A stretch of DNA of 32,000 nt from an uncultured Chloroflexia bacterium (lineage in GTDB: Bacteria > Chloroflexota > Ktedonobacteria > Ktedonobacterales > JADMIN01), in assembly GCA_963718915.1 (NCBI GenBank), contig CAVRAI010000007.1, positions 90,001-122,000 on the forward strand. Direction: 5' to 3'. The notes beneath the pieces were generated by a model. It was not told the DNA's origin. It saw only the letters and a list, made by a program, of their open reading frames with translations, and made no database searches. Made by a program: the position numbers and the translations under genes. Within the stretch, counting starts at the first letter, position 1. Every line of letters starts with the position of its first letter. This document shows positions 1 to 32,000 of the stretch, piece after piece.

Positions 1-895
1 CACGAGGCGCCCATCCGCCAGCGTCATGATCGCGAAGTCTGGCGCAACCGCGCGGGCACGATCCAGAAAAAGCGCCACCGTCGGAACCTGACGCAACGCA
101 TCGAGCGACTCCAGTTGCGCCGCGTCTGGCAGGGGAAGCGGTGGGACCGGAAAACACTGCTCGCCACGCACATTCAGCGCCGAGCGGCTCGTCACCAGCG
201 CTTTGACCCGCGGGCAGGCGATGAGCAACTCCAGCACAGCGCGCGCGGCGGGCAACACCTGCTCAAAGTTATCCAGCACCAGCGCCAGTTCGCGGTCGTG
301 GAGCGCCTGGATCAGGGTTTCGCGCAGCGGCAAACTGTCGCTCTCATGCACGTCCAGCGCCTGAGCGATAGCAGGTAAAACACGCTCCGGTTCGCGGATG
401 GGAATGAGGTCCACGAAGACGACATCCTGGCTCTGCCACTCGCGCCGCAGTCTCGCCGCCAGCTCCAACGCCAGCCGCGTCTTGCCCACGCCCGCCGGAC
501 CCGTCAGCGTCAGCAGCCGTGTCGTCTCGCGCCCGATCAATTCCAGCAGCGCCGCCTGCTCGCGCTCGCGCCCGATCAGCGAGGTCAATGGCACGGGGAG
601 ATCGCCAGCGAGGAAGTCGTCGGGGCGCCGTTGGGCATCACCAGCATCATCGCGCGAATACCCCCCTCGCGCCTTCGCGACAAACGCCGCCGCTTCGTCC
701 GGGGCGAGCGCGAGCGCGTCGCTGAGCAGGCTGACGGTTGCTCGCTGCGGGGCAAGCGTAATCCCGCGTTCGAGCAGACTCACCGATGCCACACTCAGGC
801 CCGCGCGCTCGGCGAGTTCTTCCTGTGTGAGTCCGCTACGACGCCGGTAACGACGTAGCAGGCTGGCGAAGTCGGGGGTATCCACCGCTGACATG
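1..895 (-). CDS. HTH (XRE-type) + P-loop NB-ARC/AAA STAND-family regulator, N-terminal part; the 3' end runs off the window
   Basis: Absent from the ORF track because there is no stop in the window. My translation from ATG 895-893 gives MSAVDTPDFASLLRRYRRRSGLTQEELAERAGLSVASVSLLERG (XRE HTH), then LTGPAGVGKTRLA (Walker A), then LALVLDNFEQV (Walker B-like). Track ORFs 398-850 and 519-725 (+) are its antisense shadows. Confidence 0.8.
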
Positions 896-1108
896 GAATC
901 TCCTCCAGGTCTGCGTGCTCAGACTGGTTGCCATAATCGCCACCATTGTAGCACCTTCGGCCAGCATTTTTCGTGATCCTGTTCACGTTGAAAGGATGGT
1001 TTTTACGGGCAGTTTTACGGATTTTCGCTGGTCTCTGTGGTCGCGATCCAGGCACACTGTACGTGCTGAGGCGCAGGGCTGGTTCGGAGCGCAACTGGGG
1101 GCAATCTC

Positions 1109-1933
1109 ATGGCGGGCGAGTCAGATACCGCACTGATATGGGGCGCGCAGCTCGCTCGCGCCGAACGCATCCTGGCCGAGTCCGGCTCGCCTTTGCCAGA
1201 GAGGGAGGCAGCCGAGTTGCTGGGTCATCTGCTCGGTCTGCCCGTCTCCGAGATTCTCACGCAGCCACAGTCCGCGATGCTCCAGGCGGACGCGCGCAGG
1301 TATCACGCATGGGTGACGCGCCGTGCGGGTGGCGTGCCGATGCCATATGTCACCGGACATCTGGAATTCATGGGGCTGGACATCACGATTGGGTGGGACA
1401 CTCCGCTGCCCTTCCCCGGCGCATCGCGATTAGTGGAGGCCGCGCTGGAATGGGCGCGTAGCCGCGCGCCCGATCAGTTGATCGCCGCGGAGTTGCGCAC
1501 CGGTTGCGGCGCTATCGCTCTGGCGCTGGCGGCGCTTGAGCCTCGCTTCAGCCGCATCTACGCGGTGGATTCCTCGCCTCAGATTCTTGCCGTGGCGGCG
1601 GCCAATGGCGCGCGCTATCTCCTCAATCTGGTCATCCACTGGGTGGCGGGAGAAACGCTCGACGTGTTTTCGGAGCCAACTGACCTGATCGTCTGTGGCC
1701 AGTTTGATCCGACGTTACCGCCGTTCAAGGGGCAGGTACTCAGACTGGCCCCTGAGAAGATGCGTCCCGGCGGGGCGGTGATGTGCATGCTCGAGGCCAG
1801 CCGGGCAGCGGTACAACTGGAGTCGCTCCGCAATGTCGTGCCAGAGGAGGCGCAAGTCTGGACAACGCCATCATCTGACGGCACGCTGGTGGCCGTCGCG
1901 CAGTTGCCGCGTTCGCCTTCGTACGGCGTGTAA
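1109..1933 (+). CDS. PrmC/HemK-like methyltransferase-fold protein with degenerate catalytic motifs
   Basis: 274-aa ORF with HemK-like layout: N-terminal helical domain, VTGHLEFMGLDI resembling the conserved LTGxxEF block, and a GCGAIALALA Rossmann motif-I region. Motif I reads ELRTGCG, and the position of the NPPY motif reads IVCGQFDP. Confidence 0.6.
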   Translation: MAGESDTALIWGAQLARAERILAESGSPLPEREAAELLGHLLGLPVSEILTQPQSAMLQADARRYHAWVTRRAGGVPMPYVTGHLEFMGLDITIGWDTPLPFPGASRLVEAALEWARSRAPDQLIAAELRTGCGAIALALAALEPRFSRIYAVDSSPQILAVAAANGARYLLNLVIHWVAGETLDVFSEPTDLIVCGQFDPTLPPFKGQVLRLAPEKMRPGGAVMCMLEASRAAVQLESLRNVVPEEAQVWTTPSSDGTLVAVAQLPRSPSYGV

Positions 1934-1968
1934 CGCGCAACATTCGAGACTGAAAGGTAGCTCATACC

Positions 1969-2631
1969 ATGAAGCCCATGAAACGATCTCGACTTCGCAT
2001 CGTCCTGGCTCTTCTCGCCTGTGCCTGTATCAGTTTCTCCGTGGCCGCGTGCAGCCCCGGCGGGACATCCACTGCATCTGGCACACCACCGAGCGGAGAC
2101 GCGACCGCCACCACAGCCCAGCCGACGGCGAAGCCCGCGCTCACTGCGCTCCCAACCATCACCCAGGCGCTTTGCCAGCAACTGATGACAGTGGCCGAGG
2201 CCAATACCATTGTTCAGCCACCGGCCCCAGCAACATCACTCGTCGCGGACAATAGTGACGATGGCGGCTCGTGCAACTATGTTGCCTCATCGACAAGAAT
2301 CCCGCTCATCATCTACTTCCTGGATTGGAAGGGGCCGGTTCCGATTCCCCAGGCTGATATAGCAGCCGCGCTAGCCCAGGCCTCTGGCGCGTCCAAAATC
2401 ACGGTAAACCAGGCGACGCCTGTGGATGGTATCGGCGTTCAGGCGGAGTTCGTCAGTATTACGGCGACAGACCAGGGGTTTACGGGTTCAGCGACTATTT
2501 TCTACGTTCTCGAAGGACCATTCTTCTACGACTGCCTTACCTTTGGTCCTCTCACTGGGGGCGCGCTCGGCACGCAGGATCAGCTCCAGGCGTGCGCTAC
2601 GCAGGTGGATAGCCGCCTGCGACAGAGTTAG
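1969..2631 (+). CDS. Hypothetical lipoprotein
   Basis: Signal peptide with lipobox, MKPMKRSRLRIVLALLACACISFSVAAC/SPGG. GAAAGG lies upstream of the ATG. No family recognised. Confidence 0.7.
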   Translation: MKPMKRSRLRIVLALLACACISFSVAACSPGGTSTASGTPPSGDATATTAQPTAKPALTALPTITQALCQQLMTVAEANTIVQPPAPATSLVADNSDDGGSCNYVASSTRIPLIIYFLDWKGPVPIPQADIAAALAQASGASKITVNQATPVDGIGVQAEFVSITATDQGFTGSATIFYVLEGPFFYDCLTFGPLTGGALGTQDQLQACATQVDSRLRQS

Positions 2632-2709
2632 TTGCCGCGTGATCGAACGTATTGAGCGGCGTGCCCGCTAATTCCTCGAACCACACCCTGCTGTCTATTC
2701 TGCTACAGC

Positions 2710-2741
2710 CACCCCCTCCCGCGACGATTGGGGAGGGGGTG
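2710..2741. terminator. GC-rich hairpin between convergent genes (possible bidirectional terminator)
   Basis: caccccctccc (2710-2720) pairs perfectly with gggagggggtg (2731-2741), with a 10-nt loop. It sits between the lipoprotein stop (2631) and the minus-strand gene end (2784). No clear U-tract. Confidence 0.4.
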
Positions 2742-2783
2742 AGGTGGGTCCCTCGTCATCTCAGCGCTTCAACGGCTGCCACG

Positions 2784-3704
2784 CTAGCTAAAGAAGACGC
2801 CGTTGCGCTCATGCCCAATCTGGGCCGAGATTGCCTGTTGCCCTGCCGCATGTGACGAGAACGTGAATCCAGTGGCCTCGTTTCTCCCTGTCCAGTGAAT
2901 CGTGGCGTCGGTGTCGAGGAATAGCCCCGCGACGTGCAGATCTGAGTTATTGACCTGACGGCGCTGCTTCACGTCATGCCATCGAATGGAGTACGAAACG
3001 ATGGAGGGATCGGATGGGCCATTGTTCAAGGAGTTGGGGATACTGAAAAAGTCTCTGACATGCTGGTGTTCGCCCTCGTATGTCGCGGTTCCCTTGCCCA
3101 GATGGATTTCAACGGCGTCCGATGGGATGCGCACGGTCCAAAACAGGCCATCGGGGTACGGGAAGATCCCGGGGTTGAAATCGTGGATCTGCGTCGAGAA
3201 GGTATTGAAGTCAAACTGACCTACAAAGACATCCAGTCAGACAAAGCCGAAGGTGTCGTGATGCACCTTCCCATCGACGCCGACATACGTGCCCTGCATG
3301 AACCGCATGTCCGCATCGAAGAGCAGACCATCGGTTCCGGTACCCTGGATTTCGGTGGCGGCGATGAAGCCGTTGAAGTCGTAGATCGTCGACGGTTCCT
3401 CACTGCCAGGTGAGAGGACGTGAAATGGCGCTCCAGGGAAAATCGTCTCGGGTATTGGCCTGGGCGCGGTGGAACCATGTTTGGCAGAGGCCAGACCAGG
3501 CGCGAGCAACCCTGAGCCGAAGACTACCGCTGAGCCAGCGGCAGCCGTCCTGATGACCGTTCGTCGCGAGATGGCGTGATCCCAGATATGCGTGTGTCCT
3601 ACGTGGAAACGCGGTCGTTGCGCGTCTCCGTCTCCATCCCCTGTTGTGGGACTCGGTGATTGTGGCGGCGCCATGGGCCGATAGGCCGCCGGTGTGATGC
3701 GCAT
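2784..3704 (-). pseudogene. Tat-signal secreted hypothetical protein interrupted by one in-frame TGA (3239-3237)
   Basis: Track ORFs 3237-3743 and 2784-3134 are in the same frame. The 102 nt between them are open in that frame (LDVFVGQFDFNTFSTQIHDFNPGIFPYPDGLFWT). Likely start is ATG 3704, preceded by GGAGGGGAGAAGAG. Twin-arginine motif SRRTVIRTAAAGSAVVFG...ASA. Confidence 0.6.
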
Positions 3705-4174
3705 CTCTTCTCCCCTCCTGCGGTGTGACCGCGGTATGCGCACGACGACATGCGAAGACCTGCGAGATCATGTTTGTGGTGAGTATCGAATCGACATACA
3801 AGGTGACAGATACAGTGAGGAACATACAGGAGAACAAACAAGTGGACACACAACAAACCCGGTGGGTGAGCAATACACAGGGGAAATGGCCAGAGCCGAA
3901 TGCTCTACCGTCCACCACTACACAACATCCGCCACAACCGGCAGGCCAGCCCATCCACAGGTCAATCTCGTGGCAGATTGACGTAACAACCATACCATGA
4001 CAGTTCCGGCAAATCAAGTCCTGAGGGTAACGAGCCGCCTGGGGCCAGATACGCTTGCATGTGCCGTAGCCTTGGAGATATTGTGTGTTCTACCGGCGTA
4101 TAGTGGCTGTGAAAAGGCCGTCTACGCCAACTACGCGAGGCGCCGCAACGCGCGACGACACAGGGGGACTTCGC

Positions 4175-4984
4175 ATGTTTGTGAAGCGCAGCGCTATTCG
4201 CTTTGCCACCTACCTTGCCCCAAATATGTACCCAGTCTACCAGTGCGTCGCGGACTATGTGGGGCGGCAACTCGGATGCCGTACCGAGCTTGCCGTTGGC
4301 GCGTCCTTCGCCGCCTTTGCGTCTGGCGAGGTTGATGTCGGCTTCATCTGCGGTCTTCCCTATGTCCAGTTGACGCGGAGTAGTCCCGCGCCGGTCGAAC
4401 TACTCGCCGCGCCAGTCCTTCAAGGTGAGCGCTATCGCGATCTGCCCATCTACTTCTCCGATGTGATTGTGCGGCATGATAGCCGCTACCACGCTTTCGC
4501 CGACCTGCGTGGCTGTAGCTGGGCGTATAACGACCCCAATTCACATTCTGGCTATAACATCACCCGCTACACGCTGGTACGGCTGGGCGAGACGCACGGC
4601 TTCTTTGGGCGCGTCGTCGAGGCTGGCTTCCATCAGGAGGCGCTGCGCATGGTCGCCGATGGCCGCGTGGATGCCTCGGCCATCGATTCGCAGGTACTCG
4701 CCATCGAGTTACGCGATCATCCCGATCTTGCCGGGCGCGTGCGGATCATCGACACGCTTGGCCCCGCAACCATTCAGCCGATTGTCGCCGCGCGTCACGT
4801 ATCAGCTACCTTGAAAGACGACCTCCGCGCCGTCCTATGCGCTATAGGTGACGACCCCACTGCCCGCGCCGCCCTCGACTATGGTTTCGTCGCAGGTTTT
4901 GTCCCGATTACCGACACAGACTACGATGGAATCCGCGCGATGGTGGCCGCTGCGGAGGAAGTGGGCTTCCCGAAACTGCGGTGA
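4175..4984 (+). CDS. PhnD/SsuA-type (phosphonate-binding-like) substrate-binding-fold protein without an obvious signal peptide
   Basis: ORF 4085-4984; the internal ATG at 4175 (MFVKRSAIRFATYLAPNMYPVYQ...) is the more plausible start. Sequence resembles the PhnD-like periplasmic-binding family (GEVDVGFICGLPYV, SHSGYNITRYTL). Family call is from memory. Confidence 0.6.
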   Translation: MFVKRSAIRFATYLAPNMYPVYQCVADYVGRQLGCRTELAVGASFAAFASGEVDVGFICGLPYVQLTRSSPAPVELLAAPVLQGERYRDLPIYFSDVIVRHDSRYHAFADLRGCSWAYNDPNSHSGYNITRYTLVRLGETHGFFGRVVEAGFHQEALRMVADGRVDASAIDSQVLAIELRDHPDLAGRVRIIDTLGPATIQPIVAARHVSATLKDDLRAVLCAIGDDPTARAALDYGFVAGFVPITDTDYDGIRAMVAAAEEVGFPKLR

Positions 4985-4985
4985 G

Positions 4986-5816
4986 TTATGCCTCGTCGCC
5001 TTCCAGCCCCTGCTCGATGGCCTTGAGGTAGCGCTCGGCGGAGCGCTGGACGGCGGCGCTGGCGTCCGTGCTGACTACTCGCCCGGCGAAACCAGAATAG
5101 AGTCGGTCGAAGCGGTAGGGCGCGATGGTGTCACGGATATGCCGAATCTTCCGCGCGGGCAACGGGATGAGGTTCGGGTAGCTATACATGAAGCTGACCC
5201 AGGCGCGGTCGGCCACCACATAGATCGTGTCGCCGGTCAGGAGCGCGCCGCGGCCATCGGCGCCCGCTGGCCAGTGCAGCGCCGCGCTGCCGGGAAAATG
5301 TCCGCCCAGGCGCACCAGCGTGAGATCACCTGGGAGCGCATGCGTCTCGCCGGACCAGAAGGTGATACGCGAGTCTGGCCGCATCACCCACTGGCGATCC
5401 GCCTCGTGGAGATAGATGGCGGCGCCAAAGCGCTCGGCCCAGTCGATCATCGAGCCATAGAGATGGGGATGTGAGGCGGTGATTGCCGCGATTCCACCCA
5501 GGGCTTGTACCGTCTGAACCGTCTCCTCATCGAGATAGGAGACGCAGTCCCAGAGGACATTGCCCTGCTCGGTCCGCACCAGCAGCGCCCGCTGGCCGAT
5601 GGCGAAGGACGGCTCGGTGGCGATGCCCGTCAGGCGCGGCTCCTCCTGCGTGATGAGATTGCGGTAATTCTCCCTCTGCATACTCGCCAGCGTCGTCCAC
5701 TGCTGTCCCCGCGGCCCGAGATACTGGCGCTGGTCCAGGCAGATCGGGCATTCGGCGGGCGGCTCCTGGCTCTCGGCGAATTGCGCCCCACAAGTGGCGC
5801 AGATCCAGTGTTCCAT
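4986..5816 (-). CDS. MBL-fold metallo-hydrolase with N-terminal Cys4 zinc-ribbon-like motif
   Basis: 276-aa ORF with CATCG...CPIC at the N-terminus and ITASHPHLYG, LGGHFPGSA and LLTGD blocks typical of the metallo-beta-lactamase fold. Confidence 0.75.
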   Translation of the reverse strand: MEHWICATCGAQFAESQEPPAECPICLDQRQYLGPRGQQWTTLASMQRENYRNLITQEEPRLTGIATEPSFAIGQRALLVRTEQGNVLWDCVSYLDEETVQTVQALGGIAAITASHPHLYGSMIDWAERFGAAIYLHEADRQWVMRPDSRITFWSGETHALPGDLTLVRLGGHFPGSAALHWPAGADGRGALLTGDTIYVVADRAWVSFMYSYPNLIPLPARKIRHIRDTIAPYRFDRLYSGFAGRVVSTDASAAVQRSAERYLKAIEQGLEGDEA

Positions 5817-5939
5817 AGGTCACAACTCCCTTCGTTACTGTCCTCAGGGATTGTGCCACGTGCGAACGTCTACCTGCATCCGTCAGTGGTTCAGGGGATT
5901 CCTGGCCCTTTGGACAGGCAGCTTCATTTTCTCGCGAGA

Positions 5940-6674
5940 CTATTTCAGGCAGAGGTCCGCGCCGCTCTCATCGCCGAAGCAATGGCCGTTGTTGAGCAGG
6001 ATGACGACTTTGCTGATATTGGAGAACTGTGTCAGCGTCTTCACAATCTCCGCCTTGATGCGCGCGTCGGCGCCAATTCCGGGCGAGGCCGTCGGGCGGC
6101 AGAACTGGAGCGTCGCGGTTCCGGACTCTGCTGTCGCGCCGCGCATATTCAGCGTGATCTTGAAGTCCGTGCCTCCGCAGTTCGACGCGCCAGCGCGTTG
6201 GAGCACCGTGGAGAGTTCGGTGAAGTAGCCAGCGGACGCCTCAGATGGTGTCGGCCCGGCGATGAGCTGCTGGATGGCATAGGTGGCGACGCCGAGCGTT
6301 GGAGAGGTTCGGTGAACCGGGTAGACCGCCGTGGCGTCATTATACGAAGCGGGGTTCTTCGAGAAGTAGACGAGCATCGGGTAGCCAGTGGCTGTGGCCG
6401 TGGGCGCGGCGATAGTCGGCGCCGCCGTCGGCAGTGACTGTGCGTGCGTCGGCGCGGGATGGATCGCTGGGCCAGTGGTCTGGCCGCCGCGACCTGCCAG
6501 CTGCGCGAAGACCGTTGCGATCAGGGCCACGACGACCGCCGCGGCGACGAGAGCCACGACGCGCCCCCAACCGCTCGAAGGGGCGCGCCGCCTCCGCTGA
6601 GTGCGAGACACATCCCAACCAGCGCCAGGGTCGGATGGATTGTTGACGCCCATTGGCAGCGTCACATCCTCCAC
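5940..6674 (-). CDS. Single-pass membrane protein with extracytoplasmic GerMN-like domain; probable anti-sigma partner of the upstream ECF sigma. The true 5' end is probably ATG 6900, with a frameshift.
   Basis: TM helix WGRVVALVAAAVVVALIATVF. C-terminal YPMLVYFSKNP...ATYAIQQLIAGPTPSE...KVVILLNNGHCFGDESG resembles GerMN. It lies directly downstream of the ECF sigma. The frame is open all the way up to the sigma stop codon. Confidence 0.7.
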   Translation of the reverse strand: MEDVTLPMGVNNPSDPGAGWDVSRTQRRRRAPSSGWGRVVALVAAAVVVALIATVFAQLAGRGGQTTGPAIHPAPTHAQSLPTAAPTIAAPTATATGYPMLVYFSKNPASYNDATAVYPVHRTSPTLGVATYAIQQLIAGPTPSEASAGYFTELSTVLQRAGASNCGGTDFKITLNMRGATAESGTATLQFCRPTASPGIGADARIKAEIVKTLTQFSNISKVVILLNNGHCFGDESGADLCLK

Positions 6675-6848
6675 GGAGACGTAGGGCGGCGCTCCGGTGG
6701 GGATGGTTCGGATGCGCTCGGCCGTCCGCGCCGCGTCGGGCAGGCGATTCTGCCAGGCAGCGCCGTCGGCGATCAGTCGCGCGGCAAGGGCATCGAACTC
6801 TGGCGGAAATGCATCATGCGCGTTGTTGTCGTCATGATGATGGTGATT

Positions 6849-6875
6849 TGTGATGGTTGTGATGGTTGTGATGGT
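6849..6875. repeat. Perfect 3 x 9-bp tandem repeat (tgtgatggt; ACCATCACA on the minus strand) encoding an Asn-His-His run
   Basis: Read directly: tgtgatggt at 6849-6857, 6858-6866 and 6867-6875, flanked by degenerate gatgatggtgat copies. Confidence 0.9.
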
Positions 6876-6896
6876 TGAGGGAGTTTGGCTCGTGCG

Positions 6897-7466
6897 TCAT
6901 GAGCGGCCCTCCATCTCGGGGTGTGTGGCGCCTGCGAGGCCCGGCGGCTGGAGCCGTTCGCGCATCTGCGCCATGGCGCGGTGCAGCCGCGAACGCACGG
7001 TGCCCGATGGGATGCTCAGCATTGTCCCAATCTCGGTGGCGTCCAGGCCCGCGTAGAAGCGCAGAATCACGATTGCGCGCAGGTCGTCTGGCAGCGCGTT
7101 GATGGCGGCGCGGAGATCCAGCGCCCCGGTGTTATTGCTCGTTCCGGGGTCTTCTTCGAGTGTGACCAGCAGGTGGAGATGCTGGGCGTCGGTTTCTTCG
7201 GGCAGGGAGCGCATCTGCGCCTGTTGCTGCCCCTTGAGACCGCGCCGCCACTGGCGACAGACATTCAAGGTGATTTGCAGCAGCCAGGGGCGCACGGCAT
7301 CCAGATTGCGCAGTGTTGGCCAGGCCTGCCACGCGCGCATGGAGGCTTCCTGCACGGCGTCCTCGGCCTCCGCTGGCCCGATGAGCGCAGCAGCCAGCCG
7401 CAACATGGCAGCCGCGTGGAGCGGTACGATGGCGGCAAAGCTCCTCGCACTCTCAGCGCCATGCAT
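6897..7466 (-). CDS. ECF-type RNA polymerase sigma factor (sigma-70 family, regions 2 and 4)
   Basis: AEDAVQEASMRAWQAWPTL...RPWLLQITLNVCRQWRR (region 2) and LPDDLRAIVILRFYAGLDATEIGTMLSIPSGTVRSRLHRA (region 4 HTH). Start chosen at ATG 7466, preceded by GGAGGGGAGCGCGAGAG. The track ORF extends to 7541. Confidence 0.85.
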   Translation of the reverse strand: MHGAESARSFAAIVPLHAAAMLRLAAALIGPAEAEDAVQEASMRAWQAWPTLRNLDAVRPWLLQITLNVCRQWRRGLKGQQQAQMRSLPEETDAQHLHLLVTLEEDPGTSNNTGALDLRAAINALPDDLRAIVILRFYAGLDATEIGTMLSIPSGTVRSRLHRAMAQMRERLQPPGLAGATHPEMEGRS

Positions 7467-7654
7467 CTCTCGCGCTCCCCTCCATCGGTGGCTCGCCCAG
7501 TCAGTCACCCGCCTGGATAGGAGATACACCCACAGAGGCAAAGTGTTCAGTCTCGCGTAAAATCAGGCGCAACCTCAGCATACACGCGCTACTGAACACA
7601 GCGATAGAGATGTCTATCGTGGTGGGATAGAGTTCGACTTGTACTCAGGTATAT

Positions 7655-9460
7655 CTACTTTGGGGCGGGATAGACCGAAAAATAGTAGAACATGCCGACC
7701 GCATGGCTATTGCCCAGCCAGAGACCAACGTGGCCATATGACGGCGTCTCACTGGATTCATCGTGGTAGATGCCAACCAAGTTATCGCGCACAAAACACA
7801 AATAGTCCCGACCACGCATGATCACCGCTAGATAGTTGTTGGCATCCTTCCCAGTCTGGACAGCATCGCTGTGATCGTTGCTCATGAGGACTATTCGTTG
7901 CGCCGTCGCGCCATTTGCCACATGCATGCGAGCCAGCATCCACCCACCCGACGAGGTTAACGTAAACACGACCTTGTCAGCCCCGTCGGCGCTTTCGTGC
8001 AAAACGACGCCGATGTCACTCGGAGGAGTAACACCCTTCAGTCCGGCTGTCAACTCAACCGTGGCGTCACCATACTGCTGCGGCAACACAGCCTCCATAG
8101 CTCGCCCGTCTGGCGCGCCCGTCAAATAATAGCCGTCAGCCTTGAAGGAATAGCTACCATCATCCACCTTCGCGGCATGATTCGGCCAGGCGCCGTCGTT
8201 GGTGCGGAAGTCGATGGTATAGTAGGGCGACTCGTAATCAATATGCTGCTCGATGAGGTCGGAATACCGGAATACCTGGATTCCCTGGGCAACTAGACCA
8301 ACAATGATCGCCACGACCGCGAGCGAGAGTATCGCGATCTGGCTCGCCTTGAGCCAGTGTGGCCAGGTTGTCCCCAGCCGCCGCGTCGCGGGATGGCCAG
8401 TCTGTGCCTCGCTTGCCAGCCGGAGCTGTGAGGGCAGAAGCGGAGTGAGCAATTCGAGCGTGCCTATGCTAAGCTGCGTCAGAGTTCCAGTCACATCGCG
8501 CAGACTGAGATGGGTGCGGGCCACGATGAGACGCGAGAGGCGCTCGCTGTCGGCGAGCTGCTCCGCTGACGCTTCGTCCGAAACGGGCCACGAGATCGAG
8601 CGTTCGGTGGTCGCGAGTGTATATGCGGTCGCCTGAGACGTCCCATTCTCTATGATGCTCCCCTTGAGATGCACATTGTCGTCGACCTTATAGAACGCGC
8701 GCGCATCATGCCAGGCGAGGGGCTGCTCCCTGTCGCGGCGGCCAGCGATCTGACGTATCCCCCAGTCGTCGGCTACGATCTGTACCTCCTCCACCCGTCC
8801 CACGCCACGTAGCCGCTGCACGACGACGACGATGAATCCGATGAGGCTTAGCAGAGTGGTTAATGCGAACAGGCCCAGCATGATGAGGAACATGGGGCGC
8901 ATCCATGCTGTGATAGGGCTACCATCGAGGTAAGGCGAAGCGACAACAAAGGCAGCGATGCATATCGCGCTCACGCCGAGGCTCACGAGCAGCATCGCGG
9001 CAGACTGACCGAGCGTCGAGTGCGAGCGACGACGTTTCGCCGATCCGAATGGCCCGAACGTGACAGGACGAATCGGCAGTTCCGAGATGGGAAGCGGCTC
9101 AGGCTGCTCGGCGGCGAGCGGGGCAAGTTTGTCGTCGCCAGATATCGCTGCCGCACGTACACGCTCCGCCTGGGAGCGGGCGTCCCGCATGAACGGGCGC
9201 AATCGTTGCAGGACCGATCCCAGTGTGCTGACGCCGAAAAACGCAATGGTCATGCCGCCGAGGGCGTACGCCGAGAACCAGAAATGTTGCCAGTATAGCT
9301 CGTACCCGTTCTGGAACGCCAGCCAAACCTGCCAGCCCGCGTAGATCGCAACGCTCAGTGACGCAAGCCCGAGGATCCACAACAGTGCCGGGATAACTCC
9401 CAGTGACGAGTCTGCCTGTGGCCTGTACCTGTGTGAGGTATCGTCGCCTTCAGTGGTCAT
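7655..9460 (-). CDS. Multi-pass membrane protein with C-terminal extracytoplasmic beta-sandwich (ConA-like lectin/glucanase-type) domain; hypothetical
   Basis: 601-aa ORF with hydrophobic helices near aa 20-85, 155-215 and 378-400. The C-terminal 190 aa (YSFKADGYYLTG...VELTAGLKG...VVFTLTSSGGWMLAR...YLAVIMRGRDYLCFVRDNLVG...GHVGLWLGN...FYYFSVYP) has the strand pattern of jelly-roll lectin-like domains. The domain call is inference. Confidence 0.7.
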   Translation of the reverse strand: MTTEGDDTSHRYRPQADSSLGVIPALLWILGLASLSVAIYAGWQVWLAFQNGYELYWQHFWFSAYALGGMTIAFFGVSTLGSVLQRLRPFMRDARSQAERVRAAAISGDDKLAPLAAEQPEPLPISELPIRPVTFGPFGSAKRRRSHSTLGQSAAMLLVSLGVSAICIAAFVVASPYLDGSPITAWMRPMFLIMLGLFALTTLLSLIGFIVVVVQRLRGVGRVEEVQIVADDWGIRQIAGRRDREQPLAWHDARAFYKVDDNVHLKGSIIENGTSQATAYTLATTERSISWPVSDEASAEQLADSERLSRLIVARTHLSLRDVTGTLTQLSIGTLELLTPLLPSQLRLASEAQTGHPATRRLGTTWPHWLKASQIAILSLAVVAIIVGLVAQGIQVFRYSDLIEQHIDYESPYYTIDFRTNDGAWPNHAAKVDDGSYSFKADGYYLTGAPDGRAMEAVLPQQYGDATVELTAGLKGVTPPSDIGVVLHESADGADKVVFTLTSSGGWMLARMHVANGATAQRIVLMSNDHSDAVQTGKDANNYLAVIMRGRDYLCFVRDNLVGIYHDESSETPSYGHVGLWLGNSHAVGMFYYFSVYPAPK

Positions 9461-9568
9461 GCCCAGTTGCGCTCCGGTTTATCTGCGCTGTGATAGGCCA
9501 CGCCGACTACAGTTGGATTGCAGCGGCGAGACCATATCCATGATGACATCGCGAAAGGATACTCAAAG

Positions 9569-10066
9569 CTATGAGCCGTTCGCCTGCCCGTCGAGGACGG
9601 CGAGCACCTCGGCGGCGTGGCCCTCGGGATGCACCTTCTCCCAGACGTGCTCGATCACGCCGTCTGGCCCGATGGCGAAGGTCACGCGCGAGATGCCCAT
9701 ATACGTCTTGCCGTACATGCTCTTCTCGCCCCAGACGCCGTACTTCTCCGTCACCTCGCCGCCTTCGTCGGAGAGCAGCGTGAACGGCAGGCCGTATTTC
9801 TCGGCGAACTTCTGGTGCGACTGGACGCTGTCGCGGCTGATGCCCAGCACGGGAACGCCGCGCTGCTCCAGCGTGTGCCAGTTATCGCGGAAGCTGCACG
9901 CCTCGGTAGTGCAGCCGGGGGTGTCGTCTTTGGGGTAGAAGTAGAGCACTACGTGATGTCCACGGAGCGTCGAGAGCGTCACCATGCTGCCGTCACTCGC
10001 GGGCAGCGTGAAATCCGGCGCGGGTGTCCCCGCCACCGGGATGTTATTGGTCGCGTCTGCTGTCAT
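9569..10066 (-). CDS. bcp: Thiol peroxidase, Bcp-type peroxiredoxin
   Basis: APDFTLPASDG...VVLYFYPKDDTPGCTTEACSFRD is the canonical Bcp/PrxQ active site. AAGGAGG RBS upstream of the ATG. Confidence 0.9.
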   Translation of the reverse strand: MTADATNNIPVAGTPAPDFTLPASDGSMVTLSTLRGHHVVLYFYPKDDTPGCTTEACSFRDNWHTLEQRGVPVLGISRDSVQSHQKFAEKYGLPFTLLSDEGGEVTEKYGVWGEKSMYGKTYMGISRVTFAIGPDGVIEHVWEKVHPEGHAAEVLAVLDGQANGS

Positions 10067-10111
10067 GAAATTGCCTCCTTATGCTCAAGCATACCGCAGA
10101 TTGCAAGATAG

Positions 10112-10717
10112 TTATAGCCAGCCTTTTTCTTCGGCGATATGCGCCGCCTCGATACGATTGTGCGCGTTGAGCTTCTGCATCGCCACCGAGAGATAGTTGC
10201 GCACGGTGCCCTCGGAGAGATAGAGCGAGGCGGCAATCTCGGCGATACTCGCGCCATGGGCAGCCGCCGCCAGCACGTCGCGCTCGCGCTCGGTCAGCGG
10301 GCTGACGCCGTCACTCAGGGCGGAGACCGCCAGTGTCGGATCAACCACCCGCTCGCCCGCCATCGCCCGGCGGATGGCCGAGGAAAGCTGCGCCGCCGGG
10401 GCATCTTTGAGCAGGAAGCCGACGACTCCGCTCTCCATCGCTCGTCGCAGGTAGCCGGGACGCCCGAATGTCGTCAGCATCAGGATGCGGCAGGCTGGCA
10501 ACTGCGCGTGCACCTGCGCGGCGGCGGTCAGGCCGTCGCAGCCGGGCATCTCGATATCCAGCAGCGCCACATCCGGCTTTGCGGCAAGCGCGGCGGCGAC
10601 CACCTCATCGCCACGGGCAACCTCCGCCACGATCTCCATATCAGCCTCCAGTGAGAGCAGCGCCACCAGCGCGCCCCGCACCATCGCCTGATCTTCGGCC
10701 AACAGAATGCGAATCAT
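10112..10717 (-). CDS. NarL/FixJ-family response regulator (REC + LuxR-type HTH)
   Basis: MIRILLAEDQAMVRGAL...DVALLDIEMPGCDG (receiver domain) and LTERERDVLAAAAHGASIAEIAASLYLSEGTVRNYLSVAMQKL (LuxR HTH). Start at ATG 10717 rather than the track start 10753. Confidence 0.9.
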   Translation of the reverse strand: MIRILLAEDQAMVRGALVALLSLEADMEIVAEVARGDEVVAAALAAKPDVALLDIEMPGCDGLTAAAQVHAQLPACRILMLTTFGRPGYLRRAMESGVVGFLLKDAPAAQLSSAIRRAMAGERVVDPTLAVSALSDGVSPLTERERDVLAAAAHGASIAEIAASLYLSEGTVRNYLSVAMQKLNAHNRIEAAHIAEEKGWL

Positions 10718-10831
10718 GGATGCCGCCTTCTCTCGCGCACATCGGGCATACATCGCCGTCCGATACTAGCAGTTAACGCTTTCCAGCGACGATACGCCAG
10801 TGATGAATGACATTTCTTGCTACTCATGGTC

Positions 10832-11013
10832 GGCTGGCGACTGAAGTCGTGCCTGAAGGGCCTCGGTTGCTGCGCGCGCTCCGCCACAAAACCCGCCGTC
10901 GCGGGTTCACAGAGCTGCTCGCCAGCGGGTATCCCGTTGGGTTACGGTCTGGTCAGTCCGCGCAGGCGGACTTCGTGGCCGCAGGCCCTTCAGGCGCGGT
11001 TTGAACCGCCCGC
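10832..11013 (+). repeat. Copy A of a ~180-nt multi-hairpin dispersed intergenic repeat
   Basis: The 5' 18 nt (ggctggcgactgaagtcg) are identical, and the 3' 59 nt (10955-11013) are 57/59 identical, to the reverse complement of 31041-31215. Internal hairpins include aacccgc-cgtc-gcgggtt and agtccgc-gcag-gcggact. Closing stem gcctgaagggcc (10851-10862) pairs with ggcccttcaggc (10984-10995). Confidence 0.85.
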
Positions 11014-11203
11014 GCTGCTCACCCAGCGCGTGTCCCTCCTATTTTCTAAAACTACATTAACCGCCCGCGTTTCTCGCCAGATGTCATAGCTTCTCATTCC
11101 CCATGTAACGCCGCTTGACATCGCGGGGACTATTGGGCACGGTAATGAGGACGGCGTGAACAGCGTCCACTGAACGATGGCATTGGGAGGAGAGAAAGAC
11201 ATC

Positions 11204-11752
11204 ATGAGCGGATCAACAGACCCACAGAGGCAGGCGGCGACGCTGATCGCGCGTTTCGACGCGGCGTGCGACGGCTTCCTCGTGGCCTTCGCCCAGGCGC
11301 CTGATGAGGCGCTGCCCTATACACCCGCTGGCGAGGAATACGCTCTGGGTATTCTGCCGCTACACCTGCAAGACTCGATGAATCACTATCTCGATGTCTA
11401 CGACCGTATGGCTGCCGCGAACTTTGGGCCGGTGGATCTGGGCGCCGACCCCACGCTCGCGCAGCAGGAGGCCGCACAACACCAGCGACTCGTCACGACA
11501 AAGCCCACCAGCGCGGACCGTGCCGCATTGCTCGACGACCTCAATGCGACCCACAAGAGGGTTACGGAGCGGTTCGGCGTGCTTGACGACGCGGCAGTAA
11601 CGCGCCAATCCGATGTTGTCTATTCCCCCGGAACCGATCCCTATCCCACCTCGGTCGCCGCTATCTTCGGCTGGCTGACCGACCATTACGACGAACACAT
11701 CGTGCAGACCGCGCAACTGCTGGCGCACTGGCAGGCGGAACAGGCGCGATAG
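11204..11752 (+). CDS. DinB-family (DinB_2-like four-helix-bundle) protein
   Basis: ORF 11177-11752; ATG 11204 follows GGAGGAGAGAAAGAC. His-containing helices ([14 protein letters not shown]; [12 protein letters not shown]) are typical of the DinB/YfiT superfamily. Family call is from memory. Confidence 0.65.
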
Positions 11753-11772
11753 TCTCCACTGAAAGGACGGAC

Positions 11773-13164
11773 ATGGTGGCGACGGAACAGTATGATTGTC
11801 TGATTCTCGGCTCGGGACAGGCGGGCGGGCCGCTCGCCACAGCGCTGGCGCAGGCGGGGCGCAAGACCGCCATCGTCGAGCGCGTGCATGTCGGCGGCAC
11901 CTGCATCAACGAGGGCTGCACCCCCACCAAGACGATGGTCGCCAGCGCGCGCGTCGCCTATCTCGCCCGGCGCGGCGGCGACTATGGCGTCGATGTTGGC
12001 GATATGACGGTGGATATGCAGCGGGTACGCCAGCGCAAGCGCGATATCGTCGATAGCTTTCGCGGGGGCAGCGAGCGCCGCCTTGAGGACAAGCCAAACC
12101 TCGACCTGATCTATGGCGAGGCGTGCTTTACCGGGCCAAAGACCGTGCGGGTCACGCTGAACTCCGGCGTCATCCGCGAACTGACCGCCGAAACGATCTT
12201 TATCAATACGGGAGAGCGGCCAGCCGACCCGAATGTGCCGGGGCTCGATCCGGCGGGCGCCCTCAACTCCACCTCGATCATGGAGCTGGACGCCGTGCCG
12301 TCGCACCTACTGGTCATCGGCGGCGGCTATGTCGGGCTGGAGTTCGCCCAGATGTTCCGCCGCTTCGGCAGCCAGGTGACGATTATCCAGCGCGGCAGGC
12401 AACTGCTCGGACGTGAGGATAGCGATGTCGCCGAGGCCGTGGCGCAGATTCTGGCGGAGGATGGCATCGAGATTCTGCTGAACAGCGCACCGACGCAAGC
12501 GACGACGGCTGGTGATAGCGTGACGCTGCACGTGAAGACGCCGGACGGCGAGCGCGATCTCACCGGCTCGCATGTGCTGGCGGCGGCGGGGCGCGTCCCC
12601 AACACCGAGGCGCTGAACCTCGCGGCGGCGGGCGTCGCCACCAACGAGCGCGGCTACATCCAGGTGAACGAGCGGCTGGAGACGAATGTGCCGGGCATCT
12701 ACGCGCTGGGCGATGTGAAGGGGCCGCCCGCCTTCACGCACATCTCCTACGACGACTTCCGCATCATCCGCACCAATCTGCTGGAGGGTGGAAACGCCAC
12801 GATCACCGACCGGCTCGTGCCCTATACCGTCTTCATCGATCCGCAACTTGGGCGTGTCGGGCTGGGCGAGGACGAGGCGCGACAGCAGGGGCGCAACATC
12901 AAGGTGGCGAAGATGCCGATGTCTTGGGTGGCGCGCGCCGACGAGGTGGATGAGTCGCGCGGCTTCATGAAGGCGGTGGTGGATGCCGGGACACGGCAGA
13001 TTCTGGGCTGCGCGATCCTCGGCATCGAGGGCGGCGAGCTGATGGCGATGATAGAGATCGCGATGCTGGGGCGCCTGCCCTACACGGTCCTGCGCGACGC
13101 GGTCTTCGCCCACCCCACCCTCGCCGAGTCGCTCAACAACCTCTTCTCGTCGCTGGATGTATGA
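11773..13164 (+). CDS. Class I pyridine nucleotide-disulfide oxidoreductase (FAD-dependent; RclA/YkgC- or 'mercuric reductase-like' subgroup)
   Basis: GSGQAGG FAD-binding motif, redox-active [13 protein letters not shown], second Rossmann [12 protein letters not shown], and C-terminal FAHPTLAES His-Glu dyad region. No NmerA domain and no C-terminal Cys pair. Confidence 0.85.
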
Positions 13165-13203
13165 TTGGAGATCAACCGGTATTCGGGGACGAGAGTCAGC
13201 GCC

Positions 13204-14865
13204 CTAATGGATCTCGCTATCGGATGTCGCCAGTAGCTTTGCCAGCGCGTCGTCGGCTGCGTCCTGCGTTGCCTGCGCGCTATCATGGCGGAGTATGCTC
13301 AGCCGATCCATCACTGGCGCGGGCGACGGGGAACGGAGCTGTCCAAGCGCCTGAACAACCGCTGTTCGCACATCTGATCGCGAATCCTGGGATGCGGTCA
13401 CGAGATGCTCGATGGCTGCCGGGGTTCCCGCTGAGCTTAACGCCACCGCCGCCGCTGTGCAGACGCCTGCGTATTCGTCTGTGAGCAGTTGCGCCAACGA
13501 TTCAACTGGGGCGCTGCTTCCCAACTGTCCAAGGGCTGTGGCTGCCGCGGCGCGCACCTGCCAGTCGTCGTCTTCGAGTGCCCGGCAAAGTGGATCGCCG
13601 ACGCCGCGCGTTCCCAGAATCCGGGCTGCCGCTACTCTGACGTAGGGGTTACTGTCTGTCAGGCAACGAACCAGGCTCATCCAGCGGCGCCTGCTCTCTC
13701 TGCACGCCGAGCGACCGCAATGCGGCGACGCGCACGTATTCGCTGGAATCGTCGAGCATTGGAAGGATGGCCGAAAGCAGCGCCGGATCGTCGCGCGCTC
13801 CAAGCGCCAGAACAGCGGCGGCGCGCACATGGGCGCTGATGTCGTTCAAAGCACTGATGAGCGGTTGAGACGGAACGTGCTTCCCAAGAGATCCCAGGGC
13901 CAGTGCGGCGGCCTCGCGAATAATATCATCTGGGTCGTTCAATGCTGCCATAATCGGCTCGAAGGCTATGCCCTCTCCCAGGGAGCCCAGGGCCAACAAA
14001 GCTGTGAAGCGCACCTGTGTGCGTCCGCTTTCGAGGAGGCGTAGCAGCGCGGGTATCACCGTACGATCATCGAGACGACCCAGCGTCGTGGCGATGGCCG
14101 CCTGTGCCTCAACATCGTCTGTGGCAAGTTCGGCGACCAGGGCGTCACGCGGGGCAGAGCGTCCCAAGGTTCCCCAGGGCGCGCGCCGCTGTATCGCGCA
14201 CCTCCGTAGCTGGATGCGTAGAGACACGCCATCAGACTGTCAATCGGCGCCTGCTCTCCGAGATGCGCCAGCGCGCGCGCGATTGCCTCGCGCACCTCGG
14301 CATTCGCATCACCCATTGCCCTCAGCAGGGCTGGTATGGAGGCAGATGTACCCACATACTGCAGAGGTTCTCGCGGCAATCAGGCGCACGGTGCCATTCA
14401 TGTTCCCCAGCGCCATTTCCATGCGCACTCGCGCCACGTCCGCTAATGCCCGGTCAGCGAGTCGCCACTTCTGGCGCAAGTGGCAAGAAGGCGCTTCCAC
14501 CGTATGGCCTGTCCGCTGTGCGCGGCCTTGATCAGTAACTCGATCCATTCCAGGATGATTACCCGCGCGATGTCGGGCGCATCATCTGGCCCACTGGCGC
14601 CAGCCGCTGCCCGTCCCGATTCCTCCGCAGACTCCGGCAATTCGGAGAGCGACCGCACCGCCAGCGTCAGCGCCGCATCGCCAATATCGCCTTCTGGAAG
14701 CATTCGCTGGGCGACCAATGTCGTCAACCAATCGCGCGCGAACCCTTTACTGCCATCGTCAGTCGCGGTTGCCAGAATTCCGATAAATAGCTGAAGAACG
14801 CCCTGCCATTGCTGCGCAAACCGATGTCCGCGCAATACCTCCCAAATAGCTGTACGGGCAGCCAC
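13204..14865 (-). pseudogene. HEAT-repeat (PBS-lyase/EZ-HEAT type) C-terminal region of the upstream NACHT gene, split over at least 7 frame segments
   Basis: HEAT consensus (D..VR..AA.ALG.LG...A...L) continues across track ORFs 14443-14865, 14309-14548, 14056-14379, 13649-14227 and 13204-13830. A short frame-2 piece I translated (STHPATEVRDTAARALGNLG, about 14165-14220) also carries it. See findings. Confidence 0.7.
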
Positions 14866-16462
14866 ATCGCCTGACTGTCAATCGTCGCGCCAGCGCCTCC
14901 GCCGCCAGGAATTCCTGGAATGTCTGGTGAATGAATCGGTAGCGGTCACGGGCTACGGCCTCGATCAGCCCGGAATTGATGACGCTCCTGGCAAGGTCGG
15001 CGCGGTTGAAACCATCATGGTGCTCGCGCTGGATCTCGCCAAGAAACGCCAGCAGGGCATCCATAGAGAACATTCCGGGGGAGGATTGCAGGCGCAACGC
15101 GATCTCGCCGAGGATTTCGCGCAGCACAAGGCGTCGGGCCATGTCGGCTTCACGCACCTTGAGCACCTCGTCGCTGACTTCGCTATAGAGCGCCGCGCGA
15201 TTAGGTGGAAGCCTGCCGATCCGTCCAAAGATGAGCGCGGCCAGACTGAAGAGCAACGGATTGTCTCCCCAGAGCGCCGCCTGGCGATGATGCTCAATCA
15301 GGCCGACAAAGATGGCTGGCGAGCCAGCCTCGCCACGCAGGAGCTTCCTGGCCAGTTGCTCGCGCATGGGATGATCGAGCGGGCGTAGCTCCCATTCCGC
15401 GAAGTTTCCCTGTGACAGGTCTGTGCGGGCGTAGTCGGTAAGGCGCGACCCAACCACCCATGCGCTACCCCAGCGCGACGAGAAGTCGGCGATCAGTTTC
15501 GTGACGTCCTCGCGCGCCTCAGCAGGGACATTGTCAAGCCCATCGAGACAGATGAGCGCCTGGCTGTCCTGCATCACCTGCCAGATAACATTCGCATATC
15601 CGGCGTCCAGCTCCAAATCGGTGACGACGGTATCGAGATACTGGCGCAGTGAGATGTGCGACTGCGCAAAGTGGGGCAGCGAGATGAACACGGGCAGCGG
15701 CGCCTGCTCATCACTCTGGGCATGCAGCGCGGCCTGAGTGACCAGCCGCTTCAACATCGTCGTCTTGCCGCTGCCAGGGCCGCCGAGCACAACAATCCTG
15801 CGCGCCGGGCTTTTCTCCAGAGCATCCTCGCCGCTCTCCGCGATGACATCCGCCTGCTCGCGCTCGGCAGGCAACCGGTCACTGGCGTCATCCGTGGCTT
15901 GCCCAATTGCGGCGCTTTCCGCGGTGTCGAGTGATGGGTCGCGGCGTAGCCGCAGCGGCTGGAACACCTGATTGAGCGCGAATTCATGCACTGGCTGTGT
16001 CGGCAACGACACCGTATTGTATCGGTGAAGCACCGCCGCGAGATAGTGCGCGCGGGCGGTCAGGGTATCTTGCGGATAGGCGTCATGGTAGCGCTTGGCA
16101 AGGTAGCCGACGGGCGCAAGGAGAACCAGCAGCGCCAGCCCAATGTAGGTAGGAGCGGGATACTGCGCCACGAGTGAATTGAACAGCCCCCAGGAGGTGA
16201 TCTCTTTCCAGAATGGATCCCACCCCTTATGGATCAGCGTCGGCGTCGCGTTGGTGACATACGCGGTTGCCACGGCGGCAACTACGAGCCACCAGCGAAA
16301 CAGAATCCAGCGCATCCAGCGTGGCAGCCGCGCGATCACCCGAACGCCCAATGGCACGCCACGAGCCGAAGCAGGCGGTACGGACGGACGAGTCGAAGAG
16401 CCAGTTACACCGCTCTCGGCTTCTGGCTGCGCTTCTTCGACGGGAGGAGCCTGTTTCATCAT
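14759..16462 (-). CDS. 2TM-NACHT STAND NTPase (intact N-terminal 1.6 kb of a NACHT-HEAT gene; the last ~35 codons of this ORF are out-of-frame read-through)
   Basis: TM helices WILFRWWLVVAAVATAYV and TYIGLALLVLLAPVGYL. Walker A VVLGGPGSGKTTMLKRL (about 15758-15784), Walker B ALICLDGLDNV, and YRFIHQTFQEFLAAEALA. The ATG overlaps the stop of the upstream kinase gene (ATGA). Confidence 0.8.
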   Translation of the reverse strand: MMKQAPPVEEAQPEAESGVTGSSTRPSVPPASARGVPLGVRVIARLPRWMRWILFRWWLVVAAVATAYVTNATPTLIHKGWDPFWKEITSWGLFNSLVAQYPAPTYIGLALLVLLAPVGYLAKRYHDAYPQDTLTARAHYLAAVLHRYNTVSLPTQPVHEFALNQVFQPLRLRRDPSLDTAESAAIGQATDDASDRLPAEREQADVIAESGEDALEKSPARRIVVLGGPGSGKTTMLKRLVTQAALHAQSDEQAPLPVFISLPHFAQSHISLRQYLDTVVTDLELDAGYANVIWQVMQDSQALICLDGLDNVPAEAREDVTKLIADFSSRWGSAWVVGSRLTDYARTDLSQGNFAEWELRPLDHPMREQLARKLLRGEAGSPAIFVGLIEHHRQAALWGDNPLLFSLAALIFGRIGRLPPNRAALYSEVSDEVLKVREADMARRLVLREILGEIALRLQSSPGMFSMDALLAFLGEIQREHHDGFNRADLARSVINSGLIEAVARDRYRFIHQTFQEFLAAEALARRLTVRRCGCPYSYLGGIARTSVCAAMAGRSSAIYRNSGNRD

Positions 16463-19122
16463 GCATCCCCCTCTGGTTTATCAGGCGTATGCAGTTCCGC
16501 CTCGACAATGCGGGAAAGTTCGGCCGCGTCGCCATAAAGTGGCGCATTCTCGAGCGCGAGGCGCAGTGCACCCAACGCTTGCAGTAGCAGGTCTTTCTGC
16601 TCCACGGTAGTCGATGCGCCGATGGATCGCTGCCAGTACGCCAGCGCCAGATGGTAAAGGACATCTGCCTGATCTGGATTTCCTCCCAGGCTGTGCACGA
16701 ACTCCACCAATGCCTCGGCGTGGCGTGCGAGACCCAGCAGCGCCTTGCCACGAACAAACGGCAATCGATACTGAACCGTCGCATCAGACTCCCTATCTAT
16801 GCACGCCTCGGCTTTGGCGCAAGCTTGCAATGCCTGCTCGTAAGCCTCCCAGCGCTCCTCGTCCTCCGGGTGTTCCTGCTCGCTCAGAGCGAGCGCAAAG
16901 TCCATCCAGTATTCCGGCTTGTTCGGAGCCATTTCGACAACGCGGCGCGCGAGCTGGAGGTGTTCTTCGGCCTGACCGATAGCGCCATACGTCTTTGCGA
17001 GACGATGCCAGAATGCCGTTTCATTCTCAGGTGTATGAGCGCGCGGGCGAGCGTCAGGCTGCGACGGCAGCCCCAGGCAATCCGCAAGCGCCCCGAGCCG
17101 CCCATGTACCTGGCGTGCTGTGGGACGCATCTCCGGATCGAGTGCGAGACAGGCAGATACAAGGTTGTCAAGCTCTTCAAGCGCTGCAGTGGCCAGCGCC
17201 GTCTCCTTCTGGGAAACATCACTTCCACTCAACAACTGCGAGAGCGGCCCATCGCTCAGCGCTTTCACCTCCGCATCGCCTAGATGCCGACTCGGCCCGC
17301 TGGCATGGGCAGCGCACCACGCGGCGAAGGGCCCGGCGGTCATCGTCAATTGCGGGTCAGGTTGGTGCGGATAGGAGGCTTGTCCGCTTACCCCGGCAAA
17401 CAACTCGAAGAGCACAACGCCGAACGCATAAACATCGCTGGCGGGTTCGACCGCCTCCATCCCCAGCCACTGCTCTGGAGGCATGTATGGAGGAGTACCT
17501 GCGACAGGTCCACGAGAGCCCATCCTTACGATGATACTTGTCGCTCCATGAAAATCTGGAGCTTTCTGCCCGGACTTCGGATAATCTCGCCCAGCAACGA
17601 ATGCGCGCGTCTGCCGCAGCCCATCTAAGTCATCGTCGGCGGAACCCTGATCGAACCGCGAATCATCGGCACGACCATATAAATTCCGTACCATTTCCAA
17701 AATGCGATAGGTGCTCGCCTCATCTTCTTTGCCCTGCTCGTTCTCGTCTCCGAGGTGCGCAAGCAGCCACACGCGCGAGAGCCCATAATCGAGAATCCGT
17801 GCTGACCAATTCGCGGCAATGAGCATGTTTTCTGGTTTGATGTCACAATGTACATTGGGCAGTGGACGCTCGTGATCTGAATCACGTGTGTGGAGCGCAT
17901 CGAGCGCCGCCACAATATCCAGCGCCCAACTGAACACGGCATCCAGAGAAAGGGTTGATGATCTGCCCGGCCCGTGCATCTGTTGTAGCTTGTCACGTAA
18001 CGAGCCTTCTGGTAGGTATTCCATCACCAGACTTGGTAGATCATCGAGCGCCGGTATCTGTACCATTTCGTCAATATGGACAATGGCCGCATGAGGCCAC
18101 AGATGAGTAGCGACCAACGCTTCCTGCTCAAAATCCGCCAGCATTGCTGCTCTTTGCTCCCTCGATGCCGAAGCAAGGCGGTCAGGGCGTACAAACTTGA
18201 TAGCGCGATATTTGCCGCCCTGCAAAGCATCGGAGCCCCACACAACTAAACCCATGCCACCACTGACTGTCCCAATTACCGTCAGATCAATCGTCGCGTA
18301 GTCTGTTAGCCTCGTGCCGACTGTTATCTCGGGGATCTGTCTTAGACGTGATTGCCGACCGTTTGCGGAGGAGCCATCGGTCTTCCCGTCGCCACCCGTT
18401 GGCTGTTCACCTGAGGGCATCTCGTCGTTAGCCCATGGGTTCGGAACCTTGGTGCGTGAAATAATCACGCCAGGATTGGGTGAGTAAAGCCTCTCAAAAG
18501 TGGAGTGTTTTTGATCTTGCTGAAGCCGACGAATCCATGATATGTCAGGCTGGGTGGGAGTCTGGATCGCCTGCTGGTCAAGCGGATCAGGATGTGATAT
18601 GTCTGGCGCACTGCTCGTGTACTCACTCGTCCCTGCGCCCGACGCGATGAAGGAAACAGGCTTCTCTTCTGGCTCATCCTCTGTGTTTTGATCTCGCTCA
18701 CTCATGCTACGGCGTTTCACACTGGATGTCGTAATCGGAGGCTCCGAGACAATCAATAGTGTTTCGACACCATCTTCTCGAAAGGGGCTGATATTAGAGC
18801 GCTCGATAGCCTCCAAATAGCGTTCGTATCCTTCATCTAGGCCGTATTGCGCCACATTGTTCCAGAGCTTGCGGTGTTCCTCGTCGGGTAGGAGGGCAGC
18901 CACGTCAGGTGCCAGGAGCGCGGGATGTGCGCGCAGATAGGCGCGCGAGACTTCCCAATCGGGCGCAGCAAGCCATTCACGGATAGCGCGCGATAGCGCA
19001 TCATGCGTGTCAGCGCCGCGCGAGGCTGCCGGAGGAGGCGCCGCCTCATTCTGCGATCCCTCAGGCGCATTATCCTGGCGTTGTTGCTGTCTCTTTGAGC
19101 GGCGTTTACCCCAATCCGGCAT
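16459..19122 (-). CDS. Ser/Thr protein kinase (Hanks-type) with C-terminal TPR-like helical repeats and a long N-terminal extension
   Basis: Gly-loop IGTVSGGMGLVVWG, YRAIKF (catalytic Lys), HCDIKPENMLI, DYG in place of DFG, GTPPYMPPE, DVYAFGVVLFEL. The C-terminal 200 aa are helical repeats (AFWHRLAKTYGAIGQAEEHLQLARRVVEMAPN...). GGAGGG lies before ATG 19122. Confidence 0.85.
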   Translation of the reverse strand: MPDWGKRRSKRQQQRQDNAPEGSQNEAAPPPAASRGADTHDALSRAIREWLAAPDWEVSRAYLRAHPALLAPDVAALLPDEEHRKLWNNVAQYGLDEGYERYLEAIERSNISPFREDGVETLLIVSEPPITTSSVKRRSMSERDQNTEDEPEEKPVSFIASGAGTSEYTSSAPDISHPDPLDQQAIQTPTQPDISWIRRLQQDQKHSTFERLYSPNPGVIISRTKVPNPWANDEMPSGEQPTGGDGKTDGSSANGRQSRLRQIPEITVGTRLTDYATIDLTVIGTVSGGMGLVVWGSDALQGGKYRAIKFVRPDRLASASREQRAAMLADFEQEALVATHLWPHAAIVHIDEMVQIPALDDLPSLVMEYLPEGSLRDKLQQMHGPGRSSTLSLDAVFSWALDIVAALDALHTRDSDHERPLPNVHCDIKPENMLIAANWSARILDYGLSRVWLLAHLGDENEQGKEDEASTYRILEMVRNLYGRADDSRFDQGSADDDLDGLRQTRAFVAGRDYPKSGQKAPDFHGATSIIVRMGSRGPVAGTPPYMPPEQWLGMEAVEPASDVYAFGVVLFELFAGVSGQASYPHQPDPQLTMTAGPFAAWCAAHASGPSRHLGDAEVKALSDGPLSQLLSGSDVSQKETALATAALEELDNLVSACLALDPEMRPTARQVHGRLGALADCLGLPSQPDARPRAHTPENETAFWHRLAKTYGAIGQAEEHLQLARRVVEMAPNKPEYWMDFALALSEQEHPEDEERWEAYEQALQACAKAEACIDRESDATVQYRLPFVRGKALLGLARHAEALVEFVHSLGGNPDQADVLYHLALAYWQRSIGASTTVEQKDLLLQALGALRLALENAPLYGDAAELSRIVEAELHTPDKPEGDA

Positions 19123-19637
19123 ACACCCTCCAGTGCTTCATGGCGAAAGTGACGCATCCTGCCATAGCTTGATAGAACCTGGGTCAGCGTGCGAAATGCG
19201 CAGGTAACACCGGGTATTACTGGTGAGCGCTTGTGACAACGCTGGGAATTTGCGCGGCTAAGCGAAGGTGATCGCCGCGGACCTGAAGCGCAAACTGAGC
19301 AATCCGGGGGATTGGTATAGTATAGGCAGTAGAGGCGGTTGATTGTCAACGTCCTCCGGATATGCAGGCTGACAATCCTGCACAGTGTCCAGCACATCGC
19401 TCAGGGCCATATCATACTGCCAATGATGGAACTATGTCACCTATACGTTTATTCCTGTATTCTCCTCCCATCCTTTATCCACAACACCCTAGATCAGCCG
19501 CCGCATCCTCGTTCCTCCAACCGTGACTGGCGCGTGTGGTCGGCGCTGTCGGCTGTGACGCATCTGTAACATCCAGGGGATATGGTGACTCTGAGCGGGT
19601 TACGACAGGCGAAAATGCCCGCTCAGAGGGAAGGAGC

Positions 19638-20156
19638 ATGAACACTATGTCGAAAGCCAGTATCACCAGAATGTGGATAGCGGGTCTGATTGTTCTCGTC
19701 GCCGGGCTTGCCATGGGAGGCATTAGCCTTGGGTTGATGCTCGCCAATGGCGGCACGTGGGTTCCGGCAGCGTCCGGGAGCGGCTCAGACTTCATTCCCA
19801 CCATCAATGGATTCTTCTGGACAACCATCGGATTCATGATTGTGGGCTTCACGATTGCTGTGGCGGGTGGCATCGTGCAGTTAGCCGCCTGGATTGGGGC
19901 GCTCGTCAACACCTATCAGATCGAGGATAAGGCGTGGTTCATCATTTTACTGGCTGGCGGTATCCTCGGACTCGTCTCTGGCCTGTTCGGCTTTGCCGCG
20001 ATGGTAGCCTATCTGGTCGCCGGGCCAGATGGTATGCCCGCGGGCCAACCACGAGTAGCGCCAGCGCCACACATGCCACAGGCGTACCCGATGCCCGCGC
20101 CGACCGCGCCGCAGCCCGTGGCGCCGCAGCCACCCGAGTACTCGATTATACGCTGA
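19638..20156 (+). CDS. Small integral membrane protein (about 4 TM) with Pro-rich C-terminal tail; hypothetical
   Basis: ATG 19638 is preceded by GGGAAGGAG. Four hydrophobic segments are followed by PAGQPRVAPAPHMPQAYPMPAPTAPQPVAPQPPEY. The track ORF starts earlier (19536), but that part lacks an RBS. Confidence 0.6.
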   Translation: MNTMSKASITRMWIAGLIVLVAGLAMGGISLGLMLANGGTWVPAASGSGSDFIPTINGFFWTTIGFMIVGFTIAVAGGIVQLAAWIGALVNTYQIEDKAWFIILLAGGILGLVSGLFGFAAMVAYLVAGPDGMPAGQPRVAPAPHMPQAYPMPAPTAPQPVAPQPPEYSIIR

Positions 20157-20435
20157 TATAGCCTCTGCCAGTCATAACGCGATTGCCTGGGCCGTAACGA
20201 CACCTGCCCTGCTGATGGCGCAATGATCCCCCAACTCACGCTAGATGAGCCTGGGATCACAAACGCCTGGGAGCCGCAAGAGGGTACGACCGCCCAGGCC
20301 GTCGCGAATGGAGGGCATCCGCGCCGTGCCACACGCGAGGATGCGTGCGGCGCCAGGATCATTGCGAGCGAGACTTCACACCGAGCGGCTCCCCAACCGC
20401 CGGGAGGTGAAGGGTGTTCCCGTCGCGATGAGGAC

Positions 20436-20464
20436 ATTATAGAACTAATGTTCTAATAGGTCAA
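20436..20464 (-). promoter_or_regulatory. Near-consensus sigma-70-type promoter (TTGACC-17 nt-TATAAT) with an AGAAC-N4-GTTCT palindrome in the spacer
   Basis: The minus strand reads TTGACC (20464-20459), tattagaacattagttc (17 nt), TATAAT (20441-20436). The perfect palindrome tAGAACtaatGTTCTa spans 20440-20455. It overlaps a second perfect palindrome, AATAGGTCAagTGACCTATT (20455-20474). Confidence 0.55.
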
Positions 20465-20625
20465 GTGACCTATTCCTCCCCTTTGCGCCGCACACTTATG
20501 TACACAAGCGGCGGCTGCCATGCATGCTATAGTTGATGATATGACAGGCGATGATTCGACGCGGACAGATGGGTAGATAGGTAGATGCGACCGGACGGGC
20601 GCCGGACAGAGAGGATGACCTACAG

Positions 20626-21402
20626 GTGAGTACTAATCAGCCGCCATCAGCGGCGCTTCAGGATCTGCGCGAGCAGGTCGCGCTCGTGACAGGCGCGAGC
20701 AGTGGCATCGGTCAGGCAGTGGCCAGGGCGCTGGCGCAACGCGGTGTGCGTGTGGCGCTGGCGGCGCGTCGGCTGGAGCGTTTGCGGGCGCTCGCCGAGG
20801 AACTGACGAGCGACGGGCAGGGAGAGGCGCTGGCGCTGGCCTGTGACGTGCGCAATCCTGAGGACGTGCGGGCGGCGGTGAAACAGGCGCTTGATCGCTG
20901 GGGCAAGCTCGATATTCTGGTTGCCAATTCCGGCTTCGGCTATCGCGCGCCGCTGGTGGATGGCGACATTACTCGCTGGAAAGACATGATCGACACCAAC
21001 GTCTACGGCCTGCTGCTCACGCTGAAATATGGCGTCGCGCCGATGCTGGAGCGCGGGCAAGGACATGTGATCGTGACGTCGTCGGTGGCGGGTCGCGTGC
21101 CAACGATGCTTGGCTCGGCCTACTGTGGCAGCAAATTCGCGGCGACGGCCATCGCGGACGTGCTGCGGCAGGAGGTCGGCCCGCGGGGTGTGCGCGTGAC
21201 GACCATCGAGCCGGGGGTCGTTATCTCCGAGTTCCAGCAGGTCGCGGACTATCCCCCCGGCATCCTCGACAACATGCTGAAGGGCGCGACACCGCTTGTC
21301 CCCGCCGACATCGCTCGCGCGGTGGTCTTCGCCATCGAGCAGCCAGCGCACTATGCCATCTCTGAGATGGTGGTACGGCCAACCGGCCAGGCGTTTCCGT
21401 AG
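20626..21402 (+). CDS. Short-chain dehydrogenase/reductase (SDR) family oxidoreductase
   Basis: VTGASSGIGQAVA cofactor motif, NSGF, and catalytic S...YCGSK. GTG start at 20626. Confidence 0.9.
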   Translation: MSTNQPPSAALQDLREQVALVTGASSGIGQAVARALAQRGVRVALAARRLERLRALAEELTSDGQGEALALACDVRNPEDVRAAVKQALDRWGKLDILVANSGFGYRAPLVDGDITRWKDMIDTNVYGLLLTLKYGVAPMLERGQGHVIVTSSVAGRVPTMLGSAYCGSKFAATAIADVLRQEVGPRGVRVTTIEPGVVISEFQQVADYPPGILDNMLKGATPLVPADIARAVVFAIEQPAHYAISEMVVRPTGQAFP

Positions 21403-21409
21403 CCACGTC

Positions 21410-21594
21410 GGCTGGCGGCTGAAGCCGCGCCTAAGGAACCTCGCTGCGCTCTGCCACAAAGCTTGCCTTCGCAGGCTCCAGACCGAGAAGATGCGCGGAC
21501 TTCCAGAACATCTCCCCGTCGGCGTGAGGTTCTGAATGAAATCCGCGCAGGCGGGTTTTGTTGTCGTAGGCCGTTCAGGCGCGGCTTACGAACG
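21410..21594 (+). repeat. Copy B (diverged) of the multi-hairpin dispersed repeat
   Basis: Same module order as copies A and C: ggctggcggctgaagccgcgcct ... ctgccacaaagcttgccttcgcaggctcc ... atccgcgcaggcgggtt ... ggccgttcaggcgcgg. Stems show compensatory changes (gcggc-tgaa-gccgc versus gcgac-tgaa-gtcgc). Starts 8 nt after the SDR stop. Confidence 0.75.
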
Positions 21595-21674
21595 TTAAGA
21601 AATACCCCCGAACAGTGTGCTAGGGCGGGCGGGCCGGAGCCTGCCAGCAAATGGGCCAGAGGGACGGGAAATTC

Positions 21675-21696
21675 GCCGTAGCGTTCACGCTACGGC
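21675..21696. terminator. Perfect 9-bp hairpin gccgtagcg-ttca-cgctacggc between convergent genes
   Basis: Read directly. Lies between the SDR (+) and prfB (-) 3' ends. Related to the hairpin at 28933-28957 (shared GCCGTAG / CTACGGC arms). Confidence 0.45.
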
Positions 21697-21805
21697 CTAC
21701 CTCGCCCGCCACAACGCGTGGTGTTCGGAAGAATATGTGAACGTTCATCAACCGCCTGCTACTGGCGGCCCAATTCCCCAATAACACACGTTGCCTTAAT
21801 CCACC

Positions 21806-22928
21806 TTACGAGGTCGCCGCGCTGAGCGCCTCGCCTGCCCGCGCGGTCAGGTTGGCCTGGATGAAGTGATCCATCTCGCCATTCAGGTAGGCGACGGTGT
21901 CGGACTGGTCGGCGCCCGTACGATGGTCTTTCACCAGCGAGTAGGGATGGATCGTCACCGTGCGAATCTGGTTGCCAAAGTCGGCCTCGACGTGCACCCC
22001 CTTGAGCCGCGCCGCCTCACGCTCGCGCTGCTCGATCTCCAGTTCGTAGAGCTTCGACTTGAGCACGCGGAGCGCCAGCTCGCGGTTCTGGATCTGCGAG
22101 CGCTCGTTCTGGCAGGTGACGACAATGCCCGTTGGCTTGTGGCGGATGCGTACGGCGGAGTCGGTCTTGTTGAGATGCTGGCCGCCCTTGCCGGTCGAGC
22201 GGAAGGTGTCCACATCCAGGTCTTCGGGCCGGATCTTGATCTCAATCGGATCCTCGCCGATATCGGGCATCACTTCAACCTTGGCGAAGGACGTCTGTCT
22301 GCGATGGGCGGCGTCGAAGGGTGAGAGGCGAATCAGCCGGTGCGCGCCCGCCTCGCCACGCAGGTAGCCGTAGGCGTACGGCCCATCCACGCTGAAGGTC
22401 GTGCTCTTGATGCCAGCTTCTTCGCCGGGCATCTCGTCCAGCAGTTCCACTTTGTAGCCGTGTGACTCCGCCCAGCGCATATAGGCGCGCTGCAGCATCT
22501 GCACCCAGTCCATCGCGTCGGTGCCGCCATTACCCGCGTGGATCGAGATGATGGCCGATTTAGCGTCGTGCGGCCCGTTGAGTAGCAGCCGGAAACGCTG
22601 CTTTTCCAGGTCTTCTTCGATCCGCACGAGCGATTCGTCGATCTCGCCCTCGAGCTGGCTATCTGGATCACTCTCGAGCAGTTCGGTCAGTTCGTGGAGT
22701 TCGGCGAGGCGCGCGTCGAGCGATTCCCAGACAAACACCTCGTCACGCAGGCGGCTCATCGTCTGCATCTGTCGCTGCGCATGCACACGGTCGCCGTAGA
22801 AATCAGGCGCGAGCGACTCTTCCTCGATAGCCGCTATCTGCTGCTTTTTGGCAGCGAGGTCAAAGATACACCGTTATTTCATACACCCGGCGTTGTAGTG
22901 CTTCGATGCGGGTCATTAGTTCACTCAT
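21806..22928 (-). CDS. prfB: Peptide chain release factor 2, with programmed +1 ribosomal frameshift (frame 0: 22928-22863; +1 frame: 22861-21806)
   Basis: The main ORF has the SPF tripeptide (RLSPFD) and GGQ (STGKGGQHLNKT). Upstream I read ATG AGT GAA CTA ATG ACC CGC ATC GAA GCA CTA CAA CGC CGG GTG TAT GAA ATA ACG GTG TAT CTT TGA C. This 22-codon frame-0 leader ends in the classical TAT CTT TGA C shift site and continues in +1 as DLAAKKQQIAAIEEESLAPDFYGDR... Confidence 0.9.
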
Positions 22929-22935
22929 ACCGCAC

Positions 22936-22965
22936 ATTCTATGTGGCGAAGACAGGTAGCGTCAA
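22936..22965 (-). promoter_or_regulatory. Putative prfB promoter TTGACG-18 nt-TAGAAT, placing the transcription start at or next to the ATG (leaderless)
   Basis: Minus strand: TTGACG (22965-22960), 18-nt spacer, TAGAAT (22941-22936), then only gtgcggt (7 nt) before ATG 22928. No Shine-Dalgarno sequence. Confidence 0.5.
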
Positions 22966-23083
22966 GCGCTATGCTATACTGAGAGCGTGTTTGGCAGTGA
23001 CGTGAGTGGCATTGTCTATTCACGAATCACCGTCCAGTGCTACATTACGCCTGCCGCACCCCCTAGAAAGAGCGTGGGCACGG

Positions 23084-24649
23084 ATGGACAATGATCTTGT
23101 CGTCAGCACGTCGTCCGGCAGGTTCTGCGGTCATGTCGAGGGTGGCGTGACCTCGTACCTGGGCATCCCGTATGCGGATCCCCCCATCGGTCCGCTGCGC
23201 TTCCGCGCCCCTCAGCCCTGTCGACCCACGAGCAATGTAGTAGATGCCAACCGCTTTGGAGCCGCAAGCATCCAGACGATCCCACCTCTGGTCACGTGGA
23301 TCTACCCGCCTCAGGATCAGCTCAGCGAGGCCTGCCTGACCCTGAACGTGTGGGCGCCGCAGCATGGCACGCATCTGCCTGTCATCGTCTGGCTGCATGG
23401 GGGAGCCTTCCGGACAGGCGCCACGCGCATGCCGCTGATGAACGGTCGCGCATTCGCGGAGCGCGGCGTCGTTATGGTGACCGTGAACTATCGTCTCGGC
23501 GCGCTGGGCCTGCTCGCGCACCCGGATCTCGCGGATCCCGACACGGGGAGTTGGGCTAACTGGCAGTTGCAGGACATGGGAGCAGCACTGCACTGGGTGC
23601 AGCAGAACATCACCGCGTTTGGAGGCGATCCCGCCCAGGTCTGCGTCATGGGCCAGTCCGGCGGCGCCATGAGCACGGCCATCTTTGCCCAAAATCCTGC
23701 GTATCGTTCGAGCTTTTGTAAGGCGGTGCTGCTGAGCCCGCCCGCAGTGCCACCGCCGGTCAGCATGACGCCAGGCGACGCGGCCGCCTACACGGAACTA
23801 CTGGCCAGTAGCTTGGCGACCATACCTCGCGGGCTCCGCGACGTGTCGGCCAGGACGCTGTACGATGCGGAATTGGCGCTCAACCTGCAGCCGCTGCCCG
23901 CAAGCTTCACGTCTGGCCTGGGCTTTAAGCTCGCGCCGCTCGTCGACGGTATCTCCTATCTCTCCGACTGGACCCGCACCGCCTGGCCCACGGACATCCC
24001 CGTCATCATCACCTACACGTTGGACGAAGGGGCGTTCTTTGTGGATTTGCGGGACCAGACTACGAATGCCATGCTGACACCGCCGCTGCCAGACACTCAT
24101 GCAGCTTTGACGGCGGTGCTGCTCCCCCAGGTGGGCGGCTCGCCCGACGCGGCAGTTGCTGTCATCGACGTCTATACGCAGGTGGCGCTTGCAGAGGGTC
24201 GCAGGGCAGCCCCAGGAGACCTGTGGGTCGACATCTTCGGCGACCGGCTGCTCCGCAATTATGGTACGCGCTATGCCGCGACTCTCACCCAGACGGGTGT
24301 CCAGGTCCGCTACGCTACCTACATGCATCCGGTCAGGGCGCCGGGGCGGAGTGTGCCGCATTGTGCTGATCTACCGATGGTGTTTGGTACCTTTGGGCTT
24401 GACTACTACCGAGACAAGGTAGGCGCAGGCCCTGAGGAGGTAAGGCTTTCCCGTGACATGATCAGCGCGCTGGTGTCGTTTGCACGAGATCCCTCCCCCA
24501 TTGCCGCTGCGGGACAGGAATGGCCTTTGTATCAACCAGGCACGGCCACAACAGTGCGATGGGGCGAAGGAGACACATCAAACATGACGATCGGGCCGAT
24601 CCCAAAGCTGGCGCAGTTGGCGGTGTGGGACCGGATCCTGGGCTATTGA
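23084..24649 (+). CDS. Type-B carboxylesterase (para-nitrobenzyl esterase-like)
   Basis: YLGIPYADPPIGPLRFRAPQP, CLTLNVWAP, VWLHGGAF (oxyanion hole region), and nucleophile elbow VMGQSGGA. ATG 23084 is preferred over the track GTG 23006. Confidence 0.85.
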   Translation: MDNDLVVSTSSGRFCGHVEGGVTSYLGIPYADPPIGPLRFRAPQPCRPTSNVVDANRFGAASIQTIPPLVTWIYPPQDQLSEACLTLNVWAPQHGTHLPVIVWLHGGAFRTGATRMPLMNGRAFAERGVVMVTVNYRLGALGLLAHPDLADPDTGSWANWQLQDMGAALHWVQQNITAFGGDPAQVCVMGQSGGAMSTAIFAQNPAYRSSFCKAVLLSPPAVPPPVSMTPGDAAAYTELLASSLATIPRGLRDVSARTLYDAELALNLQPLPASFTSGLGFKLAPLVDGISYLSDWTRTAWPTDIPVIITYTLDEGAFFVDLRDQTTNAMLTPPLPDTHAALTAVLLPQVGGSPDAAVAVIDVYTQVALAEGRRAAPGDLWVDIFGDRLLRNYGTRYAATLTQTGVQVRYATYMHPVRAPGRSVPHCADLPMVFGTFGLDYYRDKVGAGPEEVRLSRDMISALVSFARDPSPIAAAGQEWPLYQPGTATTVRWGEGDTSNMTIGPIPKLAQLAVWDRILGY

Positions 24650-24665
24650 CAGCGTGTATGGCGCA

Positions 24666-24835
24666 TCATGACGTTGGCCGTCCCAGGCAAGGCGCCAGGA
24701 GTCGGATCATCGCTACCTCGATGAAGGTTTCTCTGGTCTGCGCTTTGCGCTCATAATCCACTGCCAGATGCATGCCCCCCTGCTTAGTTACGACGACGCT
24801 GCGCCACTGGCTATGGCGTATCCAGCGTATATGTC
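24666..24835 (-). mobile_element. Relic of an IS5/IS4-superfamily (DDE) transposase C-terminus
   Basis: The minus-strand translation ...IRWIRHSQWRSVVVTKQGGMHLAVDYERKAQTRETFIEVAMIRLL resembles the conserved C-terminal RW.VER..W....RRL..DYER....SE.FI.LA.IRL block of IS5-family transposases. Locally lower GC. No intact ORF or inverted repeats were identified. Confidence 0.4.
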
Positions 24836-24852
24836 TCTCCCTTCGATGAGCG

Positions 24853-25818
24853 TTAGCGGGCCAGCACATCGGCCAGTGCCAGCATCTCCTGCGTCACCTT
24901 GTTGCAAGGGGCGAGCGCGTCTTCGAGCGGGATTTCGGTGAGCAGCCCCTCCACCAGCCCGATGACCACTCCTGAGCGCCCCGCCAGCAACGCCCGCACA
25001 GCGCCCGCGCCAAACCGGCTGGCGAGCACACGGTCGCGCGCGGTTGGCGAGCCGCCGCGTTGGACGTGGCCAAGCACGCTCAGACGCGCCTCAAATCCGC
25101 TGGGGTGGCTGCCGAGGTAGTCGGCGAGATCGCGGGCGCCGGGATGCGCGCCTTCGGCGACGACGACGATGTAATGGCGCTTGCCACGGGCATAGCTCGC
25201 GCGCACATCCTCAGCCACCACATCCAGATCGACCGGGCGCTCCGGGATCATTGCCAGTTCCGCGCCCGCCGCGATGGCTGCCATCATCGCCAGGTAACCC
25301 GAATTGCGGCCCATCACCTCGACCAGAAAGGCGCGCTGGTGCGAGGTCGCGGTATCCTTGAGCCGATCAATGCACTCGAGCGCCGTGTTGAGGGCGGTAT
25401 CAACGCCAATGGTCGCCTCGGTCACCGCGAGATCGTTATCGATGGTGGAGGCGACTCCCACCACTGGGAAACCCAGTTGATGCAGCGCCAGAGCGCCCTG
25501 CTGCGAACCGTTGCCGCCGATGACCACCAGCCCATCAATGCCCGCGGCGTTCAGCCGGGTAGCCGCCTCCTCCTGCGTTTCGCGCTCGCAAAACTGGGGG
25601 AAGCGGGTCGAGCCGAGGATGGTACCGCCACGCTGGAGTATTCCGGCGACGGACCGGCTATCAAGTGGCTCAAAGCGGTTCGCGAGCAGCCCGGCGAACC
25701 CGTCACGGATGCCGGTCACCTCGACCTGTTCCGCCGCTGCCGTCCGCACCAGCGCGCGCACCGCCGCGTTCATGCCGGGCGCGTCACCACCACTGGTCGC
25801 GACCGCGATGCGCTTCAT
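24853..25818 (-). CDS. pfkA: ATP-dependent 6-phosphofructokinase
   Basis: MKRIAVATSGGDAPGMNAAVRALVR, GIDGLVVIGGNGS, TIDNDL, VEVMGRNSGYLA, LGHVQRGG. ATG 25818 is preceded by AAAGGAGTGGAAGG. Confidence 0.9.
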   Translation of the reverse strand: MKRIAVATSGGDAPGMNAAVRALVRTAAAEQVEVTGIRDGFAGLLANRFEPLDSRSVAGILQRGGTILGSTRFPQFCERETQEEAATRLNAAGIDGLVVIGGNGSQQGALALHQLGFPVVGVASTIDNDLAVTEATIGVDTALNTALECIDRLKDTATSHQRAFLVEVMGRNSGYLAMMAAIAAGAELAMIPERPVDLDVVAEDVRASYARGKRHYIVVVAEGAHPGARDLADYLGSHPSGFEARLSVLGHVQRGGSPTARDRVLASRFGAGAVRALLAGRSGVVIGLVEGLLTEIPLEDALAPCNKVTQEMLALADVLAR

Positions 25819-25842
25819 GCCTTCCACTCCTTTCGCGGTCGC

Positions 25843-26931
25843 TTATCGTCGCTTGGCCTCCCAGGCTGGTCCCTCGGTGGCGCGCGCTTCGTCGAGCAGC
25901 CGCTGGAAGCTGGCGTAGCGTTCCGGCGTCATACGCCCCTCGATGAGCACCGCCCGCAGCGCGCAGCCCTCCTCCTCGATACTGTGGGTGCAGTCCTCAT
26001 ACTCGCAGTTGCCCGCCGCATCGCGTAGCTCAACAAAGCAGGCAGGCAATTCTTCCGATGGCGCCTGCCAGAGCGCTAACTCGCGAATCCCGGCGGAATC
26101 GGCCAGCCATCCGCCCTCTGGCAGCGGCAAGAGGCGCACGCCCGTCGTCGTATGGCGGCCTTTTCCGGTCGCCGTGCTGATCTCGCCCGTCCGCTGGCGC
26201 GCATCGGGAAGGAGGGTATTCATCAGCGACGACTTGCCGACGCCTGATGGCCCGGTCAGGAGCGAGATACGCCCCGCAAGCTGCTGGCGAAGCGCGTCCA
26301 GCCCGTCGCCGGTCGTCGCGCTAGTGCGTAACACCGGGTATCCCAGCGCGCGATAGGTCTTTTCCGCCCTGGCGACATCCTCCGGCTCGCCCAGGTCGTC
26401 TTTGTTCAGGCAGATAAGCGCGGGGACGTGGGCATGCTCGCAGAGGGCAAGATAGCGGTCCAGCAGGCCAAAGTGAGGCGATGGTTCGCGCATGGCAAAG
26501 ACCAGCGCCGCCTGATCGGGGTTCGCCAGCAACACCTGCTCGGTGCCGACCTCTGGGCGGGCGCGGGCCAGCACGGCATGGCGCGGGATGATCTCTTCGA
26601 TGACACCCTCGCCGTTGCCCAGCGGCGTGAATCGCACCCGGTCGCCGGGGGCAACCCGCGTCGGCGCCTCGACTGGTCGCTCATCGGCGGGGATGGGTCC
26701 TGATGCGGGTGGCTGGTGGGGAGATTGCTGCTGGCGTGATGCGGGCCGTGGCGGACGCGATTTGCGCAGCCGACCACGTAACATGCAGAGCCACGATGCG
26801 CCGTCCACAGTGACGACCTCGAAGACATTCGGCGCAAGCGCGACGACCAGCCCCTCCCGCGTGGATGCCGCGCGGCCGTTCTCCTGCTGGAGCGGCGCGG
26901 TATCATGTTCGGGAAGGGGGTCGTTGGCCAT
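25843..26931 (-). CDS. rsgA: Ribosome small-subunit-dependent GTPase A (YjeQ)
   Basis: Circularly permuted GTPase motifs: LNKDDL (G4) precedes LLTGPSGVGKSSLMN (G1). GRHTTT, and C-terminal zinc motif CEYEDCTHSIEEEGCAL. AGGAG before ATG 26931. Its stop lies 15 nt upstream of pfkA. Confidence 0.9.
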   Translation of the reverse strand: MANDPLPEHDTAPLQQENGRAASTREGLVVALAPNVFEVVTVDGASWLCMLRGRLRKSRPPRPASRQQQSPHQPPASGPIPADERPVEAPTRVAPGDRVRFTPLGNGEGVIEEIIPRHAVLARARPEVGTEQVLLANPDQAALVFAMREPSPHFGLLDRYLALCEHAHVPALICLNKDDLGEPEDVARAEKTYRALGYPVLRTSATTGDGLDALRQQLAGRISLLTGPSGVGKSSLMNTLLPDARQRTGEISTATGKGRHTTTGVRLLPLPEGGWLADSAGIRELALWQAPSEELPACFVELRDAAGNCEYEDCTHSIEEEGCALRAVLIEGRMTPERYASFQRLLDEARATEGPAWEAKRR

Positions 26932-27064
26932 GCATGCTCCTGTGTCGATTGTATTTGTCTATCAATTCACACTGTTGAGCAGCGTATCCCGCCTGGGTGT
27001 CCCGCGTCAAGGCGCTCTATGCATGCCAGCGAATGGCAGAGTCATGCAGACGGGGCGCTACTGG

Positions 27065-27595
27065 TCAGTAGTGGGGAAACCTTTGCACAATGAGTGACCC
27101 CAGGCCAACGCCGATCCGTCCAGTGAACCAGACCAGCGCTAAAAGAAGGGTGCCAAAGGCGCCGAAACATGGCGGGACATCAGAATTCAGGACTCCGCTG
27201 CTTGACGGTACCAGCGGATGTGGTCCGGTCGATATGGCAATGGCGCTCGCCGCCACATAGATCCCCGCGCAAATTGCTCCCGCGATCAGCGTAGTGGCAA
27301 CGCCTGTGCGTGACGTGAGAGTTGTTACTACAGCCAGTGTCGCCGCAATAGATAGCAGGATCGCAATAACACCAAGCGCCTCAAACGCGGTTCCGACAAA
27401 ATTCCACTCGCCTCCTCGTACGAGATTTGTGGCATCCCTGAATCCGGTGTAGCCCGGTGGAAACCGCTTATCAAATGCCACGATTTGCGCCTCATAATCG
27501 CGTACCACGGCGATGACCTGCACGACGCCAACACCACCAGCCAACACGCCGAATATGCCACCATAGCCTACCTGCGCCCAATTGCGAAAGGGCAT
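27065..27595 (-). CDS. Hypothetical integral membrane protein (about 4 TM)
   Basis: ATG 27595 is preceded by the strong RBS AAGGAGAGGAG. Hydrophobic segments include GGIFGVLAGGVGVVQVIAVV, ALGVIAILLSIAATLAVVTTL, TTLIAGAICAGIYVAASAIAI and FGAFGTLLLALVWF. Confidence 0.6.
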   Translation of the reverse strand: MPFRNWAQVGYGGIFGVLAGGVGVVQVIAVVRDYEAQIVAFDKRFPPGYTGFRDATNLVRGGEWNFVGTAFEALGVIAILLSIAATLAVVTTLTSRTGVATTLIAGAICAGIYVAASAIAISTGPHPLVPSSSGVLNSDVPPCFGAFGTLLLALVWFTGRIGVGLGSLIVQRFPHY

Positions 27596-27717
27596 GGACA
27601 AACTCCTCTCCTTGCTACCTGCCAATGGCATACAGCTTGCCAGATATACGTTTTGCGCATGACCGTTCTCACGCAGCGCGCGGTGTGAGCCACATGGAAC
27701 GGGCATCTGTCCTGCCC

Positions 27718-27746
27718 TTGCAGTAGGCACGAGCCGGGGCTATGAT
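27718..27746 (+). promoter_or_regulatory. Putative promoter TTGCAG-17 nt-TATGAT upstream of the Ppx/GppA-family gene
   Basis: TTGCAG 27718-27723, 17-nt spacer, TATGAT 27741-27746. The ATG lies about 48 nt downstream. Confidence 0.4.
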
Positions 27747-27793
27747 ACGGCGTGCCTTTATGAAACAAGTTGCATACTCGGGGGATAGAGACT

Positions 27794-28828
27794 ATGGAAT
27801 ACACTCCTCTTGCCGCGGTGGATGTCGGCAGCAATACGATTCATCTGGTGGTTGCGCATCCGACGGAGGATGGCGGCGACCTCATCACGCTGGCCGACGA
27901 GCTGGATCTGACGCGGCTCGGTGCGGATGTCTCGGCGACTGGCGCCATCGGGCCGGAACGCACAGCGCGCGCCATGACGATCTTGCGCGAGTACGCGGAG
28001 GAGGCGCGGTCACTTGGCGCGAAGGAGTTGCTGGCCATCGCCACCGAGGGGGTGCGCGCAGCCGCCAACGCCGACGACTTTCTGGCGCGAGTGCGCGAAG
28101 AGACGGGCATCACGCTAGACGTCGTCAGTGGCGATCAGGAGGCCGCGCTCACCTACTGGGGCGCAACCAGTGGGTTGCCCGCCACAACCGAACGCCGGGC
28201 GGTGCTCGACCTCGGCGGCGGTAGCATGGAGGTGGTTATCGGCGAGGGGACGCGCATTCAGTGGCGTAGCTCGCTCCCCCTTGGCTCCGGCGCGATGCAC
28301 GCCCGTTATGCGCCATCCGATCCGCCGCGAGCCGCCGAACTGGATCAGGTGCGCGCGGTGACGGTCGAGCAGCTTGCCGCCTTGAGTGCGCCGATCCCGG
28401 TTGCGCGGGTCATTGCCTGTGGTGGCACCGCGACGACGCTCACCATGCTTGCCATCCGCGCGCTGCATATCCCTGAGCCGGAGGATCTGGCCGCTGGCGA
28501 GGTAGCGCCACCACTCGATGTGCTCAACGCGCCAAACGCGGATGGCATGCGGCTTGGGCTGCTCACTCGCGATCAGTTGGACGCGCTGGCATTGCTACTG
28601 GTGGCGACACCCGCCGCGCAACTGACAGAACGGTATGGCATTCCCCTGGCGCGGGCGGTGATACTCGGCGCGGGCGCGGCAGTGTTGCGGGCGGCGGTGG
28701 AGCAGCTTGGCGCGGACACGCTCTCGATCAGTCGTCGCGGTGTGCGTGAGGGGGCAATTCTGGCGCGGCTCCACGCGGGCGACGCCTGGCTGGACGCCGC
28801 CACAATCGGCGCGGGGTGGGAGGATTAA
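27794..28828 (+). CDS. Ppx/GppA-family phosphatase (exopolyphosphatase / guanosine pentaphosphate phosphohydrolase)
   Basis: ASKHA-fold motifs AAVDVGSNTIHLVVA, ATEGVRAAANA, VLDLGGGSMEVV, IACGGTATTL. ATG 27794 is preferred over the track start 27770. Confidence 0.85.
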   Translation: MEYTPLAAVDVGSNTIHLVVAHPTEDGGDLITLADELDLTRLGADVSATGAIGPERTARAMTILREYAEEARSLGAKELLAIATEGVRAAANADDFLARVREETGITLDVVSGDQEAALTYWGATSGLPATTERRAVLDLGGGSMEVVIGEGTRIQWRSSLPLGSGAMHARYAPSDPPRAAELDQVRAVTVEQLAALSAPIPVARVIACGGTATTLTMLAIRALHIPEPEDLAAGEVAPPLDVLNAPNADGMRLGLLTRDQLDALALLLVATPAAQLTERYGIPLARAVILGAGAAVLRAAVEQLGADTLSISRRGVREGAILARLHAGDAWLDAATIGAGWED

Positions 28829-28932
28829 CTATCTCTACTCTGTGGCGCAAATGTCGCGGCTAATCCCAGTCGTTCGGGGCTCGTACTGACGGTGACAGCA
28901 GTGACAGCGGCCAAGTGCGTTAGACCAGGAGT

Positions 28933-28957
28933 AGCCGTAGGACTTCAGCCTACGGCT
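28933..28957. terminator. 9-bp hairpin agccgtagg-acttcag-cctacggct between convergent genes
   Basis: Read directly. Lies between the Ppx-family gene stop (28828) and the L,D-transpeptidase stop (29017). Confidence 0.45.
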
Positions 28958-29016
28958 TGTATTCCCCAAGCATGCGTGGTTTTTAGTCGTGATGCCTCGC
29001 CTCAATCGCCAACTGC

Positions 29017-30693
29017 CTAATACACCACAATCGGCGTGCCGATTGGCGTCCAGTCGTAGAGATACGCCATGTTGTTCTCCGGCAGATTGATGCAGCCGTG
29101 CGAGCCGCCATTGAACGCGGCGGGATCCCAGTGAGGCAGGTTTGTGTCAGGCCCGAACTCGGCGCGCCACCAGGCATCGTGGAGGAAGAACCCGTTGGGC
29201 GCGTAGGCGATGGCATAGTTGATCGGCGTTGGTGCGTACCAGAACGGCGACCCCTTCGGCTCTGGCGAGGTAAACTCGGTGTGGTAGAGCTTGTAGGTCG
29301 CGTAGTGCAGGCCCGGCCATGAAGGAAGCTCCTCACGACCCGTCGTCACGTAGGACCACCAGACCATCTGGCCATTGTCGTAGGCGCGGAGCGTCTGTTC
29401 GCGCAGCGAGACCACGATCACCTTGCCGGTCAGATGGTAGGCCGTATTGATGAGCCACAAATCAGAGGCGTGCGGCTGTGAATGCGGCGTGTTGTCTGAC
29501 AGGTTATCCTTGAGCGCGCGAAGATTCGTCGCCAGATTATTGATCTCGTCGTCCGCGTTCTGATATGACTCCAGGTTATTGGCCGCATACAGGTTATCAT
29601 GCGCGTCGCCGATGCCCACCCATGGGTTCGAATACTCGTAGTCCGCGGAATAGGTGCTGCCATCCCACTTGCTGGTCAGCTGGATACTCGCGACCGAGTT
29701 GACCAGCTTCTGGAGTTGCGCGTAATCGCTAAAGGCCTTCGCCTTGAGCAGCGGCAACGACATCGCGTCGATCTGCTTGTTGATGGCCTGGCCAAGCTCG
29801 AGGTAATCGGTCGTGCTCTTCGCCGCCTTCAGCTGAGCCACATCCTCGTCGTGCTGCTGCTGGAAAGTCGTCGTTTCCTGGCCGTAGGTCTTGAGCAGGT
29901 CAATGCGCGCCTGGAAAGAGTCGAGCAGAGCAGCGCCGATATATGGGGTCGCTTCGGCCTGGTCGGCCATCAACTGGACGATCTGGCCGTCGATCACCTC
30001 AACCAATTTGGCGTAGCGATCGCCGGGCAGGCCAGCGCGAATCGCGTCGAGATTCTGCTGATACTCGATCTGCCCCATCGCGGAGTTCATCCCGGCGTTC
30101 TGCAGCGTGCGCAGAATCATCTGGAAGTCCTGGAGCTTCTGGTAGGCTGGCCAGAGCGCGTGCAGCGCCGCCGTCTGCTGCTGCGCGGTCGTGTCTACTC
30201 TGGCATAGTCGCCCACCGTCTTCGCGACGTTAAAGTCCTGCACCGCCTGGTCGAGCCGCGCCTGATAGATATCGATCTCGCTAAAGCCCTCGCCGCGTAG
30301 TTGCGTGACCGCCTTCGCGAAGGCCTGGATGTCGTCGTTGGCCTGTGTCTGCAGGGTCTGCTGGGCGTTCTGCTCCATACCGACCAGTTGATTGTAGAGC
30401 AGTGTGTAGTTCGCCGCGGCATCCTGGTAGTTATAGTTGAAGCCGCCCTCACCGGACGAAATCTTGGTTTCTTGCGAGACGATGGGTTGCAGCATGGAAT
30501 CTGGCAGGCCAAGGGTCGTGCGCGCGTGCCGCAACTCGCCATCGAGGCGCGCCTTGTTCTGCTGCGCCGCCTCCTGGCTAGGGTCGCTGCCACAGGCCGC
30601 CAGCGTCATGCAGACCACAACAACAATCAGCAGCGCCATGACCCAGCGGGGTGTTCGGCGGGGCAGTGTATTCACAGACAGGCGTCCAAACAT
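29017..30693 (-). CDS. L,D-transpeptidase (YkuD-domain) lipoprotein with a long helical Gln-rich N-terminal region
   Basis: The C-terminus ...HDAWWRAEFGPDTNLPHWDPAAFNGGSHGCINLPENNMAYLYDW has the YkuD catalytic H...GC motif. Signal and lipobox VVVVCMTLAAC/GSD. ATG 30693 is preceded by GAGGAGG. Confidence 0.85.
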   Translation of the reverse strand: MFGRLSVNTLPRRTPRWVMALLIVVVVCMTLAACGSDPSQEAAQQNKARLDGELRHARTTLGLPDSMLQPIVSQETKISSGEGGFNYNYQDAAANYTLLYNQLVGMEQNAQQTLQTQANDDIQAFAKAVTQLRGEGFSEIDIYQARLDQAVQDFNVAKTVGDYARVDTTAQQQTAALHALWPAYQKLQDFQMILRTLQNAGMNSAMGQIEYQQNLDAIRAGLPGDRYAKLVEVIDGQIVQLMADQAEATPYIGAALLDSFQARIDLLKTYGQETTTFQQQHDEDVAQLKAAKSTTDYLELGQAINKQIDAMSLPLLKAKAFSDYAQLQKLVNSVASIQLTSKWDGSTYSADYEYSNPWVGIGDAHDNLYAANNLESYQNADDEINNLATNLRALKDNLSDNTPHSQPHASDLWLINTAYHLTGKVIVVSLREQTLRAYDNGQMVWWSYVTTGREELPSWPGLHYATYKLYHTEFTSPEPKGSPFWYAPTPINYAIAYAPNGFFLHDAWWRAEFGPDTNLPHWDPAAFNGGSHGCINLPENNMAYLYDWTPIGTPIVVY

Positions 30694-31040
30694 GCTTGAC
30701 CGAACCTCCTCGCGCCACACCGCGGAGTCACAACGAAGCGCGCATCATGCACCGGCATTGGCGCGACGGAGACTCTCCTCATCCGCTTAACCGAATAAAC
30801 GTACAGAGTAGCCCTGGGGAACATCAATCGCTCGTGAGTACTGTGGAATCGCGCCTTCAAGAGTCGCGCGTGAGCGTGCGCTCAGGAAACAGGAAGCCGC
30901 CCAGTTCACTCCTGAACATAAGAGTAACCTGGCGGCAACTTCCGTTTCCATAGTATGAGACGAAGCGGCTATCTGCTTCTGTGCTGGGGGCGGCCGAAAA
31001 GGGATACGAAGGGATGTAATGGAACGTCACGGCGCTGAAG

Positions 31041-31215
31041 GCGGGCGGTTAAAACCGCGCCTGAATGGCCTGCGGCCACGAAGTCCGCCTGCGCGGACTC
31101 GCCAGACAGCGTCTCGTGGATCGCACCCAGCCACGGGCGACTGTTTGAACCTGCGCAGGCAGGTTTCGCGGCGGAGCGGAGCGAGGCCATATAGGCGCGA
31201 CTTCAGTCGCCAGCC
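31041..31215 (-). repeat. Copy C of the multi-hairpin dispersed repeat (inverted relative to copy A)
   Basis: The reverse complement begins ggctggcgactgaagtcgcgcc and ends agtccgcgcaggcggacttcgtggccgcaggccattcaggcgcggttttaaccgcccgc (57/59 identical to copy A). It ends 4 nt from the ffh stop. Confidence 0.85.
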
Positions 31216-31218
31216 GTC

Positions 31219-32000
31219 CTACCGGCCGAACGGGCTACCTCCGCCTAGCCCACCCAGTCCGCCCAGACCACCACCAAGGCTGCCTAATCGCCCTCTGCGG
31301 CCTTTTCTGCCAGGCTGCTGCATCCCCATCACCTGCTTCATCATCGTCTGCGCCTGTTTGAATGAGGCGAGCAACTGGTTGATCTCCTGCGGGGTCGTGC
31401 CGCTACCCTTCGCGATGCGCCGCTTGCGGCTGCCGTTGAGGATTTCGGGGTTGTGGCGCTCCTCCATCGTCATCGAGAGGATGATCGCCTCGGTCTGCTT
31501 CATCTGGTCGCCTTCCAGCGCGGCCTTGACCTGCGGATCGCTGAGCGCTTTGCCCATGCCGGGGATCATTTCGAGCAACTGCGCCATCGGCCCCATCTTG
31601 CGCATACTGCGCATCTGCTGCAGGAAGTCTTCGAGGTCGAACCGGCCTGTGCCCATCTTGCGGGCCATCTTCTCGGCCTGCTTCTCGTCGATCTGCTCGC
31701 GGGCGCGCTCGATCAGCGACATCACATCGCCCATGCCCAGAATGCGCTGTGCCAGCCGGTCGGGGTAGAACTGCTCCAGCGCGTCGAGCTTCTCGCCTGT
31801 GCCCATGAACTTGATCGGCACGCCGGTCACCTGGCGCACAGAAAGCGCCGCGCCACCACGGGCGTCGCCATCCATCTTGGTCAGGATGAGGCCGGTCAGC
31901 CCGACGGTCTTGTTGAACTCGTCGGCCACGCGCACGGCGTCCTGTCCGGTCATCGCATCCACCACCAGCAGCACTTCCTGCGGCTGGGTGCGTTGGCGGA
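31219..32000 (-). CDS. ffh: Signal recognition particle protein Ffh, C-terminal part (G-domain end + M domain); the 5' end lies beyond the window
   Basis: LLVVDAMTGQDA, LTKMDGDARGGAALS, the Met-rich M domain (MRSMRKMGPMAQLLEMIPGMG) and a Gly-rich tail. The frame stays open upstream of the track start to position 32000 (...RQRTQPQEVLLVV). Confidence 0.95.
   Translation of the reverse strand, partial: RQRTQPQEVLLVVDAMTGQDAVRVADEFNKTVGLTGLILTKMDGDARGGAALSVRQVTGVPIKFMGTGEKLDALEQFYPDRLAQRILGMGDVMSLIERAREQIDEKQAEKMARKMGTGRFDLEDFLQQMRSMRKMGPMAQLLEMIPGMGKALSDPQVKAALEGDQMKQTEAIILSMTMEERHNPEILNGSRKRRIAKGSGTTPQEINQLLASFKQAQTMMKQVMGMQQPGRKGRRGRLGSLGGGLGGLGGLGGGSPFGR

Follow-up and report, generated by a model that had tools for sequence, protein, structure and literature searches.

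What is a hairpin-rich repeat of about 180 nt that occurs three times in one stretch of bacterial DNA, and how did it come to be there? In this case the stretch (the window, meaning the whole 32 kb of DNA that was analysed) contains three copies, here called A, B and C, all of them intergenic, as the original prediction had stated. That prediction described the repeat as a string of short hairpin modules and offered two readings of it, an RNA or a structured DNA element. In the following, the anatomy of the copies is taken apart before the same sequence is followed into other genomes, where it is found around a transposase gene.

Anatomy of the three copies

A repeat finder connects A and C by two pairs of inverted arms, one of 67 nt at 94% identity (10947-11013 and 31041-31107) and one of 38 nt at 87% (10828-10865 and 31182-31219). 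It also detects an internal inverted repeat of 31 nt within A (10833-10863 and 10983-11013, 77%) and reports B as a third, direct copy starting at 21407. The end blocks of A and C are thus as similar as originally described: both have the 5' end GGCTGGCGACTGAAGTCG (10832-10849 in A), and the 59-nt 3' block that they have in common differs at 2 positions. However, this likeness does not hold for the elements as a whole, where A and C are only 75% identical with a longest exact run of 33 nt; A-B and B-C identities are about 66%. With 66-75% identity, the copies in the window are old. They are not due to chance, as can be seen from the unit-profile E values given below and from the 21-nt core of the unit, which matches the window 2 times where 0.01 matches would be expected.

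The hairpins named in the original prediction are real (gcgac-tgaa-gtcgt at 10837-10850, aacccgc-cgtc-gcgggtt at 10890-10907, and agtccgc-gcag-gcggact at 10955-10972). The same is true for the long-range helix in A, in which 10851-10862 pairs with 10984-10995, and for the compensatory double change in this closing helix, from GGGCC/GGCCC in A to TGGCC/GGCCA in C. What has to be revised is the arrangement. A profile made from the 3' unit also matches the 5' halves of the window copies on the opposite strand (E values of about 2e-5 to 5e-5), which means that the 180-nt element is not a string of modules but consists of two inverted and diverged copies of a single unit of about 65 nt.

This basic unit has the order H1, linker, H2, linker, H3, and ends in CC(N)GC. 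H1 is GTCCGC-GCAG-GCGGAC or a variant, ACCCGC..GCGGGT; H2 is a short hairpin that varies in sequence and length; and H3 is GCGGT-TTCA-ACCGC. The linkers are conserved, with TT(C/G)G(T/C)GG between H1 and H2 and (N)TTCAGG between H2 and H3. When single units are folded as single-stranded DNA, exactly the hairpins H1, H2 and H3 are formed, and the right unit of A gives these three hairpins as well. The features in the window are the following (whole elements were located by repeat finder and unit profile, units by the unit profile).

10829-11015 (+): element A, a complete doublet of about 185 nt; it occupies the spacer between two divergent genes, one for a LuxR-type response regulator (10112-10753, -) and one for DinB_2 (11204-11752, +)
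10832-10908 (-): left unit of A, inverted, with an ACCCGC-type H1 (E = 4.7e-5); end hairpin at 10837-10850 and H1' at 10890-10907, with the H2 position expanded and degenerate (parts read from the sequence)
10950-11014 (+): right unit of A, with a GTCCGC-type H1 (E = 1e-19); H1 at 10955-10972, linker TTCGTGG, H2 at 10977-10987, linker CTTCAGG, H3 at 10996-11009, end CCGCG
11056-11072 (+): possible solo remnant, TTAACCGCCCGCG, equal to the final 13 nt of a unit (read from the sequence; may be chance)
21407-21590 (+): element B, a doublet with a decayed right end that has lost H3; it begins 4 nt past the stop of an SDR gene (20626-21402, +), and a release-factor gene is convergent to it (21806-22786, -)
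21410-21481 (-): left unit of B, inverted, with a GCCTGC/GCAAGC variant of H1 (E = 2.2e-5)
21534-21588 (+): right unit of B, truncated at model position 59 of 73 (E = 8e-13)
31039-31219 (-): element C, a complete doublet, inverted relative to A; it begins 3 nt past the ffh stop (31219-31974, -) and lies upstream of a YkuD-domain gene (29017-30720, -)
31039-31104 (-): GTCCGC-type unit of C, the top-scoring unit in the window (E = 5.9e-21; fold as single-stranded DNA z = -2.8)
31151-31215 (+): partner unit of C, with an ACCTGC-type H1, inverted relative to the other unit of C (E = 5.3e-5)

The possible remnant is found 45 nt downstream of A, and can be compared to partial end duplications seen in three loci of other genomes (L043, L019 and L072).

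Dispersed units and a flanking Y1 transposase gene

A strict pattern was built from the conserved 3' block and searched in a collection with one genome per species. This gave 69 loci, all but a few of them from Ktedonobacterales, 'Chloroflexia' or 'Thermomicrobiales' MAGs. The unit profile finds 133 units in these loci and the window, and once three further loci with a Y1 gene (described below) are added, the count is 43 doublets and 60 singlets. Many loci carry the 3' block alone, while others found by the pattern scan have a compact, symmetric form of about 135 nt. The lengths of the 43 doublets have two modes, 132-157 nt and 175-190 nt, and the window copies are of the longer type. Partners within a doublet differ at column 17 of H1 in 41 of 42 cases, whereas units of one genome that are not partners share the H1 type about half of the time; a doublet is thus a heterodimer in which a GTCCGC-type unit is joined to one of the ACCCGC type. 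The foot of H2 carries the sequence G(T/C)GG, three positions of which are conserved to more than 90%; its last two G lie inside the H2 stem, and the tetranucleotide GTAG itself is absent from the units in the alignment. The outer flanks of 139 units contain no conserved target sequence. Target-site duplications, which the original prediction had proposed to look for, do not flank the 43 doublets at any offset, as direct repeats occur there at chance level (k = 3-6, offsets 0-9).

In 483 kb, about 20 elements were found beyond those used for ascertainment, or about one per 23 kb near known copies; extrapolated from this density, and not counted, a genome would contain on the order of a hundred or more elements. 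Unit variants are specific to a genome, and they are common to the dispersed units and the Y1-flanking units of one MAG. Examples are the H2 sequence GGCC-GTGA-GGCC in DASUBC01 and the G...C closing pair of H1 in JAICSR01. The viral contigs that were searched contain no copy of the unit.

In locus L068, two units face outward around a 465-nt reading frame, the product of which is a Y1_Tnp (IS200-like) HUH protein (PF01797, 3.7e-20). The protein passes NF033573, the NCBIfam model for IS200 (61.6 bits, cutoff 55), and fails NF047646, the NCBIfam model for the REP-associated tyrosine transposase (20 bits, cutoff 80). Using tblastn with this protein against the fetched DNA, two more genes were found in L026 and L009, both of them flanked by units or doublets. 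A profile search gave over 7000 protein relatives, which are called 'IS200/IS605 family transposase' or 'RayT' depending on the source, and most if not nearly all of their clusters occur on one or two contigs only. Three of the Y1 genes (L068, L026 and L009) were found via the repeat; another three (L070, L072 and L073) were found via the protein and picked solely for their long contigs. All six genes, from six assemblies, are bracketed by inverted units within about 10-90 nt. As an example, L070 has a unit on the - strand at 3920-3980, the gene at 4001-4438 and a unit on the + strand at 4457-4522. Gene and flanks together form a cassette of about 600-625 bp, and the flanking units in L068, L070 and L073 are inverted copies of one type. 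Contigs from independent samples (L070/L071 and L073-L075) show the gene in the same surroundings. No tnpB was seen in the six loci.

The Y1 proteins are 142-156 aa long (about 145 aa), with intact reading frames and with the motifs DHVH, KWQ and YIARQKEHH (in general YI(A/R)xQxEHH); HVH and the catalytic Tyr are invariant. Judged by these motifs only, they appear to belong to TnpAY1 subclass 1.2. The nearest solved relatives by sequence are the TnpA proteins of ISDra2 and IS608 (about 3e-11 to 3e-10), and the structure of the E. coli RAYT was not matched in the sequence search. There is no Y1 gene in the 32-kb window, and it is likely that the genome to which the window belongs carries one elsewhere.

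Comparison with relatives shows how the sites themselves behave over time. In Ktedonobacterales that have the genes around A (DinB 82-89% identical), the gene order is kept as Redoxin, response regulator, DinB and pyridine-nucleotide oxidoreductase, without a unit in the spacer. At site B (SDR 86-94% identical), the SDR and release-factor genes have the same orientation, again without a unit. In two of the relatives (L164 and L165) these genes are direct neighbours and the spacer measures 223 and 209 nt, compared with 403 nt in the window; in L166 an extra gene lies between them. The spacers of the relatives at A and B are not alignable, so these are differences in presence and absence and not clean empty sites. 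A search of metagenomes with an ffh fragment gave only distant relatives, none above 66% identity, and did not reveal a site orthologous to that of C. It had been suggested that A and C, as inverted copies, could mediate an inversion of the DNA between them. As gene order is conserved across sites A and B in relatives without the elements, there is no sign of this at these two sites, and the exact run shared by A and C is no longer than 33 nt. In another pair of genomes, a doublet of L045 is absent from the orthologue in L054, where an unrelated hairpin repeat is found in its place. In contrast to these differences, units are present at three neighbouring sites in L047 as well as in L020, although the flanks are only 80-85% identical, and the shared sites vary between singlet and doublet. 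This indicates long persistence and a decay of doublets to singlets.

Taken together, the window copies probably belong to a REP/REPIN-like, Y1-associated family of non-autonomous DNA elements in Ktedonobacteria. In such a system, the gene for a small Y1 HUH transposase (IS200-like, of the subclass 1.2 type) would lie at another place in the genome, flanked by two units in inverted orientation. The enzyme would recognise the hairpins and linkers where the DNA is single-stranded and folded, as may happen at replication forks. By cutting and rejoining this DNA, it would spread doublets in trans to intergenic sites without duplicating the target, and singlets and decayed copies such as B would be immobile remnants. 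The binding, cleavage and mobilisation of the unit by the Y1 protein, as well as the single-stranded intermediates, are inferred. The lack of target-site duplications in the 43 doublets fits Y1 transposition and speaks against a MITE of the DDE type. Points against this explanation are that the window has no Y1 gene, that the comparison with relatives gave no clean pair of a filled and an empty site, that the protein fails the NF047646 model, that the apparent subclass has been described as being without REPs, and that the window copies are old.

In an alternative explanation, the units are now fixed, as fossil or exapted palindromes (for example sites for a host DNA-binding protein) that no longer move, with the flanked Y1 gene as a relic. 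The divergence of the window copies, the many singlets, and the long persistence at the three sites occupied in both L047 and L020 would all agree with this. However, the genome-specific variants common to dispersed and Y1-flanking units imply continued turnover or co-evolution within genomes, presence and absence differ among relatives, and the Y1 genes have kept intact reading frames and conserved catalytic motifs. We consider it unlikely that the units are fixed in this way.

Stem covariation and the question of RNA

Pairing in the stems was scored for fifteen pairs (H1, outer H2 and H3) on an alignment of 139 distinct units, using shuffles and slid partners as controls. Standard pairs are present in 92.5% of cells, against 84.0% in shuffles. 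Both sides have changed in 203 cells, compared with 52.8 in shuffles and 10-25 in the slid controls, so that the stem-preserving double substitutions first noticed between A and C hold across the whole family. Covariation, one of the checks originally proposed, is strong in the H1 and H3 stems; as an illustration, the outer pairs of H1 are AU79/GC24/CG22, GC93/AU40 and UA72/CG54. In H2, a stem is maintained across 112 distinct sequences, such as GGCC/GGCC, GGCGC/GCGCC, GGCAC/GTGCC and GGCGGC/GCCGCC. RNAalifold on the same alignment recovers H1 and otherwise just an alternative pairing between columns that do not vary, with the gapped H2 region spoiling the alignment. The secondary structure of the unit is under selection, though probably not as RNA.

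As a functional structured RNA, the element would be either a small RNA or part of the transcript of the gene upstream, where it would act as a stabiliser in the 3' UTR or as a terminator. Such an RNA would suit the positions of B and C, which start 3-4 nt past stop codons in the sense orientation, as well as the covarying stems and the strong predicted fold. Yet the single-strand fold has nearly the same z-score on both strands (-4.2 and -4.1), so the folding energy indicates no strand. The mismatches within stems tell the same story: G-T and T-G (25) are as frequent as A-C and C-A (22), and since an A-C mismatch reads as G-T on the opposite strand, no strand is favoured. None of the three window copies contains a terminator-like hairpin with a T-run, and copy A is located between two divergent genes, on the upstream side of a TTGACA-containing block that is conserved in relatives ahead of the DinB gene. 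At the gathering threshold, Rfam has 0 matches in the window, so the match to an Rfam family that the original prediction asked about did not appear there, and around copy A nothing meaningful is found with E up to 10. No tRNA or tmRNA was found in the window. An RNA gene would also leave unexplained why units flank the transposase gene in 6/6 genomes. Given the strand-symmetric fold, the lack of wobble asymmetry and the lack of terminator-like sites in the copies, RNA was rejected as the main explanation, and a functional structured RNA is very improbable here; of the two readings first offered, the DNA element is the one that agrees with the inverted doublets, the dispersal and the Y1 flanking. 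In other bacteria, transcribed REP elements have been reported to influence the stability of mRNA and its termination (PMC3733652), and this may be a side effect in the present case as well. A classical MITE with terminal inverted repeats, moved by a DDE-type IS transposase, could account for the imperfect 31-nt inverted repeats at the ends of A and for the 130-190 nt size and the dispersed, intergenic location, but is extremely improbable given that the doublets lack target-site duplications, that solo units are common, as in REPs, and that the sole transposase gene found with the same ends encodes a Y1 HUH enzyme.

Meaning and comparison with known systems

REP/REPIN-RAYT systems are the best-studied long-lived, vertically inherited populations of non-autonomous mobile DNA in bacteria, and work on them has so far been almost entirely on Proteobacteria and class-2 RAYTs. 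A wider interpretation of the Y1-associated family, which we put forward tentatively and with slightly less than even confidence, is that it is the first DNA partner for the orphan Y1 HUH subclass 1.2. It would then be an independent REPIN/RAYT-like pairing from the IS200 side, with a three-hairpin unit, near-obligate heterodimers, and persistence at orthologous sites with 80-85% identical flanks. If this is true, a second, structurally distinct unit is tied to an IS200-like subclass, and such partnerships arose more than once. The orphan enzyme would gain a substrate that can be tested by mutating its three hairpins and its two conserved linkers. One class of the repeats that abound between genes in Ktedonobacteria, whose genomes are large and rich in repeats, would be explained as well. 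On the practical side, units should be masked when these genomes are searched for small RNAs, terminators or CRISPR arrays, as one unit variant already trips the Rfam model CRISPR-DR28.

This model, RF01356, has a 24-nt consensus (GGCAAaGCCCGCCUGCGCGGGCuA) that equals the linker and H1 of one unit variant on the opposite strand. The unit in L161 matches the consensus exactly and scores 41.5 bits against a threshold of 35, whereas the window copies stay below it with 25.2 and 16 bits, the match spans 24 of about 65 nt, and nineteen other loci gave no match. A CRISPR reading was rejected, with no repeat-spacer arrays anywhere and only the one variant matching. The Nezha MITE was also rejected as an analogue, as descriptions of it include direct repeats on either side, and there are none here. 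Among REPs reported from Chloroflexi, only the GTAG-23 repeats of Thermomicrobium roseum were found. No paper describing REP- or REPtron-type repeats in Ktedonobacter or Ktedonobacteria was found, and a paper on genome features of Ktedonobacteria does not mention them.

TIRYTs are RAYT-like genes with long terminal inverted repeats, described by Di Nocera et al. in 2013 (PMC3733652); they are mainly of subclass 2.1, with a C-terminal HTH domain and the TIR consensus GGGG[AT][CG]A[CG]. The present system resembles them in that a Y1 gene is bounded by long inverted repeats that are also dispersed as a family, but its protein lacks the HTH domain and its ends are hairpin-rich units. For TnpAY1 subclass 1.2, Quentin et al. 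2018 give the motifs DH[IV]H, WQ and Y---Q--HH and a median length of 148 aa, with low copy number, REP 'no', a distribution mostly in Cyanobacteria and Bacteroidetes, and in general no terminal structures of the IS200 type (PMC6006769). The motifs, the length of about 145 aa and the clusters found mostly on 1-2 contigs agree with this description, while the REPtron-like arrangement and the occurrence in Chloroflexota do not. The accessible part of the supplement text of Quentin et al. has no Chloroflexi entries.

With IS200/IS605 elements the system has in common the Y1_Tnp fold family, a score above the cutoff of the IS200 model, hairpins near the ends, no target duplication and a small size of gene plus flanks. 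It may differ from them in copy number, with most Y1 clusters on 1-2 contigs here against a mean of 4.8 near-identical copies per genome in subclass 1.1 (PMC6006769). No tnpB accompanies the gene in the six loci, in another difference from IS200/IS605. The ends differ as well. In the family of IS608, the subterminal hairpins on the left and on the right are unlike each other and lie on one strand; here, the ends are inverted copies of one unit. The element probably works like a REPIN, and it has ends unlike those of IS200/IS605 elements.

The closest comparison is to the REP, BIME and REPIN repeats with their RAYT (TnpA-REP) genes, known in the 'REPtron' arrangement from Proteobacteria and Cyanobacteria (PMC3116915, PMC6006769, PMC8266576). 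As in these systems, there are short, extragenic palindromic units in many copies (133 units here), often paired in inverted orientation into larger hairpin-forming doublets (43 here), with singlets as apparent remnants. The heterodimers of two unit subtypes are reminiscent of the Y and Z REPs of E. coli. A small Y1 HUH gene is flanked by its own inverted units, as in a REPtron (6/6 here), there is no target duplication, and unit variants are genome-specific. However, a REP is a single palindrome of 20-40 nt with a 5' GTAG tag, whereas the unit described here has about 65 nt, three hairpins and two conserved linkers, with G(T/C)GG at the foot of H2 as the closest counterpart of the tag. The Y1 protein is not of class 2, lacking Y---NP and scoring below the NF047646 cutoff, and the host is a member of the Chloroflexota (Ktedonobacteria). 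The family is not a member of the canonical GTAG-REP/class-2 RAYT family, and its enzyme appears to be on the IS200 side of the tree.

Tandem and possible isolated unit ends

Some sequences repeat or resemble only the ends of the units, which are DNA repeats of about 65 nt with three hairpins (H1 to H3) and two linkers. In L072, a contig carrying a Y1 cassette (an IS200-like transposase gene bracketed by inverted units), the H3 end of the unit has given rise to a tandem array at 3700-3990, directly upstream of the Y1 gene, in which a 21-22-nt repeat (GGGCGATTTTAATCCGCC) occurs about 13 times. In two other loci, L043 and L019, units are followed by shorter duplications of their ends, and all of these copies may be by-products of end processing. 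In the window, the final 13 nt of a unit stand isolated 45 nt downstream of element A (11056-11072, TTAACCGCCCGCG); this stretch may be left over from another unit, or the match may be accidental. L164, the closest relative at site B (the SDR/release-factor spacer), has GGCTGGCGAC immediately 3' of the SDR stop codon (2578-2590), the 10-mer with which elements A and C also start. No unit follows it there, and its presence could mark a remnant or a favoured target site, or could be accidental.

Genomic setting and host range

Two Y1 cassettes are housed in restriction-modification or defence gene clusters, one (L070 1-8438) with an SNF2 helicase and an Eco57I/MmeI-like enzyme as neighbours, the other (L072 1-8429) with EcoEI_R_C and Methylase_S. 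Clear units are also found on contigs binned as Alphaproteobacteria, namely Roseobacter sp. (L060 3153-3216, profile E 5e-10) and Stellaceae (L028 522-589, 9e-18), so that either these contigs are mis-binned or the units have a broader range of hosts.

Palindromic repeats are abundant in the intergenic DNA of these organisms. Additional small hairpin families occur in the same genomes (L054 4732-4831; L157 1470-1520 and 1590-1630; L164 2680-2790; L165 2685-2760), one of the CCCCTCTCC...GGAGAGGGG type and another a long GGCTAATCC...GGATTAGCC hairpin that relatives have between the SDR and release-factor genes. Two relatives, L157 and L161, share a conserved non-coding block about 220 nt long upstream of the DinB gene (1620-1840 in both); it is absent from the window and has no Rfam match at the gathering threshold.

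Resemblance to CRISPR-DR28

In one unit variant, the linker plus H1 hairpin is identical to the 24-nt Rfam family RF01356, 'CRISPR-DR28'. Matches to this family (threshold 35 bits) are as follows:

L161 754-777: match, 41.5 bits
Window 10954-10977, minus strand: sub-threshold, only 25.2 bits
Window 10885-10908, plus strand: sub-threshold, only 16 bits

There is no repeat-spacer array. The RF01356 seed in Rfam may itself originate from repeats of this kind, and units could be wrongly called CRISPR repeats by automated annotation.

What the first reader, a model, noticed from the sequence alone, without database searches (positions are those of the whole stretch)
13204..19122. Translationally coupled Ser/Thr-kinase-TPR and 2TM-NACHT-HEAT gene pair: candidate undescribed STAND signalling or defence module
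The kinase-TPR ORF ends ...GGG GAT GCA TGA and the next ORF begins ATG ATG AAA CAG. The TGA (16461-16459) overlaps the ATG (16462-16460), a 4-nt ATGA overlap typical of obligatorily co-expressed partners. The downstream protein has two N-terminal TM helices, a NACHT-type P-loop NTPase and a long HEAT-repeat tail. That is the effector-NTPase-repeat-sensor layout known for bacterial NACHT/Avs-type antiphage STAND proteins. Here the only N-terminal module is a membrane anchor, and the NTPase is hard-wired to a eukaryotic-like kinase with its own TPR repeats. I do not recognise a described system with this pairing. The pair is embedded among unrelated housekeeping and redox genes. A second STAND regulator (HTH-NB-ARC) sits at 1-895.
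Basis: partly seen in the sequence, partly recalled or inferred. Interest (0 to 1): 0.7.

Follow-up and report, generated by a model that had tools for sequence, protein, structure and literature searches.

The report
Kinase beside a broken NACHT-HEAT gene
A protein kinase gene overlaps by four bases the start of a membrane-anchored NACHT-HEAT "immune-sensor-type" gene, but that second gene is broken by six reading-frame changes here and relatives of the two genes are never neighbours elsewhere, so this is an ordinary one-off gene pair, not a new two-gene system.

Summary
The sequence facts hold. An 887-aa Hanks-type Ser/Thr kinase (16459-19122, minus strand) ends in ...GCA TGA. That stop overlaps, as ATGA, the start of an ORF with two predicted TM helices and a NACHT NTPase, and HEAT repeats follow down to 13204.

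The NACHT-HEAT gene is not one ORF. Its reading path changes frame six times (near 14875, within 14446-14581, and near 14365, 14220, 14162 and 13678). This is either recent decay or local consensus error at a polymorphic locus. I could not decide which.

The pairing is not conserved:
- No kinase lies next to the NACHT gene in 67 genome loci, in five metagenome contigs of close NACHT relatives, or in three loci carrying the same 2TM module.
- No NACHT lies near the kinase in 81 kinase-relative loci.

The NACHT belongs to a Chloroflexota-type NACHT-HEAT clade whose N-terminal module is swapped between relatives (TIR, caspase, other, 2TM). That is the described bacterial NACHT pattern. PADLOC and NCBIfam give only domain-level hits.

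The one mildly new item is the ~90-aa 2TM module. It is rare (4 other clusters among 1.84 billion representatives) and is shared between NACHT and NB-ARC STAND proteins.

Verdict: a new member of a known kind, with low interest.

The parts
16459..19122 (-). Ser/Thr protein kinase gene, 887 aa, intact ORF
   Evidence: Pkinase E 1.6e-23. An identical 887-aa product is called on an independent Logan contig, L002. The best solved-structure matches are CERK1, PknB and IRAK4 kinase domains.
18322..19122 (-). Kinase N-terminal extension (residues 1-267): low-complexity sequence plus a short helical segment, with no family match. It is absent from the ortholog P0122.
   Evidence: No Pfam or NCBIfam hit. 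P0122 aligns only from residue 268. G+C is lower here, 0.55-0.59.
17023..18321 (-). Hanks-type kinase domain (residues ~268-700). Catalytic residues are present: K309 (AIK), E332/E334, H425-C426-D427 (non-RD 'HCD'), N432, D445-Y-G and P548-P-E. About 100 residues separate DYG from PPE.
   Evidence: Read from the sequence. All of these residues are invariant with P0122. The Pkinase match is split into two stretches, 287-452 and ~535-578.
16462..17022 (-). Kinase C-terminal alpha-helical, TPR-like tail (residues 701-887)
   Evidence: TPR_17 scores below its cut-off. MamA (TPR) matches at E 1.2e-3. Relatives P0122, L075 and L076 have the same kinase + TPR-like tail, and L079, L128 and L136 carry clear TPR arrays.
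16459..16473 (-). Gene junction: SD-like GAGGGGGA (16473-16466) and the ATGA stop/start overlap (16462-16459)
   Evidence: The stop-to-stop frame of the downstream ORF opens only 5 codons upstream.
14876..16462 (-). First frame segment of the NACHT-HEAT gene (residues 1-529 of the restored protein). The called ORF continues out of frame to the stop at 14759.
   Evidence: tblastn of P0002 leaves this frame at 14876.
16079..16345 (-). N-terminal 2TM module (residues 40-128): LPxW..R..L..WW, TM1, a loop with two short helices (LIQ.GW...YL.SW.LL.P..HYP), TM2, ..RY
   Evidence: Hydropathy. AlphaFold helices at 48-79, 81-89, 92-100 and 102-128. Four homologous clusters occur at the N-termini of NACHT and NB-ARC proteins.
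15335..15802 (-). NACHT NTPase domain (Pfam residues 221-376). Walker A GGPGSGKT lies at 15761-15784. Walker B LDGLDN lies at 15530-15547, where the relatives have E in place of the final N.
   Evidence: PF05729, 43.5 bits, cut-off 26.7. Alignment A1: E at position 311 is near-invariant and the window has N. The family signature D[GAS]hDE is quoted from Kibby et al..
13207..14875 (-). Helical linker plus ~11 HEAT repeats of 31 residues, spread over three frames. Frame changes: 14875 (+1), within 14446-14581 (-1 or +2), ~14365 (+1), ~14220 (+1), ~14162 (+1), ~13678 (+1). Stop at 13204-13206.
   Evidence: Three-frame read. tblastn with P0002 and the L008, L009 and L010 proteins. The restored 1087-aa protein gives HEAT_2 E 3.7e-56 and NACHT E 5.7e-11. 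There are no near-identical DNA repeats.
15816..15860 (-). Four differences from the independent Logan contig of run ERR11563127: three synonymous third-position changes and E216A, just before that contig ends
   Evidence: This shows a second allele or paralog of the NACHT gene in the read set.
19411..19440 (-). Promoter-like site GTGACA-18-TATGAT, about 290 nt upstream of the kinase start. Weak: the number of sites is at chance level.

Best explanation
This is a lineage-specific juxtaposition of two separately evolving genes. It is not a conserved system.

Gene 1 is an intact Hanks-type Ser/Thr kinase. It is predicted to be active, has a non-RD (HCD) catalytic loop and carries a TPR-like tail. 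It belongs to a small kinase-TPR family whose other members lie in unrelated contexts.

Gene 2 belongs to a Chloroflexota/Ktedonobacteria-type clade of bacterial NACHT-HEAT STAND NTPases. These are normally single-gene units. Their N-terminal output module is swapped between close relatives: TIR, caspase, an uncharacterised ~90-aa N-terminus next to a PNP_UDP_1 gene, or 2TM.

The window copy carries a rare ~90-aa two-TM module. In this assembly it is interrupted by six frame changes, so at most a sensor-less 567-aa product could be made from the sequence as written.

Inferred mechanism for an intact version, by analogy with described bacterial NACHT proteins:
1. The HEAT solenoid binds a trigger.
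2. The NACHT domain binds NTP and oligomerises.
3. The clustered N-terminal TM hairpins damage the membrane.

The two genes are probably co-transcribed and could be translationally coupled (ATGA overlap plus an SD-like site). Nothing indicates that the kinase acts on the NACHT protein.

Shown: domain content, the frame breaks, the lack of conserved adjacency, and the modular N-termini. Inferred: co-transcription, the sensor/effector roles, and whether the frame breaks are biological.
For: Domains and junction.

Frame changes. At least 13 other window genes cover their Pfam profiles in single ORFs.

NACHT clade with swapped N-termini:
- P0002 and P0003 are caspase fusions, and L003 has a separate Peptidase_C14 gene just upstream of the NACHT gene. 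P0006, P0016, P0017 and the Dictyobacter locus L008 are TIR. P0005 and P0007-P0014 have other N-termini.
- These relatives are 37-45% identical over query residues ~130-530 only.

No kinase neighbour of NACHT relatives:
- tblastn and phmmer over L003-L074 found no co-oriented kinase gene next to any NACHT gene. The few hits lay kilobases away, were due to non-kinase domains, or fell within the NACHT ORF itself.
- The contexts show none either.

No NACHT near kinase relatives: tblastn and an A1-derived HMM over L001 + L075-L154 gave zero hits. P0122 is followed by a convergent gene. The L075 kinase is followed by unrelated ORFs with no NACHT match.

The 2TM module appears on other STANDs without a kinase:
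- P0246 (2TM-NACHT) has a TGT gene upstream.
- P0249 (2TM-NB-ARC-TPR) has a glycosyltransferase upstream.
- P0247 is cut by a DDE_3 transposase and has no kinase upstream.

No shared adaptor domain links the two N-termini.

The literature already describes HEAT sensors, TM regions, TIR/caspase/PNPase/protein-kinase effectors and effector swapping among close NACHTs.
Against: - The 4-nt overlap with an SD-like site, and the absence of a terminator between the genes, fit an operon.
- Kinase-NACHT fusions exist (P0052, P0068, P0145), and S/T kinases are listed as STAND effectors. A functional link is therefore not implausible.
- Both genes have very few close relatives in the databases, so 'not conserved' rests on distant relatives (27-45% identity) and mostly short contigs.
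- The frame changes may be assembly errors. On the restored path there is no stop in 558 codons, and the 31-residue HEAT register is kept where it can be traced across four of the insertion sites (~14365, ~14220, ~14162, ~13678). Five of the six changes are single-base insertions. The read set also holds a second allele. If they are errors, the gene may be intact and functional.
Confidence: 0.7

Rival explanations
1. A real, lineage-restricted two-gene module. The frame changes are consensus errors, the 1087-aa 2TM-NACHT-HEAT protein is intact in vivo, and the translationally coupled kinase regulates it (phosphorylation as a lock or a trigger) or is recruited by it as a second effector.
For: - ATGA overlap plus an SD-like site.
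- The restored path has no stop codons, and the 31-residue HEAT register is kept where it can be traced.
- Allelic variation at the locus could cause local consensus errors.
- Kinase-NACHT fusions and kinase effectors are known in STAND systems.
- The kinase catalytic residues are intact.
Against: - Adjacency was not seen in any of the roughly 150 related loci whose surroundings were examined.
- There is no shared adaptor domain.
- Relatives of the NACHT work as single genes.
- The Walker B motif is DGLDN, not the family's D[GAS]hDE.
Confidence: 0.15
2. The 567-aa product (2TM + NACHT + winged-helix region, no HEAT sensor) is itself the functional protein. It would be a sensor-less membrane STAND controlled by the upstream kinase in place of a repeat sensor.
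For: - The 567-aa ORF is intact, has the start context described and was called as a protein in public annotation (P0001).
- P0246 shows a 2TM-NACHT without HEAT repeats.
Against: - The ORF ends 39 codons after a frame change, in out-of-frame sequence.
- About 1.6 kb of well-preserved HEAT-coding sequence follows in other frames. This shows that the ancestral gene continued.
- P0246 has its own C-terminal region and is not a truncation.
Confidence: 0.05
3. The pair is a split remnant of a single kinase-NACHT fusion protein (Rosetta-stone relationship).
For: Kinase + NACHT single proteins are among the distant hits: P0052, P0068, P0103 and P0145.
Against: - Those fusions match only the P-loop region: 21-26% of the query for P0052 and P0068, 44% for the short fragment P0103.
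- The kinase has its own complete TPR-like tail, shared with the stand-alone relatives P0122, L075 and L076.
- The NACHT has its own N-terminal module, conserved on other STANDs.
Confidence: 0.03

Closest known systems
Bacterial NACHT (bNACHT / NLR-related) proteins with repeat sensors (Kibby et al., bioRxiv 10.1101/2022.07.19.500537)
   Same: NACHT NTPase with a C-terminal HEAT 'antigen-receptor-type' repeat region and a variable N-terminal output module. Close relatives keep the sensor type but swap effectors. That is exactly what alignment A1 shows.
   Different: - The window copy is frame-broken.
- Its Walker B is DGLDN, not D[GAS]hDE.
- Its N-terminal module is a non-enzymatic 2TM hairpin.
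- No antiphage test exists for this clade.
- No PADLOC model matches it.
TIR-NACHT-HEAT of Dictyobacter aurantiacus (L008, 1593 aa), caspase-NACHT-HEAT (P0002, P0003) and the ~890-aa NACHT-HEAT group (P0005, P0007-P0014)
   Same: These are the closest sequence relatives: 37-45% identity over the NACHT and helical region, with HEAT repeats of the same 31-residue type.
   Different: Their N-termini are TIR, caspase or an unrelated ~90-aa region. They are single intact genes with no kinase neighbour. The ~890-aa group sits divergently from a PNP_UDP_1 gene in the three contigs looked at.
2TM-STAND proteins P0246 (2TM-NACHT) and P0249 (2TM-NB-ARC-TPR)
   Same: They share the ~90-aa N-terminal 2TM module (33-38% identity, E 1.5e-10 to 1.9e-5). 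P0246 also shares the NACHT clade.
   Different: They have different C-terminal regions: TM segments in P0246, TPR in P0249. P0249 has a different NTPase clade. The upstream genes are TGT and a glycosyltransferase, not a kinase.
S/T/Y protein kinases as effectors of STAND conflict systems, and kinase-NACHT fusions (Kaur et al. 2021, PMC8195603; Kibby et al.)
   Same: A Hanks-type kinase is genetically linked to a NACHT NTPase. Fusion examples are P0052, P0068 and P0145.
   Different: - Here the kinase is a separate gene with its own TPR-like tail.
- The described multi-gene systems couple their components through shared EAD/Death-like adaptor domains. None is shared here.
- The linkage is not conserved.
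Defence-associated kinases: PD-T4-6, MADS MAD6 and the staphylococcal Stk2 type
   Same: Similarity is at the kinase catalytic domain only: mad6 E 2.1e-34, PD-T4-6 E 2.1e-28, and NCBIfam MAD6 at 66 bits.
   Different: The scores are far below the family cut-offs (66 against 460 bits). Matches cover only the generic catalytic core. The partner genes of those systems are not present.

Membership tests
Bacterial NACHT (STAND) NTPase | NACHT domain match above the curated threshold, with Walker A GxxxxGK[ST] | tested here: met
   PF05729 scores 43.5 bits against a 26.7 cut-off. GGPGSGKT is invariant in A1.
Bacterial NACHT (STAND) NTPase | Walker B signature D[GAS]hDE (Kibby et al.) | tested here: not met
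   The window has D-G-L-D-N. All 16 aligned relatives have D-[SGA]-L-D-E. The signature is quoted. The first four positions fit and the final acidic residue is replaced.
Bacterial NACHT (STAND) NTPase | Tripartite layout: N-terminal output module, NTPase, C-terminal repeat sensor, in one polypeptide | tested here: inconclusive
   The layout is present in the DNA: 2TM, NACHT, ~11 HEAT repeats. It is spread over three frames by six frame changes. Whether these are real could not be determined.
Bacterial NACHT (STAND) NTPase | Antiphage or cell-death activity dependent on NTP binding | not testable with these tools
   This needs expression and phage challenge.
Known defence systems (PADLOC-DB v2, including Avs and bNACHT-type models; NCBIfam antiphage models) | Significant full-length match to a system component model | tested here: not met
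   The best PADLOC hits for the NACHT ORF have E >= 9.5e-4 over ~30-75 residues of the P-loop region. NCBIfam EruA scores 36.5 bits against a 1000 cut-off.
Hanks-type (eukaryotic-like) Ser/Thr protein kinase | Pkinase domain above threshold and catalytic K, E, HxD..N, DxG and APE-like motifs | tested here: met
   PF00069 scores 83.9 bits against a 31.7 cut-off. K309, E332/334, H425-C-D427, N432, D445-Y-G and P-P-E550 are all present and invariant with P0122.
TPR repeat protein (kinase tail) | TPR family match above threshold | tested here: inconclusive
   TPR_17 scores 19.3 bits, below the 24.4 cut-off. MamA matches at E 1.2e-3. The relatives have faint to clear TPR hits.
Conserved two-gene kinase + NACHT system | Adjacency of orthologs of both genes in independent genomes | tested here: not met
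   A kinase lies next to the NACHT gene in 0 of 67 genome loci of NACHT relatives and 0 of 5 metagenome contigs of close NACHT relatives. It lies upstream in 0 of 3 readable 2TM-module loci. A NACHT lies near the kinase in 0 of 81 loci of kinase relatives.
EAD-coupled multi-gene STAND conflict systems (Kaur et al. 2020, 2021) | The same adaptor (EAD/Death-like) domain on the NTPase N-terminus and on the separately encoded effector | tested here: not met
   BLASTP of kinase residues 1-280 against NACHT residues 1-140 gives E 0.064, on low-complexity sequence only. Neither N-terminus has a Pfam adaptor hit.
Translationally coupled operon pair | Stop/start overlap with a ribosome-binding site inside the upstream gene, and a single transcript | tested here: inconclusive
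   The ATGA overlap and GAGGGGGA 4 nt upstream of the ATG are present. No convincing terminator lies between the genes. Transcript and coupling need RNA-seq or reporter assays.

The most novel reading that the evidence does not exclude
The ~90-aa 2TM hairpin (LPxW..WW-TM1-LIQ.GW..YL.SW.LL.P..HYP-TM2-RY) may be a previously undescribed, portable membrane-perforating output module of STAND NTPases, shuffled between NACHT and NB-ARC scaffolds in Chloroflexota. In this genome the gene would be intact (frame changes being consensus errors at a polymorphic immune locus), and it would have recruited a translationally coupled non-RD kinase as a lineage-specific gate of the death switch.
Probability: 0.1. 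Interest if true: 0.6.

Novelty: new member of a known kind. Interest (0 to 1): 0.25.

Why it matters
The finding removes a false lead. A 4-nt overlap between a kinase gene and a STAND gene looks like a new signalling or defence module. Comparative context shows it to be a one-off neighbourhood, and the STAND partner is frame-broken in this assembly.

What remains useful:
- It documents a Chloroflexota NACHT-HEAT clade that swaps TIR, caspase, a PNP-linked N-terminus and 2TM output modules. This is a clean natural example of effector shuffling on a fixed sensor scaffold.
- It identifies a rare, conserved 2TM N-terminal module shared by NACHT and NB-ARC STANDs. This is a candidate membrane effector that could be tested directly.
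- It is a caution that clustered single-base frame changes at a polymorphic locus in a metagenome-type assembly cannot be read as pseudogenisation without the reads.

Tried and rejected
1. I searched the 5.8-billion-protein set with the restored HEAT region, hoping to find fragment calls or an intact allele from the independent Logan assembly. Only generic HEAT proteins came back (<=37% identity), with no near-identical protein. This was uninformative and used the last search of that kind.

2. Exact look-ups of the fragment ORFs and of P0001 failed, as did the look-up of P0248. The source record, organism name and source annotation could not be retrieved.

3. The genome-contig scan did not return the source genome itself. 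Taxonomy is therefore inferred only from the best NACHT relatives: Dictyobacter, and Ktedonobacteria/Chloroflexia MAGs.

4. A GC3 frame plot to look for hidden frameshifts elsewhere in the window was not discriminating in this genome. I relied on full-length Pfam coverage of other genes.

5. Repeat-driven misassembly of the HEAT region is unlikely. There is no tandem DNA repeat, and the units are only 60-80% identical over 30-40 nt.

6. The apparent pattern that each extra base sits after a codon whose third base could be an alternative allele is largely a by-product of how I placed the insertions. I do not use it as evidence.

7. Split-fusion and EAD-adaptor explanations were rejected.

8. 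I did not run a fold search on the 2TM model. It is a small helical hairpin with mean pLDDT 64.6, so matches would be meaningless.

Full report
**Observation**

On the minus strand, an 887-aa ORF (16459..19122) is followed by a 567-aa ORF (14759..16462). The junction reads GGG GAT GCA TGA with ATG ATG AAA CAG. The TGA lies at 16461-16459 and the ATG at 16462-16460, exactly as reported. An SD-like GAGGGGGA lies at 16473-16466, four bases before the ATG. The downstream frame opens only five codons further upstream, so this ATG, or the next one, is the start.

Pfam confirms the domains:
- Pkinase on the first protein (E 1.6e-23).
- NACHT on the second (E 4e-11, above its cut-off).
- HEAT_2 on the downstream pieces (up to E 1.3e-36).

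The TPR claim is weak. TPR_17 scores below its cut-off, and the TPR protein MamA matches at E 1.2e-3. Relatives of the kinase, however, have the same helical tail or clear TPR arrays.

Two hydrophobic stretches lie in the NACHT N-terminus. An AlphaFold model has long helices at 48-79 and 102-128 joined by two short helices, with block pLDDT 66-80 over residues 41-120. Together these support the two TM helices.

**The NACHT-HEAT gene is not one ORF**

tblastn with intact relatives leaves the first frame at 14876 and continues in other frames. A three-frame read, using the strict 31-residue HEAT period as a ruler, gives this path:
- Frame 1 runs from 16462 to 14876.
- One extra base lies at 14875.
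- A one-base loss or two-base gain lies somewhere in 14446-14581.
- Extra bases lie at about 14365, 14220, 14162 and 13678.
- The stop is at 13204-13206.

The restored 1087-aa protein scores HEAT_2 E 3.7e-56 and NACHT E 5.7e-11.

**Are the frame changes real?**

At least 13 other genes in the window cover their Pfam profiles in single ORFs. These include carboxylesterase, PFK, RsgA, a pyridine-nucleotide disulphide oxidoreductase, RF2, Ppx/GppA, AhpC, a response regulator, a sigma factor, an SDR, a phosphonate-binding protein, a YkuD protein and the kinase. The breaks are therefore local, not a general assembly problem. The HEAT units are too divergent at the DNA level for repeat-driven misassembly.

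Four features make me unwilling to call the gene a proven pseudogene:
- The restored path has no stop in 558 codons.
- The 31-residue HEAT register is kept where it can be traced across four of the insertion sites (~14365, ~14220, ~14162, ~13678).
- Five of the six changes are single-base insertions.
- An independent Logan contig from run ERR11563127 is identical to the window from 19278 to 15861. It then differs at four sites within 45 nt (three synonymous, one E216A) just before it ends.

The last point means the read set contains a second, coding-constrained allele or paralog of this NACHT gene. Collapsed haplotypes are a known cause of local consensus indels. I rate real decay and artefact as roughly equally likely. 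Only the reads can settle it.

One more departure is independent of the frame changes. The Walker B motif reads DGLDN, whereas all 16 aligned relatives have D[SGA]LDE. The published NACHT signature is D[GAS]hDE.

**What the NACHT gene is**

The closest relatives are P0002-P0017, at 37-45% identity. They match only residues ~130-530, which cover the linker, NACHT and helical/winged-helix region. They carry different N-termini:
- Caspase (Peptidase_C14) in P0002 and P0003, and a separate caspase gene just upstream of the NACHT gene in L003.
- TIR in P0006, P0016 and P0017.
- An unrelated ~90-aa N-terminus in the ~890-aa group P0005 and P0007-P0014.

In genomes, the best matches are a 1593-aa TIR-NACHT-HEAT protein of Dictyobacter aurantiacus and proteins from two Chloroflexia/Ktedonobacteria MAGs. 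The window therefore probably comes from Chloroflexota. This is an inference, because the source record could not be retrieved.

This is the pattern Kibby et al. describe for bacterial NACHT proteins. They list HEAT and other repeat 'antigen-receptor-type' sensors, TM regions, and N-terminal effectors that include TIR, caspase, PNPase and protein kinases. They also note that effectors vary between close relatives while the sensor type is kept.

**The 2TM module**

A full HMMER scan of 1.84 billion representative proteins with residues 1-135 found four other clusters, at E 1.5e-10 to 1.9e-5 and 33-38% identity. In each the match lies at the N-terminus:
- P0246 (808 aa) is a 2TM-NACHT of the same clade, with extra C-terminal TM segments.
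- P0249 (981 aa) is a 2TM-NB-ARC-TPR.
- P0247 is a 2TM-NACHT cut by a DDE_3 transposase.
- P0248 is a 132-aa protein that spans only the module.

The alignment shows a conserved pattern: LPxW..R..L..WW, TM1, LIQ.GW...YL.SW.LL.P..HYP, TM2..RY. So this is a real but rare N-terminal module that moves between STAND clades. It occupies the position where relatives carry enzymatic effectors. That it acts as a membrane-damaging output is an inference from position and analogy. A membrane-anchoring or sensing role is not excluded (Kibby et al. discuss TM regions as sensors).

**The kinase**

All catalytic residues are present and invariant with its one clear ortholog P0122 (41% identity): K309, E332/334, HCD427, N432, DYG and PPE. 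It is a non-RD kinase, with about 100 residues between DYG and PPE. The 267-aa N-terminal extension has no family match and is absent from P0122.

PADLOC hits (mad6, PD-T4-6) and NCBIfam hits (PknB/Stk1, MAD6) are confined to the catalytic core and lie far below the family cut-offs. The PDB matches are generic kinase domains.

**Is the pair a system?**

No evidence supports that. The checks were:
- P0122 is followed by a convergent gene.
- A metagenome scan with the kinase alignment returned 80 loci. Neither tblastn with 17 NACHT proteins nor an HMM of alignment A1 found a NACHT in them or in L001.
- The best of these loci, L075, has unrelated ORFs downstream with no NACHT match.
- None of the 67 genome loci of NACHT relatives, each with up to 10 kb of flank, has a co-oriented kinase gene next to the NACHT gene. 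The few kinase-query hits lay kilobases away, were due to non-kinase domains such as PD40, or fell within the NACHT ORF itself.
- The five metagenome contigs of close NACHT relatives have no kinase.
- The three 2TM-module loci that could be read have TGT, a glycosyltransferase or no gene upstream.
- The two N-termini share no adaptor domain of the kind that couples separately encoded effectors to STANDs in the systems of Kaur et al..

The ATGA overlap and the SD-like site make co-transcription and possible translational coupling likely. But 4-nt overlaps are the commonest overlap between co-directional bacterial genes (established knowledge), so they do not show partnership.

The caveat is that both genes have few close relatives and many contigs are short. 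A very young, lineage-restricted module cannot be excluded. I give it about 0.15.

**Context**

The flanks are housekeeping or redox genes: PrmC, a phosphonate-binding protein, a metallo-beta-lactamase-fold protein, a sigma factor, AhpC/TSA, a response regulator, a DinB-like protein, a disulphide oxidoreductase, an SDR, RF2, a carboxylesterase, PFK, RsgA, Ppx/GppA and a YkuD protein. No integrase, transposase or known defence gene was found among the 30 window ORFs scanned. An HTH_31 + STAND-type P-loop ORF runs off the window start.

**Verdict**

What is there:
- An intact, lineage-specific kinase-TPR gene.
- Abutting it, a frame-broken member of a known kind, a bacterial NACHT-HEAT STAND protein.
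- The N-terminal 2TM module of that protein, which is rare and conserved and is the only modestly new element.

Noticed in passing
window 21806-22928 (-), site at 22865-22859: The release factor 2 gene (PCRF + RF-1 domains) carries the canonical programmed +1 frameshift site. A short upstream frame (ATG at 22928) ends in TAT CTT TGA C, and the main frame continues from there. This is a genuine biological frameshift, correctly preserved in the assembly.
   Followed up: partly
window 1-894 (-): An ORF running off the window start encodes HTH_31/HTH_3 plus a STAND-type P-loop NTPase (AAA_22, AAA_16, nSTAND1, with NACHT exactly at its cut-off). It is a second STAND-type gene in the window.
   Followed up: partly
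L004 2094-5967, L006 2431-6610, L007 1154-5370: In all three contigs inspected, the ~890-aa NACHT-HEAT subgroup (P0008, P0009, P0011) lies divergently next to a PNP_UDP_1 (nucleoside phosphorylase) gene of 318-424 aa. This could be a conserved NACHT + PNPase two-gene arrangement. PNPase is a listed STAND effector type.
   Followed up: no
L157 904-2671: A second 2TM-NACHT gene (P0247) is truncated after 215 aa by an inserted DDE_3/HTH_32 transposase gene. This is another disrupted copy of this rare architecture.
   Followed up: partly
window 15816-15860 vs L002 3419-3463: The independent Logan contig of run ERR11563127 differs from the window at four sites in 45 nt (three synonymous, one E216A) and then ends. 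A second allele or paralog of the NACHT gene exists in the sample. The kinase gene is identical in both.
   Followed up: partly
window 17503-17848 (-), kinase residues 425-540: The kinase is a non-RD type (HCD, not HRD) with DYG in place of DFG. About 100 residues lie between DYG and PPE. The ortholog P0122 has a shorter insert at the same place.
   Followed up: no
window 15530-15532 (-), NACHT residue 311: The Walker B motif reads DGLDN where all 16 aligned relatives have E. In other STANDs this position is tied to NTP hydrolysis, so the protein may bind but not hydrolyse NTP, or the change may be part of the gene's decay.
   Followed up: no
window 7655-9460 (-): An intact 601-aa ORF, also called on Logan contigs, has no Pfam match at E <= 1e-3.
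   Followed up: no
L119 536-1159 and 3848-4174: In one metagenome contig, a distant relative of the kinase lies about 2.7 kb upstream of a TIR-like coding stretch (matched by the TIR domain of P0006, E 3e-6).
   Followed up: no

Follow-up and report, generated by a model that had tools for sequence, protein, structure and literature searches.

The locus described here lies between a membrane-protein gene (19638-20156) and a divergently oriented SDR gene (20626-21402) in a stretch of 32,000 nucleotides of Ktedonobacterales DNA, hereafter called the window, whose numbering is used throughout. The Ktedonobacteria are a large-genome, actinomycete-like soil group in the Chloroflexota. A first-pass annotation of this DNA had spoken of an AT-rich island in a genome of ~65% GC; the island is there, with a G+C content of 0.50 at 20400-20550, and the surroundings are indeed G+C-rich, the value for the whole window being 62% and not 65%. 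On the minus strand, at 20464-20436, the promoter scan found TTGACC-17-TATAAT with a score of 11/12. No other site in the 32 kb reaches 11/12 (n = 1); in dinucleotide shuffles such matches number 0.05 on average, and at least one is seen in 5% of the shuffles. No gene had been seen downstream of this promoter, which holds for protein genes, yet a conserved structured RNA lies at 20429-20254. The features of the locus are the following:

20464-20459, minus strand: -35 hexamer TTGACC (promoter scan and direct reading)
20441-20436, minus strand: -10 hexamer TATAAT (promoter scan and direct reading)
20441-20454: Cheo/LexA-type box, the AGAAC-N4-GTTCT inverted repeat AGAACtaatGTTCT (direct reading)
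20455-20474: second palindrome AATAGGTCAagTGACCTATT, perfect 9+9, overlapping the -35 hexamer and outside the conserved element
20429-20254, minus strand: conserved structured small RNA (sRNA), ~176 nt (alignments, covariation and fold)
20426-20364, minus strand: long imperfect 5' hairpin P1-P2-P3 (helices 1-3, with compensatory pairs in each)
20396-20389, minus strand: apical G-rich loop UUGGGGAG of the 5' hairpin
20351-20328, minus strand: hairpin H3 (helix 4), with loop AUCCUC at 20342-20337
20326-20300, minus strand: hairpin H4 (helix 5), with loop UGCCCUCCA at 20317-20309
20299-20265, minus strand: hairpin H5 (helix 6), 13 pairs, G+C-rich, with loop CCCUCU at 20284-20279; possible terminator
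20264-20254, minus strand: tail GUUUGUGAUCC after H5

The promoter is near-consensus, of the sigma-70 type, and conserved. In an alignment, made in the RNA sense, of thirteen related promoters taken from metagenome contigs of Ktedonobacterales, the -35 reads TTGAC, TTGAT or TTGTC at 17-18 nt from a -10 that reads TATAAT, TATACT or TATCAT. The 4-5 nt between the -35 and the box vary in sequence as well as in length, the 6-nt discriminator after the -10 is different in nearly every promoter, and conservation picks up again exactly at CAUCG, the predicted RNA start, whose A lies 7 nt past the -10. A functional promoter that has its operator in the spacer and starts transcription at about 20429 would be expected to leave such a footprint.

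The box reads AGAACTAATGTTCT on the plus strand and AGAACATTAGTTCT on the minus strand. It takes up the 17-nt promoter spacer, and its final base doubles as the first of the -10 hexamer. Its GTTCT arm is invariant (13/13 promoters) and its AGAAC arm is found in 11/13, the exceptions being AGAAA in L041 and GAAAC in L045, while the N4 between the arms takes eight A/T-rich forms (ATTA, ATTC, ATTG, TTAT, ATCA, GTAA, ATAT and AAAT). The bare GAACN4GTTC core occurs once in 32 kb against 0.38 expected, with at least one occurrence in 32% of shuffles, so that it is not significant alone; it is the conservation across the 13 related promoters that places the box above chance. Since the GTTCT arm overlaps the -10, part of the conservation of this arm could come from the promoter. 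Both the promoter, also kept in the 13 relatives, and the perfect palindrome, with its arms kept and its spacer variable, are confirmed as the first-pass annotation had described them, with all coordinates right. As judged from this comparison, the box behaves as a conserved operator, which would block RNA polymerase when occupied.

The LexA motif of Dehalococcoides ethenogenes, a member of the Chloroflexi, was reportedly identified as GAAC-N4-GTTC in a study of 2002. The same motif is that of LexA in Firmicutes and Actinobacteria (PMC3323433). The candidate box of the Ktedonobacterales has what characterizes a Cheo-type LexA operator, as in Firmicutes, Actinobacteria and Dehalococcoides, namely the GAAC-N4-GTTC core with an A/T-rich N4, arms kept around a free spacer, and an overlap with the core promoter; it differs in its flanks, which are A/T in AGAAC...GTTCT and C/G in the Cheo-type CGAAC...GTTCG. 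From the box alone we infer that LexA is rather likely to be the protein that controls the sRNA, and the sRNA would then probably be switched on by DNA damage. A less probable reading, although one that keeps some weight, is that the sRNA is real and its box is the site of some regulator different from LexA, or is kept only as a part of the promoter, so that the gene would not be damage-inducible. In favour of this reading, the core alone is expected 0.38 times per window, the proximal arm overlaps the -10 and the distal arm deviates in two promoters; a search of the 440 kb of DNA analysed with approximate E. coli and B. subtilis queries gave no match to lexA or recA. However, the distal arm persists in 11 of the 13 promoters amid spacer bases that vary on its flanks, and sigma-70 promoters have no base-specific requirement in the spacer. 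The match to the GAAC-N4-GTTC LexA core is also perfect, with an A/T-rich N4, and to our knowledge no other bacterial regulator uses this core. A reading of GAAC as the -35 of an ECF-sigma promoter was rejected, since the bases found 16-17 nt past GAAC vary.

The second palindrome, at 20455-20474, is perfect and overlaps the -35, as had been noticed, but it is specific to the window and not a conserved part of the element: relatives carry, for example, AATTGGTGACTTGATT or AATTGGCCCCTTGACC at this place, which suggests that it is probably fortuitous. Farther from the sRNA, a near-palindrome CTTATGTACACAAG (20495-20508, plus strand) is invariant in all close relatives, L040 included, and absent in L041, L044 and L045; it may be the site of some regulator. 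About 20 nt downstream of it lies a conserved extended -10, TGCTATAGT (20525-20533, plus strand), which probably serves the SDR gene.

In a plain MAFFT alignment, the structure drawn by hand for the RNA that follows the promoter had 92.8% of its cells paired, against 31-47% when the partners were slid, and both partners had changed in 17 pairs, where the controls had 3-7; none of 500 shuffles reached any of these measures. A model-guided alignment, which is fitted to the structure and therefore biased in its favour, gave 95.2% paired and 22 double-sided changes, with all six helices contributing. Helix 4 (H3) is 97.8% paired, with two pairs changed on both sides and a conserved CCUC in its loop; helix 5 (H4) is 100% paired, with four such pairs; and helix 6 (H5) has five compensatory pairs, one of which is a window-specific change from G-C to A-U. 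In L030, H5 is swapped for another hairpin that is still closed by GGCCUGG/CCAGGCC. The UGGGGA loop of the 5' hairpin is invariant in 11/11 sequences. The single-sequence fold, with an MFE of -91.2 kcal/mol and z = -4.4, agrees with the consensus structure, and the window copy is intact, scoring 212 bits with the covariance model. A further covariance-model match at 25012-25181 of the window (18 bits, E = 0.02) lies inside coding sequence and was set aside as noise.

The strand of the RNA is the minus strand, as for the promoter, because the pairs include 62 G-U against 4 A-C; pairing amounts to 92.8% when the minus strand is read and to 82.0% for the plus strand. The RNA is better conserved than neutral sites, being 89-93% identical in close relatives, against 64-75% at the third codon positions of the SDR gene, and 62-68% in distant relatives, against 46-54%. 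Conservation of the RNA stops after the final hairpin, at ~20254, where we infer that the sRNA ends. The 3' tail GUUUGUGAU is U-poor and is not conserved in L041, L044 or L045, and the terminator scan found no match at the 3' end. Among the options that the first-pass annotation had offered for the transcript, the small RNA has thus been borne out by a conserved, covarying and structured RNA of ~175 nt directly after the promoter, and we consider it very probable that a real sRNA gene is present at this locus.

The same block could also be regarded as an element acting at the DNA level, one that regulates the SDR gene from upstream or serves in recombination, for example, without any functional RNA. 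It is strictly linked to the SDR gene, and the breakpoints of rearrangements are clustered a short way past it, as such an element might show, but the 62 G-U against 4 A-C pairs and the helix-specific compensatory changes are RNA signatures, a near-consensus promoter is aimed into the block, and the SDR gene probably uses an extended -10 promoter of its own, from 100 nt beyond the 5' end of the block. This makes a DNA element highly improbable.

Even less credible is that the region codes for a small protein, whether through the 142-aa ORF 20009-20437 or as a micropeptide or type I toxin. In every copy one frame does run through the element without a stop, and ORFs were called over the sRNA on the minus strand in the window (20009-20437), in L010 (5304-5825, 173 aa) and in L041 (4640-4882, 80 aa); frames, however, stay open in DNA of high G+C. 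The 142-aa ORF reads like out-of-frame GC-rich sequence and has no Pfam match, and its start codon (20437) lies within the -10 box and is missing in L009. No protein similarity was found between this ORF and the ORF of L041 over the same element, indels of 1-2 nt separate the lineages (alignment A2), and the amino-acid identity in the ORF frame, 77%, is lower than the 89% nucleotide identity that this pair has over the RNA region. Substitutions arrive instead as paired compensatory changes, and no hydrophobic mini-ORF with a ribosome-binding site was found in the region. The earlier statement that no convincing ORF lies here is supported by these results, which gave no sign of the micropeptide or type I toxin that had been offered as further options. 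The ORFs of 80-173 aa called over the sRNA are very likely spurious and due to the high G+C content.

Homologues of the sRNA were found in one Ktedonobacterales clade only. The SDR gene has many orthologues, and the segment 20254-20625 of the window is conserved upstream of it in L008-L011, L040, L041/L042, L044 and L045; L043, whose SDR is 72% identical, is without the element. A metagenome scan with a 19-mer returned six true homologues (L013, L022, L027, L030, L032 and L033), its other matches being 13 lysine riboswitches and 9 chance matches that had the 19-mer alone in common. The lysine riboswitches (L015, L017-L019, L021, L023-L025, L029, L031, L034, L038 and L039) come from other soil bacteria and carry the 19-mer, GGCTCCCCAACCGCCGGGA, at the P3/P4 junction; the four that were tested scored 62-73 bits with RF00168, and the identity of this 19-mer with the 5' hairpin of the sRNA is coincidental. 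The plasmid collection gave no match to the element, and viral contigs searched with a gapped pattern gave one chance match, unconfirmed by the covariance model. The window's own proteins had no exact match in public assemblies. At a more distant SDR locus, on the contig of P0033, two DinB_2-family genes are divergent from the SDR gene, with a gap of 760 nt between that could hold the sRNA.

The constant neighbour of the sRNA is the SDR gene, always divergent, and what lies downstream changes: a membrane protein of 427-451 aa without Pfam domains in L008, L009, L011, L013 and L027/L032, either no gene or one that is convergent in the window, L010, L041/L042 and L044, and an unrelated sulfatase-like gene ~280 nt away in L045. 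The RNA is therefore independent of the downstream gene, and the pattern fits a stand-alone sRNA, with its own promoter, a conserved structure and no fixed gene downstream. The arrangement in the closest relatives suggests another explanation, in which the conserved block acts in cis as the 5' leader, like a riboswitch or as an attenuator, of the 427-451-aa membrane-protein gene, and the window copy was orphaned by deletion or rearrangement. In these relatives the gene starts ~60 nt past the RNA on the same strand and has no obvious promoter of its own, and the synteny of the window is broken just past the block, at 20195-20253. Nevertheless, the block is kept in the contigs without such a gene, the window among them, and in L045 next to an unrelated one; copies without the membrane-protein gene still show compensatory changes, one of them window-specific; the gene constantly linked to the block is the divergent SDR gene and not a downstream one; and the block matches no Rfam riboswitch. 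A cis-acting leader would show a constant link to the 5' end of one gene family; in five contexts, by contrast, there was no gene downstream, or a convergent or unrelated one. We consider the leader an unlikely explanation of the family as a whole, although in the closest relatives, with the membrane-protein gene ~60 nt downstream, the RNA may also be a leader.

The membrane-protein gene of the window itself (19638-20156) has orthologues that are 55-89% identical in Ktedonobacterales MAGs. At seven orthologous loci (L001-L007) the sRNA element is absent; these loci revealed a break in synteny. Three of them (L001-L003) share the gene order of the window and are collinear with its positions 1-13157 and 19523-20194, the homology ending at ~20194, and the right half of the window, with the SDR, prfB, phosphofructokinase (PFK), RsgA, Ppx and YkuD genes, is matched as a block in L009, L010 and L040. 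Between them, the ~60 nt at 20195-20253 have no homology on either side and join blocks that are apart in related genomes. Since this junction is lineage-specific, the adjacency of the promoter and the membrane-protein gene is accidental. The first-pass annotation had expected transcription to run into the antisense of this gene; an antisense role is unlikely, because the unit ends at a GC-rich hairpin, at ~20254, about 100 nt short of the gene. The breakpoints of L010 and L030 likewise lie within the 3' end of the sRNA or immediately beyond it, and from this clustering the downstream side looks like a rearrangement hot spot.

Some other features of the window were recorded on the way. Two islands are absent from L001-L003. 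One, at 7640-9570, has a 601-aa ORF without Pfam domains; the other, at 13160-19520, encodes a HEAT-repeat protein, a NACHT/STAND NTPase (14759-16462) and a Ser/Thr kinase with TPR repeats (16459-19122), and is possibly a defence or signalling island. The prfB gene (21806-22786), for release factor 2, has a classical programmed +1 frameshift site, TAT CTT TGA C, at 22859-22865 on the minus strand, and its 326-aa ORF is without the N-terminus, which the preceding frame encodes. Intergenic repeats of ~190 nt occur at 10828-11013 (plus strand), 21407-21587 (plus strand) and 31041-31219 (minus strand), as well as at 7585-7770 of L003; each folds up as a single long and imperfect hairpin, in which several pairs have changed in a compensatory way from copy to copy, no Rfam match was found, and the family looks like a MITE/REP-type element.

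Comparison with known systems points to the 6C RNA (RF01066) as the nearest functional analogue, with no homology. In Corynebacterium glutamicum, 6C RNA is a LexA-repressed sRNA with a LexA operator, and its level goes up under mitomycin C, as it does when lexA is mutated (PMC5014011). The two are alike in being stand-alone, hairpin-rich sRNAs, 6C being stable, with C-rich loops and a strong housekeeping-type promoter bearing a LexA-type operator. The Ktedonobacterales RNA differs in its length of ~175 nt, its four structural domains and its occurrence in the Chloroflexota, and its loops are three of the CCUC type and one rich in G, whereas 6C has two loops of six C. The operator of 6C lies upstream of the -35 and its repression is partial; the box described here lies within the spacer, which predicts that repression, unlike that of 6C, would be tight. 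The RF01066 covariance model gave no match even at E <= 10, either in the window region or in L044.

In E. coli, the SOS-controlled type I loci tisB/istR, symE/symR and dinQ/agrB also have a LexA box over a short unannotated transcript. These loci do not fit, because here there is neither a toxin mini-ORF nor an antisense partner, nor a divergent RNA pair, and the Ktedonobacterales RNA is far more structured and is conserved as RNA. An SOS type I toxin-antitoxin locus was accordingly rejected: no small hydrophobic toxin ORF was found and the overlying ORFs are unconserved as protein. In Gram-positive bacteria, the sRNAs of the RsaE/RoxS class use unpaired C-rich loop motifs to pair with Shine-Dalgarno sequences. 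The Ktedonobacterales RNA resembles them in presenting its C-rich motifs unpaired in hairpin loops, but the motif is CCUC(C) here and CCCC/UCCC there, and there is no homology, as Rfam gave no match.

Rfam yielded no relevant match for the whole window at the gathering score, nor for the region and L044 in a permissive search (E <= 10). Literature searches aimed at LexA and at small RNAs in the Chloroflexota turned up no paper that deals with riboregulation or the SOS regulon of Ktedonobacteria. With no Rfam match, no homology to 6C and no such paper, the RNA is therefore classed as a new family, that is, a previously undescribed sRNA family of soil Ktedonobacterales (Chloroflexota).

We propose that a stand-alone sRNA gene, on the minus strand from ~20429 to ~20254, is transcribed from the promoter at 20464-20436 under the control of LexA. 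In undamaged cells, LexA bound to the spacer box would keep RNA polymerase out, and after DNA damage the sRNA would be made in quantity. The RNA is predicted to consist of a long 5' hairpin capped by UGGGGA, followed by three hairpins showing CCUC, CCCUCC and CCCUCU. These anti-Shine-Dalgarno-like loops of the CCUC type could pair with the G-rich ribosome-binding sites of mRNAs and lower the translation of the targets. To this proposal as a whole we give a probability of roughly 0.55. The mode of action, pairing with ribosome-binding sites, is put forward tentatively: the ribosome-binding sites read at the locus are GGAGG/GAGG-like, and a crude duplex prediction between the sRNA and the neighbouring translation start regions, that of the SDR gene included, gave no consistent partner.

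The locus thus offers a concrete and testable RNA gene, with a clear promoter, a candidate operator and a secondary structure that has good support. Its covariance model allows the RNA to be annotated in MAGs, where gene callers now put spurious ORFs. If control by LexA is true, SOS-controlled sRNAs, described until now in a few Proteobacteria and Actinobacteria, would reach another phylum, and the LexA box of this clade would be defined. More speculatively, this might be the first regulatory sRNA of the Chloroflexota, repressed by LexA and made in bulk after damage, which with its three anti-Shine-Dalgarno-like loops would bind many ribosome-binding sites, or compete with the 3' end of 16S rRNA, and so slow translation or block division during repair. 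If true, it would be an RNA-based counterpart of the protein SOS checkpoint factors in the mycelial, spore-forming Ktedonobacteria.
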